Source of the DNA: a virus
Length of the DNA stretch: 64,000 nt
IMG/VR virus record: IMGVR_UViG_3300035670_000099
Coordinates: 29,612-93,611 of that record
Reading direction: 5' to 3' (one strand)
Translations under genes and position numbers: made by a program
Shown here: in pieces, positions 1 through 64,000 of the stretch
Position numbering within the stretch: the stretch's first letter is position 1
Layout of the letters: each line of letters starts with the position of its first letter
The notes under the pieces: model-generated
Told to the model about the DNA's origin: nothing
The model's database searches: none
What the model saw: the letters and a program-made list of their open reading frames with translations, nothing else

Positions 1-1509
1 TATTATGCCATTTATTGTCTGAGTTGTTAAATTAGTTATTGTTTGATTGCTAGTTTGATTGGTAGCTAAAGTTACTGGAGTCCATGCGGATACATTGCTA
101 CTACTAACAGTTAAACCACTATTAGATCTATAACTTCTAGTTACTTCAGTTGTTAAAGTAGTTGGTGCTGCTCCTAATGGAATAGTTAAACTTTTCTTAG
201 CCACAATCCAGTAATATGCTTTTTGCCCTGATACTGTTCCGTTTGAAAAGTTGTATTGTACTCCATTTAATAATTCATTGGTGTTTCTTAATGCTTGCTC
301 CCATGTCTTCCACCTATTGTTGTAAGTATCTATTTCAGCTGCGTGCTGAGTTCTCATTTGCTGTAAATCAATGTTACCACTTAAATAACTGTCGATTATT
401 GCATTCCAATTAGAAATCGTGTCTTGTGTGTTGGTTTCGTTAAGATCAGCCTCTGGGCGACGGTTTTCGTGAGTTAATATTGCTGGGACATCATTAAAAA
501 TGCTTGAAACATTTATTGATTTACTAAGATTGTTTGCAAATCCAGCTGCTATTGATATTAAAATATTGTCTAGTGATAACGGTGTTAATGGGCAATTCCG
601 CCAAGCAAATTCCATACTACTCACATTCCGAGTATTAAGTGCAGGGAATGATGTTAATGAGGTGTTGTCCCAAGTCGCATACATAGTATATACATTTTGA
701 GTATTAATCGATGGGAATGATATTAATGAGCCGCAATATTGCCAAGCAGTTTGCATTCTACCCACATTTTGAGTATTAAGCAATGGGAATGATGTTAATG
801 AGGTGCAACCATACCAAGCAAGTAGCATATCAGTCACATTCTGAGTATTAAGCAATGGGAATGATGTTAATGAGCTGCAACCATACCAAGCCGCATACAT
901 ACTAGTCACATTCTGAGTATTAAGCAATGGGAATGAGCTAACACGACAAGCAAAAAAACTGTTATTAGATTTAGTTACCCAAAAATTGTCAAGTGTAATC
1001 GCATTACTGTATTTAAGATTTTGGGATTTGCTTCCAAAATAATTTTCTATAACAGATCTATGATTTGGGTTAGATGTAATAACAATTCCTATAACTTTTA
1101 GAAAAGCATTTGAAGTGCCTGGTTGAAAATTTGCTTTAGTCCAAACATTTAAAATAGTATTAGCACCAACACTAATAGCAAAATCAAGCACACCATGATC
1201 TGCATCAGCAATATAAACAGTTCCATTAAAAGCATTTGTCCCAAAATTTATTAAGAAATTTCTAATAGGACTCATGTTTATAGTTCTTAATCCAGTGCCA
1301 GTAGCAGGATTATAAATTGGCTGTTCACTACCAACAGTTTGTGTAGCTGGTACATTATTAACACTCCTATCCCCCCAGCTGGTTATATTATTAGTGCCAG
1401 AAGCTAATGTAATTGTAGAAGTAGCTGTAGCATCATAAAATCTTAATACTTCAGGGAGTATTGATGATATATCAGCTGTTGCGTTTGTTTTAATTGCGAT
1501 TTTGCCCAT
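1..1509 (-). CDS. Partial (runs off window start) putative tail/receptor-binding protein with 24-aa BspA/DUF285-like leucine-rich repeats
   Basis: Absent from the ORF track because no stop falls in the window. Hand translation from ATG 1509 (RBS GGAG) gives MGKIAIKT... with no stop seen down to base 1. Contains repeats such as SLTSFPLLNTQNVTxMxxAWYGC. Lies at the end of the minus-strand structural cluster. Confidence 0.8.
   Translation of the reverse strand, partial: MGKIAIKTNATADISSILPEVLRFYDATATSTITLASGTNNITSWGDRSVNNVPATQTVGSEQPIYNPATGTGLRTINMSPIRNFLINFGTNAFNGTVYIADADHGVLDFAISVGANTILNVWTKANFQPGTSNAFLKVIGIVITSNPNHRSVIENYFGSKSQNLKYSNAITLDNFWVTKSNNSFFACRVSSFPLLNTQNVTSMYAAWYGCSSLTSFPLLNTQNVTDMLLAWYGCTSLTSFPLLNTQNVGRMQTAWQYCGSLISFPSINTQNVYTMYATWDNTSLTSFPALNTRNVSSMEFAWRNCPLTPLSLDNILISIAAGFANNLSKSINVSSIFNDVPAILTHENRRPEADLNETNTQDTISNWNAIIDSYLSGNIDLQQMRTQHAAEIDTYNNRWKTWEQALRNTNELLNGVQYNFSNGTVSGQKAYYWIVAKKSLTIPLGAAPTTLTTEVTRSYRSNSGLTVSSSNVSAWTPVTLATNQTSNQTITNLTTQTINGII
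601..935 (-). repeat. About 5 tandem ~72-bp coding repeats (24-aa LRR units)
   Basis: CACATT(C/T)TGAGTATTAAGCAATGGGAATGA recurs at ~72-bp spacing, in frame with the 1-1509 CDS. Confidence 0.9.
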
Positions 1510-1525
1510 TGGTTTCTCCTTTTAA

Positions 1526-3823
1526 TTAATATGCAGCTCCAACGCCTTCAAATAAGTAAGTAAAGGCAGCAATATTTCTGTATTCAACACCATTTGCATC
1601 ACTATGAGTCACAATAACTGTTTGTTCCAAGGTATTAGTATATGTATTTGTTGTTATCGCTTCGGTAGTTGTTGAAGGAAACTCATAATTAAACACTGCT
1701 GTTTGGCTGCTGCCGGCACCAATATCATTATTAACGCTTCCTTTTAACACTGTAACAGATTGATTATTGGATGATTTATCTACAACAATCGAAGGTGTTG
1801 CATTACTAAGGGGAAGAGTTACAGCATTAACTCTTACAGTATCTCCTATAGATATATTATTAAAAACTGCGCTATTTGCGGATAAAGTAAAGTAACTTCC
1901 CCCTGCTCCAGCGGCATAAGTGTTGTCTGCTGCTATTGTTAATCCAGAAATAGACGATTGATTTTTAACTGCATTTAGATTAAATGTGATGGTTAAAGTG
2001 CCATTATTAACACTTGTCCAAACAGATAAAGGACTTCCTATTCTTCTTAATTCAGGAGAGCTGCTACTTCCAGTCCATCCAGATAGAGTTATATCACCAC
2101 CTACAGTATTAACTATACTTGTGTATCTTGATTGTTTTTTAAAACAGATAAGAGCATTTGCTATAAAATAATTTGTCCAATTTGTTTGTGATGCTTCTGG
2201 TATTCCTTTTAATGTTATTCTGCATTGTGTGGTAGTAGGAAAAGTTAATTCACTGTTAACAAGTGCGCTACCAGCAAAATTTACAGCATTTCCAAGTCCT
2301 AAAGGAGTGCTTCCACCGTTGAAGCTAAAACCAAAATTAGCTTGATAAGGTAAAGTTACCAAACCACCTAATTTTGTATGATTCCAGTTAGAATATAACT
2401 TTATTGCAGACACTTGCGCTATTGCTAATTCACCATATTCTGATGTTAGATAATTTACTCCACTAGGATAACTATAATACAATCCATGAGTTATGTTTGT
2501 TCTACTTGGATTGAACAGTTCTCTAAATCCAGTAAAGACAATGCCAGTATTGTTTGTTCCAGTATATTTACTAAAATAAAGATATCTAAGTTTTCGCATT
2601 GCGCTAACTTTAAATGCATAAAGACTAAGCGACAAATCAGAATATAATTCCTCAAGATTTATGCATTTATGTAAATTATTTACTATTGAATTAACATCGA
2701 AAGAACCTTCTATAATCAAAGATTTTAGACTTTGTAAAGGTAGTGGTGCTATACCAATTCCTGGGCCGAATCTAGACTGAGTAGGACTATTTGAACTCCT
2801 TAATTGTAGTTCTTCCAACTTACTTAAATTTGTTCTTAATGTTGTATTATTTGCTCTAAATCTAGTCAAACTAGTTTCTGTACCTGTCATTTGACAGATA
2901 ATTTTTAATCCTCTTATTTCAGTAAAATTATTAAATTTTAGTTTAACAACAATAGGAACTTGAGCGCCTATAACTTTGTCATTAGGTGTTGTTTTGTAAC
3001 TATTATCAAGTTGATCAATAACTCTATTTGATTCATCCGGAAACTCTATTGTAAATGAGGCGTTTTGCTGTAATTTAACATCAAGTCTTGTCAATGTGCT
3101 TGCTATTGCTGGATTAATTTGTTCAGGAGTGTAATAATAATTTTGTGAACTATTTGTTAATCCATTGCATAAAATCCAAATTTCTTTATTATCCCAGTCT
3201 GGAACAGTCACATTAAATCCAGAGCCTCCTTCTAATCCAAGATTAATGATTGAATTGCCTTCGTATCCACAAGCAGCTACTACATATAAATGTGCATCTG
3301 TGTAAGATATTGTTTTCTTGGCTAATTGAGTAGTATCGGCATAATAGGTTACTTGATCTCCTTTCACTACGATAGATAAATTATTTATTCCAGGCTTAGG
3401 GAGAACTTGAGTTAATGTATTTTCGTGAACAATCCATAAGCTATCGTTATTTGTCATTGGACTATGGATAAAACCATAAGCAACAGATCTAGCAATTGTG
3501 TTGATATGTGTTGCGTATAAAGGTGGTATTCCAACTGTAAATCCACAAATAGCACTTAATGGATTGCTAGCTGTATTGTTTTGAAATCCAAACTCAAGTC
3601 TGCCATCATACGTGGCTTTGGCAAGACGTAAATTTAGCATTTTCCACTCAGCAGAGCTGACAAAAGGATTATTGTATCCGCTTCTACTGCTATTTCCGTA
3701 AAATAATGTCCATATGGTGCCATCGACTCCGCCAATAGCATTATTTTGATCAGGAATTTGTGTATGTTTATAAACAAATTGTCCGTTTGTATTTGTGTTT
3801 CTAGTTAAACTATTTGTAGCCAT
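1526..3823 (-). CDS. Putative tail fibre/receptor-binding protein, paralog A (765 aa)
   Basis: Asn/Thr/Ser-rich beta-type composition, short LRR-like stretch (LSKLEELQLRS, LQSLKSLII, INLEELYSDL), close paralog of 3920-6244. Confidence 0.6.
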   Translation of the reverse strand: MATNSLTRNTNTNGQFVYKHTQIPDQNNAIGGVDGTIWTLFYGNSSRSGYNNPFVSSAEWKMLNLRLAKATYDGRLEFGFQNNTASNPLSAICGFTVGIPPLYATHINTIARSVAYGFIHSPMTNNDSLWIVHENTLTQVLPKPGINNLSIVVKGDQVTYYADTTQLAKKTISYTDAHLYVVAACGYEGNSIINLGLEGGSGFNVTVPDWDNKEIWILCNGLTNSSQNYYYTPEQINPAIASTLTRLDVKLQQNASFTIEFPDESNRVIDQLDNSYKTTPNDKVIGAQVPIVVKLKFNNFTEIRGLKIICQMTGTETSLTRFRANNTTLRTNLSKLEELQLRSSNSPTQSRFGPGIGIAPLPLQSLKSLIIEGSFDVNSIVNNLHKCINLEELYSDLSLSLYAFKVSAMRKLRYLYFSKYTGTNNTGIVFTGFRELFNPSRTNITHGLYYSYPSGVNYLTSEYGELAIAQVSAIKLYSNWNHTKLGGLVTLPYQANFGFSFNGGSTPLGLGNAVNFAGSALVNSELTFPTTTQCRITLKGIPEASQTNWTNYFIANALICFKKQSRYTSIVNTVGGDITLSGWTGSSSSPELRRIGSPLSVWTSVNNGTLTITFNLNAVKNQSSISGLTIAADNTYAAGAGGSYFTLSANSAVFNNISIGDTVRVNAVTLPLSNATPSIVVDKSSNNQSVTVLKGSVNNDIGAGSSQTAVFNYEFPSTTTEAITTNTYTNTLEQTVIVTHSDANGVEYRNIAAFTYLFEGVGAAY

Positions 3824-3919
3824 TGATTTTGTCCTGTATTTTTAGAATTGTTTTGCAGTTTAACAATATTGCTTTTAAGTAAAAAAATAGAAGTAACTAA
3901 AACATTATAAAACATTTGG

Positions 3920-6244
3920 TTAATATCCTCCCCCAACGCCTTCGAACATGTAAGCAAAGGCAGCAGCCATATTTATGTAACTGCCTCCTGAAGGATTCCA
4001 AGTTACAATAACTGTCTCATCTATATTATTGGTATATGTCAATGTATCTGTTATTGCTTCGGTGGTTGCTGAAGGAAATTCATAATTAAACACTGCTGTT
4101 TGGTTGTTGCCGGCACCAATATCATTATCAACGCTTCCTTTTAACACTGTAACAGTCTGATTATTGGAGGATTTATCTACAACAATCGAAGGTGTTGCAT
4201 TGCTAAGGGGAAGAGTTACAGCATTAACTCTTACAGTATCTCCTATAGATATATTATTAAAAACTGCGCTATTTGCGGATAAACTAAAGTAACTAACTCC
4301 TGTTATGCCAGCATTATAAGCATTATCTGTTGTTATGTTTAAACCAGAAATAGATGATTGGTTTTTGATTGGCTTTAGATTGAATGTAATATCTAAATTG
4401 CTATTAGCAATGTTCCAAGCGTATGAAGTATTGCCTACCCTTCTTAGTTCATGATTAGTGCTAGTATCTTTCCATCCAGACAAAGTCACACCATTGACTA
4501 TTTGATCATATCTAGGCTGCTTTTTAAAACAAATCAAGACATTTTCCGTAAAAAACCACACCCAACTTGCTACTGATGTTTGCTCTATTCCTTTTAATGT
4601 TATTTTGCATTGTGTGCCACTGTTAATAAAGCTTAATTCGCCATTAACTAATTGCCTTCCAGCATAATTTGGATTATTTCCAAGCCCCAAAGGATTGGCT
4701 CCACCATTAAAAATAAATCCAAAATTAAGCATTCCAATAAATGTTGTGTAGTTAGGAGTTGCAGTATTATTAAAGCCTAGTTTTGTGTGATTCCAGCCAT
4801 ATAATTTTATTGCAGAAACTTGTGCTGTTGCTAATTCAGCATATTCTGGGACTAAAATATTTTCACCACCACTAGGATAAGTATAATACAATCCATGAGT
4901 TATATTTATATTGCTTGTTCTATTTGGATTAAACAATTCTCTAAATCCAGAAAAAGTAATACCAGTTGTGCCTAATCCAGTGAATTTACTAAAATAAAGA
5001 TATCTAAGTTTTCGCATTGCACTGATTTTAAATGCATAAAGACTAAGAGATAAATCAGAATATAATTCCTCAAGATTTACACATTTATGCAAATTATTTA
5101 CTATCGAATTAACATCAAAAGAACCTTCTATAATCAAAGATTTTAGATTCTGTAAAGGCAATGGTGCTATACCAATTCCTGGTGCAAATCTAGACTGAGT
5201 AGGACTAGCTGAGCTTCTTAATTGTAATTCTTCTAAATTGTTTAAGTTTGCTCTTAATGTTGTATTATCTGTTCTAAATCTAGTCAAACTAGTTTCTGTG
5301 CCTGTCATTTGACAGATAATTTTTAATCCTTTTATATCAGAAAAATTATTAAATTTTAGTTTAACAACAACAGGGATTTGAGCATTTATTGTCTTGTTAT
5401 TGGGTGTTGTTTTGTAATTATTATCGGATTGAGTAATAGCGGTAGTTGATTCATCCGGAAACTCCATTGTAAATGAGGCATTTTGTTGCAACTTAACATC
5501 AAGTCTTGTTAATGTGCTTGCTGCTATTGGGTTAGTTGTCTCATGAGGAGTATTGTAATAATTCTGAGAACTATTTGTTAATCCGTTACACAAAATCCAA
5601 ATTTCTTCATTATCCCAATCCGGAAGACTTGCATCAAATCCGCTACCATTTTCTAAGCCAACATTTACGATTGAATTTCCTGCATATCCGCATGCGCCTA
5701 CTACATATAAATGCGCATCTGTATAAGTTATTGTTCTTGTACTTAATTCAGTATCTCCTGTTTTGTAGGTTACTTGATTCCCTTCTATTGTGATAGACAA
5801 ATTATCTATTCCGTAAGTGCCAGACAATTGGCTTATAGTGTTTTCATGTACAATCCATAACGAGCCGTCGTCTGCCATGGGATTGCGGATAAAGCCATAG
5901 GCAACAGATCTAGCAATTGTATTGATATGTGTTGCGTATAAGGGAGGTATTCCAGCTGTAAATCCACAAATAGCACTTAATGGATTGCTGCTGTTGTTGC
6001 TAAAGCCAAACTCTAGTTTGCCGTTATACGGAGATTTAGTAAGACGTAAATTTAGCATCCTCCACTCAGCGGAACTGACAAAAGGATTATTATATCCACT
6101 TCTACTGCTATTTCCGTAAAACAATGTCCATATACTGCCGTCTTGTCCATAAACAGAATTATTCTGATCAGGAATTTGTGTGTGTCTATAAACAAATTGT
6201 CCGTTAACGTTTCCGCTAGTTCTAGTTAAGCTATTTGTAGCCAT
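3920..6244 (-). CDS. Putative tail fibre/receptor-binding protein, paralog B (774 aa)
   Basis: Same N-terminus (MATNSLTR) and long identical blocks shared with 1526-3823. Confidence 0.6.
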   Translation of the reverse strand: MATNSLTRTSGNVNGQFVYRHTQIPDQNNSVYGQDGSIWTLFYGNSSRSGYNNPFVSSAEWRMLNLRLTKSPYNGKLEFGFSNNSSNPLSAICGFTAGIPPLYATHINTIARSVAYGFIRNPMADDGSLWIVHENTISQLSGTYGIDNLSITIEGNQVTYKTGDTELSTRTITYTDAHLYVVGACGYAGNSIVNVGLENGSGFDASLPDWDNEEIWILCNGLTNSSQNYYNTPHETTNPIAASTLTRLDVKLQQNASFTMEFPDESTTAITQSDNNYKTTPNNKTINAQIPVVVKLKFNNFSDIKGLKIICQMTGTETSLTRFRTDNTTLRANLNNLEELQLRSSASPTQSRFAPGIGIAPLPLQNLKSLIIEGSFDVNSIVNNLHKCVNLEELYSDLSLSLYAFKISAMRKLRYLYFSKFTGLGTTGITFSGFRELFNPNRTSNINITHGLYYTYPSGGENILVPEYAELATAQVSAIKLYGWNHTKLGFNNTATPNYTTFIGMLNFGFIFNGGANPLGLGNNPNYAGRQLVNGELSFINSGTQCKITLKGIEQTSVASWVWFFTENVLICFKKQPRYDQIVNGVTLSGWKDTSTNHELRRVGNTSYAWNIANSNLDITFNLKPIKNQSSISGLNITTDNAYNAGITGVSYFSLSANSAVFNNISIGDTVRVNAVTLPLSNATPSIVVDKSSNNQTVTVLKGSVDNDIGAGNNQTAVFNYEFPSATTEAITDTLTYTNNIDETVIVTWNPSGGSYINMAAAFAYMFEGVGGGY

Positions 6245-8895
6245 TAATTTTGCCCTGTAATTACTGAAAGTGTTCCGCTGCCTGTGTTAACAATATGCAA
6301 TGGATTTGTTGCGGTAGGAGTTGCTATATTAAAATTTGATGTTCCTACGTTTGCTTGCCAGCTAATTTGTTCAGTTGTTTTACTAAGCAATTCTCCCAAA
6401 TGCTTTAAGAAAAATAATATTAAATCCTGTGACTCTATTTGATTAGTAAAACTATCATAACTTGTTGCAAAAAATTCTCTATATTCTTGGAATGCGTGAG
6501 TCAAATCTATTTGTTTAGCACCACCTCCTATAACTATATTTGATACTATATCTCCTACTGGCTGAAAACCGTCTTTGCTTACTAGAGCAGTTATACCAGC
6601 AGCTAATAGATTGCCTTTTAGGAATGAATTAGCTGATGTTAAATCAATAAAAGTTCCACCTGAATTTAATTCTAGGACAACTTGAGTAGAATTATATAAT
6701 AACGAATTTAAGTTTGGATCTACAACTATACCTATACTAGGAGCATTAGTTAATATTGTGTTTACAGTACTTGCGTAATTGCGTTTACTTATTACATTTG
6801 AGTTAGTTGTGCTTGCTACATACACAATATCTACACTGTCTACAGCGACAATAATGTCTGGATTTGACAGACTATGGCTAAAACTAAACTCACTACTATT
6901 TGTGTATTGGCTACCACTAAATCTTGTTAGACAAGAAACACTCCCAGATGACAAGGAAATAAATAGTTTAAGTTGGCTGTATGCTATTCCTAGAACAGAA
7001 GAAGCATTGTTAAAAGACGACTCTAAATCAGGAGCTGTTGTAGTCGTAGCAGAATAGATATTAACATTATTTTGCAGTGCAACAAAAAATCTATTATCAG
7101 CAGCTAATACTTGGGCAGTCAGAGGAACAGTCAATCCAGTAACACTATAAATTAGTGATGGAGATAAAAATCCTCTTGGGTTAATTGTGTCATCCGTGAT
7201 GTTCCATACGGTAAAACCTGAGGAATTAGTAATTATTAACCTATCTTGCAGAACACTGTTGACAGTGACAGAAGAAAAAGCCAAATCTATTGCATTAGAA
7301 CTGTTGGTGAGAAAGCTATCAATAATATCTCCAGTGCTTCCATTGATTGCTAAAATAGCATTACTTATGGTAGTTGCTACGTACAAAATATCGTATTTTT
7401 GTACATATAATATATTCCTAGCGTTGCAATCTACTGTTTTAATTAAAGTTTGTAATGTAGTTGAGATAAATGATATTTTGCCTGATAGTGAATCAACAAC
7501 ATAAAGTAAATTCTGACTATCATATTGTTCTTGTACAGTAGGTTCTAATTTTATAGTAGATGAATTAGATTCATTAAGTCTATATCTTCTAATTGTTAAT
7601 TCTGTAGGAACATTAGCTGTAGCTGTTAGATATTTTGGAAAATGTCTAGTGTAGTTTCTTTTTTCATTTAAAGAATCTTTAGTTAATAATCCAAATATAA
7701 AAGACTCCTTGAAAGGAATTAATTCTTTAAATTGTCCAGCAGCAGAAAACATTTTTATTACTGCTGTACTTGCCCCTACTCTAGTGACTGACGTTCCGTA
7801 TTTACTTAACTTACTAACACTTGAAAAACTAACACCTGAAAATGATGGGGTTGTAGAGTGAAAAAAAGTTAAAGGAAGTGCTGACGCGTTCCTTTCTGGA
7901 AATTGATTCAATGTGTCTGAAATGCCTATTTTATGGAACATTGTCCATGTATGTCTTCCCGCTCGTTTATCAGGAATATAAGCATAAAACTTAACAGCAC
8001 TGCCATCATAACTTCCTATTTCAATGGCAAACATTGTTACATAGGAAAAATCTATTACATGTCCAGATACTCCGCTACCATCTAATTTATCAACAAATTC
8101 ATTTCTATAAAAAACTTGATCTATAGTCTTATTGGGAGTTGTAATTCTAGAATCTGTATATCTTCTAACAACTTTAAAATTGTCTCCAGCGCCAGATCCG
8201 CTAATCTCGATAAACCAACCAGTTTCAGATGAATAAATTCCACATCTTGATAAACAGCTTTCGTTTTTATGCTCTCTTTTAAGTCCAAAAGAAACAAAAA
8301 CATTGGCTGCTACATCACAGTCAAATACTTGCTTGGTGGCACAAGTAACATACCTTCTGGCGGTGCTGCCAATGTCATACTTAGAATCTATAATTAAATC
8401 AATTGCAGAATTATCGTAATCTTCATAAGAAATAATCCCTTCATATTCGTCTTGTATTGACTGACTTCCTATACTCCAAACGCCTTTGTAATAAGGAAAT
8501 AAATCATTACTGATAGCATTACCAGAAGTGGATGGCAATTCATTTTTCTTAATATCATTTCCGTCTACACTTCCATATTGTATTACCCAATCGTTAGGAT
8601 CTATTCCATAAGAATGCGTGTCAGCAAATACTATTTGACGTTTATCTTCAATTGGATAACCAAAAATCGTTTCTTCAATTGGCTCTGGAAGTGGGATCGC
8701 TCTGTTAATTGTTACAAATGTGCCTTCTGTACTCAATACAGCAGGATAATGTTTTGGAGTGCTTGAAGGCTTAAGTCCTAAATCTTCACGAGACTCTCCT
8801 AGATCTTCGGGTAAATGTACAAGTTTTGGCCTTTTAAGTCCTGGATCTTCAAGAGACTCTCCTAAATCTTCGGGTAAATATACAAATTCTGGCAT
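6244..8895 (-). CDS. Virion structural protein (883 aa) with beta-propeller-like insert
   Basis: Motif DKLDGSGVSG..DFS..MF.IE recalls cyanophage virion proteins; YVTN-like blades (ILYVATTISNAILAINGSTG); coupled TAATG overlaps. Confidence 0.55.
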   Translation of the reverse strand: MPEFVYLPEDLGESLEDPGLKRPKLVHLPEDLGESREDLGLKPSSTPKHYPAVLSTEGTFVTINRAIPLPEPIEETIFGYPIEDKRQIVFADTHSYGIDPNDWVIQYGSVDGNDIKKNELPSTSGNAISNDLFPYYKGVWSIGSQSIQDEYEGIISYEDYDNSAIDLIIDSKYDIGSTARRYVTCATKQVFDCDVAANVFVSFGLKREHKNESCLSRCGIYSSETGWFIEISGSGAGDNFKVVRRYTDSRITTPNKTIDQVFYRNEFVDKLDGSGVSGHVIDFSYVTMFAIEIGSYDGSAVKFYAYIPDKRAGRHTWTMFHKIGISDTLNQFPERNASALPLTFFHSTTPSFSGVSFSSVSKLSKYGTSVTRVGASTAVIKMFSAAGQFKELIPFKESFIFGLLTKDSLNEKRNYTRHFPKYLTATANVPTELTIRRYRLNESNSSTIKLEPTVQEQYDSQNLLYVVDSLSGKISFISTTLQTLIKTVDCNARNILYVQKYDILYVATTISNAILAINGSTGDIIDSFLTNSSNAIDLAFSSVTVNSVLQDRLIITNSSGFTVWNITDDTINPRGFLSPSLIYSVTGLTVPLTAQVLAADNRFFVALQNNVNIYSATTTTAPDLESSFNNASSVLGIAYSQLKLFISLSSGSVSCLTRFSGSQYTNSSEFSFSHSLSNPDIIVAVDSVDIVYVASTTNSNVISKRNYASTVNTILTNAPSIGIVVDPNLNSLLYNSTQVVLELNSGGTFIDLTSANSFLKGNLLAAGITALVSKDGFQPVGDIVSNIVIGGGAKQIDLTHAFQEYREFFATSYDSFTNQIESQDLILFFLKHLGELLSKTTEQISWQANVGTSNFNIATPTATNPLHIVNTGSGTLSVITGQN
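8771..8885 (-). repeat. 2 x 63-bp coding duplication (LPEDLGESxEDxGLK) at the N-terminus of the 883-aa protein
   Basis: TTAAGTCCT...GAGACTCTCCTA.ATCTTCGGGTAAAT at 8771 and 8834. Confidence 0.9.
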
Positions 8896-10844
8896 TATTG
8901 TACTCCATAAACAAGACTACAAGAGACTATTGCATCTGCATCTGCTGATGATACCAAACTTCTTGCTATAACCATTAACGTGTCTCCAGCATTGTTAGGT
9001 GTAACATTCTCAGCGCGTCCTAATAACTCTCTTTGAGGATCGAAAATTTCTCTTAAATCAAATTCAACACCTTGGTTATTGCCGCAGTAAAAAGCTCCTA
9101 TTAATTTTTCTTGTCCAGTTATGCTGGTTGGATATCCGTTAGATACATTAATTGTTGTAGTAGTAAACTGTCCTTGACTAGCGCTTGCTACGGCAACTGG
9201 ATCTAAATCACTATTTAATGTTTGGGCATACCATGTTGGGGTAGTATTAAAGTAACTACTTGCAGCTAGCGCGTGAGAGCCTTTAACTAAATAAAATTCT
9301 GTGTTTTGTGTTGAACTGACATACAATTTAATAGGATACGCTCTTGATTTTTGTGGACGTTGTGCATCAGCCCCAGCAATAGTACTGTTATACACAAATG
9401 GCTTTAGAGCTATTGCCAACATTGGGGTGTACTTGTCATTTACCACTGTAATACCAGTTGCAGATGCTGATTCAATAGTTGCAGGACGTGGATCTCCTCC
9501 ATCAATCCAAACAGATACTCCAAATCTGTCTAAAAATACGCTGTCGTTAATAGTAGCAGTTGTTGCATTTGCTTTTTTACCAATTCTGTATGTAATTGGC
9601 ATATCTGGATTAGACATACTCGGAGTGGGTAAAGTGTCTCCAATCCTAATTTCATGTCCTGTTACCCACCTTGTAGCACCATTGTACGGAGGATTTTGAT
9701 CTGGAATATACATCAATCCTCTACCACCAGCTCCACCATACCAGCTTCTTTGTATAAGAAACATACAAAGATTTGAACGCTCATTAGCAAATATTGTTGT
9801 ACTTGCGGTAATATTGCTTGTTAAATCTCGCGATAGAGTAAATTGTGTTCCACTAGGATTAATAGCGGTAATATATGTATTGGGTTGAATACCACTTCCG
9901 CGAATAGTCATTCCTACTTTTAAAGGAATCTCATTAAGTACTGTTATAGTGTTTAGATTAACGTTACCACTAGCATTATTAAATTCATAGCTATCTGAAA
10001 TAAAAGATACTTGTCTTGCAGATTTTCCTCTTGTGCCATCAGCTGCTGGTGTTCCATCAGCGTCTTTACCAGTATATCTATCTCTGTTAAAACTAACAGA
10101 TCTACTTGTATCTAAAGTCGTAAAAGCTATTTCTTCCCATGTATTTGTATTTATATAAGATGTGTCTGCACCATCAGTGTCAACTAAATAAGCAGGACGG
10201 TACATTGTTGTTTGATTAACAAGTCTTCCTAAGTTAGCAGTATTTTCATACACGTCTCCTTGTACTACGCCTGTAGGAGTATTTTCCGGCATTGCTGAAG
10301 TACGCCTAAAGAATAGTAAATAATTATGCCAAGGGGTGTAACTTCCAGCAGAAGTTCCTTTTCTAGTTAATACTCTCCATCCGTATCCATCGCTTTTAGT
10401 GAATTCTCCCCATTCAATTACACAATTCTCTATTACAGGCCCAATGCTACACTGGACAGCTTGCGATATGGAGATTTGTTTGCCAGGCTGGTATTTGTAA
10501 GCAAATTTGCTTTGATGAGTGGAAATTGAAGTATCTCCACCTCCCCCAACTTTTATATTTACACAACTTCTGGATGGCAAATACGTTACACTACCTCCTG
10601 GATTGTTCCCCCACACAGAAGAATCAATGCCATAGTTAGGTAGTTCTTGTAATAAAAATTGTCTTTGTTCTGTAATAGGAAAACCAAACATTGATGCTTT
10701 TACATCACTAGGTATTGCAGCAGCATCCAATACATTTAACGCTGGTTGATCTGATGCTAATACAACAGATATTGACTCTGATGCTTGTTTTCTTCCTGGT
10801 GTGATAGGAATACTTCTAGAAACTATAACTCTATCATCGCTCAT
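8895..10844 (-). CDS. Virion structural protein (649 aa), probable distant paralog of the 883-aa protein
   Basis: YKYQPGK and MFLIQRSWYGG motifs; shares FG(F/Y)PI..RQ....YGID..W pattern with its neighbour. Confidence 0.55.
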   Translation of the reverse strand: MSDDRVIVSRSIPITPGRKQASESISVVLASDQPALNVLDAAAIPSDVKASMFGFPITEQRQFLLQELPNYGIDSSVWGNNPGGSVTYLPSRSCVNIKVGGGGDTSISTHQSKFAYKYQPGKQISISQAVQCSIGPVIENCVIEWGEFTKSDGYGWRVLTRKGTSAGSYTPWHNYLLFFRRTSAMPENTPTGVVQGDVYENTANLGRLVNQTTMYRPAYLVDTDGADTSYINTNTWEEIAFTTLDTSRSVSFNRDRYTGKDADGTPAADGTRGKSARQVSFISDSYEFNNASGNVNLNTITVLNEIPLKVGMTIRGSGIQPNTYITAINPSGTQFTLSRDLTSNITASTTIFANERSNLCMFLIQRSWYGGAGGRGLMYIPDQNPPYNGATRWVTGHEIRIGDTLPTPSMSNPDMPITYRIGKKANATTATINDSVFLDRFGVSVWIDGGDPRPATIESASATGITVVNDKYTPMLAIALKPFVYNSTIAGADAQRPQKSRAYPIKLYVSSTQNTEFYLVKGSHALAASSYFNTTPTWYAQTLNSDLDPVAVASASQGQFTTTTINVSNGYPTSITGQEKLIGAFYCGNNQGVEFDLREIFDPQRELLGRAENVTPNNAGDTLMVIARSLVSSADADAIVSCSLVYGVQ

Positions 10845-11968
10845 TGTAAATCACTCCAACTATCTGTAAATGTACAATTCCCTTCCATAACTCTAACAGT
10901 GTCTCCGTTATTCAATCTAACTAATATTTCATATCCATATTCTCCATCCATATCGTAAAATTCAGCGCTGTTTACGTATAATTCTAAACTAATTGTGTTG
11001 AATGGTATTACTCCAACCATGAATTTGGAATAAGGAGGGATGATAACATTACCTTCGGGTGCCAAAAGTTTTACTGTTGGTGTGGTTAATGCAGTAGGAG
11101 GGATTCCTACAAAATTTTCCTTGAAAGCTACTGCTCCTACATATTTCCATTCTTTATCAACATTAGAATAAGATTGAACATACAATCTTGTATTTGCAGT
11201 CATTGCGGGTAAACCTAAATACCAGCCTTGGATGCTTACATCTACTCCTGTTGTATTAGTTGAGTCAATCGCTATATCCGCACTTCCGTTATTTAAGTAA
11301 CCAACAGTATTTGTAACATAACAGTTGTAGCCATTAAGAGTGCCAGCGACAACTGTTTCTCTAATTTCAATACTTGTTTGTCCAGCATTTACAGTGTTTG
11401 CTACTGTAACTCCTGTTACTAATGTACCACTTGTAAAAGCAAGTATACTGCCAGCGGGGATTTGTTGAGTTACGCCTGTTACAGTTAACGCATTTTGTGT
11501 GTTGCTAGTTATATTTACGGTAAAATTGCTTGCTATGTTAGCATGAAACGCAGCCACTGATGCAGAACGATTGAATATTCTAGCTTCACTAACTGTTTTA
11601 GTTGCATTAGAACTTAAAACAAGAGTAGAGTCAGTGACAGCATCTACTTTAGCAATTGCAACAGCGCCTTCAACAATTACTTTATCCCCAACTCTAACAG
11701 GCAGTAAAGACAATATTTTACTTTTGTCAGCTGTAGCAGGATATGCTTTAATTTGTACATTTGGGGTGTTAATTGTAGTAGATGCAGTAAATCGTTTAAC
11801 TAAACTAAATCCCGGAGATTTACGTCGAACTTCTCCAAATACCAAAGCATTTGCAAAGTTCATGCCATAACTACCTGTTACAGTTAAATTAAATCTAGCT
11901 GTCTCACCTTTTTTAAGTAATAAATCTAATTTTTGTGTATTAAACTGAGGTTTAAATGGTTCAGTCAT
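10841..11968 (-). CDS. BppU-like baseplate/tail adaptor protein with inserted beta domains
   Basis: N-term LLLKKGETARFNLTV and C-term YGYEILVRLNNGDTVRVMEGNCTF match the two halves of a BppU-type Ig fold. Confidence 0.55.
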   Translation of the reverse strand: MTEPFKPQFNTQKLDLLLKKGETARFNLTVTGSYGMNFANALVFGEVRRKSPGFSLVKRFTASTTINTPNVQIKAYPATADKSKILSLLPVRVGDKVIVEGAVAIAKVDAVTDSTLVLSSNATKTVSEARIFNRSASVAAFHANIASNFTVNITSNTQNALTVTGVTQQIPAGSILAFTSGTLVTGVTVANTVNAGQTSIEIRETVVAGTLNGYNCYVTNTVGYLNNGSADIAIDSTNTTGVDVSIQGWYLGLPAMTANTRLYVQSYSNVDKEWKYVGAVAFKENFVGIPPTALTTPTVKLLAPEGNVIIPPYSKFMVGVIPFNTISLELYVNSAEFYDMDGEYGYEILVRLNNGDTVRVMEGNCTFTDSWSDLQ

Positions 11969-12167
11969 AATCTAATTCCAATAAATAAGACGGACTAATT
12001 TCCAATACTTTAGCTATCTTTTTAATTAAGCAAGCACGTTTAATTCCATTACTTTCCGCCCTAACGAGAGTCATGCGGCTAACTCCAATACAATTTGCTA
12101 GTTGTTGGCAACTAAAACCTTTCTCAATTCTACATTTTTTTAAATAGCTTCCCTGCCTTTTGGACAT
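11961..12167 (-). CDS. XRE-family HTH regulator
   Basis: LKKCRIEKGFSCQQLANCIGVSRMTLVRAE...IAKVLEIS. Confidence 0.85.
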   Translation of the reverse strand: MSKRQGSYLKKCRIEKGFSCQQLANCIGVSRMTLVRAESNGIKRACLIKKIAKVLEISPSYLLELDYD

Positions 12168-12229
12168 AATTTAATACCATAAAAGATACAGCTACAATAA
12201 TTATTGCCATTATAATTAGCGAGAATAGT

Positions 12230-12258
12230 TTAAGCTAAAAACAAGTGTTTTAGCTTAA
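12230..12258. promoter_or_regulatory. Perfect 11-bp inverted repeat between the XRE gene and the capsid gene (operator or hairpin)
   Basis: TTAAGCTAAAA-ACAAGTG-TTTTAGCTTAA. Confidence 0.55.
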
Positions 12259-12262
12259 TTGT

Positions 12263-14011
12263 ATGTCACGGAAATTTATAAAAGAATTATCAGAACAGCA
12301 AGTCATAGATTCAATTAATCAAGCAAAAAGAGAAAAAATGTCAGACAAACCAAAAGGATTTGCTATTGCCAACTCCGTCAAGATTCAAGACAGCGTATCA
12401 GTAGAATCTACTACAGATGTTTCAGCTCCTGCACCTACTCCTGCTCCTGAGCATGATGCGCCGAAGCCTTTATCTTTGGACGATGTTGAACGTGTTTTAT
12501 CTGTTCATTTAGATAAAATGCAATCTTCTTTAGAAGCGGAAAAACAAGCTAAAGCAGAATTGGAAGCTGCTTTACAAAAAGAACGTGCTGAAAAGGACGC
12601 TCTTAAATCTCAATTAGATACAGCGAGATTAGCTGAAAAAGTATTAAATGATATTGGTAGAATGCAAGGAAAAACTGAAAGCGTTTTTGTTCCTAATGTT
12701 AATAGAGTAATAACATCTAAAGCAGATGCGCCACAAGGTGCTTTAAAAGATTGGTTTAACATTTTTGATGACTGCTCCAAAGTCATCAAAGTACGCGCCA
12801 ATGGCTCTCAGTATGTTACTCAAGACAACAGGCAGTTGAATCAATTTGTTAAAGAAAACAAAGCAGCTGTTATTAAAGACTTAGAGTCTTGGGCAAAAGC
12901 CAATGGTATGTTGCGTGGTTCTTCTACCATTTCCAAAGATGCTGCAACAGTTGGTGGAGACATCCAAGGCGGCTTTTTGTCTGTTTTGTCATCAATTATG
13001 CGTACTAACAATCGTCAAGGATTTATCTTTTGGCAATTTGCTAATACTGTAATTGATTTTGGCAAAGGATTGGGGGACAACATTAAGATTCCTAGAGCGG
13101 CTTATTTACCCGCTCCTAACGCTCCTGAAGACAGATTATTGTCAAGTGCTGGTGCGTATACTCGTATTGACTCTGGTAATCAAAATTTGTCCACTGGAGT
13201 TGTAACAGCTCAGTTAAGTGAATGGGGTTTAGGACGTAATTCCCAATATCCTCCTGTTACTTTAGTTAGCTTTGTGACTGCCTATTCAATGATTGAACTA
13301 TTGTCAATTTTGAATAGAAACTTAATGCGAGATTACTACGCATGGGAAGATTTGCAGATTAGAAGCTTGTGGACTGGCACAACTCGTGTTGTTTATAATG
13401 ACAAGAACGCTGTTACTACTTCTATTGGTGATGTTGCTACTGCTGGAGATGATGGAACTTTATCTCGCAAATTCTTAGCGTCTCTGTATGGTTACATGAA
13501 AGAACTACAGATTCCTCCATTTGCTGGTAACAAGTATGGCTTGGTAGTTAACAGCACAGCTTTAACTCAATTGAAGATTAGCTATGACACTTTGTGGCAT
13601 GCTGCTACTCCTAGTGAATTGCAAGCTTTGACAGAGTTCTTGAATCCTGTTCTAATCTCTCCTGGCGAGACAGATAAACTAACTGGATATTGTGGAGATT
13701 TTGAGAACTTCATGATTTTCGAGACTAATGCTTATGGTGTTGGTGGTAGCGGCGCTCCTGGTGTTCAAACAGAAAGCAGCAAAGTCACTCACACTAGCTT
13801 TGCTTTTGGTGCTGACACAATCGGACGTGGCATCGGCACTGAAATGGAAGTTCGCTTTGATGATGACACTGATTTTGGACGTGCTACTAGAACTATCTGG
13901 CGCTCTGAAGAAGGATTTGTCCAGATGGATGTTGATGGTGCAGGAGACAGTAGTGCTGTTCCACAACAACTTAGAGTTATCAAAGTTAACACACTCAAAA
14001 CTGCAATTTAA
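12263..14011 (+). CDS. Major capsid protein (HK97 fold, N4-gp56-like) with N-terminal coiled-coil scaffold-like region
   Basis: C-term FGADTIGRGIGTEMEVRFDDDTDFGRATRTIW; DFGKGLGDNIKIPR; heads the head-neck-tail operon. True start may be ATG 12338. Confidence 0.85.
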   Translation: MSRKFIKELSEQQVIDSINQAKREKMSDKPKGFAIANSVKIQDSVSVESTTDVSAPAPTPAPEHDAPKPLSLDDVERVLSVHLDKMQSSLEAEKQAKAELEAALQKERAEKDALKSQLDTARLAEKVLNDIGRMQGKTESVFVPNVNRVITSKADAPQGALKDWFNIFDDCSKVIKVRANGSQYVTQDNRQLNQFVKENKAAVIKDLESWAKANGMLRGSSTISKDAATVGGDIQGGFLSVLSSIMRTNNRQGFIFWQFANTVIDFGKGLGDNIKIPRAAYLPAPNAPEDRLLSSAGAYTRIDSGNQNLSTGVVTAQLSEWGLGRNSQYPPVTLVSFVTAYSMIELLSILNRNLMRDYYAWEDLQIRSLWTGTTRVVYNDKNAVTTSIGDVATAGDDGTLSRKFLASLYGYMKELQIPPFAGNKYGLVVNSTALTQLKISYDTLWHAATPSELQALTEFLNPVLISPGETDKLTGYCGDFENFMIFETNAYGVGGSGAPGVQTESSKVTHTSFAFGADTIGRGIGTEMEVRFDDDTDFGRATRTIWRSEEGFVQMDVDGAGDSSAVPQQLRVIKVNTLKTAI

Positions 14012-14013
14012 TA

Positions 14014-14253
14014 TTGATATTTCCTATGACAGAACAAGATGAGAAGGAAATAATTCAAGAAGCCAAAGAGGTAAAGGAGCCAAGGAAAAAAACATCTACG
14101 GCTCCTACCCCAGCTTTTCAGCATCCTGGCTTTGACTCACAATTCAAATGTTTGTTGTGTGGGCAATTTAGAACTAACTTGGTTGGTACAATATTTTGCC
14201 CAGAGTATTTAAAAGAATGTCCTAGATTTGTGGAGGATAGACGCAATGCCTAA
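14014..14253 (+). CDS. Small protein with Cys cluster (CLLC...C...C), possible Zn finger
   Basis: ORF directly after the capsid gene. Confidence 0.55.
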   Translation: MIFPMTEQDEKEIIQEAKEVKEPRKKTSTAPTPAFQHPGFDSQFKCLLCGQFRTNLVGTIFCPEYLKECPRFVEDRRNA

Positions 14254-14761
14254 GTTAAATACAATACCAACTAGAGTCCAAGATGACTCCATTGGTGGAA
14301 TCGTTAAAGTTATTTATGATTTTGCTGATGTAGGTGGAAAAGTTGGCAATATTCCTTTGGAATTAGAGTTACCAGTTGGAACTATAATTTATGGTGGCTT
14401 TATAGATGTTGTGACTGCTATAGCAGGCGGCGCTAATGCTACGTTTGGATTAAGTTTTATCGATAACGCAAAATATGCAGTGGGTTCATCAGCAACGCCA
14501 CAAGTTCTTTATGGTGCTACAAACGCAACAATTGCAACAGGAGTTACAAGATTGTTTAGTACTGGAACTAGTGCTGTAACTTCTGTTCCTTCAGGAACAA
14601 CCAGCATTACTTTAACTACTAACACATTCCAATCTCCAGCTCTTAAATTAACAACTGGAGGAACTGGTGGAACAAAATGCGTACTTAATGCAGTAGTAGC
14701 TACTGCTGATTTAACTGCTGGCAAAGCTAATATTTATCTGCAATACTTCGGGGTTGCTTAA
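14246..14761 (+). CDS. Putative capsid decoration/cement protein
   Basis: YDFADVGG...LPVGTIIYGGFIDVVTA...GKANIYLQY jelly-roll-like pattern, downstream of the capsid gene; ATG 14246 preferred. Confidence 0.6.
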   Translation: MPKLNTIPTRVQDDSIGGIVKVIYDFADVGGKVGNIPLELELPVGTIIYGGFIDVVTAIAGGANATFGLSFIDNAKYAVGSSATPQVLYGATNATIATGVTRLFSTGTSAVTSVPSGTTSITLTTNTFQSPALKLTTGGTGGTKCVLNAVVATADLTAGKANIYLQYFGVA

Positions 14762-15476
14762 TATGCCGTGGCTCTCTAATCAAGACTGTATTAGTTATGC
14801 TCCCAGCATTACTTTGACTGGAGAGCCATTGACTACTGCAATAACTTTAGCTCAAAGTTTAGTGGAAGGAGTTAATGGCTCTAATCGTCCATTAGCTCTA
14901 ACAGAATTTACTAAAATTTTGTCTATACCAAATACTGGAAGAGTGATTGTGCCAATACGTCCACTACTTCCTTCTCCTGCTCCTGTAATAGAATTAAGAG
15001 GGAGTGATACTCCGCCTCGCTTTGGTGTTTATTCTTTACAAGAATGGGAATTACTTACTTTAGATAAAGATTATATTATTGATTACGATAACAATGAAGT
15101 TGGCTTATTGTCTCTTAGTCGAGTGTTAAGACATGAGTATTTTTATCATACTGGATTTAGAAGATATAGTCGCAGTCCAACAGTTCCTAGATTAAAAAAA
15201 CAACTTAAAATTACTTATTATTCTGGTTTTAATTTTACAACTAACACAGAGGAAGTTGTAATACTAAAACGTGCTTTAGCTAGTATTGTGGCTATGAGAA
15301 TTTCTCCTCAATCACAGGGAGTAAAATCTGTAGATGTTTCTGACGAGAAGTACAAAGTAGAGTATGCATCACAGTCAGATTATCTTGGAATAAGTGGCAA
15401 CAAAACTAGTGGTAGCCCAATAAATGAGTTATTATCAATATTTAGAAAATATCGCCCAAGTGAGTACACGTCATGA
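14754..15476 (+). CDS. Head-tail adaptor
   Basis: LKITYYSGF...LKRALASIV...KSVDVSDEKYKVEY...LLSIFRKYR pattern and position. Confidence 0.7.
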   Translation: MLNMPWLSNQDCISYAPSITLTGEPLTTAITLAQSLVEGVNGSNRPLALTEFTKILSIPNTGRVIVPIRPLLPSPAPVIELRGSDTPPRFGVYSLQEWELLTLDKDYIIDYDNNEVGLLSLSRVLRHEYFYHTGFRRYSRSPTVPRLKKQLKITYYSGFNFTTNTEEVVILKRALASIVAMRISPQSQGVKSVDVSDEKYKVEYASQSDYLGISGNKTSGSPINELLSIFRKYRPSEYTS

Positions 15477-15913
15477 ATATTGAGCAACTTGTCAGTGGCG
15501 CGTTAGAACATTTGCCCGATAATTATTTTAGTACAGTTAATTTAGAGTTAAAATTCAACGTTGGCAGTGGTAGTTTTACAGTAGATCCAGAGACTGGGAA
15601 TTATGTTCAATCATCTACTCCTACTACACTATTAGTTTCTGCAACTGAATACAAAGATCCAAAAGTGCTGCAAATGCCTGGCAGCTACAGTACTAGCTTA
15701 ATCCAAGTCGAAGGACGGCTGAGTAATCCAAAATTGATGCCAACTACAATCACTGTTCAATCTGTTGGTACAGCTAAACTAACCAACAACGATGGTTCTA
15801 TATTTCAAGGAACTTGGAAGTTCATAGCTATTACACAGAATAGAATAAATGCTTACACAACTAAAAGAGGTACGTTAATACGAGGTACTATAACGCTGCC
15901 AACAGCAGTCTAA
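15473..15913 (+). CDS. Putative head closure/neck protein
   Basis: Position after the adaptor, ATGA overlap, VDPETGNY motif. Confidence 0.55.
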   Translation: MNIEQLVSGALEHLPDNYFSTVNLELKFNVGSGSFTVDPETGNYVQSSTPTTLLVSATEYKDPKVLQMPGSYSTSLIQVEGRLSNPKLMPTTITVQSVGTAKLTNNDGSIFQGTWKFIAITQNRINAYTTKRGTLIRGTITLPTAV

Positions 15914-15932
15914 ATAATTTTTCAGAAAACTA

Positions 15933-15961
15933 TTGACAGCAATAAAATAGGATGCTATATT
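15933..15961 (+). promoter_or_regulatory. Sigma70-type promoter
   Basis: CTA-TTGACA-17 bp-TATATT. Confidence 0.7.
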
Positions 15962-16090
15962 AATTTTATTCGATAAGCAATAGGCAAATTCTATGGTATT
16001 TGATTATGATTATCCCGAACGGGATAAAAAAGACAAACAGTAAGCTCTAACTTACTAACTTGCAATAGCTACACCACAACACAAATGGGG

Positions 16091-16111
16091 CCTCCGCAAG
16101 GAGGTTTTTTT
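16091..16111 (+). terminator. Rho-independent terminator
   Basis: CCTCC-GCAA-GGAGG followed by T7. Confidence 0.8.
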
Positions 16112-16114
16112 ATT

Positions 16115-16333
16115 ATGTCAAACGTAGATCACCCACAGCATTACACAACAAGTTCAGTTGAATGCATTGATGCAATTGCAGCAGCTTTATCTCCGGAAGA
16201 GCTAAGAGGATTCATCAAAGGCAATGTCATCAAATACTTATGGAGAAGCGAACACAAGAATGGTAATGAAGATTTACAGAAAGCTTTATGGTACTTAAAT
16301 TGGTATGTCAATAAAATCAAAAATCCATCATAG
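16115..16333 (+). CDS. DUF3310 protein (T7 gp1.7-like nucleotide kinase family)
   Basis: VDHPQHY...ECIDAI...GFIKGNVIKYLWR..HKNG.EDL.KA.WYL; ATG 16115 preferred because the upstream ATG runs through the terminator. Confidence 0.9.
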   Translation: MSNVDHPQHYTTSSVECIDAIAAALSPEELRGFIKGNVIKYLWRSEHKNGNEDLQKALWYLNWYVNKIKNPS

Positions 16334-17276
16334 AGTTTTTGTGTAATTTTCCATTTACCACCTTATATTGCTTTAGCCAGTTATAGGCAGTAGATTGGCA
16401 AACACCTAAATAGAGTTTACACCATGCGAATGATTTGCCATTAGAAAGTGCGTTTAAGACTGTTATTTTGACATTGTCATCGTAAGAAGGCCTGCCAATT
16501 TGTAATGGATTTTCAACAAACTGACTTTGGCAACTTTTGCATAAATATTGCTGCCTATTTCCTCTTTTCCCGTTCTTGACAACATTTTTGCTTAAACAGC
16601 TAGGACAAACAACAATATCGTTGACTACATTTTTAAGTAGTTCTATACCTTCAGATTCTAGTTGTTTAATTTGGTATACTGACAAATTTAATAATGACTT
16701 AATATCTTGTATTTTATAATCTTCAATATAAATTAATCTAAGTATTTGTGCGTGCTTGCTTGGAATTTTAGCTAGTATTATCTCTAATTCATCGATAGTA
16801 GAGTTATCAAAGTAACTGATTTCAGGAAGTTCTATGTGAATTTTATCATGAGCTATCGCAGCTTCTTTGGCGGTTAATTCTGAAATAGTCAAGTCCCTAG
16901 CTGATTGTTCATAAGTAATACCTTTCTTTTTAGCATTACGCATTATTTTCTGATAAATGTCTTGGATGTTCCTAGGGATTTTAACTAATCTGTCTTTGTC
17001 CCGCAGGAACATTAACATATATCCATTTATGAAAGGAACAGCAAAGCTGGACAGCTTTTTAGATTTCTCAGGATTATATCTTTCAATAGCTTGGATTAAT
17101 CCTAGACACCCAATTTGTACTAAATCCTCTAATGGAACAGAGCAAGACTTCTGGACTTTTTGAGCAACAGAGTAGACAAGTCCTAAATTTTTTTCTACAA
17201 TCTTATTTCTTATTTTTATGTCTTTACTCTCGTAGTATTTGATTAGCAGCTGTTGGTTAACATCAAAATTCATCAC
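16317..17276 (-). CDS. Group-3 (SigF/SigB-like) sigma factor fused to a C-terminal IS1 InsA-like Zn ribbon plus HTH
   Basis: RNKIVEKNLGLVYSVA...EDLVQIGCLGLIQAIERY...SSFAVPFING...LRDK..LVKIPR; C-term CPSC..KNVVKNG....QQYLCKSC...GVCQSTAYNW. Confidence 0.85.
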   Translation of the reverse strand: MMNFDVNQQLLIKYYESKDIKIRNKIVEKNLGLVYSVAQKVQKSCSVPLEDLVQIGCLGLIQAIERYNPEKSKKLSSFAVPFINGYMLMFLRDKDRLVKIPRNIQDIYQKIMRNAKKKGITYEQSARDLTISELTAKEAAIAHDKIHIELPEISYFDNSTIDELEIILAKIPSKHAQILRLIYIEDYKIQDIKSLLNLSVYQIKQLESEGIELLKNVVNDIVVCPSCLSKNVVKNGKRGNRQQYLCKSCQSQFVENPLQIGRPSYDDNVKITVLNALSNGKSFAWCKLYLGVCQSTAYNWLKQYKVVNGKLHKNSMMDF

Positions 17277-17314
17277 ATTAACACAAATGTTACATATTTA
17301 TGTTACTTTAAAAA

Positions 17315-17321
17315 TGGCAAC
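17315..17321 (+). promoter_or_regulatory. Putative late promoter element TGGCAAC
   Basis: 33 nt upstream of ATG 17348; the same motif sits at similar distance before three other late genes. Confidence 0.5.
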
Positions 17322-17347
17322 TTTATAGGTAAACTATTCAGGAAACT

Positions 17348-17755
17348 ATGAAAGCTATTTGGAATAAAAATATTAATATTTCTCCTAAAACTGCTACTTA
17401 TACTTGGAGTGCAAATTACGCTCCTATTGTTCATGAAGGCGGTACAAGAAAGGATGGGAGTGATTTTCCTGCTCGTCCCTGGGTTTGGAAAACCGTAGGA
17501 TTAAATGGACAGGAAAGACGTTATGATATTGTACAAGATTTCAATGATAAAATACGTACAGCGAATAGTTTCGATCAATTGTTTGAGGACATTGCAAATA
17601 AACTTGATAGTGAATTTAGGAAGACTATAGAAGCTGAAATATTTACATGGGATGCAGCGACAAAAAGGAAAAATGGCATCACAGTTACGTCTCCAAGAGA
17701 TATTGTTGATTTAGGATTTTTAAGAAACTCTCAATCTAAGTCTATACAGCCATGA
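17348..17755 (+). CDS. HK97 gp10-like neck/tail-completion protein, motif order apparently permuted
   Basis: YAPIVHEG...PARPW and SPRDIVDLGFLRNS motifs. Confidence 0.65.
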   Translation: MKAIWNKNINISPKTATYTWSANYAPIVHEGGTRKDGSDFPARPWVWKTVGLNGQERRYDIVQDFNDKIRTANSFDQLFEDIANKLDSEFRKTIEAEIFTWDAATKRKNGITVTSPRDIVDLGFLRNSQSKSIQP

Positions 17756-18126
17756 ATGTAGCTGAATTAAACACACAACTAAGAACGCTATTAAGCACAG
17801 AGTTAGGAGTATACAGCAATGGTACTCCTAGTATTTGGGTGTATGGTTCAACAAGCAGTCCACCATCTGTAAGTAATGGACTGGAGTGTTTAATACGTCA
17901 GAATCCGATTGGATATGCCGGCGGATCTAGTGCTGGGCAAAGATATAAACCGCAGCAGTGGGAGATAATTCTTAAGAACTGGAAGCGAGATTCTAATTTA
18001 ATAAAAGCAATATCTAAAATAGAGCAACGTTATTGTGTTATGTCTTTGACACACATACCATTTAGCAATGAATTTATAGAACAGGCAACTATTTTTATTA
18101 AAGATCCAATTTTCATTAACACTTAG
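17752..18126 (+). CDS. Putative tail terminator
   Basis: Size and position immediately before the tail tube genes. Confidence 0.55.
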   Translation: MNVAELNTQLRTLLSTELGVYSNGTPSIWVYGSTSSPPSVSNGLECLIRQNPIGYAGGSSAGQRYKPQQWEIILKNWKRDSNLIKAISKIEQRYCVMSLTHIPFSNEFIEQATIFIKDPIFINT

Positions 18127-18129
18127 TCT

Positions 18130-18136
18130 TGGCAAC
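18130..18136 (+). promoter_or_regulatory. Putative late promoter element TGGCAAC
   Basis: 35 nt upstream of ATG 18165. Confidence 0.5.
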
Positions 18137-18164
18137 TATTAAGAAAGAAATATAGGGGATTTAT

Positions 18165-19145
18165 ATGCCTTTAGCAACTAGTTCTTTAATATTACAGAAT
18201 ACAAGCTTAGATTTGATTTTATTACCACTTGATGCAAATTATGGTGTACCTAGTCGTACAGTTTCTTTTGCTACTTTAGCGTTGCAAGCAAACGAAAATA
18301 TTGGAGATACCTCTATTAGTGTTTTATCAAGCACTACAGATACTCCTGTTTTTTTGCGCCAAGGAACTTCTTTATCATTTAGTGGTAGTACTGCCGCTCC
18401 ATTTAGGAGGCAAGTAATTGTCAATGAAGACAAAGTTGTTGGGACATCAGCTACTACTTTAAGTGTGACTCCTTTGTTGCGTCCTCTCGTTTCTGGAAGC
18501 GATCCAATAGGAATAGCAATTGTTCCTTTTGTGTCTAATCACGCTAATTTAGTGATTGAGTGTAATACGAGTAATGGTTCGCCAACTATTACTACTACTA
18601 ACTCTTTTGCCGACGTTGAAGTTGGTGATTTTGTTACTGGCGCTGGAGGCACTGGAATACCAGCCAATGCGTATGTTGTGTCAAAAGCAAGTAATACGTC
18701 TTTAACTATTAGCGCAAATGTTACTGCTGATGGCACCGGCGTAAATTTAACTTTTATTTCTCGTATTACTCCAACACCATTAACTGGTATCCAAACGCTT
18801 GATTTAAATAATCAAGAAACTCAAGTTGATACTACTCACTTTGCCTCTGGCGCTGGAACTGAAGCTGCAATTGTTAGATTTAATAGAAGTTACTCAGCAT
18901 CTGGCATTGCGTTAATTGGTGATGAAGCGCTAGAAAGAATTGTAAAAAGAGTAGCTGGTTTTGATAATGCTTTCTTAGGCAGAGAAGTATATGCTGTTTC
19001 AACCACTTCGGATGGTGAATCTATCCATGGTGTTGCAAAAATTATGGCATTAAACTTGCCTGCCAACCAAAACGAAGTTAAGAAATACTCTTTTACTCTT
19101 ATGTATCAAGGCAATGCTGCTTGGGTACAACCTTACTCTTATTAG
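18165..19145 (+). CDS. Tail tube protein paralog 1 (two inserted beta domains)
   Basis: GIQTLDLNNQETQVDTTHF...NRSYSASG...G.AKIMALNLPANQNEVKKYSFTLMYQG siphovirus tube pattern. Confidence 0.75.
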   Translation: MPLATSSLILQNTSLDLILLPLDANYGVPSRTVSFATLALQANENIGDTSISVLSSTTDTPVFLRQGTSLSFSGSTAAPFRRQVIVNEDKVVGTSATTLSVTPLLRPLVSGSDPIGIAIVPFVSNHANLVIECNTSNGSPTITTTNSFADVEVGDFVTGAGGTGIPANAYVVSKASNTSLTISANVTADGTGVNLTFISRITPTPLTGIQTLDLNNQETQVDTTHFASGAGTEAAIVRFNRSYSASGIALIGDEALERIVKRVAGFDNAFLGREVYAVSTTSDGESIHGVAKIMALNLPANQNEVKKYSFTLMYQGNAAWVQPYSY

Positions 19146-19156
19146 GAGAATGAATC

Positions 19157-19942
19157 ATGCCTTTAGCTACCGCGTCTCAGATTTTACAGTCTTTTTCTCT
19201 CGAGATGATGCTTTTGCCATTAGATACTTTTGGTGCTGCCAATAGATCTTCTACTGGGTATCCTTCTGCAACTATTACCACAACTGGTGCTGCTGTAGGC
19301 GCTACTTCTTTAAGCATAAGTGCTAGTTCTAGTATTGGCTCTTCAACAAGCTTTGCTATTAATGCTGGAACAGCTTTATCTTTTGCCCCTGCTAGTAATA
19401 TAAAGTCTAGACAACAAGTTGTAGTAACTCAAGATGTTCAAAGTCTTACAACTTCATCTACGTCAGTTTCTATTTCTCCATTACTTCGCCCAATAGCAGC
19501 CTCATCAACTGCTACTTTAATTTATCAAACAGACGCTAATATTAGTGCTGGCGCTACAAAGCTATTGCCATTAAGTGGTATTCAAACAATGGACTTGAAC
19601 AATCAAGAAACTCAAGTTGATACTACTCACTTTGGCTCTGGCGCTGGCACTGAAGCTGCAATTGTTAGATTCAATAGAAGTTATTCTGTATCTGGAATTG
19701 CATTAATTGGTGATGAATGTTTAGAAACTGTTGTTAAAAGAGCAGCTGGTTTTGATAACGCTAGACTTGGCAGAGAAGTGTATGCAATTACAACAATGCC
19801 TGATGGAGAAAGAATTGCTGGTGTTGCAAAAATCATGGCATTGAACTTGCCTGCCAACCAAAACGAAGTTAAGAAATACTCTTTCACATTGATGTATCAA
19901 GGTTCTATTTACGAATGGACTGCTCCTTACTCTAATTTTTAG
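19157..19942 (+). CDS. Tail tube protein paralog 2
   Basis: C-terminal core nearly identical to paralog 1. Confidence 0.75.
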   Translation: MPLATASQILQSFSLEMMLLPLDTFGAANRSSTGYPSATITTTGAAVGATSLSISASSSIGSSTSFAINAGTALSFAPASNIKSRQQVVVTQDVQSLTTSSTSVSISPLLRPIAASSTATLIYQTDANISAGATKLLPLSGIQTMDLNNQETQVDTTHFGSGAGTEAAIVRFNRSYSVSGIALIGDECLETVVKRAAGFDNARLGREVYAITTMPDGERIAGVAKIMALNLPANQNEVKKYSFTLMYQGSIYEWTAPYSNF

Positions 19943-19970
19943 TATGGCTTACTAAAAGCTAGGGGGATAA

Positions 19971-20699
19971 ATGGCTTCTACTTCGCAACCACTAAGAAGT
20001 TGCTGCTTAGAAATATTGCTGCTTGACGTTAATTCTGATGGCAGCACTATTACTGATTTGTTTAAGACAGAAATAGAAGTAGTAGAGACGGCAAACATCT
20101 CTGCTACTTCTGTTAAACTGCGCAGTTATACTGATGTATTCTTACCTGCTGGCACTTCTCTATCTTTTGTTAATCCAGACGCTGACGGCATAAATACATA
20201 CAGAAAGCAAATTATATTAACAGAAGACACAACGATAGAAGAATTTACTACAACTGTTAAAATCTATCCTTTACCTTATTCTTTGCGGCAGGGTGACATA
20301 GCAGAAGCCATAGAAGGAATTTTGCCATTATTTGGATTGCAAACAATTGATTTATCTTCCCAAGAAACTCAAGTAGAAACAACAAATTTTCGCTCTGGAA
20401 AAGGCGTAAATAATGCTTTTGTAAGATTAGCTAAAACATGTAATGTCACTGGCATAGCATTGGCAGGAGATAGAGCATTAGAAACTATAGTAAAACCAGT
20501 TGGTATTTTCTCTAGTGAACTATTTGGCAGGGATGTATATGTAGCTGTTACAATGCCAAATGGCGAGCGATTTGAAGGTATAGCTAAAATAGGATCTATG
20601 GCATTACCAGCTAATCAAAATGATGTCCAAAAATTCAGCTTTACTTTACTATTCCAAGGTGAAGATTTTGTTTGGCATCCTCCCTTCATTTTTAGTTAA
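19971..20699 (+). CDS. Tail tube protein paralog 3 (more divergent)
   Basis: GLQTIDLSSQETQVETTNF...LPANQNDVQKFSFTLLFQG. Confidence 0.7.
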   Translation: MASTSQPLRSCCLEILLLDVNSDGSTITDLFKTEIEVVETANISATSVKLRSYTDVFLPAGTSLSFVNPDADGINTYRKQIILTEDTTIEEFTTTVKIYPLPYSLRQGDIAEAIEGILPLFGLQTIDLSSQETQVETTNFRSGKGVNNAFVRLAKTCNVTGIALAGDRALETIVKPVGIFSSELFGRDVYVAVTMPNGERFEGIAKIGSMALPANQNDVQKFSFTLLFQGEDFVWHPPFIFS

Positions 20700-20742
20700 T
20701 CCATGATATTATTATTGTGCAACTAATTTGGTACAACAATAA

Positions 20743-20985
20743 TTGAAAATACTAACTGATAACACACGAGTGCTAGCAATTCTGGTAAACTGTAGACAAA
20801 ACGGCAATAAATTATTGTGTGGAGCAGCAGTTTTTAAGGGCGGATTATCAGGAAACATAAAAGTATACGATATATCAGATCCCTCTGTCTCGTTTACTAT
20901 CAAAGTCCCGGAGTCAGTTGCTTTAGTTGCTACAACAGAAACATTTGCTGATTACTACGATTCGTTTGAACTATTATTGGTGTAA
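20743..20985 (+). CDS. Hypothetical protein (80 aa) in the tail operon
   Basis: ORF between the tube and chaperone genes. Confidence 0.55.
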   Translation: MKILTDNTRVLAILVNCRQNGNKLLCGAAVFKGGLSGNIKVYDISDPSVSFTIKVPESVALVATTETFADYYDSFELLLV

Positions 20986-20990
20986 TAAAC

Positions 20991-21755
20991 ATGCTGCCAT
21001 TAATTCAAAAAAAAAGTTTACCAGAAATCATCAAAGTCGGAACTGATGAATCTGGATATTTGTATTTAGCTAAAACAAAATCTATCACAGTTGGGGAGAG
21101 GCAAGAACTATCTGAACACGAAAGAAAGCGTGGACAAGGTAGCGTAATGGCATCAAATCTAATTAACAAAATTGCCAAAGAAAAAAGCATCAGCACAGTT
21201 GAAGCACGTAATCTACTTGGTGGTATTGATAACTTAGATAATAGTCAAATTGTGGAAGAATATGCCAAAGAATTTTACGATTTGTCTACATTTATTGGCT
21301 CTGCTGACTTAGATATTAAAGTTGCTGTAGCGCATATCATTATTAAGAATAGAGTTGCTTACCCAATCAAAGTTGCTGTAGATGGCAACATAAATGACAA
21401 GAAGTTAACAGTTGAACCATTAACAGTTAATTTAACACATAGGCAAGGCATTAGAATAGGCAGTAGCTACATTATTGCTGAAGGAAATTATGAAATAGAT
21501 AACACGTTGATTAAAACGCAGCCATTACCAGCTTCTATTAAAGCAGGCAGCGTTGGATTTTTGTCATCCAATTATTTCTATGTGCTTGGAAGTTCTGAGT
21601 GGACATTAGAAATGACTAAGCAGCTAGATGAAATTCTTATTAACGATATTTATGACTTTTTCCAAAATGAATCTAACAGATGGGAATCTGTAGAGACAGT
21701 TGTACAAGATGAGCCGGGGGAGGACAAGACTCAACTAGCGTTACCGATGGAATAG
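20991..21755 (+). CDS. Tail assembly chaperone (gpG-like)
   Basis: Follows the tube genes; ends ...DIYDFFQNE...EPGE with slippery CCG GGG GAG. Confidence 0.7.
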   Translation: MLPLIQKKSLPEIIKVGTDESGYLYLAKTKSITVGERQELSEHERKRGQGSVMASNLINKIAKEKSISTVEARNLLGGIDNLDNSQIVEEYAKEFYDLSTFIGSADLDIKVAVAHIIIKNRVAYPIKVAVDGNINDKKLTVEPLTVNLTHRQGIRIGSSYIIAEGNYEIDNTLIKTQPLPASIKAGSVGFLSSNYFYVLGSSEWTLEMTKQLDEILINDIYDFFQNESNRWESVETVVQDEPGEDKTQLALPME

Positions 21756-22126
21756 ATTGGAAAAAACTGTATTGGCGTATTCAATCTTATCAAATCAAAG
21801 ATAGAAGATTTAGTGACTGGGAAACTTATTTGCAGCAGCCAGATTATGTAGTATTTGAATGTATTACTGAGATGGAATCTTTACGCATGGCTCAGTCAAA
21901 CATTGACTCTAGAGTTCATGCAATTGGCTGGGCTGGACTATTCAATGGATTTAAAGGAAAGGAAGATCCATCTATTGATTACACTGAATTGCTGCCTTTT
22001 CCAAATCAAGCCCACAATCCAAAATGCAAATTGAGTGATGTCACAAAAGCGATTATTAACGAAGCTATACGTAAAAAAGATTTACCATTGATTTCGTTGA
22101 CTAGCTTAGCTCTACTGTTAAATTAA
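21716..22126 (+). CDS. Tail chaperone -1 frameshift extension (gpT-like)
   Basis: The -1 frame opens just after a TGA before GGGGGAG (21716-21722) and reads GGQDSTSVTDGIDWKKLYWRIQ... into the 21830-22126 ORF. Confidence 0.75.
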   Translation, partial: GGGQDSTSVTDGIDWKKLYWRIQSYQIKDRRFSDWETYLQQPDYVVFECITEMESLRMAQSNIDSRVHAIGWAGLFNGFKGKEDPSIDYTELLPFPNQAHNPKCKLSDVTKAIINEAIRKKDLPLISLTSLALLLN

Positions 22127-22156
22127 AAAGCACTGCTGATAAATGCAGTGCTTTTT
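22125..22156. terminator. Bidirectional terminator between convergent units
   Basis: AAAAAGCACTGC-8 nt-GCAGTGCTTTTT. Confidence 0.85.
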
Positions 22157-22160
22157 AGTG

Positions 22161-22319
22161 TTATATAATTATTGCTCCAAACATTAATGCCGCCGATTCT
22201 AAGGACGATTCAATTGTTAGCTTTTTGCCATCGCTGGCGTAGATTTTTCCACCAACACTCCTGACATAATCAATGAAAGCATTCAGGCTTTCTTTGTGTT
22301 CAAATATAACCTGAGTCAT
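22161..22319 (-). CDS. Small hypothetical protein (52 aa, MTQVIFEHKES...)
   Basis: Hand translated; TAATG coupling with the upstream gene. Confidence 0.6.
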   Translation of the reverse strand: MTQVIFEHKESLNAFIDYVRSVGGKIYASDGKKLTIESSLESAALMFGAIII

Positions 22320-22729
22320 TAGTCATTTGATGCCCATTGCAAGAAATTATAGAATTCTAACGCCCACTCTAGAAAGTTGTAAACAACGTTTCTAACAGCT
22401 TCCTGATTGCTTCTTTGCTCAGGAGATAATGTCTCTCCCCCAAAGAAAGAAAGAGTCTCCTCAGAGAAATTTTGCCATGGTGAGATGGCGTGATCGAATT
22501 CCTTGTCAGAATCAATGCCAATTTTGACGTTTTGCTTGATTTGTTCAACTATCAAGCTATCCAAATCGGACGTTAATTCGGCAAATTGTTCCTCTTCAGT
22601 ATATCTTTGCCACAAATTGAAATCATCTGATTTAATTATCTCTCCAAAATCAAATGAATCGTACTCAGTGACTACTTCAATCATACAATTTCCCTCCTTT
22701 GTTTGTTCTCTTTGTACGATTTGTTTCAA
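22319..22729 (-). CDS. Acidic hypothetical protein (early cluster)
   Basis: ORF track; likely start MIEVV near 22684 with GGAGG RBS. Confidence 0.65.
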   Translation of the reverse strand: MKQIVQREQTKEGNCMIEVVTEYDSFDFGEIIKSDDFNLWQRYTEEEQFAELTSDLDSLIVEQIKQNVKIGIDSDKEFDHAISPWQNFSEETLSFFGGETLSPEQRSNQEAVRNVVYNFLEWALEFYNFLQWASND

Positions 22730-23054
22730 TTATCTCACCATCATGAAGCACTACTAAACATGCTTCATCTGTTGAGTATATGGTTTTGCCCCCAGTGGCA
22801 GGGCATAACAACAACACAAGAATATCAGTGCTGTTGTCTTTGGCTGGGATAATTTCATTGTCCACTAGCTCAACTTCTCCTTGTGTCCAGCCGACTCCAT
22901 CAGGGAGAACTCCCTTGGGAACAAAGTCGTCGTACCCATGATACGAAACTTGAATTTCTGGCGATACATTGATGTCCGTCCCTTGACATTTGCCATCCAG
23001 CGTTTGTATGCCGGCAAATTTAATTCCAAACTCATCGATAGTGTATGTATTCAT
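22677..23054 (-). CDS. Hypothetical protein (early cluster)
   Basis: ORF track, ATGA coupling, GAGGAA RBS. Confidence 0.65.
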   Translation of the reverse strand: MNTYTIDEFGIKFAGIQTLDGKCQGTDINVSPEIQVSYHGYDDFVPKGVLPDGVGWTQGEVELVDNEIIPAKDNSTDILVLLLCPATGGKTIYSTDEACLVVLHDGEIIETNRTKRTNKGGKLYD

Positions 23055-23254
23055 TCCTCTTCCTCCTTCAATATTGTTTGTGCTACCATTAGCAGCGAAT
23101 ATGCTTGCTGCTGAATTTCTTGTTCATCTGTAAACAGATATTTACAGTATGCGTAGGCAAGTGAGCCACCTTGCTCACTGCTTACATCAATTCCTTGCTC
23201 TTTAGCAAAGCTAACGAATAGATATATATCTTCCAAGTTCATGCCAAAATTCAA
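23051..23254 (-). CDS. Hypothetical protein (early cluster)
   Basis: First gene after a sigma70-type promoter. Confidence 0.6.
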   Translation of the reverse strand: MNFGMNLEDIYLFVSFAKEQGIDVSSEQGGSLAYAYCKYLFTDEQEIQQQAYSLLMVAQTILKEEEE

Positions 23255-23269
23255 AACTCAATCCATCTA

Positions 23270-23298
23270 ATAGTAGATGATTTTCAGGATAATGTCAA
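23270..23298 (-). promoter_or_regulatory. Sigma70-type promoter
   Basis: Minus strand CTA-TTGACA-17 bp-TACTAT. Confidence 0.7.
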
Positions 23299-23307
23299 TA
23301 GATTATC

Positions 23308-23622
23308 TTATTTTTTCTTATGCAATTGCTTATAATTACGCTGTAGCATTTTAGTGAAAGCTGGAGTATTTTTATTTTTCCAGACTGGATTATCTTTATT
23401 AGTTAACCAATTAGTAGTAGAGTGGCATATATTTTTATGACAGTATTTGCATACGGGGAAGATGTTAATTCCGTATCTGTCTCCTGACTTTCTATAGCTA
23501 GAATGATGTATTTCTTGACTGTCATTGATTTTGCAGCAACAACACTTACCACCAACATTGCTATGCGCTATTGCTGCTTTCTTTTTATACTTCTTTAGAT
23601 TGCCATATCTTTGCTGATACAT
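23308..23622 (-). CDS. HNH endonuclease
   Basis: KCCCC...EIHH..Y...NIFPVCKYCH. Confidence 0.75.
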   Translation of the reverse strand: MYQQRYGNLKKYKKKAAIAHSNVGGKCCCCKINDSQEIHHSSYRKSGDRYGINIFPVCKYCHKNICHSTTNWLTNKDNPVWKNKNTPAFTKMLQRNYKQLHKKK

Positions 23623-24362
23623 TAATAAGGGAATATTACTCTACCACTTGGGCGTATATCAGCATGGAAAAATCCTTTATTTCTTCCCATAAATACAGCA
23701 TCTCCTAGTCCTGTAAAATTGGAGGACAAAAGCACTTGCCAAAGTCTTCTAAAATCACCATTAACTGGTTGCATATCTAATGCTTTGAAATAAATATGCT
23801 GACTATTCCTAGCACCACCAATAGATTTGTTTACAGCAGGTGGACGATAGCCGGAAGTAATTCTAATTGGTGAGCCAAATTTATCTCTGACTTCTCCCCA
23901 TGTTCTAGCTAATCTGATAGCGTTCGCCACATGCTCCGACGATATAGGAACTCTTGTGCAGTCTTTAGTAGCTTCTCCCCAAGTCAGTGGAACATTATCA
24001 ACAATTAATGTATTTGCATACACTATTTTTCCACCTGGCAGCATCATACTTGGTTGACTATCAACTTTGTCTGTTTCACTTGCCGCGCATTCTTCTTTAT
24101 CTTGAAGTTCTAATAGTTCCTTTGCAGTTGTAACACCAAGAAATAGAGGATACTCAAGATTTTTATCAGACTTAAAATCTATAAATGCTTGCTTGGTGTT
24201 GTTCCCAACAATGCCATCTACAGTAATTTTAAGCAAAGATTGAATTTCTTTAACTAATTCTACTGGTAATTCGGAAATATGAATTGCAGTAGAATTAGTG
24301 CTTATGAATTTCTCAAGATTTTGCATGACTGGTAAAGATAATATCAATACCAATCTTAGCAT
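23622..24362 (-). CDS. Endolysin: PG-binding domain plus peptidase M15A
   Basis: IQSLL...VDGIVGNNT; ITSGYRPPAVNKSIGGARNSQH...ALD...FFHADIR; likely start MQNLEK. Confidence 0.9.
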   Translation of the reverse strand: MLRLVLILSLPVMQNLEKFISTNSTAIHISELPVELVKEIQSLLKITVDGIVGNNTKQAFIDFKSDKNLEYPLFLGVTTAKELLELQDKEECAASETDKVDSQPSMMLPGGKIVYANTLIVDNVPLTWGEATKDCTRVPISSEHVANAIRLARTWGEVRDKFGSPIRITSGYRPPAVNKSIGGARNSQHIYFKALDMQPVNGDFRRLWQVLLSSNFTGLGDAVFMGRNKGFFHADIRPSGRVIFPY

Positions 24363-24998
24363 TTAAGAGTTGGAAAAGCCTATCTTTTTATTTGCCCGAT
24401 TGATTTGACATATCGCTTCCTCTAATTTCTCAGAAGTGCCGTATATGCTATTCCTGTTGTCAAATGTTTGGACATATTTTACAGCAGCACGAAATTTGTA
24501 CTGAAATATTTGCCATGCTTGTTTTGTTCCTGCCGCTCCAAGATTTAAGTTGGCATCACATAAATTCTTGAGTTTTATTGCTTTCTCTCTAACACCTTCT
24601 TCTAAAAGCATTATAGAAGAAATTGGATTGTACGCAAAAATTTCCCACACTAATGCATCATCAATTAATAGATTAATGTATCTTAGCGCTTTATTACTGT
24701 CTTGATAAAATATTTTCCAGACATATTTTATGGCAGTTTCTCCAACAGGAAATGCTTCATAAACTTGTTTAATATCCAAAGCGACACTTCTAGTTTTTTC
24801 GTTGATTGCAAAGACTGATGCAGCAGGAGGAAAATATTCAAAAATCTCCCATACTAATTTGTTTTTTCTCAGCCCCTCGCTGATTATTTCAGCCTTAATC
24901 TTCTCAGAGTCATAAGAGAAGAAATACGGATCTTGTAAATCGATATCTTCCAACAGCTCTTGCAGATTTTTTGTCTTTTCTTTTGTCTTTCTAGTCAT
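24363..24998 (-). CDS. Hypothetical protein with two-fold internal repeat
   Basis: LVWEIF...WxIF unit occurs twice; ATG 24998 preferred because the promoter lies at 25025-25053. Confidence 0.65.
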   Translation of the reverse strand: MTRKTKEKTKNLQELLEDIDLQDPYFFSYDSEKIKAEIISEGLRKNKLVWEIFEYFPPAASVFAINEKTRSVALDIKQVYEAFPVGETAIKYVWKIFYQDSNKALRYINLLIDDALVWEIFAYNPISSIMLLEEGVREKAIKLKNLCDANLNLGAAGTKQAWQIFQYKFRAAVKYVQTFDNRNSIYGTSEKLEEAICQINRANKKIGFSNS

Positions 24999-25024
24999 GC
25001 GTTTATATCCAAAACAATTAGCTA

Positions 25025-25108
25025 ATAATACAGCAAAAAACACATAACGTCAATAGTTTTAGGAATAGTGATATATCTATTGACAAAATAGCCAAAATGC
25101 TTTACTGT
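25025..25108. promoter_or_regulatory. Divergent sigma70-type promoter pair
   Basis: Minus: CTA-TTGACG-17-TATTAT (25053-25025); plus: CTA-TTGACA-17-TACTGT (25080-25108). Confidence 0.7.
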
Positions 25109-25112
25109 TAGA

Positions 25113-26855
25113 ATGTGTAGCTATTTTCCATTTATGCTAAGAGACTATCAACAGTCAGCAATTAACCGGATATACCAGTTATTCAGAAACAACATAACCA
25201 GTGTTATGTTGTACGCTCCTACGGGTGCAGGCAAAACGCATATCAGCAGCAAGATTATCGCTGATTGCTTGTCTAAGAACAGGAGAATTTTATTTTTAGT
25301 CCACAGGACTAAGTTAATTGAACAGACAATATCTACTCTGGTTAAAAGCTATGGAGTGAAACTAGAGCAGATAGGCGTTATAGCGCCTAATTACAAGTCG
25401 GATTATAAATGTCCGGTTCAGATATCCATGGTGCAAACTATCCAAAACAGACAATATCCAGAAGACATCGGATTACTAATTGTGGATGAAGCCCATACCA
25501 CTGCTTATTTCAGTGTGTTTGAAAAGTTACTAAATCATTACAGTGGCGGCATTTGGACACAATCTAAATGCTTTGTACTTGGTTTATCTGCTTCACCATG
25601 GAGAACTAAAAAGAGAGAAGGTTTTTGTAGATTCTTCCAAGCGATGGTACGCGCGCCATATCCAGAAGAATTGATTAAGCAAGGACATTTATGCAGCGCT
25701 AGACATTTTGGCTGGGGTGGATTAATTGATTACTCTAAACTCGATGTTGGAGCAGCTGGAGATTTTACCCAAAACAGTTTAGAGGTTGTTTGTAATAGCG
25801 AATATAACAAAGTTATTATAGACAAATTTCTTAAGTTATGCCCCACCAGGAAGACGATAGCTTTCTGTGCTGGTGTTAAACAATCCATAGATTTATCTGA
25901 ACAATTCAATAGTGCTGGCATTAAAGCTAGTGTTGTTACCGGTGAAACTCCGGAATTTGTCCGGAAAGACATCTACAATCAATTTAAACGTGGAGACATT
26001 CAAGTTATTAGTAGCGTATCTGTATTGTGTGAGGGCTTTGATGAGACTAGCTGTAATGCTGCAATTATTGCCCGTCCTACTAAATCTAGAGCATTATTGG
26101 TGCAGATGTGTGGTAGAGCATTAAGATTGCATCCTGATAAACAAGATGCTTATTTATTAGACTTTGGGGATAATTTTAAACGACTTGGATTACCTGTCTC
26201 TAAATTCCCCACACCATTGTGTCCAACGTTTAAGAAAGCAGAAGAAATGCCAGTTAAAGAATGTCCTAACTGTTCTGCAATACTGCCAATTTTTGCTATG
26301 ATTTGTCCTGATTGTGGACACTTGTTTGTGAAAGAGGAAGAAGAAGACACTCCAGATACTTTGCCTGAGTTTGGAGAGATATTCTCCAAAGAACAACAAG
26401 AACAAATATCTTATCTAAGAGGACAACTACTACGTGCTTACAAAGCTGAAAGAGATATTGGGAGAGTCACGTGGTTGTTCACAGAAAGATATAATTTTTT
26501 GCCTCCACAGCATTGGTATTTAGACGCTATTTTTAGACGTGGTAGAAATGTCCATCCCACAGTCAGAAAGACAGATGAACAAGCATTACTACGTTTCTTT
26601 AAGAAGACTAAACCTACTGCCAGTTCTGGTTGGTTAGGAGAACAATTTAGGCGAGAATTTGGCAAAGGATATTATGACTTTGATACAATCAACTGGAAAG
26701 ATGTTTTAGGAGTTCCCGAGCATAGTAATTACAGTTACAAAGACGTAACTGATTTGTATAGACAAAAAATAGTACAAGCCTCTCCAGAAGATGCTTCGCT
26801 CTTAAACTTCTGTCTGGAAGAGGCATTGAAAATATTGAATTCGTCAGCCTATTGA
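25113..26855 (+). CDS. SF2 DEAH helicase (YejH/RadD-like) with Zn finger and J-like C-terminus
   Basis: LRDYQ, APTGAGKT, VDEAH, GLSASP, LCEGFD, QMCGRALR, CPNC...CPDC; likely start ATG 25134. Confidence 0.92.
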   Translation: MCSYFPFMLRDYQQSAINRIYQLFRNNITSVMLYAPTGAGKTHISSKIIADCLSKNRRILFLVHRTKLIEQTISTLVKSYGVKLEQIGVIAPNYKSDYKCPVQISMVQTIQNRQYPEDIGLLIVDEAHTTAYFSVFEKLLNHYSGGIWTQSKCFVLGLSASPWRTKKREGFCRFFQAMVRAPYPEELIKQGHLCSARHFGWGGLIDYSKLDVGAAGDFTQNSLEVVCNSEYNKVIIDKFLKLCPTRKTIAFCAGVKQSIDLSEQFNSAGIKASVVTGETPEFVRKDIYNQFKRGDIQVISSVSVLCEGFDETSCNAAIIARPTKSRALLVQMCGRALRLHPDKQDAYLLDFGDNFKRLGLPVSKFPTPLCPTFKKAEEMPVKECPNCSAILPIFAMICPDCGHLFVKEEEEDTPDTLPEFGEIFSKEQQEQISYLRGQLLRAYKAERDIGRVTWLFTERYNFLPPQHWYLDAIFRRGRNVHPTVRKTDEQALLRFFKKTKPTASSGWLGEQFRREFGKGYYDFDTINWKDVLGVPEHSNYSYKDVTDLYRQKIVQASPEDASLLNFCLEEALKILNSSAY

Positions 26856-26856
26856 A

Positions 26857-27021
26857 TTAACATTTCTCCCAAAGTATGTTTGCTTTAAGCAGATTCACAG
26901 CTTGCAATTTACTTAATGCAGTAACAACTACTGTGGGAGGATAACTTGAAAATTGTTTAAGAATCTCGCCGTAATTGCGAGGTTCATTACAAAATTTGAC
27001 TAGCTCTTGTTCTAAATCCAT
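26857..27021 (-). CDS. Small hypothetical protein (54 aa, MDLEQELVKFCNEPR..., winged-helix-like)
   Basis: Hand translated; TTGACA-16-TATAAT upstream on the minus strand. Confidence 0.55.
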   Translation of the reverse strand: MDLEQELVKFCNEPRNYGEILKQFSSYPPTVVVTALSKLQAVNLLKANILWEKC

Positions 27022-27096
27022 AACAATGGTAAAAATGGTACTCTAAAATTATACTATAATCCATTGACATGTCAAATTTAAAATTTATTTAAAGCA

Positions 27097-27122
27097 AAGC
27101 CTGTGTTGATTGGCACAGGCTT
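27097..27122 (-). terminator. Hairpin ending the minus-strand tail-tip unit
   Basis: AAGCCTGTG-8 nt-CACAGGCTT. Confidence 0.6.
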
Positions 27123-27125
27123 AAA

Positions 27126-27506
27126 TTATTTAACATCATAGACTAAAAAGTTAGAACTCCATTCCAAAATGGATAGCAACATCTTTTGAAAAAAAATTAT
27201 AAATAATGATTTGACTTTTACTACTGACTTAAAGATATTGATTTTAATGTTCCTGATTTCAAAAGTAACTGCATGAGATGCATCATCAACTGAAACCAAG
27301 ACAATTGACTTGATTTTAGATGGTTCAAATTTATCTGTCTGCATGTTATTAGAGCGTAAAAAAGCAATAAATCTAGGATAATGTTCAGTTATCAATATCC
27401 AGATATCGTCTTGACAAGATATAAATAAATCATATCCTTCTTCACTTTGAAAACCTGAGATTGAGCAGTATTCAAGTATTTCTTTGATAGGATTAAGATT
27501 ATTCAT
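27126..27506 (-). CDS. Hypothetical protein
   Basis: ORF track, ATGA coupling to the gpK-like gene. Confidence 0.55.
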   Translation of the reverse strand: MNNLNPIKEILEYCSISGFQSEEGYDLFISCQDDIWILITEHYPRFIAFLRSNNMQTDKFEPSKIKSIVLVSVDDASHAVTFEIRNIKINIFKSVVKVKSLFIIFFQKMLLSILEWSSNFLVYDVK

Positions 27507-28273
27507 TCAAAACTCCTGTGTCTGCATATATATCGTGTTGCATGTTTCCAGTAAGTGCCACCATAAACAAACAATTCGCTAGTTCTTTCACCTCCTAGAT
27601 TATGTAAACCAGTGTTATTGTCATCAATTATTATGCTTACATGGTGAGGCTGTATGTTATTTAAACTCATAACAATGACATCATTTTTTTGATGTAATTC
27701 TCCAAATTCTAACTTACGGAAATTAGCTTTTTGGAAATTCTCTTCTATCAAATTCCAAGAAGAAGATGTTGTTTCTTGCAAAGAAAACCCACGGGGAAAA
27801 TCAGGTAAAGATATATCTAACATTCCTTTATAATAAGCTCTAAGCAAGCTAAAGCAGTCAGTCCTATTGTAAACAAATGGCCACTTTAAATAATAGTTGA
27901 CTTCTTTGGGAGAACCGTCAATAAACAAAGGAAATGGATTAGCTAAATTTGCTGGATCAAACAAGTCCCAGGATTCAAAAGCAGAATGGTACAGAATATA
28001 TTTTATCTTACTGGATTTTGCATTACAAATATCTGGCGGGCTTAGATATTCGCTTTGTTCTGTCTTCCAGTGAGTGTGGTAAACACCTTGGATGTCATTG
28101 TATCCAACTATTAAATCTAGTTCGTCCGGTTCAATAACAAATGCTTCATGCTTGTTCTCAGCAGCATTTGTACATCTATACGGCACGTCTTCCACAATGA
28201 CACCGCAAACTTCTTGCTCTGGAAACTCCTTCGCGTGTTCAATTATATGCTCTTTTATATAAGCAGATATCAT
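27503..28273 (-). CDS. Tail tip assembly protein K-like (JAB plus NlpC/P60)
   Basis: EVCGVI...YHTH...LSPPD; TDCFSL...PHHVSI...LHN. Confidence 0.9.
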   Translation of the reverse strand: MISAYIKEHIIEHAKEFPEQEVCGVIVEDVPYRCTNAAENKHEAFVIEPDELDLIVGYNDIQGVYHTHWKTEQSEYLSPPDICNAKSSKIKYILYHSAFESWDLFDPANLANPFPLFIDGSPKEVNYYLKWPFVYNRTDCFSLLRAYYKGMLDISLPDFPRGFSLQETTSSSWNLIEENFQKANFRKLEFGELHQKNDVIVMSLNNIQPHHVSIIIDDNNTGLHNLGGERTSELFVYGGTYWKHATRYICRHRSFE

Positions 28274-28644
28274 ACTCTTGGTGGGTAAACTTTAGAAATT
28301 ATGCTGGCGTTAGATCTTACTTGAGTACTTGTTATTTTAGTAGAGATTGTGTATTGATTTTCTCCAACTGTGGTTACAGTCCATTCATCACAAACACACT
28401 CTTTAAGATCTTCACCGGTGGGACTCCACTCAAAAGAAGATAAAGAGTACTGTCGTAAATCAGCTAAAATAACATCTAATTCAGGCTTGCTATACACTGG
28501 ACTGCGCACATCCCATTCACAATATGGTGATATGCCCTGCGTTAAAATTTGGCTGTAATTATCCCCTAATCTTGTTTTAATAGTTGGGATAATTGTGTTT
28601 TTAGATAACTGCCACAATGGCGATAATTCCAGCACTAAGCTCAT
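28270..28644 (-). CDS. Minor tail protein M-like (distal tail) paralog
   Basis: KTRLGDNYSQ...GI...SFEWSP....CVCDEW. Confidence 0.7.
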   Translation of the reverse strand: MSLVLELSPLWQLSKNTIIPTIKTRLGDNYSQILTQGISPYCEWDVRSPVYSKPELDVILADLRQYSLSSFEWSPTGEDLKECVCDEWTVTTVGENQYTISTKITSTQVRSNASIISKVYPPRV

Positions 28645-29156
28645 AAGACAAAATATCCGATTGTGTAATTAAACGCAGAAGCAGCACTTGAGACAATATT
28701 CAAAGCAGTGTTAGCTGTTAGCTTAAATTCTCTATTTGCTGCAAGACTTATATCTTTGACAGAACCTTGAGAGGACAAATAAAAGCGAATTCTGTCTGTA
28801 GATCCATCTCGAATAGTAATAGTCTGAGCGGTAGTACCTTCTAATTCAACTCTAATGAAAGACACATAAATACTTACTCCCGCTCCTGGCGCTGCTATTG
28901 CTGCTGTAGTAGTAGCAGTACTTGCAGTACCAGTTACAAATAGCATTGTTGGCGATACATTAGTTTTTGCTAGTAATCTTTTTGCTAAAGAGATTAAACT
29001 TGCTGATGCAGTGTCTGATGTAGCAGCAGTGTCACCTTTGTCTCCAATAGCTGTTGACTCAAATTGCATCACATCTGGATCATTGGCAGTCCCAGATCCT
29101 GAAGTTGTAGCTCTTTCCCGTTGTTGCCCGGCTCCGTCGATATATTTAACTGGCAT
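28641..29156 (-). CDS. Small virion accessory protein
   Basis: Ala/Thr-rich, GSGTANDP, C-terminal jelly-roll-like segment, within the tail-tip operon. Confidence 0.5.
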   Translation of the reverse strand: MPVKYIDGAGQQRERATTSGSGTANDPDVMQFESTAIGDKGDTAATSDTASASLISLAKRLLAKTNVSPTMLFVTGTASTATTTAAIAAPGAGVSIYVSFIRVELEGTTAQTITIRDGSTDRIRFYLSSQGSVKDISLAANREFKLTANTALNIVSSAASAFNYTIGYFVL

Positions 29157-29157
29157 A

Positions 29158-29631
29158 TTAAAAATCTAAAGCAATGAATGAGTTTATTTTAGCACTTAAC
29201 TTTAAGCTGTACGTTGTGTAATCCACAATAATAAATGACTCAGCCCAATCAGATGGATTTGTGTTGCTAAAAAATGTTGCCTTGACTCTTGCATAATAAG
29301 TAGCTTTGGGCATATTTGAAAACGTGGCAAATGTCTCTATTGTGTTTTGAGTCATTTCCCATGCTCCTGTCAATCCTTTCTTAATCTCTACAACATATCC
29401 AATTGTCCATGGAGAATTTTGCAAAGAACCATTAATTGTCTGTTGAGGTGGAAGCCAAGAAACATAAATATCAAAAAAGTTTGCTCCTTCCGTGATTGGA
29501 ATACCATCAGCTGATAGTTTACCAATTGGATTAGTTGATACTGTAACTTCTCTTGGAACTACATTAACGTTGGGAGCATTAGAAGACACTCGTTGAGGCA
29601 ACGAATCAAAAGCCCATTGTACTGGTGTCAT
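29158..29631 (-). CDS. FN3-domain protein equivalent to the C-terminal part of gpJ
   Basis: VSWLPP...GYVVEIK...TYYARVKA...SDW. Confidence 0.7.
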   Translation of the reverse strand: MTPVQWAFDSLPQRVSSNAPNVNVVPREVTVSTNPIGKLSADGIPITEGANFFDIYVSWLPPQQTINGSLQNSPWTIGYVVEIKKGLTGAWEMTQNTIETFATFSNMPKATYYARVKATFFSNTNPSDWAESFIIVDYTTYSLKLSAKINSFIALDF

Positions 29632-31562
29632 ATTGTTGACATACTATCAATAAAACTATATTTAGTACTATCATATTCTGATGCAGTAATTTCATGCATA
29701 CCTTCAATCGTTTCTGAAACAGGCACTCTATTTATTACTCGATATTGTTTAGGAACAACAGAATTGCCGGATAATATCCAGTTAGATTCAGGTGGCGGTG
29801 CTGCACTAAAAGCAGAAGTTACTGTGACAACTGAAGTTGTATTAGCAGTGTTTTCTATTGTTTCTTGTTGCCAAGTACCATCACTCAAAGTAACACTAAT
29901 TTGGTATGTTTGCCCTGCCACTAACGTCACTGGACTATCTAGATTAATTGTGGTTGTAGTAGCTGAAACAATCAATCCTCCAGCACGCATTTCTAATCGT
30001 TCAGAGTCAGATATAGTAATAATATCTCCTGGCTTTATAAAAGCTGCATAAGCCCTAGCTTTAAATGTTACTGTCTCTTGTTCTAATCTATCAGAAATTA
30101 AAGCTGCTACTCCTGCTCGTCTTGCTTGTCCTCTGCTAGTACATGCAATAGCTTCTAATTCTAGTTCTTTAATTCCCCATTTTTGTATAGCAATTGGATC
30201 TTCTACCATCTCAACTGTTTTGCGGTAAAAATCAGCTGGATTTAGCCAACTTACTAATGCTACAGTTTTTTTGGATTTTAGCCCAACTCTGCTATATATA
30301 AAAACTCCATCTTCAACATCCGCTTGCGTAAATTGGTATTTTATAGCATCTGGTTTATCTGCAATAAATGTTATCGTTCCAGCCTGCCAATAAGCAAATC
30401 CTCTAAATATTGTTATCAAAGATTCCAGTACTTGGTATGCTTCTGTTTTGGCTTGTAAGACAATATTACATTGAAATCTTGGCTCATAAATTGGGCTACC
30501 ATTTGTGCTATATCCGCTTGGAACTAATTCATTACAGTATTTACTAATCTCGTATAATCCCCATTTATCTATTTGTTTAGTATCAATATACTTGCCAAGT
30601 CCATATCTAGTATTTGTAATTAAATCATATAAAATCCATGCTGGATCTGAAACAGCTACGTTTGGTGTTTGAAAAACTCCATTCCAAACGCCATCATAGA
30701 CAATACGTCTATTCAATCCATCTATTATGGCATTACTTGGAACTTGTACTAATCTCCCAAATACTTCAAATAAGACATTTGGAACTGAGCTAAACCCAGA
30801 TGTATCAAACGAAAAAGCTGCTAAAGCTGTATTTGGATAATTTAATTTTTTGTTTGTAATTTTTGCGTAAGAAACAAACGACATATTGCGTTGGTATCCA
30901 GCCTTTTCGGTTTCTGCATTATCTAAAGTAAGTTTGATAACTTTAATAGATAAATTACCCAACCCAGTAACTGGAGGAAATCTAAATCTATAATCAAATT
31001 CTGTTGGGCTTGAATAACGCCCAGAAACTACATTGTAATAAGTAAATAATGTTTCATAAGCATTATTTACTTCTCGTTGTATAATAATTTGAAATTCTAT
31101 ATTAGTTGTTTCAATATTACCATTATCTGGATTCTGTCTTTGCATTTGAAAAGACAATTTTACTTTAACTTCATCAGGAATACCACCTTGAATTTGTTGA
31201 GTAACACCAAGATTATTTCCTTCTCCATTCCATTCTACTGCTGAATTTACAGATATTTCGTTTGAAATAGTATCTCCAAATCCAAATAATTCAATTGGTG
31301 ATTGAATTTGGGTTCCTGCACGATAATCGAATTGAACATTCTTGAAATTATCACTATTATCTTCATTTTTGACTGGAGTTTCATCCAGATAAACTCTAGT
31401 CAATGGATTTGTTCCAAAACCTTGTATTGGGCCTTCTGATATTGCTCCTAAAATGTAAGCAACTGAAGTACTGGTTCCTGTTATTCTAGCAACATTAGGA
31501 GTTCCTCTTCCTCCTTTACCGCCGCCACTTCCTTGGATTTTTTTATGTTTTTTGTGTTTCAT
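29628..31562 (-). CDS. Central tail tip protein J-like (N-terminal part)
   Basis: GSGGGKGG, ISEGPIQG, YRAGTQ.Q, YPNTAL, DPAWILYDLITNTRYGLG, EPRF.CN, CTSRGQARR. Confidence 0.92.
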   Translation of the reverse strand: MKHKKHKKIQGSGGGKGGRGTPNVARITGTSTSVAYILGAISEGPIQGFGTNPLTRVYLDETPVKNEDNSDNFKNVQFDYRAGTQIQSPIELFGFGDTISNEISVNSAVEWNGEGNNLGVTQQIQGGIPDEVKVKLSFQMQRQNPDNGNIETTNIEFQIIIQREVNNAYETLFTYYNVVSGRYSSPTEFDYRFRFPPVTGLGNLSIKVIKLTLDNAETEKAGYQRNMSFVSYAKITNKKLNYPNTALAAFSFDTSGFSSVPNVLFEVFGRLVQVPSNAIIDGLNRRIVYDGVWNGVFQTPNVAVSDPAWILYDLITNTRYGLGKYIDTKQIDKWGLYEISKYCNELVPSGYSTNGSPIYEPRFQCNIVLQAKTEAYQVLESLITIFRGFAYWQAGTITFIADKPDAIKYQFTQADVEDGVFIYSRVGLKSKKTVALVSWLNPADFYRKTVEMVEDPIAIQKWGIKELELEAIACTSRGQARRAGVAALISDRLEQETVTFKARAYAAFIKPGDIITISDSERLEMRAGGLIVSATTTTINLDSPVTLVAGQTYQISVTLSDGTWQQETIENTANTTSVVTVTSAFSAAPPPESNWILSGNSVVPKQYRVINRVPVSETIEGMHEITASEYDSTKYSFIDSMSTI

Positions 31563-31564
31563 GG

Positions 31565-32587
31565 TTAAGAACCACCATGCTCATATTCTACATACGAAAC
31601 TTTCCAATGTATTTCTACTTTTTGGGAATAATCGTAATTTTGAGATAATCCAGATGTCACTGCTCTAACACGAATTGTCCAAGGGTTGACATTTGTATTG
31701 ACAAGAGAAGAACTGCACACAGCACTACCAAGCCCATCGTCATAAACGCAATTATATGGAGTTAAAGATACATCCTCTGTCAAAAATCCTTGTGAGTTAA
31801 AAATTAATTTATTTCCAGATATAATAAAACGAGAATTATAAGTATCTCCATCCCCTTGCACTAAAGAGAAAGTAACAGGAGAGTTATTTGGATCTCCCAA
31901 GAATTGAAGAGTAGCAAGTTCACTATTTGCTTGGTATAAATTAGGATCAAATGAAGCTTGATCTCCTAATAAAGTTTGACTTTGAAATCTTATCTGAAGT
32001 GGATTACCACTAATTGAACTATCTACTCTACTTGAAATAACATACATACCTGTTTGTATTCTCCCATACACAATAGGCATTCTACCGCCTTCTTGTGTGT
32101 TGTTAGGCAATCCTCCTATTGATTTACTCGTTGGCTCCTCTTCCGGCTTGGCTGGCTTAAATAAAGAGCTAATACCAGCAAGTAGTAAAATACTTCCTAA
32201 TAAAATTGTGGTGCTAGATTTAAGAATATGTGATCCCCAAATTGGAATTCCACCTGGAACCCAAATAGCTAAAGCAAACATTGCAGCAGCGCCGAGCCAC
32301 ATCCACCAATTGTCTCCACTGCCAGCAAGCACAGGGACAATTCTAATGTTACGTACTTTCTTAGATATTGGGCAGCTAAGCTTGTCAATTTTATCGTTAG
32401 TTATGTTTTCATGTCCAACAACTATGCGATATCTTACGCCGCGATTTTCAGCATCTTGTAAATAACTTAAAAAATTGCTAAAATTAGCTTTTAAAGCACG
32501 AAGTACTTCAGCAACTGATTCTACTGCTAAATCAAGTTTGCTTGTAAATAAATCGCCTAATTCACCTTCTAGGAAGACAGAGATCAT
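31565..32587 (-). CDS. Tail assembly protein I-like with C-terminal cadherin-like extension
   Basis: VFLEGELG...IRIVPVLAGSG, hydrophobic hairpin, NNTQEGGRMPIVYG; then FSLVQGDGDTYNSRFIISGNKL...IRVRA. Confidence 0.85.
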   Translation of the reverse strand: MISVFLEGELGDLFTSKLDLAVESVAEVLRALKANFSNFLSYLQDAENRGVRYRIVVGHENITNDKIDKLSCPISKKVRNIRIVPVLAGSGDNWWMWLGAAAMFALAIWVPGGIPIWGSHILKSSTTILLGSILLLAGISSLFKPAKPEEEPTSKSIGGLPNNTQEGGRMPIVYGRIQTGMYVISSRVDSSISGNPLQIRFQSQTLLGDQASFDPNLYQANSELATLQFLGDPNNSPVTFSLVQGDGDTYNSRFIISGNKLIFNSQGFLTEDVSLTPYNCVYDDGLGSAVCSSSLVNTNVNPWTIRVRAVTSGLSQNYDYSQKVEIHWKVSYVEYEHGGS

Positions 32588-32915
32588 GAGTTATCCTATT
32601 ATTCCTTTGGTTCCAAATTGGGACAGCACAAAGTCAGAGCAATCAAATATTATTGTAACTAAATACCAGCCTAACACAATTGAGGCAAGATCATCAAGAA
32701 CTAAAATCAATACCACAAATGTTACTTTCTCCGTGTCTGTTAATATAACTAATGGAACTGCTGTAGACACATTCTTGAGAGAACGTAATGGCAAAGCATT
32801 TAGAGTGGAAAATGACACTATGCTTTACTCTTGTACAGAATGGACTATACAAGCATTGGGAGAAGGTGTTGATTTATTCTCAGCTACATTTGAACAAGTT
32901 AGGAGATTTTTATGA
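32586..32915 (+). CDS. Minor tail protein M-like paralog
   Basis: VDTFLRERNGKAF...YSCTEW...FSATFEQV; ATG 32586 preferred. Confidence 0.8.
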   Translation: MSYPIIPLVPNWDSTKSEQSNIIVTKYQPNTIEARSSRTKINTTNVTFSVSVNITNGTAVDTFLRERNGKAFRVENDTMLYSCTEWTIQALGEGVDLFSATFEQVRRFL

Positions 32916-33643
32916 TTCCAAATTTATTAAGTTTAAATCCAGATTCATTTATAGAATTATATGAGATATATAAATACAGAGTGGAAGATATAAATAAAGA
33001 TGAAGCTGCACAAAATCCTAACGTGCCATCAACGATGATTGAAACAATTAGGATTGGTAGTATAGCCATGGATGAAAACACACCATGGGTTGTCTTTGAA
33101 GGCAAAACTTATTATGCAGTTGGATGTCAAGGAGAAGGATTTGATTTAATTGGACGTGGTACTATTCCTACTCCAACATTAACTGTATCTAACGTTGGTG
33201 GTATTTTGACTAAATGGCTAAAAGACAGTAGAGATCCAGCATACAGACTGGAAGGTACTCACGTCAAAAGACATGTGACTCAAAAAAGATTTTTAGATGG
33301 ACAAGTAGATGCTAATGCTGGGGTAAAAGAACTGCCAATACAAATTTATGTTATTGAACAGCTAGTAGAAGAGAACTATACTAACGCAAAATTCAGACTC
33401 GGATCTGCCTTTGACGTTGAGGGAATAACATTGCCAGCTAGAGTAATGGTGCGTAGCTGCACTTGGGTATATCGTAGTCCAGAATGCAGTTACGCTAATC
33501 CTGCAAAATTTACAATAAATAATGAGCCAACCCAAAATGCAAGTGAAGATTTCTGTGCAAAAACTATTGCAGCTTGTGAAACAAGATTTGGTGCAGGCAG
33601 TATATTACCATTTGGTGGATTCCCAGGATTAAATACTTACTAA
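32912..33643 (+). CDS. Minor tail protein L-like
   Basis: IELYEI, GFD..G.G..PTPTLTVSNV, CTWVYRSPECSY, CAKTIAACETRFG...LPFGGFPG (Fe-S Cys motif). Confidence 0.92.
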   Translation: MIPNLLSLNPDSFIELYEIYKYRVEDINKDEAAQNPNVPSTMIETIRIGSIAMDENTPWVVFEGKTYYAVGCQGEGFDLIGRGTIPTPTLTVSNVGGILTKWLKDSRDPAYRLEGTHVKRHVTQKRFLDGQVDANAGVKELPIQIYVIEQLVEENYTNAKFRLGSAFDVEGITLPARVMVRSCTWVYRSPECSYANPAKFTINNEPTQNASEDFCAKTIAACETRFGAGSILPFGGFPGLNTY

Positions 33644-33840
33644 ACCTCGGATTCGTTGCGTTTTAATTTCATGTATATCTTTATCTTGTTCCGTAGTTCT
33701 AGCTCCTGTATTAATCCACTAACAACTAATCTATTTACGATTGAACTGATAGATTCTTCTGTTTCTTGATGGATTGATTGTAAAACAGCAAAAACATCAG
33801 TTGATACAGACACGGAAACTTGTTTCATATTACCTCTCAT
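33640..33840 (-). CDS. Ribbon-helix-helix regulator
   Basis: KQVSVSVSTDVFAVLQSI...SISSIVNRLV. Confidence 0.65.
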   Translation of the reverse strand: MRGNMKQVSVSVSTDVFAVLQSIHQETEESISSIVNRLVVSGLIQELELRNKIKIYMKLKRNESEV

Positions 33841-33887
33841 TGCTTACTAAATTAACTATACATTATGTATAATGTACATAGCAAAAA

Positions 33888-33907
33888 AGTCCGACTTTAG
33901 TCGGACT
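33888..33907. promoter_or_regulatory. Palindromic operator between divergent regulators
   Basis: AGTCCGAC-TTTA-GTCGGACT, abutting the RBS of 33924. Confidence 0.6.
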
Positions 33908-33923
33908 AAAGGAGGTAACATAC

Positions 33924-34205
33924 ATGGAAATTATAACTAAATTTAATCCTATCCCAGACAAATATTCCTCTTTGGATAGACTCATGTGTCCACTAGAATT
34001 TAAACAAAAGTGGAAATTAACGATAGACGAGATGTCTTGGGTGCTGCAAATTAGTCCGGATACTTTTAAGTCTTGGGCTGTACCTGAGACAAGTGCCAAA
34101 AGCAGAAAAACACCTTTAATTGCTTTTGTTGCTTGCAAAGCATTAGATACTCTTTGGGAAAAGCAAGGTATGCCCAACGTTAGAATTTTGATGAATTTGC
34201 ATTAA
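33924..34205 (+). CDS. HTH-like DNA-binding protein
   Basis: FKQKWKLTIDEMSWVLQISPDTFKSW; strong RBS GGAGGT. Confidence 0.65.
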   Translation: MEIITKFNPIPDKYSSLDRLMCPLEFKQKWKLTIDEMSWVLQISPDTFKSWAVPETSAKSRKTPLIAFVACKALDTLWEKQGMPNVRILMNLH

Positions 34206-34227
34206 AAACTAATTTAATTACGAAACT

Positions 34228-34264
34228 GTGTACTTTGTCCGCATTATTTGTGTACAAAGTACAC
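34228..34264. promoter_or_regulatory. 11-bp inverted repeat
   Basis: GTGTACTTTGT-15 nt-ACAAAGTACAC. Confidence 0.55.
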
Positions 34265-34306
34265 TTGCTTTATATATACTTTGTTTTTATAGTTTAAGCA
34301 TAGTTC

Positions 34307-34347
34307 CAGAAACATTCCAGAAATAGTTCGGAAGTAAGACGGAAGTA
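34307..34347 (-). repeat. Array of four 8-mers (TAnTTCyG on the minus strand) at 11-bp period
   Basis: Plus strand CAGAAACA 34307, CAGAAATA 34318, CGGAAGTA 34329, CGGAAGTA 34340. Confidence 0.75.
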
Positions 34348-34357
34348 AGGAGGAAAA

Positions 34358-34732
34358 ATGGATACAGACATTTTGTATCCTGTTAAACACAAAAGACAGT
34401 ATAGGAGGAAAACTCAGTCATCGGTGGTGTTATCTGATTGCACCAGAGAAGCAATTGCACTTGAGCTGGAAGTATCTACTAGAACTGTTCAAGAGTTAAT
34501 CAGAATTGCATCAACGTATATTGATTTGTTTAATGAGTATACAGATGACAATTACAGATTAAATGGTTTGCCAATAGATTCAAAACAACAAGTTGAAGTG
34601 CTAAGGCAAATCAGACAAGTTAGGCAAAAGTACAGACACGTCAAAGACAAATCCTTTATCAAGAAGGAGTATCAAAAAATCAACGAAAAGGTTAAGGAGG
34701 AACAAAATGGCAGTCAAGAAAGTAACAGTTAA
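34358..34732 (+). CDS. HTH DNA-binding protein
   Basis: TREAIALELEVSTRTVQELIR; RBS GGAGG. Confidence 0.7.
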   Translation: MDTDILYPVKHKRQYRRKTQSSVVLSDCTREAIALELEVSTRTVQELIRIASTYIDLFNEYTDDNYRLNGLPIDSKQQVEVLRQIRQVRQKYRHVKDKSFIKKEYQKINEKVKEEQNGSQESNS

Positions 34733-35309
34733 AGATGTTGCAGCCTCAATTGGCTGGACAGTCAAAGAGTTGGTAACAAGGCTAAATCAAGAGCCTAACA
34801 TTAATGTCGCTCCTAGCGAAGCTTTTCCGACTTTGTCAGAGGACAGCGAGTTGTGGAAGCAAATCCAAGCTGCTGCTCAAAAAAGTCAAGTTAGTCAAGA
34901 GCCAGTTAAAGAGTCTGTCGCTATTGGAGAAGGCGAGATTAGTCCATACCAAACGCCAATACAAACAGTTGACACATTAGCTGAAGCTCAGAAAGTATTA
35001 GCAGAAGAGACAACTGGCATTCAAGTAGAACAAGCTCGTATACTTGGCTCTGTTGCTGGCATTAATGAAACCATTACATATTTTACAGCACGCCAACAAG
35101 TCACTGAAGCATTGCTTAGACATCATATTGAGCAACAAACTAATCTCACAGATAGTTTAATCGGAAAAGCCCAAGAATCTTCATTTGAGCTGCACAAGCA
35201 GACAAGAAATAGCTTGTCAGGAGCCTATGAATTAAAAAAAACTCTAGAAGAGCAAAAAGCCAGACTGAAAAACATAGTGACGCAAATGACACAATCATTT
35301 GGGATGTAA
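34707..35309 (+). CDS. Protein with N-terminal HTH-like segment and coiled coil
   Basis: VTVKDVAASIGWTVKELVTRL; Gln/Glu-rich helical C-terminus. Confidence 0.7.
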   Translation: MAVKKVTVKDVAASIGWTVKELVTRLNQEPNINVAPSEAFPTLSEDSELWKQIQAAAQKSQVSQEPVKESVAIGEGEISPYQTPIQTVDTLAEAQKVLAEETTGIQVEQARILGSVAGINETITYFTARQQVTEALLRHHIEQQTNLTDSLIGKAQESSFELHKQTRNSLSGAYELKKTLEEQKARLKNIVTQMTQSFGM

Positions 35310-35374
35310 TTAAGCTGGTTGATGAATCGACTTTAGCGCAAATAGAGTTAGCAATATCGATTGGACAAATTGAT

Positions 35375-35605
35375 ATGCTTCAGCAAATTCTAACAAGAAG
35401 AAAGGAGTTAATTAAAATCATGATTGACACATTGTTAGGAGTATCAAGTGTAGCAGGAGTGGCGACTATAGCGAGTTATTTTGCTGTTGCCACTGCTGTA
35501 GTCAATCCAGTTGTATTAACGGCATTAGGTGCAGCTGCTTTTTTAAGCGGTGTCTATATGCAATTTTCATCATCTAATTCAATTCAAATTACCCGGAGAA
35601 AATAA
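35375..35605 (+). CDS. Small 2-TM membrane protein
   Basis: Two hydrophobic segments; own start probably ATG 35420 (AAGGAG RBS). Confidence 0.65.
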   Translation: MLQQILTRRKELIKIMIDTLLGVSSVAGVATIASYFAVATAVVNPVVLTALGAAAFLSGVYMQFSSSNSIQITRRK

Positions 35606-35606
35606 C

Positions 35607-35864
35607 ATGTTGCTTAACGGAAAAGAACAAATCACAAGTCGTGTAGTAACTCAAATTACTAATACTACGTTGGAAAATGGTGGTACTTTGCATGACAAAA
35701 TAGAAACGCATTATTCACCAATTAATTCACACGTTGATAATGCTTTTTCTGCTGCAATTGTACCTTTAGCAATTGCTCTTGGCATATCCGGAGTAATTGC
35801 AGTATCTAACTGGACAGCGCCTCAATCACAGTCAAGAACATCATCCATTTGCTCAAATCAATAG
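35607..35864 (+). CDS. Small single-TM protein
   Basis: AAIVPLAIALGISGVIAV; GGAG RBS before ATG 35607. Confidence 0.6.
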   Translation: MLLNGKEQITSRVVTQITNTTLENGGTLHDKIETHYSPINSHVDNAFSAAIVPLAIALGISGVIAVSNWTAPQSQSRTSSICSNQ

Positions 35865-36282
35865 AGGCAACATGCTTAGCACATTGAAAGGATTTTTCTC
35901 TAACACAGGAGACAAATTAGAAAACATTCTGTATGGAGTCAATAAGCCAATTTTCCCATACGTTTACGAAGTAAGTGAGGAGGAAGTGAAGCAAATTACT
36001 GAAGACGCAACTGCAACAGAACAAATGGCTGCAAGAGTAAAAGCATATCTAAAAGCAGTGGAAAGAAAAACCAAAAGTGTTGAAGAAATGTTTAATGCAA
36101 ACAATGCTCTTGAAAAGTCAACGATGGCAACTGCTGAAAGACTACATGACAAAAACAAGATGATGTATGCCGCTCGAAAGGAATACAAAAAACAATTGCC
36201 TTTTAGCGTCAAGAGATACTTGCACCCAGCAAGGATTGTAGGCGATTCTACAGCAAACATTATCAAAGGAATTTGTCAATGA
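35797..36282 (+). CDS. Coiled-coil hypothetical protein
   Basis: ORF track; likely start MLSTLK. Confidence 0.6.
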   Translation: MQYLTGQRLNHSQEHHPFAQINRGNMLSTLKGFFSNTGDKLENILYGVNKPIFPYVYEVSEEEVKQITEDATATEQMAARVKAYLKAVERKTKSVEEMFNANNALEKSTMATAERLHDKNKMMYAARKEYKKQLPFSVKRYLHPARIVGDSTANIIKGICQ

Positions 36283-36536
36283 TGGAAGACGAAAGAATGA
36301 CAGATATTCAGAATTCAGCAAGGTGGATGTTAGGAGCCAATCAAATACTAATCGTCATAGCTTTTGGTGCTTTTACTGGCTATTTATCCCGCTATTATCC
36401 ACCTTCTAGTTCTGTCACGATAACAGTAATTACGTTTGCATGTATTTGTGGATTTCTGTTTCCAGCTACAAGAAAAATACTACTTTTAGTTGGAATATTT
36501 TATGGACTAGGACTTGTCCTTAGTCATTTGAATTAA
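36273..36536 (+). CDS. Small 3-TM membrane protein
   Basis: Three hydrophobic segments. Confidence 0.65.
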   Translation: MSMMEDERMTDIQNSARWMLGANQILIVIAFGAFTGYLSRYYPPSSSVTITVITFACICGFLFPATRKILLLVGIFYGLGLVLSHLN

Positions 36537-36600
36537 TTGTTTAGGAGATGCCAAGTGGATACCATTACTTGCCTCCTTATTCATTTTAAAGGGAGGTATT

Positions 36601-38433
36601 ATGTTCTTTTTTAAATCAAAAGCAAAACCTAAAGTTGTACACAAGAAATTTGAATTAAGTCCAGTTGTGTTGTACAACTTAATTGGAGTAACAATTTTAG
36701 TTTTTACACCTGCAATGATTAGCTGGAAAAATGCTAAAGAGTTGCGAGTAGCAAGTAGTGCCGTAGCAGTAATGTACTCTATGGTATTGTTAAAATATGC
36801 CCAAAACAATATTGATGAAGCTGATAGACTTGCCATAGAAAAAGAGCATTACTTTACGGCTTATGCTAATGCTTCTGGGGATGTTTATTTAAATTCAGAA
36901 CAACAAATCAAAAATGCTTTGTTGCCTCCTGCTTCTAGTCCAGAAGTAGACTTAGAAGTTCTGCATCCATTAGAAGATACACTCTTAAAATTAGGCATCA
37001 AAGCAACAATAGATGGAGAACCAATAGATTCTCCTACGTTTACTAGATTCAAGATAGTGCCTGACAAAGGAGTGCATTATCAAAAATTTAATAATTTATC
37101 AGATACCCTAAAAGTTCACATGGGGTATGATACGCCTCCACTGATTTCATGTCAAAGCAAGTATGTCTCGATTGATGTAGCAAAGACAGACTCAGAAAGA
37201 CGTTTTTGTGAATATCATGAATACTCAAACAATTTGAATTATTCTCTTGAGAAGTTCACTGTTCCTATTGGAGTTGATATCAATAACAATCTTGTTGAAG
37301 TGTCGTTATCAGATGCTAACTCCCCTCATTTATTGATTGCTGGAACTACTGGTAGTGGCAAGAGTGGTTGGTTAGTAGCTTGCATAACTAGTTTACTGGA
37401 TAGATTCCCTGCTGATAAATGCAGAGTATTTTTGATTGATCCAAAGCTAGTTGAGTTTGATATTTTTGAAAAATACAAACAAGTTGAGTTGGTAACAAAA
37501 CAAGAAGACGCTCTTACTTTGTTGCACAATTTACTTAACACAATGGAAAGTAGATATGAGCTGTTCAAAAAACATAAAGCACGGGATTTATCTCAATACA
37601 ATAGAGAAAATCCTAAGAATATTATGCCACGAGTTGTGGTGTGTTTTGATGAATACGCAACATTTATGGTAGGAGACAGCAAAGACGATTTTAACGATTG
37701 CTTATCTCAACTAGCACAGAGAGCGAGAAGTGCTGGAATACACCTTGTATTAGCTACTCAGCGTCCTGATGCGACAATTGTCACGCCTAGGATACGCTCT
37801 AACATACCTACTCGCATTGCATTAAAGACTATCCAACACCAGGATAGTGCTATAATTTTAGGAGTAGAAGATGGCACTTTAAATTCCAAGAATTTGTGTG
37901 GTAAAGGTGATTTAATTGCTAATTACAATGGCAAGCTAGAAAGACTGCAAGGATTGTATGTCAAAGATGTAGATTACACGTTATCAAATACTGAAATCAA
38001 GGAGTTAACAAATGTAGATTCACCTTGCCAAAATGACGAGATTGCCTATAGCTATGGTGAAGCACAAGATAGCGAGAAAGGTGAAGTGTATACTCACTTC
38101 TCCAAAACAGCTAAAAAGGATAGTGTACAAGCATTTGAGTCTAAAAACAAATTTGTAACTAGCTTAGTGAAGCTAAAAATCGCTGCCTTAATGTCTGGGG
38201 ATATAGACGAAACTGAGCCGTTATTTGATGATAGTTATGGGCTGTCATCAGAGCAGCAGCTTTTAGTGTTGAAGTTTTTTCTAGACAAAAACATAGGCAA
38301 AGAACGCACAATTAAAGCTCTATGGGGAACAAGTTCTGGTGGTAAAAATCATCATAAATATCAAAAATCAAGTGCTATTTATGATGACATGATATCTAAA
38401 ATAAAAGAACTTGAATACTTAACACAAGTGTAA
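36601..38433 (+). CDS. FtsK/SpoIIIE-family DNA translocase ATPase with N-terminal TM segments
   Basis: PHLLIAGTTGSGKS, LIDPK.VEF, VVCFDEYA, LAQRARSAGIHLVLATQRP, RIAL, LCGKGD; two N-terminal TMs; small C-terminal helical domain. Confidence 0.92.
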   Translation: MFFFKSKAKPKVVHKKFELSPVVLYNLIGVTILVFTPAMISWKNAKELRVASSAVAVMYSMVLLKYAQNNIDEADRLAIEKEHYFTAYANASGDVYLNSEQQIKNALLPPASSPEVDLEVLHPLEDTLLKLGIKATIDGEPIDSPTFTRFKIVPDKGVHYQKFNNLSDTLKVHMGYDTPPLISCQSKYVSIDVAKTDSERRFCEYHEYSNNLNYSLEKFTVPIGVDINNNLVEVSLSDANSPHLLIAGTTGSGKSGWLVACITSLLDRFPADKCRVFLIDPKLVEFDIFEKYKQVELVTKQEDALTLLHNLLNTMESRYELFKKHKARDLSQYNRENPKNIMPRVVVCFDEYATFMVGDSKDDFNDCLSQLAQRARSAGIHLVLATQRPDATIVTPRIRSNIPTRIALKTIQHQDSAIILGVEDGTLNSKNLCGKGDLIANYNGKLERLQGLYVKDVDYTLSNTEIKELTNVDSPCQNDEIAYSYGEAQDSEKGEVYTHFSKTAKKDSVQAFESKNKFVTSLVKLKIAALMSGDIDETEPLFDDSYGLSSEQQLLVLKFFLDKNIGKERTIKALWGTSSGGKNHHKYQKSSAIYDDMISKIKELEYLTQV

Positions 38434-38448
38434 TATTAAATATTGTGT

Positions 38449-38500
38449 TAGTTCCGTTTTACTTCTGTTGTAGTTCTGCTTTACTGCCGAAGTATTACCG
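38449..38500 (+). repeat. Array of five 8-mers (TAnTTCyG) at 11-bp period just after the FtsK-like stop
   Basis: TAGTTCCG 38449, TACTTCTG 38460, TAGTTCTG 38471, TACTGCCG 38482, TATTACCG 38493. Confidence 0.7.
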
Positions 38501-38611
38501 GAATTTAACCAGTATTTTGGTGTTAACACATTGCCAGTACTGTAAGTAGTTGGGAACAGCAGATAACCTCAATAGTTTACTCACGTCAAAGTAAATCCAG
38601 TAAGCAAAATT

Positions 38612-39190
38612 ATGATTAAAAATGATAAGTGGATTCTAGAGGAATGTAAAAAAGGGATGATTCAACCATATGAAACACAACTTGTTAAATACAACAATGG
38701 CAAGCGAATTAGTTATGGATTATCTTCTTATGGTTATGATATTAGTTTGTCTGACACAGAATTCTGGGTGTTTAGAAATGATAACAATACTGTTGTCAAC
38801 CCCAAGAATTTTATTAGAACAAATCTAGAATCTGTGCCTTTGCAAAAAGATGAATATGGAGAGTTTTTTGTAATTCCAGCCCACTCTTATGGATTGGGAG
38901 TTGCACTAGAGAAAATTACAATGCCTGACAATGTAACTGCTGTTTGTGTTGGTAAAAGCACTTATGCCAGAGTTGGATTGATTGCTAACATCACTCCTGT
39001 TGAAGCTGGATGGAGTGGACATTTAACATTAGAATTTAGCAATTCCTCCGGTGCTGACTGCCGAATTTATGCAAATGAGGGAATAGCACAATTACTGTTT
39101 TTTGAAGGTGAGACTTGCTCTACAAGCTATAGCCAAAGACAAGGCAAGTATCAAGATCAACCTGAGAAAGTGGTATTCGCTAAAGTCTAA
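38612..39190 (+). CDS. dcd: dCTP deaminase
   Basis: ISYGLSSYGYD, GKSTYARVG, TPVEAGWSGHLTLEFSN, YANEGIAQLLF, GKYQ. Confidence 0.95.
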   Translation: MIKNDKWILEECKKGMIQPYETQLVKYNNGKRISYGLSSYGYDISLSDTEFWVFRNDNNTVVNPKNFIRTNLESVPLQKDEYGEFFVIPAHSYGLGVALEKITMPDNVTAVCVGKSTYARVGLIANITPVEAGWSGHLTLEFSNSSGADCRIYANEGIAQLLFFEGETCSTSYSQRQGKYQDQPEKVVFAKV

Positions 39191-39837
39191 GATTGTTGGA
39201 TTACATTCTCTATAAGAGCAGCAATCTCCGCTGCTCTTTTAACTTGTGGACATTTAATAATATGACAACATACTCTTTCTAATAACAAGAATCCAACATA
39301 CTTGCCTTCAATTAAGTAAAACATATAGCTATAAGTCTTCCTCGACTCTAACCATGTTTGGCACACCTTGCCATTTTTGACATTAGAAAACACATATTTA
39401 TCACCAGATTCTAATAAAAAATTAACTTGCAATGATACGTAAGAATAAATACATTTATTGTCTAAAACTTGCATTTTCTTTGTTTTAGAACATACTTCTA
39501 TCCAGGTGGAAAAGCTATCTGCAAATATGCCTTTATCAGTCCTCTTTGTCTGATCCAAAAAGAATAATGTAACTCTATTAAATCCTGTACTTATTAACTC
39601 TTGTAGATATGATTTAATGTATTCCTCCTCTTTAGTAGTAAAGGATGGTGTATTTAATGTGTTCATGGAATTTATTCTGTCACTTAATGTTTTTACACTT
39701 TTCTTAATCAAGTAAATTATCCATGCACTTATTAAAGAAAATAAGATAGGAAATGCGTCTATAATCAATTGAGACGCGACAGATGACACTAAAGATAAAT
39801 CGTTATTTTGAGAAGGAACTTCTTTGTATTCAGCCAT
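39187..39837 (-). CDS. Single-TM protein with GAF-like soluble domain, candidate T4 gpT-type holin
   Basis: One TM (FPILFSLISAWIIYLI), 216 aa, C-terminal alpha/beta pattern (...YVGFLLLE); preceded by TGGCAAC. Confidence 0.45.
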   Translation of the reverse strand: MAEYKEVPSQNNDLSLVSSVASQLIIDAFPILFSLISAWIIYLIKKSVKTLSDRINSMNTLNTPSFTTKEEEYIKSYLQELISTGFNRVTLFFLDQTKRTDKGIFADSFSTWIEVCSKTKKMQVLDNKCIYSYVSLQVNFLLESGDKYVFSNVKNGKVCQTWLESRKTYSYMFYLIEGKYVGFLLLERVCCHIIKCPQVKRAAEIAALIENVIQQS

Positions 39838-39868
39838 TTTTTTGCTCCCTAGCTGCTCTTAAATAAAA

Positions 39869-39875
39869 GTTGCCA
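39869..39875 (-). promoter_or_regulatory. Putative late promoter element TGGCAAC
   Basis: 38 nt upstream of ATG 39837. Confidence 0.45.
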
Positions 39876-39877
39876 AT

Positions 39878-42800
39878 CTATCTTTTAAGTATTCCACCCT
39901 GTCTTTGTTGACGTTGTATTTCTACTATTACTGCTGTTTTAATAGCATTCTGCATCGCATTTGGATCTATAGACGGTGATTTGTCACCATCTTGACTTTC
40001 AATCGTTATAGGCACATTTACAGTTGTATTTGTTGTTGGTTGATTAATATTTCCTATTCCAGGAGATGGGGGAATAACTCCACCACTTGCAAAGTTCATT
40101 ATGTTTCTTACTTTTAATTCGCTATTGCTTACGTTACCTCCCATGGCGTAATTCATTACAGATTCAATATTGTTGTTTTTAATTACTTTATCTAATCCCA
40201 TCGACTGGAACTTAGCATTGTCAGCAACACTCAACACTCTTTCTCCTGGCGTTAATACTGCTACTACTGGTGTTATTCCTCCATTTGCAGCTTTTTCTCT
40301 GACAATCGCTTCATTTAATGATTGAATTATGCCTCCACCAGCATAGTTCTTGATTACTCCTCCTTTGTATTGGCTGAATACTTCGCCTCCATCGTTGGCA
40401 CTTGGAACTTCGCCGCCGCTATTTCCTCCAAATATTCCTCCAATTGATTTGAATAGTGAATCAAGAATCCCTCCTGCTCCTACTAATGACTGCATTAATG
40501 ATTTGATAGCTATGTTAATGAGTCCGCTCAGCATGTTTCTAGCTAGGTTGTTTAAGACATCGTCTAGTTTTTCAACACCCATTATTACGTCTGTAAGCCC
40601 AGCTGATAAATCATTGATTAAACTATTTCTTATTAAATCTCTTATAGAAGCTACTACACTTTTGGCTGAATTTTCAATTTCTTTAATTTCTGCATCACGT
40701 TTTGCTTTAGCTTCTTCTTTTTTTTCTTTTTTTTGTTGATCGTCAAGATTTGGATCATTTTCTATATCTTCTTTTTCTTTTTCATATTCTTTTTCTTTTT
40801 GCTTTATTTTTATATCTCTTTCTTGAGCGTTAGCAACAAATTCGTTACCTCCTGAATTTCTGTAATTTTGTATTGTAAGTAATTTAGTTTGTATTTTTGA
40901 CTCTTCAAAACGTTTTGTTTGTTCGTAATCTAAATTTTCTTTTTGTATCTTTGCCAGTCCCTCTACTGCTCTTGTTAAACGATCTTTTTCTTCTTGTGGT
41001 AAAACAGCTGTTTGAATTTTTTCTTTTAAATCAAGTACTCTTAAATCAATATTTAATTTTTCAATAGTTTGATCTTTACCAAAAGCTTCAGCTTCAAGTA
41101 TTTTTAAATTTGTTTTATCTTTATTTGTTTGAATTTCATTTAATGTTGTTTCAATAATTGCCTGTGTATTGTTATTTTGTTTTTGTTTATCACGAATACT
41201 TTCGGCTTTTTTAACTTCTTCTGCTATCTTGTCTTGAGTTAGCCCAGAAGTACTCAAACTAACTTTGATTTTTTCTTGTAAAAATTGAATTTCAGCTTGC
41301 TGATCATTAATTTTTCGTTTTAATGCTGTAATATCATTTAAGGTAGTTAAAATTTTATCTTGTTTTTCTGGGTCTTGTTTAATTGATTCTAATTCTTTTT
41401 CTTTTTGATTTAATGAGCGTTGATAGCTTTCTAATGCTCTTTCAAGTTCCTGTTTTTGCTTTTCATCAGGAGTAACTTTTCTATTTTGTGACACATTTTG
41501 ATTAACTCGTATTCTAGCTTGATCTAATTTTTTTTGTAATTCAGGAAGTTTGCTATTAATAATATTTAACCTTTCTTGAGCTTTTGATTTTGACGATTGT
41601 AAAGCATCGTTCATTTCTTTTATTAAATTACTACCGTCATTTCTTGAAATAAGTCCTTCTTTAACTTGACCTTCTATAGTTTTTCTGTATCTTTCAAAAA
41701 TTGCATCAATTGATTTTAATGCGCTAAATAAATTTGTTTTTTCAGTAGTTAATTTTTTAACAGATTCTTTAGCAGAATCAAGATCTGATTTACTTTGTTC
41801 AATTATTGATTGTGATTCAAATGATGTATTATTATTTATGATTTTATCTAAATCTTGCGTAATTTTGTCTATTTCTGATTGCTTATTTGTAATTGAATCT
41901 TCTTGTAAAATATTATCTTTTATTTTTTTTATTTGATCTTCAAGATTCTGTCTCAATAATCTAGCATCTTCCAATTGCTGTTTTTTTCTTTCAGCGTCTA
42001 AAGCTTGTTGTTGTTGAGTAACTAAATCTTGCGAAATATTTAAAGGTTGATTTGAAACAGGTATTTTTATCGTTGAATTTGTAGATACAGATGTTAATCC
42101 TGGCATTGAACCCTGGAATCCTGTTGTTGGATTTGAATGTGAACACAAACATTTTGTTGCTGAATCTAAAATAGATATTATTTTTGTTACTAAAATTAAA
42201 AGTGGATCTCCTGTTGCTGTTGTATTTGAAACAGGTATTGCACTTGCTGTATTTGCAGGTATTGTTATTGCTGTATTTGAAACAGGTATTGCACTTGCTG
42301 TATTTGCAGGTGTTGTTATTGCTGTATTTGAAACAGGTATTGCACTTGCTGTATTTGCAGGTGTACCTGTTCCTTGCAATATTTTAACTATGTCTAAAAC
42401 AAGCTTTTTCGCTTCAATCTGAGAATTATTTAAAAATCTATTTGCATACTTTTTCTCATCTTCTGTTATTATTGCATTTAAAGGGGTTTTTGTTTTATCT
42501 GAAGGTACAGGTTTTCTTGTTTTTTGTGTTTTATTTGGAGGAGCAAAAACATCATCTAAAGATTCATCAAAAAGATAACTTAAAAAATTAAATACTTCTT
42601 TTTCTGTTATTTTTGTATCTAAAACAGGTTTTGTTTTTTGTGTTTTATTTGGAGGAGCAAAAAAATCATCTAAAGATTTATCATAAAGATAACTTAAAAA
42701 ATTAAATGCTTCTTTTTCTGTTATTAATCCTATTTTTTTCAAATTATCAATTATTGGAGGAGTAAGAGTAACAGAGTTTGTTGGAAGCACAAGTTCTTGT

Positions 42801-45800
42801 TTTGATGTTAATCCTGCTTTTTGCAATTCATTTCCTAATTTAAGAATTGATTGAGAATCGAGGCTATTTACAGAACGTAAATTTAATTTTCTTAAAGTTG
42901 GAACTATTTGTTTTGAATGCTGAGGAATCCGATTACTTTCTTGTTTATTTAAAAAATAATTTTCAAGAATATTTAATGGAGTTCCAACTACATCACCAAT
43001 TACGCCACCAATTACAGGTATTCTAGATCCAAAATTTTTAGCGTGGTCTCCAAAATTTAATTTTTCTCTTTCTTCATTTCTTTTTTTAACTGCTTCTAAA
43101 GTAAAATGCCTTTTTTCTTTTTCAGGCATGCCATAATTAGTAGTTTTTGCATTATTATATTTAGGATTATTTAAGAAATCAACTATTTGATTATAACTTG
43201 ATCTTTGTATTACATTTAAAAATATCTGTTCAACATTTGGATTTATTGGTGAACTTCTGTAATTAGAAATATTTCTAAGCCTATTATACATAGCCTCTTC
43301 TGTTTTTAGGCGCTCTTCTAAAGTCGGATTATCATCATGAGGAATTGCTTGATATCTTAATGGCTTAGATTTAGGTTTGAGAAAACCAAGTGCTATTTCG
43401 TTTTCGTTATTTTTTCTAAAATTTATGTAATCTTTAGGATTTAAACGATTTGAAGAATTAAAAGACGAAGAAGTATTACCACGTTCATATCCAATTAAAT
43501 TCAAAGAAGCTGAAGCTATTTTTACTCCTTGATTAAATCCTGTGTTATTATTAGCAATTTGAATAGAAGAAGGATTGGAAACATGACTAGGTCTTATTGA
43601 AGGTAAAATATTTCCAGGCAAATTATTATTAGGAGTGTTTTGCCTATTCGATTGAACAGAGATAGTAACTATTTTGCTAGATCCAATGTTTGATAAATAA
43701 TTTTTTATTAAAGCAAATTTATAAACACTGTCACTTAAATTTCTGTTTAAAGATAATACACCCGATCCTAATCGATTCATTGATTTTCCTGTTTTATCAA
43801 CTGATTCTTCAATATAAGATACTTGTTTATTGGTAAATTTCATCTCTTTTCTAAGTCTTTCTAATTCTTTGAATGATTCTTCAAATAATTTTTTAAAAGT
43901 AGCAGTAGATTGTTGAGCAAAATTTTTAATAGCATTTACATTTTCATTTGCTGATTTACCTAATAATTGAATAGCTTCGCTAAGTTTACGTTTATCTTCA
44001 ATGTCTTTGCGAGCATCTTCTAAAGCTTTTTGCTCTTGTTGTATTTTTTCTAAAGCTAATTCATTTATTTCAGTAATAAATTCTGAGACAACTTGTGCTA
44101 ATTGTGTTAATTCATTGTCTCCCATTCCTTTAAGTAATAATTTTAATGTTTTACCAGAGAACCTATTGTTAAGCTCTATTACTGCTTTTCTTAATTCAAA
44201 TCTTGCATCTTCAATTTGTTTTTGTACAGCTAGATTATAATCTTCTATTTGTTTTTTAGCGTCTTTAATTTTGTTTCTTAAATCTAAATTAGCTTTGCTG
44301 ATATCAACAGATGCTTTTGATCTATCAACTTTTGCTTTATTTATTTCTTTCTGTAATTCTTCTATCCTTTCTTTGTCTGACTCTCCTAGCTCAGACGAAG
44401 GTATTGAATTTAATAAATTTAAGGCTTGTGTTTTAGTTTTTATTTCATTATCAATAGCATCAAAAGTTTTATTTAGTTGATTTATTTTTAAATTCAACAA
44501 TTGAATATCAGCATCAGATTGAGATATAGTACCTTTATCTAAATTTTTGTAAATTTCTGCTTCTTTTTCATTAGATTCTATTTCAAGCTCTTGAAGATAT
44601 TCATCATAAGCTTTTGTAAATTTATTTAAATTACTAACAATTTTTGTGTATCTAGATTCAATCTCTGGTATAGCTCCTTTAGGTAAAAGATCTTTGTATT
44701 GTTTAGAAAAAGTATCAATTTTTTTTATTAACTCATCAAAAAAGCTACCAACCTTAAATCCTGGAAAAAGCTTTTCCGCTAGTTCCTTTTGTTTTATTAA
44801 AGTTTCTTTAACATTTTCTAATTCTTTGTATTTAGAACTATATCTTGATATAATAGATTGTTTTTCCTTTTCAATATTTGAATACTCTTTATCTATTCGG
44901 TCTATTTCTTTTTCATCATTTGATTCAAATGCTTTTTGTCTTTTCTCGCTTAATTCTTTTTGTTTATTTATTAATTTATTTATTTTTGTTTTATCTTGAG
45001 AAAAGTTTGAATCTTTATCTTGATTGTATTTCTTTAACTCTTTAATATTATCTTCAACTTCTTTGAAAAGATCTTTCTCAATACTATCTTTTAACTCAAG
45101 CATGTTATTTAAAAACATTTTTACTGATTCAAGAGCATCATAATCAGTATCGCGTACAATTGTTCCATACATTCCAAGTTCTTTTGCTATTTTTATTTGG
45201 TTCTTAGTATAAACTTTAGGTTTGTTTTCATCATTAGCTCCTATGTCAACTTGACGTTTAAAACTACCATATCCTTTGTCAAACCAAGTAAGGGGCTGAT
45301 AAGTAGAGCCTAAGTTTCCTCTTTCAACTTGTTCGTCATAATAGTCTTTAAGCTGCTCTGGACTCATTTTCCCTGATTTTACTAAATGAGCAGCGTAATT
45401 TATACGCTTTCTACGTTCATCTTCTACGTACGATTCTTCTTCTCCTTGAACTCCAATTACAACAAATGGATTTAATTGAAAGCCTTTACTAGGAATTGAT
45501 TGATAAGCAGAAAAGTTTGGTTTATTTCCTTTTGTTTTTTTAAGCTCATTATTAAAATCACGAAAAGCATTTGCAGCATTTTCAATACTTTTTGATATAT
45601 CATTAAATCCTTCTTTAAAAGGAACAGAAAAATCAGCTGCAGATAAAAATAAAGTACCAAAAGTAATTGCTAATGATGCTGCTCCTTTCGCTAAAGATCC
45701 AATTGAAATTTTAATTTTTTTAATAGATGTTAATCCAATTGTAATGAAAGTACTAAAAAAAGCAGATCCTAATTTTATTACAGCAGGAATTGCTTGGCTT

Positions 45801-48800
45801 AAAATAATAGATGCCATTTTAGATAAAAACTGTATTATTGTGTGAACAGCAGTTACTGTAAATATTCCTTTAAAAGCACCACCTAAAAAGCTAAATACTG
45901 GACTTATAGATTTAGCAAATTCTTTAAAAGTATTTAAAACAGGCTTTAAAGAAATACTTAAATATTCACTAATAAAACTAAAAGCATTTGTAATGATTTT
46001 AAGTGGATTTCGTCCACCAAAAAATTCATTTAATCCATTATGAAAAGCTGCACCTGAAGCTATTCCAATGATTTTAAATGTAGATGGAAAACTTGTTTGA
46101 AGAACTGCTATCACCCCTTTTAAAGAAGTAGACGCTGCTAAAGAAGCAGTGATTCCTGAAAAAATAGCAGGAGCGATTAATAAAGCAATTCCAGCAATTG
46201 CTATACTAAGTATAATAGCTGCGGAAGTGACTCCTTTTATAGCATTTGTAAGAATAGAGAAGCTGTCAGCAATATTAATAATTGCTTTAGGTATTATTCC
46301 AATCAATAATTCAAAAGAATCAATAATATGTAGTACTGCTTCAGTTCCAATGTTTTGCAGTTTTGTCAATGTTATTGCCAACCCACTTGCATTTTGCGCT
46401 GAGCCTTCGTATCTAGCTCTTAATATTTTGCCAACATTAGGTAATATATCAGCAGAAAGAATAGCACCTTGGCTTGTTAAATCAATTAACTCAGGAATTG
46501 TTTTGCCTATAGCCTGAGCAAAAATTTCCATCGCTGGAGGGAATTTTTCTCCTAATTGCTGTCTTAATTCTTCCATAGATAACTTACCTTTCGCCAATAT
46601 TTGAGTATAAGCAAGTAATATGTAAGTTACGTCTTTTCCTGTGATACCTAATGCATTTATGGATGAAGCAATTCCTTTATATAAATCTTGAATACCTTGC
46701 CCTTCTAGTTTTGTATTTTGCGCAGCTGCAAGTAATTGTCCATAAGCTTCTAATCCATCTGATATCGATACGTTGTATTGCTTAGATGCGTTAATTGCAA
46801 AATCAATTTCTTTTCCGCTTTTTGCTTCTCCTACAATAGAATTAATTTTTCTCAACGAAGGCTCTAATTTTATTATTTCTTCTCCAAGAGCAATTATTTT
46901 ATCAGTCAAGATAGACATAAAATCAGAAATATTGTAAAAAACATTAGTTAATGGGGAGAAAGTATCATCAATAGTATTTCCTAATTCTATTAAAGGAGAA
47001 ATTGCATTATGAAATTCTTCTCCAGCAATTTTAGCTAATCCATTAATTTCAGTAAGTTTGTTAATACCTTCAGATAATTTTTCTGGATCTGGTAAACTAG
47101 CTTCTTTTATGTCATCTACTATCTCTGAATGAACACTTGCATCAGGAGCTGAAATAGCTTGAAATTCTGTATAATCTTCAGTCGTTACTAAATTTATTTT
47201 AGTTTCTTCGCTTTCAATAGGATCTGTATACTGCTCTATTTCAACTTGTCCACCTTCTAATAAGATTTTAAAATTCCTAAGCTTTATTTCTTTTTCTTCT
47301 TCTGATAAATCAGGATGCTCAATAATTGCTTTAATTTCTTTTCTTATATTTTGCTGTGTATATTGACTAAATTCTGCTTTAATATCAAATTTTTGTTCTT
47401 TTTTAATTTTTTTATCTAATTCTTTTTCTAATTTATTTTTTTGATTTTTTAATTCTTCAATTTTCTTTTTCGCTTTATTTTCTTCTTTTGTTATTTCATT
47501 GTTCAATGCTTCACTTCTCGCTCTTAACGATTGAATCATTTCTGCACTAGCTTTTTGATCTGAGCCTTGTATAATATCTTTTTCGTAATCACTCAAATCT
47601 TTTAATTTTAATGCTGCTTCTTTTCTTTTGTCAATTAATTCTTCTTCTGTATTTTTAATTGCATTTACTTTATCTTGTATATTATCAAGTTCTTTTCCAT
47701 ATGTTTCACTTAATTTTGCAAATTTATCTATTCTTGATGCGTTTTGGTAATCTTTTTCTGCTTGCATTGCTTCTTTTTCTGCTTGTTTTATTTCTTCTTC
47801 TAATCTTGCAATTGATGCTTTATTCTCTTTTATTTGTTCTTCATATTTTTGCTTTTGCTCTTTGCCTATTTTACCTTTTTGTCTGTTTGTACGTTCATTT
47901 TGAAGACTTTTAAGTTCTGCCTGTGTTTGTTTAATCTCTTTGTCGTCGCGAGTTTTTTGTTCTTTTGTATATCCTCTACGACGTTCGTCAAAATCAAGGC
48001 GATTCATTTTTTCAACCAATTTATCTCTTTTTTCCTGTATTTCTTTTCTTTCTTCAATGTCTTCAGGTAATGTACGTCCAAACTCTTCTTCTAGTATTCG
48101 GTCTTCATCCTCAAGTTTCTTAATTTCATTATTAATAAATTCATCAAAATTTTTATTTTTTATTTTTTTATTTTCTTTTAATTCTCGAAGTTTGTTTATA
48201 AGATTTTCTATATTTTCGTCTAATTCTTTTTCTTCTTTTACTGTGAAATTTCTTTCGTTTTTTGCGTTTACTTTTTTTATTTCTTCTTCAATGTTATCAA
48301 GCTCTGCTTCTAAATTCTCTATTAATTTTATCTTTTCTTTAAGGTTTTCTATTTTAGCAGTGTCTGGATCAAAAGAAGATTCTTCAAATTCTAAAAGCTC
48401 TCTAAGCTCTGCTTTGTTTCCAGTACTTAATTCTAAATGAAGTTTTTTTTCTGTTTCTTTTCTTTCTTTCTCATATCCTTCGAGTTCTTTTTTATATCCT
48501 CTTCTTTCTTTGCTTGTTACATCTGTTTTTAAAAATTCTAATTGTTCATTTTTTCTTTTTAAATCTATTATTTTGTCTTCATTTTCTGCTTTTATAGATT
48601 CTTTTTCGTCTTTTTTTGATTCTTTTTTTCTTTCCAATGCTTCTGTATCATTAAATCTTATTTGATTTTGTTTTTTTAAAATTTCTTTATTAACTCTTTC
48701 ATTCATGCTATTAAGTTCTGCTTCTTTCTTTGCTATTTCTTTATCTAATCGTTCAAGTTCTTTTTTCTTGGATTCCTCCGCAGTAGTTTCATTTTTTTTA

Positions 48801-51800
48801 AGTGCCGTTATTTCTTTATCTAATCTCAATAATTCTTTTTTTGATTCTAATTCTTTTTGTTTTATCTGTTTATTTATTTTTTCAATTTTAGCAGTTTTAT
48901 CTTTTTCTGAAATAGATAATTGTTTTTGTTCTTCTAATTTTTGTATTTCTTTTTCAACTTCTAGTGATTTTTCCCTTATTTTTTGATTTATACTTTGAAT
49001 TCTTTCTTTTTTGTCTTCTTCATTTAATTTTTTATTTGCTGAAATTTCTCTTCTTTCTTTTTCTAAATCACTAATTGGTTGTCTTGCTATTTTTTTCTGA
49101 TTTTCAATTTCTCTATCTCTTTCTTTTTTTTTCACTTCACTAAAAACAGTAAGTCCTTCAATTCTTGCTTTTTCTTCATTAAGTTTTGATACTGCTTTTT
49201 CAGTTTCTTTTATTTTTTTATTTTTTGAAGCTTGTTTTTCTAAAACAGCAGATGATGTATCATGACTAATGCTTTCTACTCTAATTTTTTCTTCTCTTAA
49301 ACCTGTTAACTCTGATTCAAGTTCTCCTTGCTTTTCTAATCGCTTATCTTCTAATTTCTTTATTTCTTCTCTAATTTCTGCCACTTTTTCGCCTGTTTCT
49401 TTAGCTTTCTTTATAATAATAGAAGGATTAATAGTATTTAAAAAAGCTTTTCCAATAGCATGTGTAACAACCGCTAATTCTGCTACAACCGAATTAGAAT
49501 AAGAGTGAACAACATTATATCCTACATCTCTTAATTCTGTTGATGGAGAAGCTATACCAAATACTTTTTTAATAATTTTTAAAACGCCCTCAAATGCATT
49601 TTTAATAACTTGATTATCTATTGAAGCAATTTGGCTTTCAAAAGTATCTACAATATTTTTACCAATATTTTTGTATGAATCATCAATAACATAATCTATA
49701 GGATTTTGTATTAAATTTTGTTTAATTGCTTTTGGAGTCAATTGAACAGCTTCAGCAATACCAGTTCTTTCACTAGCTAGATTTCTTTTTCCATCCTTAC
49801 CAACTTTTGGGTTGACAGGCGCTGTAGTAACTTGTAGTAAATAATTTGTTCTAGCTCCTGCATCATGAATTCCTGATTTTTCTAATTCTTTAAAATTAAC
49901 TAATTTATCTTTATACATTTTTGCTAATAAATTGTTAAATTCCTTTCTTGAGTATAAAGACATTTTCTCCCTAAGTTCTTTAATGTCTACTAACAATTCA
50001 TCATTGTCTTTATATTTTTTTATTAATGTTTTAAAATAAAAATCAAAATCAGATTGAAATTGTTTATATAATTTATCTAATTCTTCTTGAGAATATATTT
50101 TTTCAAATCTTTTAAGATTTGAAGTAATAGCTGGAATCCAGCTATCTTTACCGTCAAACAAAGCTGTGCCTTTTCCAGCAACAACTATTTCTGGAAGTGG
50201 TTTCATATGAATTGGTTTATGTCCTTCTGATCTTTTTATTTTTGCTGAAAGTTGAAGAAGTATTTTCATCAAACCAATCGAGTTATGATCTTGCTGGCTA
50301 GTTATTACAGAATTACGAGGAGCGTAACCTTTTTTAGCAAAATTAGGATGATTATGTGCCACAGAATAAAATATTTTGTCATTAGATTTTCTTGCAGCTT
50401 CATAAATTTTTAAAAAAAGTTTGTCACTATCAAATTGAACGTACTTTTCACTCCGTTCTTTAGCAATATTAAATTCTTCTATAATTTGTCCTCTAGAATT
50501 CATAATAATACCTATTACATCTTCTAATTTTTCATTTCTAATGTCATCTATTTTTTTACTATTGTAAGGATTTTGTATTTTATCTAAATTTTGTCTAGGA
50601 TTTATAAAATTTAATTTTCCAGCTTTAGAATAATCATCTAATTCTCTTTTCTGATTTTCATCTGTTAATAATTCTTCTCTTAAATGTTTATAAATTTCAA
50701 TATAATCTTCTAACTTTCTAAATTCTCCTAATTCAGGCTTTGCAATATTTAAATCAAATAAATGATCTGGTATATCTTTAATTTCTCCAAATTGTCTAAA
50801 TAAACCCTGAATAATGTTATCAATAATAAGCCGTCCGGCTTTAAATCCATTTTTAATCGAGTCAAAAAATGTTTTTGTAATATTTACTGCTACTTCTATT
50901 ATTTTTTTAGCTGGAGAAGCTATACCAAATACATCTTTAATACCTTGTAAAACTTTCTTAAATTCATCTTTAATAGATTCATCGTCTAATAAAGCAATTT
51001 GGCTTTCAAAAGTATCTACAATATTTTTACCAACATTTTTGTATGAATCATCAATTCCTTCAATAGCAGAAGCTTTAGATTGATTAATTTGCCTACTTTG
51101 CTGCGGAGTTGAAGAGTAAGCAGTCTTATAAGATTCTGATGTAGATTCAAGTTTGTTTTTGACATCAAGTACATTATCTTTTATGTATTTAGATAAAGTT
51201 TTTAGCAATGCAAAAACTTCTGCATCAATATTTAATGATTGAATTTTAGGTAAAATTTCTTTTATTTGTTGTATAAAAGTATCATTTACTTCTTTGTATA
51301 AATTAGTAATTTTTATAAAGTCATCTTGTAAAAACTGTTGATTAGGCGTGCTAGGTATATCAGCATCTTGCATTGATGCGACATTTGCTGTATTTTTAAT
51401 ATAATTATAAATAAAATCTAATCCTTGAGAAGATATTGCTTTATTAGCATCAGAGACATTATTTATTAATTCTTGTTTAAATGTGTCTATAAAACTAGTA
51501 TCAATTTTTTTACCACTATTAGCAATTTTATTAGTAATTGTTTTTTCAATTGCATTTAGCGCTTTATTAATGGATTCATTAATAGTAGCAGGATCAACGC
51601 CTCCTGTTTTTTGTATTGATTCAATGATTTCTTGTTGAATTTTTGTTAACTTTTCTTTATATTTAGTAGCAAGATTTTCAGGTTTTGTCGGATTAATTGA
51701 TTTAGCAATATTTTTAAGATTTAAAGATTGGTTTAATATATCATCTAATCTAGTAGAAGAATTAGTAGTTGGTAGCTTTGATGCAATTTTATTAATTGAA

Positions 51801-54800
51801 GCAATTAATTTTTTCTGATTAAAAACAAAATCTATAATTTTATTTTCAGTTTGTCCTAATCCTTTAAGTTCATTCTCAAATGCTTCTAAAACATCTAAAG
51901 CATCACTAGGATTAAGTTTGTCTAAATATATTTTTTGGAATTTAAGTATTACTGTTTTTGTTTTATTGATTATTTTTTCAATATTGCCTTTATAACTTCC
52001 GGATGTATCTTCTTTAGATAATTCAACAGCATTATCAATTATTGACGCAAATGATTTTGCCCATTTTATTACATCTTGTAAAATTATATTTTTATCTGTT
52101 ATAGAAGCATTAAGTATTGTTTCTAACTCTTTTAAGCTTTTTGCTGTTAAAGAATTAGCTTGTTTTTCTAATTCTGCAATTCTTTCATTAATATTTTCAA
52201 CCTCATTACTTTCCAAAGACATTTCTATCTGTGGGTTAGGTTGTTGAGTAACAATAAATTGTTTTTTAGACTCAGTTGATTTAGATGAATCGATTGTTTT
52301 TTTAGATAATTGGGATGAATCTTGCGTAACATTAGCATACTCTAATTGTTTAATTTGTGGTAATTCAATTTTTATATTATTAACTTTTTTAGCTGCTGCT
52401 TCTAATTTTTCCAAAGATTCCGTTAATTGTTTTATTAAATTATTTAAATTACTAAAGCTTTCTAAATTATATTTAATATTAATTTCATTATTATTTAAGC
52501 ATTTTTGAGTATCTTTAGCTGCCTCACAAATTAAATGAATATTATCCGCAATTTCCTTAGAATTAGTGCCAACAGATAATTTAAAGTTAAATTCATTTAA
52601 TGCTTGTTTAATTAAATTTAAAGATTCGTTGACAGAATTTAACAAACTTGCATCATCAATTTTTATTTCAGCTTTTAATAAATTAAGTTTTTTGTTAATT
52701 TTTTCTGCTAAATCATCAGCCGCAAAAGGAACTGATTTTAATGATTCTTCAAATTTACTTAAATCTACATTGATTTCAATTAAATTTACAGTATTAAAGT
52801 TTTCTAATATTAAATTAGAGATTTTTCTAAGATCTCCAGCTAAAGACTCTGCTTCTTTAACAGTTATCTCTATTTCATAATTTTTGTCAAAGTTGCTAAG
52901 ATTTTGAATTACATTAGATGTTAATTCTTGCAATTGTCTAAAAGAATCAATATTCTTGATATCAAGACTTAGATTCTCAAATTGATTTAAAAGATTTTTT
53001 AGAGATTCTATATTTCTAGCTATAGTAGTAGAATCATTTACAAATGTCTTGAGATCAGTCAAATAACTCTTGACTTGATTCATCCCTTGAGTAAAATTAA
53101 CTAAAGATGCGTCAACGTCTGCTAAATTAGATTTTACTTGTTCTTTTTGTGTTGAAGTGCCTGTTGATTCATTTAATGCTTGGTGTCCAGAAATTACATT
53201 TCTAACATTATCTGCAAGTGATGTTATTTCTTTCAATTTTTCAATTATTTGATTTGCTTGAATTAAGAAATTACTAGTATCATCAAGCATTCCAATTTTA
53301 ACTTTACTTAAATCAGAAATAGATATTATACTTTCCCTAAGTTCTTCTAACTTAGCTATAAAATCATCTACTACTGGAATGCCTTTTAAATCTATATTTA
53401 TGTCAGAATCGAAAGTATTCTTAATGCTTTTTGCGGTATTATCTAATAATTGTAAAATTTCACTTAAATTATTTAAATCTGGAGTTTGATTAATTACAAT
53501 ATTTAAAGGAGTTTTTAAATTAGCAGTTAAACTTTTAACATTTTTATCAATTTCTTTTACTGCTTCATTAACAGACTGTAAATGCGTTGTTATACTTGTT
53601 TGATTTACAGCTTCCAAATCTAATTTATATTGGCGTAATGCTTCCCCTATAGCTGATATACTAGAAGTCACTTTTTGTGCTGATTGTTCATCTACTCCAA
53701 ATACAACTTTATTATCTAAAACACATTGATTATTTTCTTTTACTACTTCACAAATACTGTTAACTTGGTTAATTATTTCATTTAAATTTTGCAAATTAAC
53801 ATTAATAGATAAAATATTATTGTTTAAAATACTCTGTAAATTTGTCAATAACTCTGTCAATCTTTCGATAGCAGATTGCCTATTGATTTGAAAATCTAAA
53901 TTAATTGATTGATTATTTGTTGCTTCTTCAATATTTAAATTTTGGAGGCTATTAATTTTTTGCTGTATATTTTCTGTTAAAGTATTGATTTGATTAGCAT
54001 TAATTTTTACATTAAATTCTTCTGCTAATTTATTTTTTAAATTATCTAATACTTGAATTAAATTGTTTAAACTATTTTGAGATCTGTCAGCAGAGGATTG
54101 AATATGTCCTAAAGACTCAACGGCATTTCCTATCTGTAAATTCAAAACTTTGCTATTAACAACTTGAGTAACAGAATCAAGTAAAGAATTAACTTCATTT
54201 AATACTGTATTTGAAACATTAAAATCAATAACAACTTTATTATCATTTTTATTTATTTCATCTTGGCATTCTTTAATAATTGCTTTAATTTGAGATTCGG
54301 CAGCAGAATTAACTGCAACTTGTATAGTAATGTTTCCACTAATTTGTAAAGAATTTAATGTTGCTACTAAAGCATTAATTTGCTCTCTAAGAGCATTTGG
54401 ATTATCTCCACTAAAAGAAATATTAATACTAGATAAATTATTTTGGTTAAGTTGAATTATTGCATTAATTAAATTGTTAACAGATTCAATCCCGCCAGAA
54501 ATTTGAGTATCATCTAATTCTGGAACAGCTATTTTTATAGCAGAAAGTGCATCAGCGCCTTCTCTTAATTGATCAGAAATAATTTGAATTTTTGAAGTAA
54601 TATTTACTTCATCTAAATTGGTTAAATCAATTTTAGCAATAAATACATTAGAATTAGCAGATTCTATTGCTTGCTTATATGTATCTAATTTTAATATTAT
54701 ATTGTTTATTAACAAATCTAAAGAAGAGATTGAATTATCGTCAAAATTTATTTTAAATACATTATCGTTTAAATACTTTTTAATTCCTTTTATTGATTCA

Positions 54801-57800
54801 AGTATTTTAGTAATCTGCTCAATTGCTTCTTCAGGATTATTTACAGATATATTATATTCTAAATCATTGTCATCAATTAATTCTTGTAGATTATTTAAAA
54901 GATTTAAAAGTGCTGCCCTAGCATTTTCTGATTCAGGATTAAGTTGTACATTCAATGCTTGCAATTGAATGTTATCCAATACATCACTAACAGCGTTTAA
55001 AGGATTATTTATTTCTGTAGTAATATTAATTTTTTTATCATTAATTTCTTGAATTTTATTATTTACAAAATTACTAAAATCGTTAATTTTATTTTCTGCT
55101 GCTTTTAAAGATTCTTCAAAATTTTCATTATTAACATCTAAGTTAGAAATAATATTAAATAATACTGGAACAGATGCACTTGCTTTTAATTCATTAATTT
55201 TTTGAGTAGCATTTTCTATTGCTTTAATACTAGATACTAACTCTGTAGTATCAATAGATAAATTATTTTTTAAATTATTTATTTTAATTAAAATTTCATC
55301 AATTTTTAAAATTAAATTTTCATAATCAGAAAAATTAACATCTATATTATATTCTAAATCTAAAATTTGTTTAAGATCGTTTAATATTTTTGTTAAACTA
55401 GCAATTTTTTTATTATTTTCTTCAACAGCATTAGCATTAGCAGTAGCAGTAGCGGTAAAATTAGAAAAGTCACCATCGACAAAAGCAGCAATTCTTATAT
55501 CAGAAAGATCCGCAATAGTTCTTTGAATAAGAGATTTAAAACTTTCTAAGTTAGCTATAGAAAGAGTAATTCCTACAGGAGTTTTTTGTAATTCAGATCT
55601 AAATCTGTTAACTATATCTTGAGATTGCTCTAAAACATCAGCAGAAAGGTATGCTCTAATTTCTACAACTCCACTTAAAGCTAATCCAGCTAAGCTATTA
55701 TTGATTTGTTCAATATTTTCAGAATAATTAGATATATCAGATCTAAAGAAAATATTAATTTCTACTGTTTTATTATTATTTAAATTCTCAATAGTTTCTG
55801 TTAAATTATCAATGGATTGTTTAGTAGAATCTAAATTTTCTGTATTAACAGGTCTTATATTAAGTGTAATATTTTCCAGCTCTTGTTTTTTTGCTTTTAC
55901 AACTTCACATACTTCGTTAATAGCATTAGAAATATTATCTTTATCAATTTCATTAAGATTTATTCTTACAACTAAAGTATTGCTATCTAAATACTGCTGA
56001 GTCTGTTCTACTTGATTACGTACTTCAGAAGTATTGATTTCTATTGGTTTATTATTAATTTCTGTATTAATTTCATCTATTTTAGATTCGATACTATTTT
56101 TAAATGTATTCAAAGAATTTAATAAATCAGCACCAATATCTTCTGAAGCATTAATGTTGATGCTTTGAGTTTTAGTAGATTGCAGTAATTCTAAAGAATT
56201 TATTACATTATTTATTTGTTCAACAATTTGATTTAAATTTTGATTCTGTGTTGTTATCGAAATTTCTACATCTTTAACTTCAATAAGTTGATTTAATAGA
56301 TTTCTTAAATTATTAATATCTTCAATCAAGGAAGAAGTATTTAATTCATTTATATTAAGATTGATAGAATTATTAGAAAAATATTCAATAGCATCATTTA
56401 GGATATTCTTAACTCCTCCTAACTCAGTAACTAATTTTTGCGCATTAACGTCAAAATCAACAGTAGTTTTTTGATTATCAACTTCGCTAGATTGAGTAGG
56501 AGTAGCATTTAATGATTTTAATTTAACTTGTATATTTTCTATTGCAGTATCTAATTGAGATATAGCATTTTCGATTGAACTTTGATTTATCGATAAAGAT
56601 ATTTCATTATCTAATTTTCCTTTAATTTCATCTAACTTTGTGCTTAAATTATTTATAGAAGTTTGAGCTAAATTACTATCATTAGAAGTGTCATTTAATG
56701 CTGCATTTAATTTATTTATTTCCTCTTCAACTTGAATAATAATATTTCTTAATGAATTTAAGTTATTTGATATATTGTTTATATTTACGTAAGATTCTTC
56801 TGATATATTAAATTGAATTTGTTTTTCTGATAAATTATTTAAAATACCATTTAAATTATTAACAATATCGCTAAAACTATCTTCTAATTCTTTTAATTTG
56901 TTTTTAATATTAGTAACAACAGCTAAATCTGCATTATCTGAAACTTCACTAAAAATAGTAGCAAAACTTGTTTTTATTTCTTGAATATCATTTCTTAAAA
57001 TATTAATAAAATCATTATTTATTTGTATTTGAATAGTTTTATCATTTGTTGAAATAGCTTCATCAAGGTTAAGATTGCTTAAATTATAAACAATATTTAC
57101 TGCGTGAGGATTTTGTTTTATTGCATTTATTCTTTGCTCTATATTTGTTAAATTAGTATCATTTACCTTAATATCTAATATTAAATTATTAACAATATTA
57201 AAAATATTTGTTAAATCTTGTATAAGTTTCTTTACATTAGCCTGCGAATCTGGATTTATTTGTAAAGAAATCGCCGAAGAACTGTAATGCGCTATTAAAT
57301 TATTTAGATCGTTTTTTAAGCCTGATAAATTATTTTTTAAATTATTGATATTATCTAAATTTACAACAGGAGTAATTCTACCAGAATCAAAAGTATTTAT
57401 TGTTTCCAATAAAACGTTTTCGGCTTTTTCTAAATCATCTTTTATTTCTTCAATATTAGATGAATCAATTAAAACTTTTGCTTCAATTGTTTTATCTTTG
57501 GAACCAGAAGATTGAGATTCTCCTTTTCCTTGGATAATAGCTTTTCCTCCTGTAAAGACTCTTCTTAGTCTTTCTATTGATGTATTTATGCCAGATCTAA
57601 TAGCTGGTCCAAGACTTTGCGTTATTTGCCCTAATTTGCCAAAGCTATTTAAAAGCAAATTAGGAAGTTGATTTAATCCTAGCGAATTTGCATTTCCTTC
57701 TCTATTTTCTTTGCTAGAACGATTAGATGCAGTTTTTTCTTTATTGCGTTCAACAATACTACTAGTAACTTGCGACGTGTTAGATGATTTAGTTGTTACA

Positions 57801-58585
57801 TTTTGCTGAATATTAATATTTTGTTTTTCTGTAAATGCTCTGCGCAATGCATTACTAGTAGACGATTTAATAACTGATTCAATTGCTGACGATGTATTTG
57901 TTAACCCATTTCTAATTCCTTCCGTTAATCCTAACTCAATTGATAAAGAGACTAATTGTTTTGTTTTTTCTACGCTATTTTTATCAATTAAAAAAGATAC
58001 TGGTATTTCATAAGAATTAGAAGTTAAATCATCTAATTGTTTATTTAAATTATCTAATGCAGAAGAATCAACTCTAGGCTTAATAGGATTTGAAGCAAAA
58101 TAATTATTAACTTCTTTAGAATGTTGTACTTTTTTGTCTAAATGTTGATTTAAATCATCTAATTCAGAATCGTCTACAGTTGCCTTAACTGCAACGAGAG
58201 AGCCTAACAAAGTAAATGATCTTATTCTTTTTTCTAAATTATTTAATTCAGAATCATCTACATTTACTTCGATATTAACAATTTTGTTTATCAAAGCAAG
58301 CGACTTTATTCTTTTTTCTAAATTATTTAATTCAGAATCATTTACTTTTATTTTTATTGAATTGTCGTTATAATATTTAATAGTTGTATCTAAATGCTTT
58401 TCTGCGGTTTTTAATTCTTTTGCTAAATTATTAAAGCTTGCTTTATTTGCAGAAATATTAGCTTCTAAATCTAATCCAAGAGAATCTTTAGATTTACTTA
58501 TATTTGATTGAATATCTTTAATTTGTTTTTGAAAATTACTTGTATCTAATGACAGCTTAACAATTAATTCACCTAATGTAGTCAT
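39878..58585 (-). CDS. Giant tape measure protein (6235 aa) with internal JAB-like cassette
   Basis: N-term MTTLGELIVKLSLDTSNF; tape-measure motif QILAKGKLSMEELRQQLGEKFP near 46560; hydrophobic region ~45650-46350; gpH-like C-term YAGGG..LTPGERVL..FASGG..QRQGGIL. Confidence 0.9.
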   Translation of the reverse strand: MTTLGELIVKLSLDTSNFQKQIKDIQSNISKSKDSLGLDLEANISANKASFNNLAKELKTAEKHLDTTIKYYNDNSIKIKVNDSELNNLEKRIKSLALINKIVNIEVNVDDSELNNLEKRIRSFTLLGSLVAVKATVDDSELDDLNQHLDKKVQHSKEVNNYFASNPIKPRVDSSALDNLNKQLDDLTSNSYEIPVSFLIDKNSVEKTKQLVSLSIELGLTEGIRNGLTNTSSAIESVIKSSTSNALRRAFTEKQNINIQQNVTTKSSNTSQVTSSIVERNKEKTASNRSSKENREGNANSLGLNQLPNLLLNSFGKLGQITQSLGPAIRSGINTSIERLRRVFTGGKAIIQGKGESQSSGSKDKTIEAKVLIDSSNIEEIKDDLEKAENVLLETINTFDSGRITPVVNLDNINNLKNNLSGLKNDLNNLIAHYSSSAISLQINPDSQANVKKLIQDLTNIFNIVNNLILDIKVNDTNLTNIEQRINAIKQNPHAVNIVYNLSNLNLDEAISTNDKTIQIQINNDFINILRNDIQEIKTSFATIFSEVSDNADLAVVTNIKNKLKELEDSFSDIVNNLNGILNNLSEKQIQFNISEESYVNINNISNNLNSLRNIIIQVEEEINKLNAALNDTSNDSNLAQTSINNLSTKLDEIKGKLDNEISLSINQSSIENAISQLDTAIENIQVKLKSLNATPTQSSEVDNQKTTVDFDVNAQKLVTELGGVKNILNDAIEYFSNNSINLNINELNTSSLIEDINNLRNLLNQLIEVKDVEISITTQNQNLNQIVEQINNVINSLELLQSTKTQSININASEDIGADLLNSLNTFKNSIESKIDEINTEINNKPIEINTSEVRNQVEQTQQYLDSNTLVVRINLNEIDKDNISNAINEVCEVVKAKKQELENITLNIRPVNTENLDSTKQSIDNLTETIENLNNNKTVEINIFFRSDISNYSENIEQINNSLAGLALSGVVEIRAYLSADVLEQSQDIVNRFRSELQKTPVGITLSIANLESFKSLIQRTIADLSDIRIAAFVDGDFSNFTATATANANAVEENNKKIASLTKILNDLKQILDLEYNIDVNFSDYENLILKIDEILIKINNLKNNLSIDTTELVSSIKAIENATQKINELKASASVPVLFNIISNLDVNNENFEESLKAAENKINDFSNFVNNKIQEINDKKINITTEINNPLNAVSDVLDNIQLQALNVQLNPESENARAALLNLLNNLQELIDDNDLEYNISVNNPEEAIEQITKILESIKGIKKYLNDNVFKINFDDNSISSLDLLINNIILKLDTYKQAIESANSNVFIAKIDLTNLDEVNITSKIQIISDQLREGADALSAIKIAVPELDDTQISGGIESVNNLINAIIQLNQNNLSSINISFSGDNPNALREQINALVATLNSLQISGNITIQVAVNSAAESQIKAIIKECQDEINKNDNKVVIDFNVSNTVLNEVNSLLDSVTQVVNSKVLNLQIGNAVESLGHIQSSADRSQNSLNNLIQVLDNLKNKLAEEFNVKINANQINTLTENIQQKINSLQNLNIEEATNNQSINLDFQINRQSAIERLTELLTNLQSILNNNILSINVNLQNLNEIINQVNSICEVVKENNQCVLDNKVVFGVDEQSAQKVTSSISAIGEALRQYKLDLEAVNQTSITTHLQSVNEAVKEIDKNVKSLTANLKTPLNIVINQTPDLNNLSEILQLLDNTAKSIKNTFDSDINIDLKGIPVVDDFIAKLEELRESIISISDLSKVKIGMLDDTSNFLIQANQIIEKLKEITSLADNVRNVISGHQALNESTGTSTQKEQVKSNLADVDASLVNFTQGMNQVKSYLTDLKTFVNDSTTIARNIESLKNLLNQFENLSLDIKNIDSFRQLQELTSNVIQNLSNFDKNYEIEITVKEAESLAGDLRKISNLILENFNTVNLIEINVDLSKFEESLKSVPFAADDLAEKINKKLNLLKAEIKIDDASLLNSVNESLNLIKQALNEFNFKLSVGTNSKEIADNIHLICEAAKDTQKCLNNNEINIKYNLESFSNLNNLIKQLTESLEKLEAAAKKVNNIKIELPQIKQLEYANVTQDSSQLSKKTIDSSKSTESKKQFIVTQQPNPQIEMSLESNEVENINERIAELEKQANSLTAKSLKELETILNASITDKNIILQDVIKWAKSFASIIDNAVELSKEDTSGSYKGNIEKIINKTKTVILKFQKIYLDKLNPSDALDVLEAFENELKGLGQTENKIIDFVFNQKKLIASINKIASKLPTTNSSTRLDDILNQSLNLKNIAKSINPTKPENLATKYKEKLTKIQQEIIESIQKTGGVDPATINESINKALNAIEKTITNKIANSGKKIDTSFIDTFKQELINNVSDANKAISSQGLDFIYNYIKNTANVASMQDADIPSTPNQQFLQDDFIKITNLYKEVNDTFIQQIKEILPKIQSLNIDAEVFALLKTLSKYIKDNVLDVKNKLESTSESYKTAYSSTPQQSRQINQSKASAIEGIDDSYKNVGKNIVDTFESQIALLDDESIKDEFKKVLQGIKDVFGIASPAKKIIEVAVNITKTFFDSIKNGFKAGRLIIDNIIQGLFRQFGEIKDIPDHLFDLNIAKPELGEFRKLEDYIEIYKHLREELLTDENQKRELDDYSKAGKLNFINPRQNLDKIQNPYNSKKIDDIRNEKLEDVIGIIMNSRGQIIEEFNIAKERSEKYVQFDSDKLFLKIYEAARKSNDKIFYSVAHNHPNFAKKGYAPRNSVITSQQDHNSIGLMKILLQLSAKIKRSEGHKPIHMKPLPEIVVAGKGTALFDGKDSWIPAITSNLKRFEKIYSQEELDKLYKQFQSDFDFYFKTLIKKYKDNDELLVDIKELREKMSLYSRKEFNNLLAKMYKDKLVNFKELEKSGIHDAGARTNYLLQVTTAPVNPKVGKDGKRNLASERTGIAEAVQLTPKAIKQNLIQNPIDYVIDDSYKNIGKNIVDTFESQIASIDNQVIKNAFEGVLKIIKKVFGIASPSTELRDVGYNVVHSYSNSVVAELAVVTHAIGKAFLNTINPSIIIKKAKETGEKVAEIREEIKKLEDKRLEKQGELESELTGLREEKIRVESISHDTSSAVLEKQASKNKKIKETEKAVSKLNEEKARIEGLTVFSEVKKKERDREIENQKKIARQPISDLEKERREISANKKLNEEDKKERIQSINQKIREKSLEVEKEIQKLEEQKQLSISEKDKTAKIEKINKQIKQKELESKKELLRLDKEITALKKNETTAEESKKKELERLDKEIAKKEAELNSMNERVNKEILKKQNQIRFNDTEALERKKESKKDEKESIKAENEDKIIDLKRKNEQLEFLKTDVTSKERRGYKKELEGYEKERKETEKKLHLELSTGNKAELRELLEFEESSFDPDTAKIENLKEKIKLIENLEAELDNIEEEIKKVNAKNERNFTVKEEKELDENIENLINKLRELKENKKIKNKNFDEFINNEIKKLEDEDRILEEEFGRTLPEDIEERKEIQEKRDKLVEKMNRLDFDERRRGYTKEQKTRDDKEIKQTQAELKSLQNERTNRQKGKIGKEQKQKYEEQIKENKASIARLEEEIKQAEKEAMQAEKDYQNASRIDKFAKLSETYGKELDNIQDKVNAIKNTEEELIDKRKEAALKLKDLSDYEKDIIQGSDQKASAEMIQSLRARSEALNNEITKEENKAKKKIEELKNQKNKLEKELDKKIKKEQKFDIKAEFSQYTQQNIRKEIKAIIEHPDLSEEEKEIKLRNFKILLEGGQVEIEQYTDPIESEETKINLVTTEDYTEFQAISAPDASVHSEIVDDIKEASLPDPEKLSEGINKLTEINGLAKIAGEEFHNAISPLIELGNTIDDTFSPLTNVFYNISDFMSILTDKIIALGEEIIKLEPSLRKINSIVGEAKSGKEIDFAINASKQYNVSISDGLEAYGQLLAAAQNTKLEGQGIQDLYKGIASSINALGITGKDVTYILLAYTQILAKGKLSMEELRQQLGEKFPPAMEIFAQAIGKTIPELIDLTSQGAILSADILPNVGKILRARYEGSAQNASGLAITLTKLQNIGTEAVLHIIDSFELLIGIIPKAIINIADSFSILTNAIKGVTSAAIILSIAIAGIALLIAPAIFSGITASLAASTSLKGVIAVLQTSFPSTFKIIGIASGAAFHNGLNEFFGGRNPLKIITNAFSFISEYLSISLKPVLNTFKEFAKSISPVFSFLGGAFKGIFTVTAVHTIIQFLSKMASIILSQAIPAVIKLGSAFFSTFITIGLTSIKKIKISIGSLAKGAASLAITFGTLFLSAADFSVPFKEGFNDISKSIENAANAFRDFNNELKKTKGNKPNFSAYQSIPSKGFQLNPFVVIGVQGEEESYVEDERRKRINYAAHLVKSGKMSPEQLKDYYDEQVERGNLGSTYQPLTWFDKGYGSFKRQVDIGANDENKPKVYTKNQIKIAKELGMYGTIVRDTDYDALESVKMFLNNMLELKDSIEKDLFKEVEDNIKELKKYNQDKDSNFSQDKTKINKLINKQKELSEKRQKAFESNDEKEIDRIDKEYSNIEKEKQSIISRYSSKYKELENVKETLIKQKELAEKLFPGFKVGSFFDELIKKIDTFSKQYKDLLPKGAIPEIESRYTKIVSNLNKFTKAYDEYLQELEIESNEKEAEIYKNLDKGTISQSDADIQLLNLKINQLNKTFDAIDNEIKTKTQALNLLNSIPSSELGESDKERIEELQKEINKAKVDRSKASVDISKANLDLRNKIKDAKKQIEDYNLAVQKQIEDARFELRKAVIELNNRFSGKTLKLLLKGMGDNELTQLAQVVSEFITEINELALEKIQQEQKALEDARKDIEDKRKLSEAIQLLGKSANENVNAIKNFAQQSTATFKKLFEESFKELERLRKEMKFTNKQVSYIEESVDKTGKSMNRLGSGVLSLNRNLSDSVYKFALIKNYLSNIGSSKIVTISVQSNRQNTPNNNLPGNILPSIRPSHVSNPSSIQIANNNTGFNQGVKIASASLNLIGYERGNTSSSFNSSNRLNPKDYINFRKNNENEIALGFLKPKSKPLRYQAIPHDDNPTLEERLKTEEAMYNRLRNISNYRSSPINPNVEQIFLNVIQRSSYNQIVDFLNNPKYNNAKTTNYGMPEKEKRHFTLEAVKKRNEEREKLNFGDHAKNFGSRIPVIGGVIGDVVGTPLNILENYFLNKQESNRIPQHSKQIVPTLRKLNLRSVNSLDSQSILKLGNELQKAGLTSKQELVLPTNSVTLTPPIIDNLKKIGLITEKEAFNFLSYLYDKSLDDFFAPPNKTQKTKPVLDTKITEKEVFNFLSYLFDESLDDVFAPPNKTQKTRKPVPSDKTKTPLNAIITEDEKKYANRFLNNSQIEAKKLVLDIVKILQGTGTPANTASAIPVSNTAITTPANTASAIPVSNTAITIPANTASAIPVSNTTATGDPLLILVTKIISILDSATKCLCSHSNPTTGFQGSMPGLTSVSTNSTIKIPVSNQPLNISQDLVTQQQQALDAERKKQQLEDARLLRQNLEDQIKKIKDNILQEDSITNKQSEIDKITQDLDKIINNNTSFESQSIIEQSKSDLDSAKESVKKLTTEKTNLFSALKSIDAIFERYRKTIEGQVKEGLISRNDGSNLIKEMNDALQSSKSKAQERLNIINSKLPELQKKLDQARIRVNQNVSQNRKVTPDEKQKQELERALESYQRSLNQKEKELESIKQDPEKQDKILTTLNDITALKRKINDQQAEIQFLQEKIKVSLSTSGLTQDKIAEEVKKAESIRDKQKQNNNTQAIIETTLNEIQTNKDKTNLKILEAEAFGKDQTIEKLNIDLRVLDLKEKIQTAVLPQEEKDRLTRAVEGLAKIQKENLDYEQTKRFEESKIQTKLLTIQNYRNSGGNEFVANAQERDIKIKQKEKEYEKEKEDIENDPNLDDQQKKEKKEEAKAKRDAEIKEIENSAKSVVASIRDLIRNSLINDLSAGLTDVIMGVEKLDDVLNNLARNMLSGLINIAIKSLMQSLVGAGGILDSLFKSIGGIFGGNSGGEVPSANDGGEVFSQYKGGVIKNYAGGGIIQSLNEAIVREKAANGGITPVVAVLTPGERVLSVADNAKFQSMGLDKVIKNNNIESVMNYAMGGNVSNSELKVRNIMNFASGGVIPPSPGIGNINQPTTNTTVNVPITIESQDGDKSPSIDPNAMQNAIKTAVIVEIQRQQRQGGILKR
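42222..42362 (-). repeat. About 3 x 51-bp coding tandem repeat (PANTASAIPVSNTAIT) in the tape measure gene
   Basis: Units start at 42222, 42273 and 42324. Confidence 0.9.
42510..42725 (-). repeat. 2 x ~115-bp coding duplication (ITEKExFNFLSYLxDxSLDDxFAPPNKTQKT)
   Basis: Near-identical at DNA and protein level. Confidence 0.85.
49545..51055 (-). repeat. Direct repeats 1368 bp apart flanking the JAB-like cassette
   Basis: GGCTTTCAAAAGTATCTACAATATTTTTACCAA at 49633 and 51001; GGAGAAGCTATACCAAATAC at 49545 and 50913. Confidence 0.85.
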
Positions 58586-58612
58586 AATTAAACACCAATC
58601 TATATATTAAGT

Positions 58613-58619
58613 GTTGCCA
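58613..58619 (-). promoter_or_regulatory. Putative late promoter element TGGCAAC
   Basis: 34 nt upstream of the tape measure ATG. Confidence 0.5.
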
Positions 58620-58629
58620 AAACAAAATA

Positions 58630-60033
58630 TTAAAATTGAAAATAAGGTTTTTTTTCTAATAAACTATTTTGAGCTTTAGCTAGCTCTATACCAAGATAAG
58701 CAGCATGACTTGCCAACATAGAAGGATTATTGACTAAAATCTTGCTGCAAATTAAATTGCAAGATATGCCAGAGTATTTAGCTATTTCTTCTCCATCCTT
58801 AGTCACGTGAGTTACTAAAATCCTATTGCTATCAACTTCGATAACAAAATTTCCAACAGGATCGTCAAAAACTTTTTGATTAGCAATCCGCTGGTAATAA
58901 GAACAAATAACATCATCAGCAGCAACCCAAGAGTTTTCATATATATGTGCGCTTTCACTAATAATCGTTAAAGAGCCTATTTTAATGTCTGGGTAAAAAT
59001 TTTTAATTTGACTAAAAATATAATACTGCAATCGCCTTAGCCCCATGGCATTAGATACCCAAGCAGAAAACATGTCATTACTTCTAAAAAGTGCTGTTAA
59101 GTAAAATTGATTATTATATATTTTTATCCAAATATGATTTAAGCATGGTGGAGATTGAGAAAAAATATCAGTATTAGCATCCCAAAGATTAATTACTAAT
59201 CTGTTAGAGATTTGACTTGTTTTAAGCATGTTAATAACATTTTCAATCTGATTAACACCAAAATACTCATTAATCCTAGTTCCATAGCTGTTGCTGTTAT
59301 CAGCAATGCATAATATTTGCTGCACATATTTGTTTATAAACTCTCTGCTTGTCGGTAAATAATTTGGTTCTGGGAATATTAATTCTTCTGGTTCTTCTGT
59401 AATAATAACAGTAAAATTTAATAATTCTTGCCACAAAATATTGCTTGAACTAATGTCAATTTTACCAAGACTTCTAATTCTATGCAATATTTTTACCCAA
59501 GCTTCATGAATAAATTTTGATTGTATTCTATGTCCATTTAATTCTCCGGAAACAGTCGAGACAATTGGTTTGTTTTCTGGAAAAATCATTGGAGAAGCCC
59601 ATAAATTACAACTTTTACCGCTAAATGATTTAACAGCTTTTACTAAAGAAAAAATATCTTCAAATTTGTATGATTGAACAGAAAATCGTAAGCAATCAAG
59701 AGCATTTTTTGGTATTTCAATATCAATATAAGCTGCATGTTTAGATTCTACTATCCAAGCATTTCTGCCGCCACTAGTCTTTCCTAGCCTTACTCCATTA
59801 GCAAAAAAATCCAATAAGCAATCTATAGAGCCTGAATTTAAATCATATTTACTAGCTTTTAACAAAAATAAATATCTAATATTTGTATTAGCTAATAAAT
59901 TACGTATTAACAAATTAATTCCAGGAGTGCATGAATATAATTCTTTTAATACAAAATAATTATTTGCTTCTAAATGTTTAGAGACATTAGAAGCAATTGT
60001 CCATCCTGTTGCTATAGCAATATGATTACTCAT
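58630..60033 (-). CDS. thyA: Thymidylate synthase fusion (MtrA-like N-domain, ThyA core, DUF4346-like C-domain)
   Basis: SYGTRI, PPCL, FRSND, SAHIYE; C-term DPVGNFVI...HAAYLGIELAKA; N-term GINLLIRNLLAN.NIRYL; ATG 60033 preferred. Confidence 0.85.
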   Translation of the reverse strand: MSNHIAIATGWTIASNVSKHLEANNYFVLKELYSCTPGINLLIRNLLANTNIRYLFLLKASKYDLNSGSIDCLLDFFANGVRLGKTSGGRNAWIVESKHAAYIDIEIPKNALDCLRFSVQSYKFEDIFSLVKAVKSFSGKSCNLWASPMIFPENKPIVSTVSGELNGHRIQSKFIHEAWVKILHRIRSLGKIDISSSNILWQELLNFTVIITEEPEELIFPEPNYLPTSREFINKYVQQILCIADNSNSYGTRINEYFGVNQIENVINMLKTSQISNRLVINLWDANTDIFSQSPPCLNHIWIKIYNNQFYLTALFRSNDMFSAWVSNAMGLRRLQYYIFSQIKNFYPDIKIGSLTIISESAHIYENSWVAADDVICSYYQRIANQKVFDDPVGNFVIEVDSNRILVTHVTKDGEEIAKYSGISCNLICSKILVNNPSMLASHAAYLGIELAKAQNSLLEKKPYFQF

Positions 60034-60649
60034 AAGAAACATTATGCAATGGCATGTAGCATCGTGCTTGATTATCTGGTAAATAAGATGGGCATCTCCA
60101 ACCCCAATCCTTGACTTTATAATCACACAAAAATATTCGGCTGTCTTTTTGCAAATAAATACAAGGAACAGGACGACTAAGTTTGTCATTTTTCCATAAA
60201 TGATAATCGTCGATTAGCTCTTCTACTAACCAGCTTTTAATACCAGAATAAAACATAGTTTTATATTTTCCTAAAAAATGAATATATTCTAGCAATTCTT
60301 CTAATTTTTGCAAATCTGCTCGACAATACCAAGTAATTTGAGATGTTACTCTCCATGGTTTTATAGTACCATTGCCAAGATTATGATTTTTCTGTAAAAA
60401 ATAATACGGACTACTAGTTTTATAATACCAACTTGTCTTATCATTAGATAAATACCCAATTTCTAATGGAATATTCTCTTTTATGATTATTAGCCCAGCT
60501 TTAATTTGTTCCATATCAGGGTTTTGTTTAAGCATTTTAGCATTAAACAAAATTTGATGAGACAAAATTGCGTCAAAGCTAGGATTCCAATCATTACTTA
60601 ATGCGACAGGATTGGATAAAAAGGCAACTATTTTAATGTTAGAAATCAT
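60026..60649 (-). CDS. Orphan type IV CRISPR Csf3 (Cas5-group RAMP)-like protein
   Basis: KIVAFLSNPV...PSFDAIL...PL...WYYKTSSP...ITWYCRAD...LL..IHFLGK...W.VEE...L.RPVP...GWRCPSY..N...C.MP follows the Csf3 pattern as recalled. Confidence 0.65.
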   Translation of the reverse strand: MISNIKIVAFLSNPVALSNDWNPSFDAILSHQILFNAKMLKQNPDMEQIKAGLIIIKENIPLEIGYLSNDKTSWYYKTSSPYYFLQKNHNLGNGTIKPWRVTSQITWYCRADLQKLEELLEYIHFLGKYKTMFYSGIKSWLVEELIDDYHLWKNDKLSRPVPCIYLQKDSRIFLCDYKVKDWGWRCPSYLPDNQARCYMPLHNVSYE

Positions 60650-60657
60650 GATTAAGT

Positions 60658-61335
60658 ATGAATTACCATAATATTTTGAATCTGTGTCAATACTGCGCTA
60701 AAGTCTATGTGACCGAATCTATCATAGAGCATTCAACTGATACTGAAGTTTTAATAGATAAACAGCCTGACAAAATTATTATAGCATTTTGCGGAAGTGA
60801 ATCTATTGTAGATTGGAAGCAAAATATTGATTTTATATTAAGACCATTTCCTCAAGATAGAAAATGTAAAGTGCATTCTGGTTTTCTAGAATGCTTTTTA
60901 TCTGTTAAAAACAAAATCAATAAGATTTTAGAATTAATTCAAAATGAAAAACTTCCAGTTTTCTTTACAGGACACAGCTTAGGAGGTGCTATAGCTACTT
61001 TAGCGGCTGTTGATGCAAAAATGTCTTATCAAAATCTTAATATTACTTGTGTTACTTTTGGATCTCCAAAACCAGGTGACAAAAATTTTTCTCTGCTTTA
61101 TTCTAATCTAGGAATTTCAACATATAGAGTAATTAATTCTAATGATATTGTCCCATCACTGCCAAGATGGTGGCAAGGAAATTATTATCACGTCTGCCCA
61201 GCCTATCAAATTGGATTTGCAAATATTTTCTCCGCTATTAAATTAACAAATAAAATCAAAAACCACTATGTAAGTAAATACATAGAGGTTTTAGAAAAAC
61301 AATTATCTATTAACCATTTTGATTTTACGCGTTAA
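60658..61335 (+). CDS. Class 3 lipase
   Basis: IIIAFCGS, VHSGF, TGHSLGGAIA, TFGSPKPG, DIVP.LP, terminal His (NHY). Confidence 0.92.
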   Translation: MNYHNILNLCQYCAKVYVTESIIEHSTDTEVLIDKQPDKIIIAFCGSESIVDWKQNIDFILRPFPQDRKCKVHSGFLECFLSVKNKINKILELIQNEKLPVFFTGHSLGGAIATLAAVDAKMSYQNLNITCVTFGSPKPGDKNFSLLYSNLGISTYRVINSNDIVPSLPRWWQGNYYHVCPAYQIGFANIFSAIKLTNKIKNHYVSKYIEVLEKQLSINHFDFTR

Positions 61336-61605
61336 AGCTAATTCTTTTTTTGCTTCACGATTATTAGGATCAATTCTTAAAATAGCCTTAAAATCTGCTA
61401 TCGCTTCATCGTAAAAAAGTATTTTACGATATAATAACGCACGAATTAATAGACTTTCTATGTCTTTGGGATTTCTATCTATTAATTCACTGTATTTATA
61501 AATTAATAAAGACTCATTGTTTTGCGATTGTGCGGGCAAACAATTCAACCCAAGTAAAATTGAAATAGCTATTGTCAGCTTTACGCATTGTCTTGTTAAT
61601 GTCAT
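61303..61605 (-). CDS. Signal-peptide TPR protein
   Basis: Hydrophobic leader; RALLY...YDEAIADFKAILRIDPNNREA. Confidence 0.8.
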   Translation of the reverse strand: MTLTRQCVKLTIAISILLGLNCLPAQSQNNESLLIYKYSELIDRNPKDIESLLIRALLYRKILFYDEAIADFKAILRIDPNNREAKKELALTRKIKMVNR

Positions 61606-61636
61606 GGATAAGTACTGATAATTTAAGAATACTTTT

Positions 61637-61697
61637 AATATACAACATATTTTAAATATGTCAACCTATTGACAAAATCCAAAAGGTAGTTTATAGT
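61637..61697. promoter_or_regulatory. Back-to-back sigma70-type promoters
   Basis: Plus: CTA-TTGACA(61669)-17-TATAGT; minus: TTGACA(61664)-16-TATATT. Confidence 0.65.
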
Positions 61698-61726
61698 ATT
61701 TTTAGTATTAATTTTGTAGGTGTAAT

Positions 61727-62326
61727 ATGAAAGTCCCGTATGTAAGGCTAGAAACAAAAACACTTGTGCTTAAAGACAGAGAAGTAGACATCACAAACAA
61801 GCTTTTGTTTAATAGAGCTTTGAACGAAGCCTTGAAGGAACAAAAAGCTGCAAAAAAGGAAAGTAGTAATTCTTTCCTTGTTGTAGGAAAAGAATTTAGT
61901 TATAGGATGCGGTTTCTTAAATCTGGAACTGCTGTAAATCCTAGATGGACTTCAGAGAAAAAAATAGAGAAAACTAATGTAAAATATTACCTCCCGGTAG
62001 GAGATCCATTAACAATATCAAGTTTACTTGATTTTTACGCAAGATATAAAGTTGAGCTAGAGGCGGCAAATCTTGAAATCAAAAAAAGAGGTAGGCCTAA
62101 ATTACCAGCTGAATTAAGAAAGCCAAGAAAAAAGTATCCTAAGCCTCCATCTTTGTCCTTAAAGAAAAGAGGAAGACCAAAGTCTGAAAAGACTTTAGCT
62201 AAAGAAAGATGGATTAAATGGCATGAAGATAGCGGTGTACCTATAGCTCCTCGAAAAAGAGGAAGGCCATTGAAAAAAACTTTGTGGTATACTTGCGAAT
62301 TGCCACCAAATTATGTAAAATTATAA
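61727..62326 (+). CDS. Basic DNA-binding protein with three AT-hooks
   Basis: KKRGRPK, KKRGRPK, RKRGRPL. Confidence 0.75.
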   Translation: MKVPYVRLETKTLVLKDREVDITNKLLFNRALNEALKEQKAAKKESSNSFLVVGKEFSYRMRFLKSGTAVNPRWTSEKKIEKTNVKYYLPVGDPLTISSLLDFYARYKVELEAANLEIKKRGRPKLPAELRKPRKKYPKPPSLSLKKRGRPKSEKTLAKERWIKWHEDSGVPIAPRKRGRPLKKTLWYTCELPPNYVKL

Positions 62327-62329
62327 AAT

Positions 62330-62352
62330 AATAGGCAGGTTATCTGCCTATT
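62330..62352 (+). terminator. Hairpin/terminator
   Basis: AATAGGCAG-5 nt-CTGCCTATT. Confidence 0.55.
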
Positions 62353-62373
62353 TAATATTATTGAGTTAAAGAC

Positions 62374-62895
62374 ATGAAAGAACATTTAAAAGTAGAAAAC
62401 AAAGATCTATCGTCTCTAAAGCCTTACATTAATAATGCTAAATTGCATCCTGAAGAACAAATACTTAAAATAGCTAGGAGTATCAAAGAATTAGGCTTTC
62501 TAGATCCAGTAGCTGTAGATGAGAATAATGAAATATTAGAAGGACACGGCAGATTTTTGGCTGCAAAATTACTGGGATTAGAAACAATTCCTACTATAAC
62601 TATCACTAATTTATCTAAAGATGAAAAAATAGCGTATAGAATTGCGCACAATAAATTGACAATGGATACAGGCTGGGATCTTGAGCTATTGCAATTTGAT
62701 TTACAACAAATAGAGGATTTAGATATTTCATTATCAGGTTTTGATAAATTTGAATTTTCCTCTTTTTATGAAGATGAAGAGGATGAAAGTGAAGATCAAG
62801 ATGAAGATGAAGACTTGCCATTATCCAAAGAAATTTTAGATGATGATTTAAAGAAATATAAACACACATGTCCAGAGTGTGGATTTAAATGGTAA
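62374..62895 (+). CDS. ParB/Srx N-terminal domain protein with acidic linker and CPECG tail
   Basis: LKPYINNAKLH...SIKELGFLDPV.VD....ILEGHGR..AA...YRIAHNKL. Confidence 0.88.
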   Translation: MKEHLKVENKDLSSLKPYINNAKLHPEEQILKIARSIKELGFLDPVAVDENNEILEGHGRFLAAKLLGLETIPTITITNLSKDEKIAYRIAHNKLTMDTGWDLELLQFDLQQIEDLDISLSGFDKFEFSSFYEDEEDESEDQDEDEDLPLSKEILDDDLKKYKHTCPECGFKW

Positions 62896-63869
62896 AAGAT
62901 TTAACTGTTATTAGTACTTTTGCTGGTGGCGGAGGATCTAGTCTTGGCTATAATTTAGCTGAATACAAAGAATTGCTAGCTATTGAATGGGATTCTAACG
63001 CTGCCGAATGTTTAAAGGCTAATTTTCCTGATTTACCTGTATTCCAGCAAGATATAAAAAAAATTACATCTAAAAAAATATTAGATTTTACTGGATTAGC
63101 GCCAGGAGAATTAGATTTATTAGATGGCTCTCCGCCTTGTCAAGGATTTTCAACTACAGGCAAAAGAGATTATAAAGATCAAAGAAATAATCTTTTTATA
63201 GAGTTTGTTAGACTTCTTAAAGATTTACAGCCAAGATCTTTTTTAATGGAAAATGTGTCTGGAATGATTATAGGAGCTAATAAAAAGACATATTTATTAT
63301 GTGTAGATGAATTAAGACAGGCTGGATATGTAATAAAATCTGGGCTATATAATACCAAATACTTTGGTGTTCCTCAATCTAGAGAGAGATTAATTATTAT
63401 AGGCATTAGAAAAGATTTAGGCATAGCACCAACTTTAATTGAAAATAAAACAAAGCCTATTACAGTAAAAAATGCTTTTAAAGGATTAGATGATAATTCT
63501 GGAATAGAATTTCCAGATTGGCTTAAAAAAGCAACATTAGAAATGATTCCAGGTAATTTTGGAAAAGAACATGTAGAAAGAGCTTTTATAAAATATAGAG
63601 GAAATCCAAATGGTGCAAGATCTTTTAAATTATTAGCATGGGATAAACCATCTTGTACAGTCACAAAAACTTGGATTCTACCATCTGGTATAGCACATCC
63701 AGATAAACAAAGATATATTAATATTTCTGAAATAAAAAGATTGTGCAGTTTCCCAGATAATTACAAATTGCCTGGTAAATTTACAGATCAATTAGCAAGA
63801 ATGGGTAATTCCGTACCACCATTGTTTGCAAAGCATTTAGCAGAGCATATAAAAAATTTATTGTCATAA
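62889..63869 (+). CDS. C5 DNA cytosine methyltransferase
   Basis: STFAGGGG, GSPPCQGFS, ENV, PQSRER, GNSVPP. Confidence 0.95.
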   Translation: MVKDLTVISTFAGGGGSSLGYNLAEYKELLAIEWDSNAAECLKANFPDLPVFQQDIKKITSKKILDFTGLAPGELDLLDGSPPCQGFSTTGKRDYKDQRNNLFIEFVRLLKDLQPRSFLMENVSGMIIGANKKTYLLCVDELRQAGYVIKSGLYNTKYFGVPQSRERLIIIGIRKDLGIAPTLIENKTKPITVKNAFKGLDDNSGIEFPDWLKKATLEMIPGNFGKEHVERAFIKYRGNPNGARSFKLLAWDKPSCTVTKTWILPSGIAHPDKQRYINISEIKRLCSFPDNYKLPGKFTDQLARMGNSVPPLFAKHLAEHIKNLLS

Positions 63870-63881
63870 TCACTTAAACCA

Positions 63882-63950
63882 CAAGCAGTTTAGGGAGAAA
63901 AAAGTTTTTTTTCTAAACTGCTTGACAAACAGAAAAAAGTAGTTTATATT
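63882..63950 (+). promoter_or_regulatory. 12-bp inverted repeat overlapping a sigma70-type promoter
   Basis: CAAGCAGTTTAG...CTAAACTGCTTG (63882-63924); TTGACA(63922)-17-TATATT. Confidence 0.65.
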
Positions 63951-63981
63951 AAAAACATACACAGAGAACGGAGAGAGGACA

Positions 63982-64000
63982 ATGTTTAACGATAAGTTAG
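63982..64000 (+). CDS. Start of a CDS running off the window (MFNDKL...)
   Basis: ATG with GAGAGGA RBS downstream of a promoter. Confidence 0.5.

What the first reader, a model, noticed from the sequence alone, without database searches (positions are those of the whole stretch)
16317..17276. Phage sigma factor fused to a domesticated IS1 InsA-like Zn-ribbon/HTH domain
Seen: a SigF-like region 2 and a degenerate region 4 continue in frame into CPSC-SKNVVKNG-QQYLCKSC-F and an HTH (GKSFAWCKLYLGVCQSTAYNW). No InsB/DDE gene follows. Established: that pattern is the DNA-binding N-terminus of IS1-family transposases common in cyanobacteria. Inference: a transposase DNA-binding module has been co-opted to give the sigma factor new promoter specificity or autoregulation.
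Basis: partly seen in the sequence, partly recalled or inferred. Interest (0 to 1): 0.75.

Follow-up and report, generated by a model that had tools for sequence, protein, structure and literature searches.

The report
Phage sigma factor with transposase DNA-binding tail
A freshwater virus, probably of cyanobacteria, encodes a transcription-initiation (sigma) factor permanently fused to the zinc-ribbon/helix-turn-helix DNA-binding head of an IS1-type transposase, an old and conserved fusion that probably gives the factor an extra DNA contact, though its role is untested.

Summary
ORF 16317-17276 (-) encodes 319 aa: a SigF-like sigma (regions 2, 3-like and 4) running without a break into a C4 zinc ribbon plus HTH. 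That tail matches the N-terminus of IS1-family transposases (NCBIfam IS1 E 7e-14; IS1/IS1595 zinc domain 47.6 bits, cut-off 28).

It is not an IS insertion:
- The 93.6-kb virus record has no DDE domain.
- No terminal repeats flank the module.
- A convergent DUF3310 gene overlaps the 3' end.

Eight diverged fused homologues (40-64% identity) come from viral or metagenomic contigs. All keep the four Cys and the HTH, with no indel at the junction. Synonymous sites are saturated, yet the tail changes no faster than the sigma core. Region 4 is the least conserved part, unlike in cyanobacterial SigF.

Two cultured relatives, Cylindrospermopsis phages Cr-LKS4 and RM-2018a, have unfused sigmas. Loss versus later gain is unresolved.

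Best reading: the transposase head is an exapted extra DNA-reading module placed upstream of the -35 contact. This mechanism is inferred, not shown.

No paper describing it was found. This scan noted similar sigma-transposase fusions on other DNA (e1-5352051, e1-5839407, e1-3670267).

The parts
16317..17276 (-). Whole gene for the sigma / IS1-type zinc-ribbon-HTH fusion. 319 aa from GTG 17276; ATG at 17273 is the likely start; stop at 16317-16319.
16989..17201 (-). Sigma region 2 (residues 26-96). The most conserved sigma domain in the clade.
   Evidence: Pfam PF04542, 62.5 bits; mean pairwise identity 0.59
16842..16976 (-). Region-3-like helical segment (residues ~101-145).
   Evidence: The NCBIfam SigF PRK07408 alignment reaches residue 133. 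AF2 helices span 102-143. No Pfam Sigma70_r3 hit.
16632..16775 (-). Sigma region 4 (residues 168-215). Present, but the least conserved domain across the fused clade.
   Evidence: Pfam PF04545, 28.7 bits against cut-off 24.1; identity 0.34, and 0.24 in deep pairs, against 0.77 in cyanobacterial SigF
16515..16613 (-). C4 zinc ribbon (residues 222-254; Cys224, 227, 246, 249) of IS1/InsA type. It starts 5 residues after the last sigma-4 helix.
   Evidence: all four Cys invariant; no indel at the junction
16338..16484 (-). Three-helix HTH plus short beta-hairpin (residues ~265-313), homologous to the HTH of IS1-family transposases.
   Evidence: NF033558 alignment to profile position 81; alignment A2; AF2 pLDDT >90; weak fold matches, Z 5-6, to Tc3, IstA and resolvase HTHs and to sigma-4
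16115..16333 (+). Convergent DUF3310 gene whose 3' end overlaps the sigma gene's 3' end by 17 nt. It leaves no room for an insB remnant.
   Evidence: Pfam PF11753, 73 bits; the same layout occurs in the relative G001
17277..17347 (.). Divergent intergenic region between the sigma gene and the 135-aa virion gene. It holds TGGCAAC at 17315-17321 (+) and two GTAACAT repeats on the sigma side.
18130..18136 (+). TGGCAAC, candidate -12-like late-promoter element, 35 nt upstream of the tail-tube gene start. Conserved at the orthologous site in G001 (TGGCAAT) and Cr-LKS4 (TGGCAAC).
58613..58619 (-). TGGCAAC, 34 nt upstream of the 6235-aa ORF. The Cr-LKS4 orthologue has AGGCAAC at the same distance.
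39869..39875 (-). TGGCAAC, 38 nt upstream of ORF 39187-39837.
60623..60628 (+). GGCAAC, 35 nt upstream of ORF 60658-61335. The block AGGCAACTATTTTAA is conserved at the G001 orthologue.

Best explanation
Shown: this is the sigma factor of a freshwater tailed phage, about 94 kb and related to Cylindrospermopsis phage Cr-LKS4. Its core is a SigF-like group-3 sigma. An ancestor captured only the DNA-binding head (C4 zinc ribbon plus HTH) of an IS1-family transposase and fused it 5 residues after sigma region 4. The fusion is old and is kept by selection. Inferred: the sigma core docks on host RNA polymerase, and its conserved region 2 reads a -12-type element (candidate WGGCAAC, close to the GGTAA -12 element of SigF). 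The basic transposase head leaves region 4 on the upstream side. There it contacts DNA at or just upstream of the -35 position, acting as a built-in third reading head or in-cis activator that supplements, or partly replaces, -35 recognition by a relaxed region 4. The likely result is a phage-private promoter class for virion genes. No DNA target of the head has been identified.
For: 1. Domain calls: Pfam r2, r4 and Zn_ribbon_InsA; NCBIfam IS1 transposase E 7e-14 over profile 1-81/199 and IS1_IS1595_Zn 47.6 bits against 28. The tail aligns along its full length with N-termini of IS1-like transposases that then continue into the DDE domain.
2. Not a mobile element: no DDE_Tnp_IS1 in the 93.6-kb record, no bracketing inverted repeats, stops in all downstream frames, and a convergent DUF3310 gene overlapping the 3' end.
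3. Conservation: eight fused proteins at 40-64% identity share 23 invariant columns in the ~95-aa tail, against 35 in the 218-aa core. They have no indel at the r4-ribbon junction.
4. Between lineages pS is saturated (0.73-0.9), while pN of the tail (0.24) equals pN of the core (0.22).
5. Domain-wise identity in the fused clade: r2 0.59, r4 0.34 (0.24 in deep pairs), ribbon 0.55, HTH 0.50. In cyanobacterial SigF, r2 is 0.76 and r4 0.77. Region 4 is therefore relaxed while the appended head is constrained.
6. The tail is basic, pI 9.5. It folds confidently as ribbon, flexible linker and HTH.
7. InsA and InsAB' use this zinc-finger plus HTH region to bind the IS1 ends (PMC12903888, citing Ohta 2004).
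8. GGCAAC lies 25-50 nt upstream of 7 gene starts against 0.45 expected (post hoc). It recurs at orthologous sites in G001 and Cr-LKS4. It resembles the SigF -12 element GGTAA (PMC2532724).
Against: No binding site for the appended head was found. The only enriched late-gene motif also occurs in Cr-LKS4, which lacks the head, so that motif belongs to the sigma core or to another factor. Cr-LKS4 and RM-2018a function without the module, and the window's subclade has lost a further ~55-aa tail that deeper members keep. The module may therefore be dispensable. Within-population variants in the tail are 6 synonymous to 4 non-synonymous, against 26 to 3 in the core, which suggests weaker recent constraint. 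I have no control showing that relaxed region 4 is unusual for phage sigma factors of this divergence. The GGCAAC statistic is post hoc.
Confidence: 0.5

Rival explanations
1. Operator tether or autoregulator. The head keeps InsA's original job as a site-specific repressor or anchor. It binds one or a few operators, for example in the divergent 17277-17347 region upstream of its own gene, and so sets the timing or level of sigma expression. It is not part of general promoter recognition.
For: InsA represses the IS1 promoter by binding the IS1 ends (PMC12903888). Cyanobacterial SigF autoregulates (PMC2532724). The sigma gene's upstream region carries GTAACAT twice and, on the other strand, TGGCAAC. 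Related G(T)GCAA-like words lie 24-38 nt upstream of the sigma genes of G001 and L012.
Against: These words are short, AT-rich and not conserved in sequence between relatives. No palindrome or IS-end-like repeat is shared. A covalent fusion is not needed for a simple repressor. The head is as conserved as region 2 across lineages whose sigma upstream regions differ completely.
Confidence: 0.15
2. In-cis regulatory domain. Like the C-terminal extensions of ECF41, ECF42 and ECF238, the tail folds back on the sigma core or on RNAP and switches activity. Its C4 zinc site could act as a redox or metal sensor.
For: C-terminal extensions, some Cys-rich, are the second most common way ECF sigmas are regulated (PMC7826278). 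The tail has an invariant C4 site and an additional invariant Cys286.
Against: The tail is homologous over its whole length to a DNA-binding module and keeps that family's recognition-helix signature, T..(N)W.K. It is strongly basic. The full-length AF2 model has pTM 0.36 with separate confident domains, so no docked state was predicted.
Confidence: 0.12
3. Relic on its way out. The fusion was functional in the ancestor, but in this subclade it is nearly neutral and is being trimmed: a ~150-aa tail in deep members, ~100 aa here, and none in Cr-LKS4.
For: Tail lengths fall across the clade. Cr-LKS4 has no copy anywhere in its genome. Recent variants in the window lineage's tail are 2 synonymous to 3 non-synonymous.
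Against: Window against G001, with synonymous sites saturated, still shows 65% identity in the tail and pN equal to the core. There is no frameshift or stop in any of the four members of this subclade. The three replacements are conservative or peripheral (V223A, D267E, F319S). Counts are too small to show relaxation.
Confidence: 0.1
4. Recent accidental IS1 insertion or assembly chimera that merely reads through from sigma into insA.
For: Such read-through chimeras probably exist elsewhere. TetR-, GntR- and ECF-type proteins ending in an InsA-like module turned up in the representative search, and some look like fresh IS insertions.
Against: The same fusion with the same junction occurs in eight diverged sequences and in independent assemblies from at least 14 studies. 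There is no DDE, no inverted repeats and no space for insB.
Confidence: 0.02

Closest known systems
IS1 InsA / N-terminal DNA-binding region of the InsAB' transposase (IS1 family; NCBIfam NF033558, NF050000; Pfam PF03811)
   Same: C4 zinc ribbon followed by an HTH, colinear over ~85 residues. The family signature CP.C.S..(I/V)KNG...(K)Q.Y.CK.C..QF ... G.S ... T..NW.K is kept. In IS1 this region binds the terminal inverted repeats and the IS1 promoter (PMC12903888).
   Different: No DDE catalytic domain, no frameshift partner ORF, no terminal repeats, and not mobile. The module sits at the C-terminus of a sigma factor rather than the N-terminus of a transposase. Clade-specific invariant residues (GKS..WC..YL, Cys286) are absent from the transposases.
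Cyanobacterial group-3 sigma factor SigF (NCBIfam PRK07408; Synechocystis SigF, PMC2532724)
   Same: Best NCBIfam match for the core (E 1e-40 over residues 8-133). It forms the sister group in the tree. The candidate phage element GGCAA(C) resembles the SigF -12 element GGTAA.
   Different: The score of 139.8 is below the subfamily cut-off of 261. Region 3 is not recognised by Pfam. Region 4 is poorly conserved. A ~100-aa DNA-binding tail is added. The gene is phage-borne, inside the virion gene cluster.
Sigma factor g25 of Cylindrospermopsis phage Cr-LKS4 (OQ625504.1; 225 aa) and of RM-2018a
   Same: Same clade (100/100 support), 46% identity over residues 2-218. The gene sits at the same genomic position on the opposite strand inside the head-tail module, next to a small convergent gene.
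   Different: It ends right after region 4, and no zinc-ribbon/HTH homologue occurs anywhere in its 101-kb genome.
ECF sigma factors with fused C-terminal extensions (ECF41/56/294 SnoaL-like, ECF42 TPR, ECF238 Cys-rich; PMC7826278)
   Same: A sigma factor carrying a conserved C-terminal add-on in place of a separate partner protein.
   Different: Those are ECF (group 4) sigmas whose extensions act as regulatory, non-DNA-binding domains. Here a group-3-like sigma carries a bona fide DNA-binding module of transposase origin.
Other sigma/transposase-head fusions noted by this scan (e1-5352051 SigF-like + IS1; e1-5839407 ECF + IS1595 in T4-like phages; e1-3670267)
   Same: Same design: a phage sigma core followed by a transposase-type zinc ribbon and HTH with no DDE domain.
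   Different: These are AI notes on other genomes and I did not re-test them. e1-5839407 involves a different sigma group and a different IS family, so it would be an independent capture. My own search did find an ECF-type sigma ending in an IS1-like head (P0199), which may be a recent IS insertion.

Membership tests
Sigma-70 family, group 3 (SigB/SigF/SigG-like) | Region 2 (core binding, -10 recognition) | tested here: met
   PF04542, 62.5 bits against cut-off 24; TIGR02937, 90.7 bits against 42.9
Sigma-70 family, group 3 (SigB/SigF/SigG-like) | Region 3 | tested here: inconclusive
   No Pfam Sigma70_r3 hit at E<=1. However, the SigF PRK07408 alignment runs to residue 133, and AF2 places three helices at 102-143.
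Sigma-70 family, group 3 (SigB/SigF/SigG-like) | Region 4 (-35 recognition, flap binding) | tested here: met
   PF04545, 28.7 bits against 24.1, found in all four members scanned. It is the least conserved domain.
Cyanobacterial SigF subfamily (NF005644 / TIGR02980) | Full-length score above the curated cut-off | tested here: not met
   139.8 bits against 261; 106.6 against 234. It is a relative of the subfamily, not a member.
IS1 family insertion sequence / transposase | N-terminal C4 zinc ribbon | tested here: met
   NF050000, 47.6 bits against 28; PF03811, 26.5 against 26.1; four invariant Cys
IS1 family insertion sequence / transposase | HTH following the ribbon | tested here: met
   NF033558 aligned to profile positions 1-81; alignment A2; AF2 three-helix bundle, pLDDT >90
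IS1 family insertion sequence / transposase | DDE catalytic domain (DDE_Tnp_IS1 / InsB) | tested here: not met
   PF03400 has no match in the whole 93.6-kb record, while controls are positive. NF033558 scores 52 bits against cut-off 100 because only the head is present.
IS1 family insertion sequence / transposase | Terminal inverted repeats bracketing the element | tested here: not met
   Only short, imperfect, chance-level repeats in 15600-17500, and none bracket the module
ECF sigma factors with C-terminal extension | Two-domain (r2 + r4) ECF core without region 3 | tested here: not met
   The best matches are group-3 models (SigF, SigB/F/G, FliA). A ~60-residue r3-like segment lies between r2 and r4.

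The most novel reading that the evidence does not exclude
The captured transposase head has taken over upstream (-35-side) promoter recognition from a degenerating region 4. That would create a sigma factor whose promoter specificity is set by a transposase-derived DNA binder. Phages would have invented this repeatedly (IS1 head on a SigF-like core here; IS1595 head on ECF cores elsewhere) as a general way to build private, host-orthogonal promoter classes.
Probability: 0.25. Interest if true: 0.8.

Novelty: new variant of a known kind. Interest (0 to 1): 0.6.

Why it matters
Sigma factors are thought to read promoters with regions 2, 3 and 4. Their known fused extensions are regulatory, not DNA-binding. 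A sigma with a selected, covalently attached transposase DNA-binding head would be a new promoter-recognition architecture. It would also be a clear bacterial-virus example of transposase-domain exaptation into the basal transcription machinery, something well known in eukaryotic transcription factors but rare in prokaryotes.

The case is directly testable. A natural minus-tail control exists in a cultured relative, Cr-LKS4 on Raphidiopsis/Cylindrospermopsis. The phage itself is abundant in lakes worldwide. Such factors could also serve as compact orthogonal transcription parts.

Tried and rejected
Context of relatives therefore came from the search for related loci and the fetch from genomes.
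- Complex prediction, sigma core (1-218) against tail (219-319): no verdict, score 0.00. Not used as evidence either way.
- Foldseek against PDB gave no match at E<=0.001. VIA-align gave only generic three-helix HTHs at Z 5-6, within the tool's noise range. A phmmer search of PDB sequences gave nothing.
- The search for homologous proteins with the tail and lengths='longer' returned only the window's own cluster, a limit of the word index. The search for related loci with A2 failed because the alignment had no conserved stretch.
- The genome-contig scan found no prophage copy in any cyanobacterial genome. It found only a 2-kb contig binned into an 'Actinomycetales' MAG and unrelated IS1-like copies in Bacteroidales MAGs.
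- tblastn overhangs past residue 215 in Bacillus and faecal phage records looked like fused forms. They are ordinary 246-256-aa sigmas.
- No RNA holder was listed for this stretch, so expression and transcript starts could not be examined.
- K-mer enrichment in intergenic DNA recovers only the host-type early promoters, TATTGACA ... AAGTAGTTTAT. I found no convincing -35-side element specific to the fused phages. A TTTTCA word upstream of three sites is too weak to claim.
- I first inferred secondary loss in Cr-LKS4 from the tree. With more taxa its position collapses, and the AU test does not reject monophyly of the fused proteins (p 0.15). That claim is withdrawn.
- I first assumed the six '100%' IMG/VR loci were all-synonymous. 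One difference is D267E.

Full report
**What is there.** The minus-strand ORF 16317-17276 encodes 319 aa. The first codon is GTG. The ATG one codon later (17273) is the likelier start, because the database cluster form is 318 aa.

Pfam finds four things:
- Sigma70_r2 at residues 26-96, 62.5 bits.
- Sigma70_r4 at 168-215, 28.7 bits against a cut-off of 24.1.
- Zn_ribbon_InsA at 222-250, 26.5 bits against 26.1.
- Weak HTH_23/HTH_28 at 271-305.

NCBIfam ranks cyanobacterial SigF (PRK07408) first for the core, E 1e-40 over residues 8-133. The score is below the subfamily cut-off, but the general sigma-70 model is passed.

The last 105 residues were also searched alone. They match the IS1-family transposase model NF033558 at E 7e-14, over profile positions 1-81 of 199. 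That is exactly the ribbon-plus-HTH head and nothing of the catalytic part. They also pass the IS1/IS1595 zinc-domain model, 47.6 bits against 28.

**Context.** The window is part of a 93.6-kb IMG/VR virus record that CheckV rates 90% complete.
- The gene lies on the opposite strand inside the head-tail module. That module holds the orthologue of the Cr-LKS4 major capsid gene (12263-14011) and a tail-tube-like gene (18165-19145; Pfam Phage_tail_2, 22.7 bits, just under the 23.8 cut-off).
- A convergent DUF3310 gene (16115-16333) overlaps the sigma gene's 3' end by 17 nt.
- The closest cultured relatives are Cylindrospermopsis phages Cr-LKS4 and RM-2018a.
- The same stretch is held, with at least 73% of sampled words, in runs labelled freshwater, lake-water or aquatic metagenomes from 13 further studies, besides a 'subsurface/soil' study that may be its source.
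- A cyanobacterial host is inferred from these relatives and from the SigF-like core. It was not shown.

**Not an insertion sequence.**
- The DDE_Tnp_IS1 model finds nothing in the whole record, although it responds in control genomes.
- The three frames downstream are full of stops.
- Only short chance-level repeats occur around the module, and none bracket it.

**The fusion is old and kept.** Searches with the whole protein and with the tail alone recovered eight distinct fused proteins: P0001, P0003, P0004, P0204, P0005, P0024, P0025 and P0174. They are 40-64% identical to the window's protein and come from viral or metagenomic contigs.
- In their alignment the ~95-aa tail has 23 invariant columns. 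These include all four ribbon Cys, G236/K237, Q252/F253, G261/R262 and the HTH core G280-S282-W285-C286-Y289-L290-A297-W300-Y304. The 218-aa core has 35 invariant columns.
- There is no indel between the last sigma-4 helix and the first Cys.
- By Nei-Gojobori counts, synonymous sites are saturated between lineages (pS 0.73-0.9). The non-synonymous difference of the tail (0.24) equals that of the core (0.22) for window against G001. For window against L012 both are 0.41.

Recent polymorphism gives a weaker signal. Pooling IMG/VR variants and contigs from four lake runs, the window lineage shows 15 synonymous and 2 non-synonymous changes in the core. The tail shows 2 synonymous and 3 non-synonymous (V223A, D267E, F319S). 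The G001 lineage adds 11 and 1 in the core, and 4 and 1 in the tail. These counts are too small to prove either constraint or relaxation.

**Relatives without the tail.** Cr-LKS4 g25 is 225 aa, sits at the syntenic position and ends right after region 4. Its entire genome has no homologue of the tail. It falls inside a 100/100-supported clade with all the fused proteins. Its position within that clade is unresolved, and an AU test does not reject monophyly of the fused proteins (p 0.15). Loss in Cr-LKS4 and gain after its split therefore both remain possible. Deep members of the clade carry a further ~55-aa helical tail that the window's subclade lacks.

**A clue to function.** Domain-wise mean pairwise identity:

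| Set | r2 | r3 | r4 | ribbon | appended HTH |
|---|---|---|---|---|---|
| Fused clade, all pairs | 0.59 | 0.43 | 0.34 | 0.55 | 0.50 |
| Fused clade, deep pairs | 0.55 | 0.41 | 0.24 | 0.52 | 0.44 |
| Cyanobacterial SigF | 0.76 | 0.53 | 0.77 | - | - |

In the fused clade the recognition helix of region 4 falls to 0.20 in deep pairs. The normal -35 reader is thus free to drift, while the appended head is held almost as tightly as region 2. Three further points fit a DNA-binding role:
- The tail is basic, pI 9.5.
- Modelled on a 38-row alignment, it folds confidently as ribbon, short flexible linker and three-helix HTH with a small hairpin (pLDDT 86).
- In IS1 this very region binds the element's ends and promoter (PMC12903888, citing Ohta et al. 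2004).

Because the C-terminus of region 4 points upstream on promoter DNA (established structural knowledge of holoenzyme complexes), a head attached 5 residues later would lie at or just upstream of the -35 position. I therefore favour a built-in extra reading head or in-cis activator. One caveat applies: I have no control showing that relaxed region 4 is unusual for phage sigmas of this divergence.

**Promoter search.** Host-type early promoters (TATTGACA-N17-TATAAT-like, with an AAGTAGTTTAT block) dominate the enriched intergenic words. By eye, and then by count, GGCAAC lies 25-50 nt upstream of 7 gene starts against 0.45 expected. This P value is post hoc and should be treated as a lead only.
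- Five sites precede genes in or beside the virion cluster: 17348, the tail-tube gene 18165, the 6235-aa ORF, 39837 and 60658.
- The word recurs at orthologous sites in G001 (tube, as GGCAAT; 60658 orthologue) and in Cr-LKS4 (tube and giant ORF).
- Its distance to the start codons leaves room for a ~20-nt leader with the visible Shine-Dalgarno sequences.
- It resembles the GGTAA -12 element of Synechocystis SigF (PMC2532724).
- Because Cr-LKS4 has the word too, it is most simply read by the conserved region 2, not by the transposase head.
- I could not find an upstream element specific to the tail-bearing phages.

**Rivals.**
- The head could act only as an operator tether or autoregulator. 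InsA is a repressor and SigF autoregulates.
- It could be an in-cis regulatory or zinc-switch domain, like the ECF C-terminal extensions (PMC7826278).
- It could be a relic being trimmed.
- A recent IS insertion or assembly chimera is excluded by the conserved junction in eight diverged sequences and in independent assemblies.

The intramolecular docking test gave no verdict and is not used.

**Wider picture.** The tail-only search of 1.84 billion representatives also found the InsA-like head attached to other DNA-binding proteins:
- TetR regulators, for example P0150 from Chlorogloeopsis fritschii PCC 6912.
- GntR-FCD regulators.
- One ECF-type sigma (P0199).

Some of these may be fresh IS read-throughs. 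Earlier notes of this scan report comparable fusions on other DNA: e1-5352051 (SigF-like + IS1), e1-5839407 (ECF + IS1595, T4-like phages) and e1-3670267. I did not re-test those notes. Full-text searches found no paper describing a sigma-InsA architecture, and no GenBank phage record covers more than 76% of the protein.

**Verdict.** This is a real, conserved and selected domain fusion, and a new variant of a known kind: a sigma factor with a C-terminal extension, and an exapted transposase DNA-binding domain. Its mechanism is plausible and testable, but unproven.

Noticed in passing
window 39878-58585 (-): A single 6235-aa ORF in DNA of only 24-30% G+C, against ~35% elsewhere in the window. 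Weak orthologues (25-26% identity over ~1100 aa) exist in G001 and Cr-LKS4. It is preceded by the TGGCAAC word.
   Followed up: no
window 15933-16111 (+): A near-consensus sigma-70 promoter (TTGACA-17-TATATT with TG) is followed ~130 nt later by a strong hairpin and T-run terminator (16087-16108) that overlaps the ribosome-binding site of the DUF3310 gene. This may be a small transcription unit or an attenuator, convergent with the sigma gene. Also noted by the first readers (e1-6028608, e1-6028628).
   Followed up: partly
window 17293-17306 (-); genome positions 8175 and 8449 (outside the window): The word AAGTAACATTTGT(G/A)TTAAT occurs immediately upstream of the sigma start codon. A near-identical copy lies upstream of an early-region gene 38 kb away. 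GTAACAT is doubled in front of the sigma gene. This may be a shared operator or leader.
   Followed up: partly
L009:4970-5929 (+), i.e. G001, between the sigma gene and the neck gene: The relative G001 has an extra 319-aa gene inserted here (P0173). It has Gly/Asn-rich NT.G..NTAIG repeats and a C-terminal Peptidase_S74 intramolecular-chaperone domain, so it looks like a tail-fibre protein. It is absent from the window.
   Followed up: partly
proteins P0150, P0079, P0116, P0145, P0040, P0199 (representative library): IS1-type zinc-ribbon/HTH heads are found fused to TetR, GntR-FCD and an ECF-type sigma. One case is a TetR protein of Chlorogloeopsis fritschii PCC 6912 seen on 28 contigs. Whether these are domesticated modules or IS read-throughs was not resolved.
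   Followed up: partly
cluster of P0023 / P0203, on one 72.7-kb contig: On one related contig the fused gene is called as two pieces, a 107-aa sigma N-terminus and a 190-aa remainder. The break lies inside the sigma core, so it is probably a frameshift or assembly error and not a natural split at the fusion point.
   Followed up: no
window 18165-20699 (+): Three consecutive paralogous tail-tube-like genes (326, 261 and 242 aa) share a C-terminal core. Only the first has a weak Phage_tail_2 hit, 22.7 bits against a cut-off of 23.8.
   Followed up: no

Follow-up and report, generated by a model that had tools for sequence, protein, structure and literature searches.

A nine-gene block in the genome of a lake phage related to Cylindrospermopsis phages most likely encodes a module for site-directed dsDNA translocation that resembles TraB/Spd but evolved independently. 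The window studied here comprises 64,000 nucleotides (positions 29,612 to 93,611) of a 93.6-kb viral contig, IMG/VR record IMGVR_UViG_3300035670_000099, and all coordinates refer to this window. The first-pass annotation had described an FtsK/small-membrane-protein operon at 33640–38510; its gene content and order were confirmed and its limits refined to 33640–38433. The block consists of an RHH-like gene, a Cro-like gene, genes for two HTH-type soluble proteins, three small membrane proteins and a helical protein, and, at the 3' end of the operon, a membrane-anchored FtsK/SpoIIIE ATPase. The operon genes overlap or are tightly packed. As first noticed, the block lies among virion genes: tail gene L is directly upstream (PHROG 18, E 2e-56) and on the opposite strand downstream lies a 6235-aa ORF with homology to the tape measure gene of CrV. 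Since all nine genes are syntenic 1:1 in the cultured phages CrV-01T and Cr-LKS4 and in 15 IMG/VR metagenomic viral contigs, with protein identities of 22–63% across the loci, the block is no chance arrangement. We conclude that the operon has been conserved long-term across phage clades and belongs to the core gene set of the whole lineage, so that it is not cargo of sporadic occurrence.

The ATPase (610 aa; 36601–38433, + strand; PF01580, E 8e-33) begins with a TM helix (residues 21–38) and a long helix (46–91), followed by a disordered linker, an alpha+beta motor at residues ∼120–465 with a Walker A motif (GTTGSGKS, 248–255) and a DE pair (350–351), a second disordered linker (470–514) and a helical, HTH-like domain (515–609). 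Its best PDB sequence match was FtsK (2iuu, 6e-41), with both the alpha and beta domains covered, and Foldseek matched it to the FtsK motor with E 2.5e-29 and TM 0.75–0.78. In sequence as well as fold comparisons, TcpA and EccC/EssC ranked below FtsK. As judged from sequence and modeled structure, the motor is of the dsDNA-translocase type with the FtsK-specific alpha domain. Like chromosomal FtsK/SpoIIIE, whose alpha+beta motor it resembles most closely, the phage protein is membrane-anchored, although by one or two TM helices rather than four. It also differs in lacking the gamma domain, an assignment that was rejected for its C-terminal domain (hhalign 5.8%). This domain superposes on tri-helical HTH domains over 47–48 residues (Z 5–6, rmsd 1.4–1.9 Å) and looks HTH-like, Z values of 5–6 being within the range of common helical arrangements. 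A predicted helix-turn-helix domain in place of FtsK gamma at the end of such an ATPase is new here.

The ATPase did not group with conjugative coupling proteins in a phylogenetic tree. Firmicute coupling proteins (TcpA of pCW3; the Tn916 Orf21/ConQ type) share with it a single FtsK-like ATPase domain and the lack of gamma, and the two N-terminal TM helices that they carry are a further likeness. However, they have no alpha domain, their sequence and fold scores are below those to FtsK, and they work with a relaxase and a VirB4-type ATPase (tcpM lies beside tcpA), neither of which was found in the phage. The absence of relaxase and VirB4 genes, initially claimed for the neighborhood of the operon, extends to the whole 93.6-kb contig: six-frame searches gave no Relaxase, Rep_trans or Phage_integrase matches, AAA_10 matched only the FtsK P-loop, below its cut-off, and no T4SS genes were found.

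Among NCBIfam models, EccCa (103 bits) and EssC (91 bits) came second after FtsK, both far below the family cut-offs. Together with the small membrane proteins and the 136-aa helical protein, these matches might speak for type VII-like protein secretion, in which an EssC/EccC-like ATPase and its small membrane partners would export a small helical protein. We consider this extremely improbable, given that the protein has one ATPase domain only, with an FtsK alpha domain, that EccC/EssC stand below FtsK by sequence and fold with all scores far under the cut-offs, that EssC occupies a long separate branch of the tree, and that a Pfam search of the operon gave no WXG100, EssA or EssB matches. Moreover, protein secretion has no use for DNA arrays or for a C-terminal HTH.

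In the tree, the ATPase clade sits with accessory FtsK paralogues, several of them nuclease-fused, and outside canonical FtsK. This neighborhood is suggestive of DNA attack or defence, raising the possibility that the module serves in exclusion or competition. A membrane-anchored translocase made by the resident phage or element would then act in superinfection exclusion, on foreign DNA as it comes in, or in takeover, on the DNA of the host, and the arrays described below would be mere operators. In the nearest clades, the FtsK motor is joined to a PD-(D/E)XK or a 3'-5' exonuclease domain, and membrane-anchored relatives end in GIY-YIG-like or HNH-like sequences. The matching PADLOC models, SspH and mad8, are defence proteins with FtsK domains, PHROGs class phage FtsK-like proteins as 'moron, AMG and host takeover', and in mycobacteriophage Wanda a gene for superinfection immunity is found three genes away from the FtsK gene. 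Hypervariability among near-identical phages, as an arms race would predict, is also seen in one of the small membrane proteins. Nevertheless, the phage ATPase has an HTH where its relatives have nucleases, no nuclease is encoded within the operon, and the PADLOC matches span the shared motor only. Considering that inverted arrays conserved on the element's own DNA indicate self-recognition, and that a core operon is not what sporadic cargo would look like, we think an exclusion role unlikely. Other phage-borne motors of this type (PHROG 1358/3551; mycobacteriophage cluster J gp196-203; Bastille-like Bacillus phages) fell outside the module clade. Cluster J FtsK proteins resemble the present ATPase in having a divergent C-terminal DNA-binding domain, but are without a membrane domain (PMC3706429), and in the two examples examined their genes are not part of a conserved operon that combines small membrane proteins with arrays on its flanks.

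At the 5' end of the block, two regulator genes diverge. The 66-aa RHH-like regulator (33640–33840, − strand; weak RHH_7 match, E 0.002, 18.9 bits, below the Pfam cut-off) is transcribed away from the operon; it is an orthologue of CrV gp045 (35% identity), and its position is kept in L004–L017. The 93-aa Cro/CI-like protein (33924–34205, + strand) has no Pfam match of its own; CrV gp046, whose deposited name is 'Cro/C1-type domain protein', shares 36% identity with it. The divergent control region (33860–33907), read directly from the sequence, includes a palindrome, ACATTATGTATAATGT, at 33860–33875 that contains TATAAT, and a perfect 9-bp-stem hairpin (33888–33907) just 5' of the RBS of the 93-aa gene, which was also listed by a terminator scan; the region may serve as an operator or promoter. 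Further downstream, consensus scans detected a hairpin and T-rich tract (34250–34264) within 34229–34280 (+ strand), overlapping a sigma-70-like promoter candidate (TGTACA-18-TATACT, 34251–34280) that is weak because promoter-like sites are no commoner here than in shuffles.

A lag-11 scan revealed an array of four units with an 11-bp period at 34304–34350 (+ strand; TTCCAGAAACA, TTCCAGAAATAG, TTCGGAAGTAAGA and CGGAAGTAAGG), in which CRGAARTA is present in three copies at exact 11-bp spacing and which ends at the RBS of the first operon gene. The same motif recurs inverted, with the same period, at 38448–38504 (− strand; TTAGTTCCGTT, TTACTTCTGTTG, TAGTTCTGCTT, TACTGCCGAAG and ..CCGGAA..), beginning 15 nt past the FtsK stop codon; an inverted repeat detected here, I1, is 31 nt long and 77% complementary. 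These inverted flanks of the operon are the sole two non-low-complexity lag-11 arrays in the 93.6-kb genome, and shuffles gave none. Arrays are found at both positions in the 49% phage clade too, while the CrV clade keeps AAGACGG[A/C]AGTA upstream and has no clear downstream array. Since the upstream array overlaps the 5' UTR and RBS, it may be just an operator. Operator arrays that come in pairs are, moreover, able to loop DNA. Directional loading by short oriented motifs, as at the KOPS/SRS of chromosomal FtsK/SpoIIIE, is plausible for the phage ATPase, although KOPS/SRS are genome-wide skewed octamers whereas the phage motifs form local arrays, and the motif has no genome-wide strand polarity (15 on +, 9 on −).

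The first two operon genes encode candidate DNA-binding proteins. The 124-aa protein (34358–34732, + strand), with orthologues in all phage clades, has a basic N-terminus and an HTH-like segment whose Pfam HTH_11 match is faint (E 0.07). The 200-aa protein (34707–35309, + strand) has a small helical N-terminal module with a faint IF2_N match (E 0.038), followed by a long helical region; its Atlas neighbors are unnamed cyanobacterial clusters. Homologues of both proteins and of the ATPase occur in the same order in a Roholtiella (Nostocales) contig that has no virion genes and no other gene in common with the phage; the 124-aa protein matches the first gene of that locus (hhalign 96.5%, E 8e-10) and the 200-aa protein the second (hhalign 97.1%, 169 columns). 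The Roholtiella locus has the same array layout, with eight perfect TCGGAACTCAA units directly 5' of its first gene and inverted copies past its last gene, and its arrays share a CGGAA core with those of the phage. Inverted 11-bp-periodic arrays that bracket the operon, in a layout common to phage and Nostocales contig, are new here.

The C-terminal domain of the ATPase recurs on divergent 2-TM P-loop ATPases related to the FtsK motor (hhalign 95.5%). One carrier is the Allocoleopsis plasmid pMIC7113.05, typed as being without a relaxase, and three genomic carriers adjoin genes for a primase-helicase, ParA, ParB and a tyrosine integrase. In an Aulosira plasmid, an FtsK relative is the last gene of an operon that also encodes an M23 peptidoglycan hydrolase and eight membrane proteins; no peptidoglycan hydrolase is encoded in the phage module. 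The proposed restriction to filamentous hosts was examined using hetR, which is present in 4/4 cyanobacterial genomes with the C-terminal domain compared with 101 of the 401 sampled, so that no carrier without hetR was found among them (hypergeometric p 0.004, or 0.015 without the seed genome, for four genomes that are possibly interrelated). The known phage hosts are filamentous Cylindrospermopsis.

These relatives bear on two further explanations. The module could anchor or segregate DNA, the arrays serving as a kind of centromere to which the 124-aa or the RHH protein binds as an adaptor, and the FtsK motor, at the membrane or a closing septum, keeping replicating phage or element DNA attached and distributing or unlinking it, e.g. 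by resolving concatemers before packaging or by moving copies to both daughter cells. Indeed, 11-bp iteron arrays beside an operon led by a small DNA-binding protein gene resemble parC/ParR-type centromeres, as in plasmid R1 parMRC, and clearing DNA from the septum is FtsK's native role. The arrays and the HTH-like domain fit as well, as does the presumption of the cluster J authors that the phage FtsK binds and translocates phage DNA (PMC3706429). However, ParM or ParA/ParB already adjoin the ATPase operon in plasmid and integrative relatives, as in the three genomic elements, where partition is thus already provided and a second system would be redundant. The phage, moreover, is without plasmid replication or maintenance genes, and segregation would not need three dedicated small membrane proteins; we regard it as possible but not probable. 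As no plasmid maintenance or integration genes were found in the contig, the suggestion that this virus persists as a phage-plasmid is also left without support.

The second explanation is that the module assists genome entry: made from the first-entering DNA, a membrane pump would draw the rest of the ∼94–104-kb genome out of a very long tail, much as T5 enters in two steps or phi29 DNA goes through a pull phase. The tape-measure genes of the lineage are giant (6235 aa here, 4417 aa in CrV), the operon adjoins tail genes, and candidate host-type promoters, with no TGGCAAC late-type motif, are found upstream of it. In addition, RNA-library contigs from one study cover 34335–36334 and none of the tail genes compared, a weak indication. 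We nevertheless think an entry role very unlikely, since the Roholtiella contig has the same module and arrays but lacks virion genes, plasmid and integrative elements carry members of the C-terminal domain family, and the operon lies mid-genome in CrV (40–45 kb of 104 kb); fixed genome ends are not known.

Of the remaining operon genes, three encode small membrane proteins: a 76-aa protein with two hydrophobic helices (35375–35605, + strand; hydropathy and orthologue alignment A5), an 85-aa single-pass protein (35607–35864, + strand; hydropathy) and an 85-aa protein with two to three hydrophobic helices (36279–36536, + strand; alignment A6). The single-pass protein is the product of the most variable gene of the operon; it is 74% identical in L005/L006, where the flanking genes are 97–100% identical, and is undetectable by tblastn in other phage clades. 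The third is the best-conserved small protein, with 27 invariant columns across clades (40–65% identity) and the motifs TGYLSRxYP and LFPxxRK. None of the three has detectable kinship to membrane proteins of the Roholtiella locus or to any family. The 136-aa helical protein (35872–36282, + strand; alignment A7) is soluble, without TM helices, and has just weak matches to helical families; the stop codon of its gene overlaps the start of the next.

Compared to the TraB/clt/Spd/TraR(KorA) systems by which Streptomyces plasmids such as pSVH1 and pIJ101 conjugate as dsDNA and spread within the mycelium, as described in PMC4447253 and from the gene layout of pIJ101, the architecture proposed in the first-pass annotation stands: an anchored pump with a C-terminal DNA-recognition domain (an HTH is predicted here), short clt-like direct repeats adjoining the ATPase gene, several small, poorly conserved, translationally coupled membrane proteins, a divergently transcribed regulator gene (RHH-like in the phage), and neither relaxase nor T4SS, in elements of multicellular, filament-forming bacteria. 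Membership of the TraB family (60 bits vs. a cut-off of 800), similarity of the small proteins to Spd and a GntR-type regulator did not hold up. TraB occupies a separate long branch, and its C-terminus is a gamma-like wHTH whereas the phage domain looks like a sigma-r4/LuxR-type tri-helical HTH. Furthermore, the phage ATPase gene is last in its operon and not first, the phage repeats form two inverted arrays with an 11-bp period, and the phage regulators are RHH and Cro-like. The phage is tailed and apparently lytic. The analogy, one of architecture, holds and is strengthened by the present results, among them the setting of the relatives in a relaxase-less plasmid and in integrative elements and the hetR found in all cellular carriers; the interpretation given in the first-pass annotation is partly supported.

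Considering all of the above, a site-directed pump acting on the phage's own DNA seems to us somewhat likelier to be right than wrong. The block would be one self-contained module handling the element's dsDNA at the cytoplasmic membrane, with a hexamer-type FtsK alpha/beta motor held there by its N-terminal helices and carrying a different, helix-turn-helix domain where FtsK has gamma. The two CGGAA-core arrays, with one repeat per helical turn (11 bp), would be its cis sites, one at the operon 5' end and the inverted one just past the ATPase gene, and would be bound by the ATPase HTH and/or the 124-aa and 200-aa HTH-type proteins. Such binding may autoregulate the operon and load the pump on its own DNA in a defined direction; the pump would then pass this DNA through an assembly in the membrane of which the three small proteins are part. 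For the role of this pump, cell-to-cell transfer is the leading reading, which we hold tentatively. CrV, a carrier of the same operon, is reported to be obligately lytic (PMC9303873), which makes it hard to see what it would gain from a transfer system. The likeliest purpose of the pump would be virion-free spread, dsDNA passing unprocessed from a cell that is infected or carries the element into a neighboring cell of the filament, by a logic like that of Streptomyces TraB/clt/Spd that may have evolved independently from FtsK.

The window spans bases 29612–93611 of a 93.6-kb IMG/VR viral contig that was judged ~90% complete. Cylindrospermopsis raciborskii virus CrV-01T (CrV) has homologues of 50 of the 92 contig ORFs, and the structural genes are 40–70% identical between the two; we therefore assign the phage to the siphoviruses of the lineage that comprises CrV and a second cultured relative, Cr-LKS4. 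Near-identical sequence was found in lake-water metagenomes from more than 10 studies. Pfam scans of the larger contig ORFs returned DnaB, beta clamp, Erf, exonuclease, an intein-bearing ribonucleotide reductase, terminase and methylases, and no conjugation or plasmid functions. The ribonucleotide reductase ORF (1802 aa, contig bases 10322–15730, outside the window) carries an intein and LAGLIDADG homing-endonuclease domains, with four LAGLIDADG_3 stretches. None of integrase, relaxase, Rep_trans and VirB4-type ATPase was found when the entire contig was searched in six frames, in agreement with the first-pass annotation, which had noted no relaxase or VirB4 near the block. Its suggestion that the virus might persist as a phage-plasmid found no support and is rejected: besides integrase and relaxase, ParA/ParM and a plasmid replication initiator were missing from the Pfam-scanned ORFs. 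The sole ParB-like gene lies well upstream of the terminase gene in the window phage and directly beside it in CrV. In the passage of PMC9303873 that cites Martin et al. 2019, CrV is described as obligately lytic, and the deposited CrV annotation lists no integrase or transfer genes.

The block of interest comprises nine genes (33640–38433), and comparison of ORFs, Pfam matches and orthologues confirmed the gene content first proposed for it. An RHH-like gene on the minus strand (66 aa, weak Pfam match, E = 0.002) and a 93-aa gene, the orthologue of a CrV gene deposited as Cro/C1-type, are accompanied by a plus-strand operon. The products of the latter are a 124-aa protein, which has an HTH-like segment and whose N-terminus is basic; a 200-aa protein that begins with an IF2_N-like module and continues as a long helical part; three membrane proteins (76, 85 and 85 aa) and a helical one of 136 aa; and, from the last gene, a 610-aa FtsK/SpoIIIE ATPase. 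The ORFs are tightly packed and overlap or abut, including those for the three small transmembrane (TM) proteins and the helical protein. Candidate sigma-70-like elements are present 5' of the operon (TATAAT within a palindrome at 33860–33875, and TGTACA-18-TATACT at 34251–34280), while the late-type candidate motif TGGCAAC is absent upstream of it. Metatranscriptome contigs from two runs of one study cover 34335–36334, and none covers the compared tail genes or the ATPase gene; this is weak evidence of transcription that cannot rank expression level or timing, and the uncovered parts prove nothing.

Upstream, the block abuts tail gene L. Downstream lie a dCTP deaminase gene and then a 6235-aa ORF on the opposite strand (39878–58585) whose homologue in CrV is the tape measure gene (4417 aa as deposited; 42% identical over 235 aa) and which is markedly AT-rich, with 24–30% GC compared with ~35% elsewhere. 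The dCTP deaminase gene (38612–39190), directly 3' of the operon, has ~70% DNA identity to versions from Nostoc, Anabaena and Dolichospermum phages, a similarity that fits a Nostocales host. The lambda-like tail tip genes (27503–33643) are divided between strands: those resembling J, I and K read on the minus strand, those resembling M and L on the plus strand. CrV has I, J, K and L in one orientation, with only the M-like gp036 opposed. The junction between L and the FtsK operon is the only tail-tip arrangement kept between the two phages. A motor gene next to tail genes might be read as assisting genome entry, a role that we regard as improbable.

All nine genes recur one-for-one and in the same order, directly 3' of L, in CrV-01T (gp045–gp053), in Cr-LKS4 and in 15 IMG/VR contigs, which fall into three clades with ATPases 99%, 49% and ~40% identical to that of the window. 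Across these phages the module diverges faster than its surroundings, its proteins being 22–63% identical compared with 58–72% for the adjoining tail protein L. The gene for one 85-aa single-pass membrane protein (35607–35864) can be regarded as a local divergence hot spot within the operon: its product is only 74% identical between contigs in which all neighbouring genes are 97–100% identical, and it was not detected by tblastn in the other phage clades. The deposited CrV-01T annotation also contains, within 71972–103953, a mirrored duplication of ~15 kb, in which gp067–gp085 occur again in reverse order as gp106–gp124, surrounding a CRISPR array and methyltransferase genes.

The ATPase belongs to the FtsK/SpoIIIE superfamily of DNA translocases. 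It matches PF01580 with 114 bits (cut-off 24, E = 8e-33), and Walker A (GTTGSGKS) and DE are invariant in the alignment. Its closest solved relatives, by sequence and by fold, are FtsK motor domains (2iuu, 6e-41; Foldseek E = 2.5e-29, TM 0.75–0.78), ahead of TcpA and EccC/EssC. The alpha domain PF17854 scores just below its cut-off (20.6 compared with 22.9 bits), and the alpha region is covered from residue 113–120 by the phmmer alignment to 2iuu and by the motor HMM. The AlphaFold model shows a TM helix (21–38), a long helix (46–91) and a confident alpha+beta motor (120–465, pLDDT ~90), followed by a disordered linker and a separate four-helix C-terminal domain (515–609). The gamma winged HTH of FtsK was not recovered in the ATPase, either as a PF09397 match or by hhalign against gamma domains (probability 5.8%).

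A maximum-likelihood tree of motor domains (32 rows) placed four phage sequences in one clade (support 89/98) with the copy from the Roholtiella contig, a cellular Nostocales contig of Aff. Roholtiella sp. LEGE 12411 that carries a homologous locus and no virion genes. The phylogeny, which the first-pass annotation had proposed, revealed no grouping with coupling proteins; instead, the module clade joins, with moderate support (84/94), cyanobacterial PD-(D/E)XK- and exonuclease-FtsK fusions, NTPase-FtsK fusions and an Aulosira plasmid protein, separate from the gamma-bearing FtsK rows. pIJ101 TraB, TcpA and EssC sit on long unresolved branches. All NCBIfam scores fall far under the family cut-offs, and together with the tree they place the ATPase outside both the coupling proteins and the TraB family, as an accessory FtsK paralogue. 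Four assignments were rejected: canonical chromosomal FtsK, given the missing gamma domain, the clade outside the gamma-bearing rows and an NF007615 score of 132 against a cut-off of 1566; TraB, given 60 bits against 800 (NF041214) and a separate, very long branch for the pIJ101 protein; a conjugative coupling protein of the TcpA, VirD4 or TraD types, given a contig with no relaxase or VirB4, a TcpA score of 69.7 bits compared with 143.8 for FtsK and only 18 bits with the SXT TraD model; and type VII EssC/EccC, given one ATPase domain rather than three in tandem and scores of 103 against 509 (EccCa) and 91 against 778 (EssC). Protein secretion is accordingly a role to which we attach very little probability.

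In the nearest clades, cyanobacterial FtsK motors are joined to a PD-(D/E)XK, 3'-5' exonuclease, HNH-like or GIY-YIG-like domain, and several of these proteins also have TM helices at the N-terminus; they look like DNA-degrading defence or exclusion proteins. The module could thus be a defence, exclusion or competition system. Relatives in the ATPase's tree neighbourhood that end in GIY-YIG-like or HNH-like sequences speak for this, as do PADLOC matches to SspH and mad8; these matches cover only the C-terminal FtsK-like parts of the two proteins, and the other operon proteins had no PADLOC match. We consider an exclusion or competition role quite unlikely.

The operon is bracketed by repeats. 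In the whole 93.6-kb genome only two non-low-complexity arrays of 10–12-bp period were detected, and none in shuffled sequence. Both are built on an 11-bp-period CGGAA core: the upstream array (34304–34350) ends at the ribosome-binding site of the first operon gene, and the downstream array (38448–38504), in inverted orientation, begins 15 nt past the ATPase stop. Comparable ATTCCnGAA arrays occur at both positions in the clade with 49% ATPase identity, and the CrV clade has AAGACGG[A/C]AGTA upstream and, in the divergent promoter region, an array of AAGACAGCA with a period of 12 bp. On the Roholtiella contig, which has no other gene in common with the phage beyond the module homologues, eight perfect TCGGAACTCAA units lie directly 5' of the first operon gene and inverted copies lie 3' of the last; no further arrays of this kind occur in the 16.8 kb. 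The products of the first two operon genes there are homologues of the 124-aa protein (hhalign 96.5%) and the 200-aa protein (97.1%). The small membrane ORFs agree with those of the phage in size and position only, hhalign finding no relationship between the phage small membrane or helical proteins and their positional equivalents. Taken together, the two layouts define a conserved unit of array, 124-like gene, 200-like gene, small membrane proteins, ATPase-HTH and inverted array. The motif CRGAARTA showed no genome-wide polarity (24 matches compared with 9.6 expected; 15 on the plus and 9 on the minus strand), indicating a local site rather than a KOPS-like guide.

We then consider the C-terminal domain. 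Folded alone (pLDDT 78), it gave no Foldseek match in the PDB at E <= 0.001. VIA-align superposed the last three of its helices on HTH DNA-binding domains of the tri-helical type, among them those of DesR, EsrB, DosR, sigma region 4, LsrR, the G20C small terminase and KorB (Z 5–6, rmsd 1.4–1.9 Å over 47–48 residues). Because Z scores of this size may reflect a common helical arrangement, we grade the domain as only likely to be of the HTH DNA-binding type.

Its signature, NIGKE..I..LWG..SGGK.H..Y, also occurs outside phages: in the full-length ATPase orthologue of Roholtiella (38% identity), in a 644-aa P-loop protein on Allocoleopsis PCC 7113 plasmid pMIC7113.05 and, in three further cyanobacterial genomes, in proteins of 511–585 aa that combine a Walker A motif with a pair of N-terminal TM helices. 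In the divergent carriers the core can still be aligned to the FtsK motor in the regions of Walker A and the DPK motif (hhalign 95.5%). A profile search of a representative library covered both motor and C-terminal domain in only about six 50%-identity clusters; the profile was 501 positions long because one full-length row was included, and the motor dominated the matches. The Allocoleopsis plasmid was typed as having no relaxase, and its carrier gene closes an operon that starts with ParM. In the three further genomes a 155-aa multi-TM protein precedes the ATPase, with primase-helicase, ParA, ParB and tyrosine integrase genes nearby (the last three seen in the G149 element, the one with flanks scanned), a combination of integration, replication, partition and membrane FtsK-like ATPase that is the make-up of actinomycete integrative conjugative elements. 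All three elements, which are small and related to one another (genomes G149, G325 and G293, each hetR-bearing), encode a DUF3854/D5_N/AAA_25 primase-helicase and have an operon ending in the two-TM divergent FtsK-like ATPase. The stretches examined around these carriers and that of Allocoleopsis contained no T4SS; the Allocoleopsis plasmid and the three elements had no arrays of lag 10–12 at the threshold used, and 20 small ORFs flanking the cyanobacterial loci had no Pfam match. On Aulosira laxa NIES-50 plasmid3, also typed MOBP/MPF_T, an operon for eight predicted membrane proteins, including an M23 peptidase, is closed by the gene for an FtsK alpha+beta ATPase (24753–32171).

Carriers appear confined to filamentous cyanobacteria, of which hetR is a marker. 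Searched against 401 cyanobacterial species genomes, the C-terminal domain profile matched four, all of 6.6–6.7 Mb, a fifth weak match with an internal stop being discounted. All four encode hetR, compared with 101 of the 401 overall (hypergeometric p = 0.004, or 0.015 without the seed genome), and the named carriers Roholtiella, Allocoleopsis and Aulosira, like the Cylindrospermopsis phage hosts, are filamentous. With four genomes that may be related, the association is support for this restriction, not proof.

The best-supported interpretation is that the operon and its arrays may form a self-addressed module for dsDNA translocation. Its engine would be a membrane FtsK motor with its own HTH, accompanied by three small membrane proteins and a pair of HTH-type accessory proteins, and the paired arrays would act as operator and/or loading site. 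The first-pass annotation had likened the block to Streptomyces TraB/Spd transfer. That resemblance holds for the small membrane proteins coupled to the motor in one operon and fails for family membership of the ATPase. Compared with TraB/Spd features (PMC4447253), the phage has a Spd-like set of three small TM proteins and one helical protein in overlapping or abutting ORFs; direct-repeat arrays that flank the ATPase gene, conserved in a second genomic context, as a candidate cis site; and an HTH-like C-terminal domain that may recognise them. TraB/Spd systems work with neither relaxase nor T4SS, and relaxase, Rep_trans and VirB4 are likewise not found in the phage contig. The phage membrane proteins have no detected sequence similarity to Spd proteins, which are themselves poorly conserved (PMC4447253).

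As to purpose, we rank DNA transfer between adjacent cells by TraB/Spd logic first, as a tentative reading, because the relatives' elements already have partition systems and no relaxases, all carriers found are filamentous and the module retains its cis sites across phage and cellular contexts. Segregation or anchoring of DNA, for which those elements are thus already equipped, we hold to be unlikely. Under adjacent-cell transfer, the phage might push its replicating dsDNA genome into neighbouring filament cells without an extracellular virion step, using a site-directed FtsK pump and small membrane proteins, and a similar module might provide TraB-like transfer for small relaxase-less plasmids and integrative elements of filamentous cyanobacteria. 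This fuller proposal is rather doubtful; if true, a second phylum of multicellular bacteria would have invented Streptomyces-type dsDNA conjugation independently.

Neither phage FtsK genes nor the TraB paradigm is new. FtsK-like phage genes, widely annotated and unexplained, make up several PHROGs families, and 362 phage records match; for cluster J mycobacteriophages, a motor that lacks a membrane domain and ends in a divergent DNA-binding tail has already been discussed (PMC3706429). In the full-text literature we found no description of the nine-gene module, its non-gamma HTH domain or the conserved inverted arrays, no link to relaxase-less plasmids or integrative elements of hetR-bearing cyanobacteria, and no paper on FtsK of Cylindrospermopsis cyanophages or on TraB/FtsK plasmids of filamentous cyanobacteria; an AlphaFold survey of CrV-01T leaves these operon genes unmentioned.

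Since the partners of the phage ATPase are defined and candidates exist for both its DNA-recognition domain and its cis sites, the question of function is directly testable, and cultured CrV-01T and Cr-LKS4 on Cylindrospermopsis are available for the operon. Were the module an exclusion or segregation device instead, it would still be a new, compact, sequence-addressed DNA motor. If it moves DNA between cells, phage spread in bloom-forming Nostocales would need different modelling, a cyanobacterial conjugation route that relaxase-based typing labels 'non-mobilizable' would be revealed, and intercellular dsDNA pumping would have arisen more than once in multicellular bacteria.

Follow-up and report, generated by a model that had tools for sequence, protein, structure and literature searches.

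BldC, a MerR-like protein, occupies groups of two to four direct repeats arranged head-to-tail, one helical turn apart, and its targets include the promoter of smeA-sffA, a Streptomyces operon for a small membrane protein and an FtsK-like translocase (PMC5859096). Also in Streptomyces, the hexameric TraB protein recognizes 8-bp TRS repeats at the clt locus (PMC4170104), while RacA and Par, which share an architecture composed of a winged helix-turn-helix (wHTH) and a coiled coil, bind repetitive centromere-like sequences (PMC11500499). Motors of the FtsK family are further associated with polar 8-mers, KOPS for FtsK and SRS for SpoIIIE, that are dispersed and strand-skewed over the chromosome. 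Among plasmid centromeres of type II and type Ib, R1 parC contains iterated 11-bp repeats, and the par2 operon of pB171 has a repeat array on either side, upstream and downstream (parC1 and parC2); in these centromeres short direct repeats with a period of approximately 11 bp overlap the operon promoter, as in the locus presented here, and are bound by ribbon-helix-helix proteins whose partner is ParM or ParA.

The locus belongs to a freshwater cyanophage genome of 93,611 bp, estimated to be approximately 90% complete, of which a stretch of 64,000 nucleotides (the window) provides the coordinates used below. Genes for TerL, the portal, the major capsid protein and the tail are present, and synteny links the genome to Cylindrospermopsis siphophages; it is that of a tailed phage, and not a conjugative plasmid or an integrative element. 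The FtsK operon, carried on the plus strand, begins with gene 1 (34358..34732; 124 aa), whose product is predicted to form a helix-turn-helix (HTH) followed by two long helices and is the candidate reader of the arrays. Genes 2-6 (34707..36536, plus strand) encode small proteins with hydrophobic helices (g3, g4 and g6), a soluble protein (g5), and a 200-aa protein with an IF2_N-like N-terminus (E = 0.038) and a coiled-coil region (g2). The last gene (36601..38433, plus strand) encodes a 610-aa FtsK/SpoIIIE-family ATPase that involves an N-terminal hydrophobic anchor, a motor matching PF01580 FtsK_SpoIIIE (E = 8.3e-33) and phrog_1358 (E = 2e-70), and a conserved helical C-terminal domain (approximately aa 520-610).

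Two inverted arrays of the motif CRGAARTA/TAYTTCYG, with a period of exactly 11 bp, flank this operon, and the nine units reported in the first-pass annotation were all recovered in place, with the 11-bp step and the opposite orientations. The left array (34307..34347, plus-strand coordinates; TAnTTCyG on the minus strand) comprises four units, CAGAAACA at 34307, CAGAAATA at 34318, and CGGAAGTA at both 34329 and 34340, while the right array (38449..38500, plus strand) comprises five, TAGTTCCG / TACTTCTG / TAGTTCTG / TACTGCCG / TATTACCG, starting at 38449-38493 in steps of 11; 15 nt separate its first unit from the FtsK stop codon (TAA, 38431-38433). A position weight matrix (PWM) was built from the nine units and its score summed over four positions placed 11 bp apart. 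The left and right arrays, with scores of 47.0 and 46.1, are the top two phased arrays of the 93.6-kb genome, followed by a related third array at 13.2 and by the top unrelated site at 6.9. They are not due to chance, an origin that the first-pass annotation had left open: in 40 Markov-1 simulated genomes the maximum averaged 7.0 (sd 3.4) and never exceeded 17.7, against 46-47 at the actual arrays. A PWM derived from one array alone retrieves the other, and a motif-free measure of 11-bp self-similarity ranks the two first and second genome-wide (25/33 and 23/33), a result that is borderline taken alone given simulated values of 20.8 on average and 24 at most. Near-identical environmental copies retain both arrays, with one C/T change that falls at a degenerate Y position.

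Each of the three arrays opens with a TTC placed just before the first CRGAA unit, forming a head-to-head junction (TTCCAGAA, TTCCGGTA, TTCCGGAT), and the same prefix is found in a second genome, G001, of 86 kb. At the left array the junction TTCCAGAA is made by an oppositely oriented unit, TAGTTCCA (34301..34308, plus strand), that overlaps the first unit; at the right array, AAATTCCG (38499..38506, minus strand) overlaps the last unit, with junction ACCGGAAT. The two flanking arrays could also be read at the RNA level, where the complementary 5' leader and 3' trailer of the polycistronic mRNA would pair into a long duplex that affects translational control, RNase III processing or stability. 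Pairing of 34300-34357 with 38434-38510 is predicted at -39.3 kcal/mol, compared to -20.9 +/- 3.9 for shuffles; however, inverted copies of one motif make complementarity automatic, the 3-nt spacers are not complementary, and the best pairing requires an 11-nt bulge and leaves the internal 11-bp period unexplained. Since, in addition, the right array is absent from two relatives (Cr-LKS4 and CrV) and an unrelated gene harbors the third array, such a function is extremely improbable.

The position of the left array is precise. A promoter-like element, inferred, as the consensus scan did not score it above threshold, lies at 34265..34293 on the plus strand, with TTGCTT (34265-34270) and TATAGT (34288-34293) separated by a 17-nt spacer; TATAGT is also found upstream of gene 1 in Cr-LKS4 and in a clade of 49% identity. 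The left array fills the interval between this -10 box and the gene 1 Shine-Dalgarno sequence AAGGAGG (34347..34353, plus strand), which shares one nucleotide with the last base of the array. We favor, with roughly even confidence, a reading in which the arrays are cooperative operator and boundary sites for the gene 1 protein; they most likely dock this small DNA-binding protein of the operon, rather than load the pump. The arrays would act as double-stranded DNA sites bound cooperatively, each 11-bp repeat taking up one protomer and all protomers lying on the same face of the helix, and binding would probably nucleate at the TTC|CRGAA head-to-head junction before spreading over the direct repeats. 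Occupancy of the left array should repress the operon from gene 1 to FtsK, in a form of autoregulation, because the array spans the region from just past the -10 box to the ribosome-binding site. The right array would probably form the same nucleoprotein block, serving as a boundary (roadblock or operator) before the co-directional downstream genes, and the two arrays may in addition pair, looping out the 4.1-kb operon.

As for the reader itself, the most likely one would be the gene 1 product, whose N-terminal half is modeled as a MerR-like winged helix and is followed by two predicted helices. Its AF2 model (pLDDT 75; extra helices at 76-91 and 99-121) was matched to PbrR (Z 6.2), RacA (5.9), TnrA (5.7), MerR (5.5) and the pSK1 Par DNA-binding domain (5.4), as well as to CueR and CadR. 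No other family contributes as many of the top matches as the MerR family, with best Z scores of 5-6.2 (rmsd 2.5-4 A over 56-78 aligned residues), all below Z 8 and thus in the range that the tool calls possibly generic, so that the assignment of a MerR-like winged helix is suggestive only. Pfam gave gene 1 no HTH family above threshold (HTH_11, E = 0.07) and no MerR or HTH_17 match, and a profile search against PDB sequences retrieved a generic HTH segment alone (E ~0.1).

BldC offers, by analogy, the best precedent for gene 1 and its arrays. Both systems have direct repeats at a promoter, one helical turn apart (at least two, as for BldC, a layout shared by three further clades), together with a small protein that is a MerR-like winged helix in BldC and may be one in gene 1; the cooperative head-to-tail filament of BldC is what is proposed here for gene 1. 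The units in both consist of an AT-rich block followed by C/G (AATTCGGTC for BldC; TAATTCGGtct, TAnTTCyG here), and the phage operon, with its small membrane proteins and FtsK/SpoIIIE-like translocase, resembles the smeA-sffA target. Unlike BldC, a minimal wHTH of approximately 68 aa that lacks a coiled coil, gene 1 encodes 124 aa with two more long helices, its sequence shows no similarity to BldC or HTH_17 that could be detected, and whereas BldC sites lie between -60 and -10, the arrays described here are downstream of the -10 box, start head-to-head, and occur in three places.

Orthologous loci were compared in L041, L006 (Cr-LKS4), CrV, the 49%-identity clade, L042-L045, and G001. Array and gene 1 go together in four clades in which the left array is clear, with orthologues at the equivalent place in L041, L010 and L006, and possibly as a weak two-unit remnant in a fifth. 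With the PWM of this phage, the gene 1 leader holds the best three-unit phased array both in L041 (22.8; next 3.2) and in the Cr-LKS4 locus (20.8; next 13.1), and a weaker leader array is present in the 49% clade. In G001, a PWM made only from that genome's own right array ranks the gene 1 leader (19.4) and a site in the ParB-like gene (18.9) directly after that array, with simulations averaging 14.4 and reaching 16.9 at most. L042-L045, whose gene 1 is the most distant (31% identity) and whose operon ends in a different, HerA-like ATPase, carry, ahead of gene 1, CAGACATA/CAGACATC at an 11-bp distance, a two-unit array that the PWM of this phage does not pick up. In a comparison limited to five clades and three motif states, the core of the motif changes with the predicted recognition helix, being GAA where the helix reads [ST][TS]RT[VL]Q, GCA in CrV (NTVRSVQ) and GAC in L042 (GERQLQ). 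Of the two readers put forward in the first-pass annotation, the HTH protein encoded at 34358 is hence the better supported, through leader position, co-occurrence, fold model and this covariation.

The right array behaves differently. An orthologue lies immediately 3' of the FtsK stop codon in L008-L012 and L023, but Cr-LKS4 and CrV have none, and in both FtsK is followed by a hairpin terminator, complete with a T-run, and by convergently oriented genes. The right array is thus found where the downstream genes are co-directional and FtsK is not followed by a terminator-like site, as in the 49% clade and in this genome, whose dCTP deaminase gene (38612..39190, plus strand) is co-directional with FtsK and is separated from it by no terminator-like site in the scan. 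Judging by the sequences compared, the left array is the conserved one of the two flanking arrays; bracketing of the operon, the initial observation, is seen in this genome and in the 49%-identity clade and is not conserved across the lineage. Arrays at orthologous loci, looked for as a check on the first-pass annotation, thus recur in the gene 1 leader; the right array is missing from Cr-LKS4 and CrV despite their conserved FtsK C-terminus.

This distribution bears on the other reader initially proposed, the translocase. In a TraB-clt-like scheme the arrays would be recognition and loading sites of the membrane-anchored pump, read by its helical C-terminal domain, and their opposed orientation would set the direction of pumping. 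As for likeness, an FtsK-family pump with motor and anchor, an 8-bp repeat array directly 3' of its gene (15 nt after the stop codon in two clades, the place of clt relative to traB), and small membrane proteins that recall Spd proteins are all present, and the last ~90 residues of the ATPase are conserved across three clades. The AF2 model of this domain is an all-helical bundle, with no strand or wing predicted, that weakly resembles (Z 4-5) HTH domains of the types seen in LuxR, sigma region 4 and small terminase, and the winged-helix Ftsk_gamma domain (PF09397) was detected neither in this ATPase nor in the close clusters (P0004-P0006), although many cellular matches in the same table have it. 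In contrast to TraB-clt, moreover, the carrier is a tailed phage and not a plasmid, the better-conserved array is a promoter-leader element whose exact promoter-to-Shine-Dalgarno placement a loading site would not need, Cr-LKS4 and CrV retain the C-terminal domain yet lack the right array, a possible array remnant is kept in the clade with a different terminal ATPase, and the third array lies far from the operon. A KOPS- or SRS-like role would share the polar 8-mer and the FtsK-family motor; here, however, TANTTCYG occurs 29 times on the plus and 28 times on the minus strand across the 93.6 kb, with no switch point, and the 8-mer matters only as clustered, phased arrays. Of the genome-wide features singled out for checking at first pass, the clustering is therefore real, and extends to a third array, while strand skew is absent. 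Loading of the pump is the less supported of the two options, and is unlikely.

The third array consists of three units, CGGATTTA/CGGAAGTA/CGGAAGGA, at positions 9135-9164 of the genome, outside the window and within a ParB-like gene, and scores 25.7 against a simulated maximum of 15.8. Its encoded peptide, NSGFNPE, is conserved, and DNA conservation at this site is confounded by that of the protein. Because it lies ~55 kb from the FtsK operon, the sites do more than bracket this operon, and a purely autoregulatory role explains nothing for an array in a coding region at such a distance. Observed are the arrays, with their statistics, positions, conservation and co-occurrence with gene 1; gene 1 as reader, its repression of the operon, and the functions of the right and third arrays are inferred.

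Three dispersed arrays could instead be centromere-like handles, gene 1 (or g2) encoding a DNA tether similar to RacA or pSK1 Par, by which phage DNA would be positioned or segregated, and possibly passed on to the FtsK pump, autoregulation being a by-product. The gene 1 model resembles the DNA-binding domains of RacA (Z 5.9) and of centromere-bound pSK1 Par (8csh; Z 5.4), both systems having repeated sites (ram for RacA), and the repeats lie at the promoter of the candidate binder's own operon. RacA in B. subtilis, furthermore, works beside the SpoIIIE pump, as gene 1 might beside its FtsK-like one, and no integrase or resolvase was found in the ~90% complete genome, making an episomal state possible. 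On the other hand, RacA reads GC-rich inverted repeats as a symmetric dimer, unlike the direct repeats found here; the R1 and pB171 loci work with an NTPase, whereas no ParA-type ATPase (PF13614) was detected in this genome; an obligately lytic lifestyle has been suggested for CrV, in work cited in PMC9303873; and Cr-LKS4 has one clear array only. With fold scores that are modest, an anchoring function is improbable.

It is quite improbable, lastly, that the arrays, as real DNA sites, are read by a Cro/C1-like protein, by g2, by the ParB-like protein or by a phage sigma factor with a fused InsA-like DNA-binding module, rather than by the gene 1 protein that we favor. The IF2_N-like fold of g2 was also matched by the gene 1 model (4b3x, Z 5.9), and the ParB-like gene contains the third array; by eye, the C-terminus of its product, both here and in the 49% clade, resembles a ribbon-helix-helix, but Pfam detected no such family, and the Cr-LKS4 tail is zinc-ribbon-like. 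A 93-aa gene upstream of the promoter (33924..34205, plus strand; 50% identity to its L041 counterpart) corresponds by position to the gene that the Cr-LKS4 and CrV annotations label as Cro/C1-type. Dimers of this type usually read palindromes, however, and a good one, GTGTAC-AAA-GTACAC (15 bp, 34250..34264), adjoins the -35 element; listed as a terminator-like stem in the scan, it is a candidate operator for the upstream protein, or else a terminator stem, and is accompanied by a partial copy at 34227-34238.

The window corresponds to bases 29612-93611 of a single viral contig of 93,611 bp, and its genes include those for tail protein L, a 6,235-aa ORF, a dCTP deaminase, and an FtsK/SpoIIIE-family ATPase (36601-38433, plus strand, 610 aa); homologues of TerL, the portal and the major capsid protein are found elsewhere on the contig. 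The only full-length annotated relatives of the ATPase come from two phages of Cylindrospermopsis, Cr-LKS4 and CrV-01T (40% identity across 93% of its length), in which the gene order is the same: tail L, then a small gene on the reverse strand, one of Cro/C1 type, and seven forward genes, with FtsK last. Since both the ATPase relatives and the shared synteny point there, the sequence identifies the source as a freshwater siphophage of the Cr-LKS4/CrV lineage, neither a plasmid nor an integrative conjugative element. Searches of the genome for an integrase, a resolvase or a ParA-type ATPase found none, and megablast against phages returned no match. Outside the window, at genome positions 10301-15730 (L025), a 1,809-aa ORF resembles, as judged by eye from its translation only, a ribonucleotide reductase that is apparently broken by several intein-like inserts with homing-endonuclease-like segments.

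The operon that ends with FtsK is bracketed by two arrays of the same 8-bp motif (CRGAARTA/TAYTTCYG), and every unit position reported in the first-pass annotation was confirmed in the sequence. The left array (34307-34347) reads, on the plus strand, CAGAAACA-ttc-CAGAAATA-gtt-CGGAAGTA-aga-CGGAAGTA, while the right array (38449-38500), which follows the FtsK stop codon (38431-38433) by 15 nt, carries the motif in reverse orientation and reads, on the same strand, TAGTTCCG-ttt-TACTTCTG-ttg-TAGTTCTG-ctt-TACTGCCG-aag-TATTACCG. A position weight matrix (PWM) derived from all nine units, with scores added across four positions at 11-bp spacing, gave 47.0 and 46.1 at the two arrays and 6.9 at the best unrelated site of the genome; in 40 simulated genomes the maximum averaged 7.0 and never exceeded 17.7. 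A PWM derived from either array alone retrieves the other, and a motif-free measure of 11-bp self-similarity places the left and right arrays at ranks 1 and 2 in the genome, a signal that, taken alone, lies only marginally above simulation. Both arrays persist in near-identical copies from other metagenomes, which carry one C/T substitution at the degenerate position. The resemblance to KOPS, the polar 8-mers read by FtsK, did not extend to strand skew, of which there was none. Assembly graphs from lake metagenomes break at both arrays.

A third array, outside the window at genome positions 9135-9164, reads CGGATTTA-atc-CGGAAGTA-ctt-CGGAAGGA, and its three-unit score of 25.7 compares with a simulated maximum of 15.8. 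It lies within the gene for a 192-aa protein with a ParB N-terminal domain (L025:8839-9417), and a peptide repeat as its source is ruled out because, at a period of 11 bp, each of the three units falls in a different reading frame. In every array, TTC stands directly before the first CRGAA unit, generating a head-to-head junction (TTCCAGAA, TTCCGGTA, TTCCGGAT) that is followed by direct repeats. The array in the ParB-like gene recurs in G001, a complete 86-kb genome, as CGGATTTA/CAGAATTA/CAAGATGA, and in G004, the contig that holds locus L041, whose ParB-like gene carries CGGATTTA-acc-CGGAATTA. The possibility that this array is a pac site was considered, given that the ParB-like gene of Cr-LKS4 immediately precedes TerL, the usual small-terminase position; this is not so in the source genome or in G001, where the gene is far from TerL. 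A second ParB_N-domain paralogue (PF02195, E = 2.7e-7) at window positions 62389-62892 shows 46% identity to Cr-LKS4 g04, and no array was detected inside it. In G004 (L046:1790-1835, L041:7001-7372), the ParB-like gene changes frame exactly at unit three of the array inside it and gene 1, the first gene of the operon, is also split over two frames, which could reflect a decaying prophage or an assembly error; the IMG/VR class of this genome, provirus, hints that the lineage may integrate.

Four further clades were recovered at orthologous loci, and a metagenome scan added members of known clades only. The clade with 49% FtsK identity (L008-L012 and L023, including G001) carries five phased units right after the FtsK stop (TATTTCTG, TATTTCCA, TAATTCGG, TAATTCCA, TTATCTTG), kept although a different gene comes after, and a weaker array in the gene 1 leader, with units in both orientations around TTCCGGAA. 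When a PWM was built from the right array of G001 only, the next-best arrays in its 86 kb were the gene 1 leader (19.4) and the ParB-like gene site (18.9), against a simulated maximum of 16.9; because the right-array PWM retrieves these two sites, the three-site pattern is replicated in a diverged genome. The simulations, together with replication in this second genome, rule out a chance origin of the arrays. Locus L041, with a gene 1 of 39% identity and a contig that ends within FtsK, has the leader TTC-CGAAACAA-ttc-CGGAAATA-act-CAGAAACA-agg-AG and then the start codon, by far the top array of the locus (22.8 vs 3.2). In Cr-LKS4 and CrV, the leader contains CAGCAGCA-aga-CGGCAGTA-cgc-CAGCAACG, the best array of the locus; no comparable array follows FtsK, where a hairpin with a T-run and then convergent genes are found, and a clade-specific PWM detected no further array in a 101-kb genome of this clade. 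In L042-L045 (gene 1 at 31% identity), only CAGACATA-agg-CAGACATC occurs upstream of gene 1, and the operon ends, in place of FtsK, with a 648-aa HerA-like ATPase with weak HerA and PD-(D/E)XK matches (L042:9903-11849). The more distant FtsK loci L013-L018 have no comparable phased arrays beside the FtsK gene. Across these loci, the leader array accompanies gene 1, and the post-FtsK array is restricted to loci with co-directional genes next and no terminator-like site found (the terminator scan covered the source genome).

Gene 1 (34358-34732, plus strand, 124 aa) belongs to an orphan family, comprising eight clusters among 1.8 billion representative proteins, and has no Pfam or PHROG family; a match to P0128, a protein of 1348 aa, was set aside as a low-complexity repeat translation. 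A model from a seven-sequence alignment (pLDDT 75) predicts helices at residues 30-37 and 41-54, a short hairpin around an invariant LNGxP motif, and two long helices. Foldseek gave no significant match for this model, its top rows being the RacA DNA-binding domain, and VIA-align placed MerR-family winged helices on top (PbrR Z 6.2, RacA 5.9, TnrA 5.7, MerR 5.5), with the pSK1 Par DNA-binding domain (Z 5.4), CueR, CadR and TipAL also among the top matches. Since these Z values fall in the range that the tool flags as possibly generic, a MerR-like winged-helix fold is considered probable rather than established. The neighboring g2 (34707-35309, 200 aa) combines an N-terminus resembling IF2_N (E = 0.038) with a long coiled-coil region, an architecture (small N-terminal domain plus coiled coil) nearer to RacA and Par than that of gene 1; its look-alikes in the atlas are hypothetical proteins, mostly from Cyanobacteriota.

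The core of the motif varies along with the predicted recognition helix of gene 1, GAA occurring with [ST][TS]RT[VL]Q, GCA with NTVRSVQ, and GAC with GERQLQ. This covariation is compatible with FtsK as the reader too, because the third helix of its C-terminal domain likewise differs between clades. The FtsK C-terminus is kept in three clades, is modeled as a helical bundle (pLDDT 77), and matches HTH domains of the LuxR, sigma region 4 and small-terminase types at Z 4-5. The closest non-phage relatives of the motor (36601-38433) are cyanobacterial FtsK fusions to a PD-(D/E)XK nuclease or 3'-5' exonuclease domain (among P0007-P0018), with ~40% identity over the motor. Together with the weak PD-(D/E)XK match of the HerA-like ATPase at this operon position in the L042 clade, they suggest an ancestral translocase-nuclease whose nuclease may have been replaced by a helical domain in the source phage.

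The left array is located between a promoter-like element (TTGCTT, a 17-nt spacer, and TATAGT at 34288-34293) and the Shine-Dalgarno sequence of gene 1 (34347-34353). The best explanation, in which about half of our confidence is placed, is that the gene 1 protein reads the arrays cooperatively, repressing the operon at the left array and setting a boundary or loop at the right one. One protomer would bind per 11-bp repeat, on a single face of the DNA, with the head-to-head junction serving as the nucleation point for cooperative spreading; at the left array the bound filament would block the leader, and at the right array the same filament would separate the operon from the genes that follow it in the same direction, or would loop to the left array. 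The closest documented behavior is that of the MerR-like protein BldC, which assembles into head-to-tail filaments on two to four direct repeats spaced one helical turn apart; its targets include the promoter of the smeA-sffA operon, whose products are a small membrane protein and an FtsK-like translocase (PMC5859096). Gene 1 has no sequence similarity to BldC and possesses extra helices, and it is not a member of that family; it is thus proposed to act like BldC without being one. A centromere or anchor, which would employ the same reader and differ in purpose alone, is unlikely, and it is also unlikely that a different nearby DNA-binding protein reads the arrays.

The first-pass annotation had also likened the arrays to clt/TRS, the 8-bp repeats bound by TraB, as loading sites of the FtsK-like translocase. 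What stands of this proposal is the placement of the right array, which relative to FtsK corresponds to that of clt relative to traB (PMC4170104), together with the presence in the operon of genes for three small hydrophobic proteins; the reading is nevertheless improbable, as the FtsK protein has no detectable Ftsk_gamma domain, which many cellular FtsK matches in the same search possess, the right array is missing in CrV, and the left array is embedded in a promoter region. A broader version, itself quite improbable, would see all three arrays as cis-acting handles of a phage DNA-anchoring/translocation module, in which a gene 1 filament would mark the DNA and the membrane-anchored FtsK-like pump, acting together with g3, g4 and g6 (small membrane proteins), would move or segregate it across a membrane or a septum, for instance from one cell to its neighbor in a filamentous cyanobacterial host. 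This would represent the phage equivalent of TraB/Spd/clt spreading in Streptomyces or of chromosome capture by RacA/SpoIIIE. Pairing of the 5' and 3' ends of the mRNA into an RNA panhandle is hardly credible: its favorable energy is a by-product of the inverted motif copies, and it does not account for the spacers, the 11-bp period, the CrV clade or the third site. Transposon-like inverted ends were rejected, since no transposase was found, all clades share the synteny of tail L, the Cro-like gene and the operon, and the left array lies within the interval between promoter and Shine-Dalgarno sequence.

As an observation, the finding is firm. Elements made of phased, iterated binding sites are already known; what is new is the three-site arrangement with junction and direct repeats, the orphan family of candidate readers, and the connection with an FtsK operon of a phage, none of which was found described in the literature searched. 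FtsK/SpoIIIE-like genes occur in many large phages, and 362 phage records matched the one described here; no publication on FtsK function in these cyanophages and no paper combining Cylindrospermopsis, cyanophage and FtsK was found, and two papers on the CrV AlphaFold proteome do not mention FtsK, gp047 (the orthologue of gene 1), gp048 or gp053. Within one conserved module, this lineage offers a pump, a candidate reader and three copies of a defined cis element. Since Cr-LKS4 and CrV, which are culturable on Cylindrospermopsis, have the orthologous operon and the left array, the function of a phage FtsK and its target DNA are open to experiment. On the most likely reading the arrays are moderately interesting, and highly so only if they are handles for DNA translocation; even the ordinary reading would mean that cooperative binding to direct repeats in the manner of BldC also exists in phages and in an orphan protein family.

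Pieces of the stretch 34335-36334 (gene 1 to g6) are represented in contigs of two metatranscriptome libraries from a single study, and the 5'-most piece begins within the left array; DNA may be present in these libraries, and transcript starts cannot be read from contigs. RNA-library contigs did not cover 33900-34334, nor FtsK and the right array, an absence that carries no evidential weight. Upstream, directly beside the -35 element, lies a 15-bp palindrome (GTGTAC-AAA-GTACAC) with a partial copy, TGTGTACTTTGT, further upstream, both within 34227-34264. It is better suited to the upstream Cro/C1-type protein (gene 33924-34205), and is likely an operator for that protein or a terminator of its gene. 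The stretch 34118-34332, which comprises the 3' end of the Cro-like gene and the operon promoter, occurs as two alleles in lake metagenome assemblies, with 0 vs 13-14 differences in ~200 nt and flanks that differ by ~1%.
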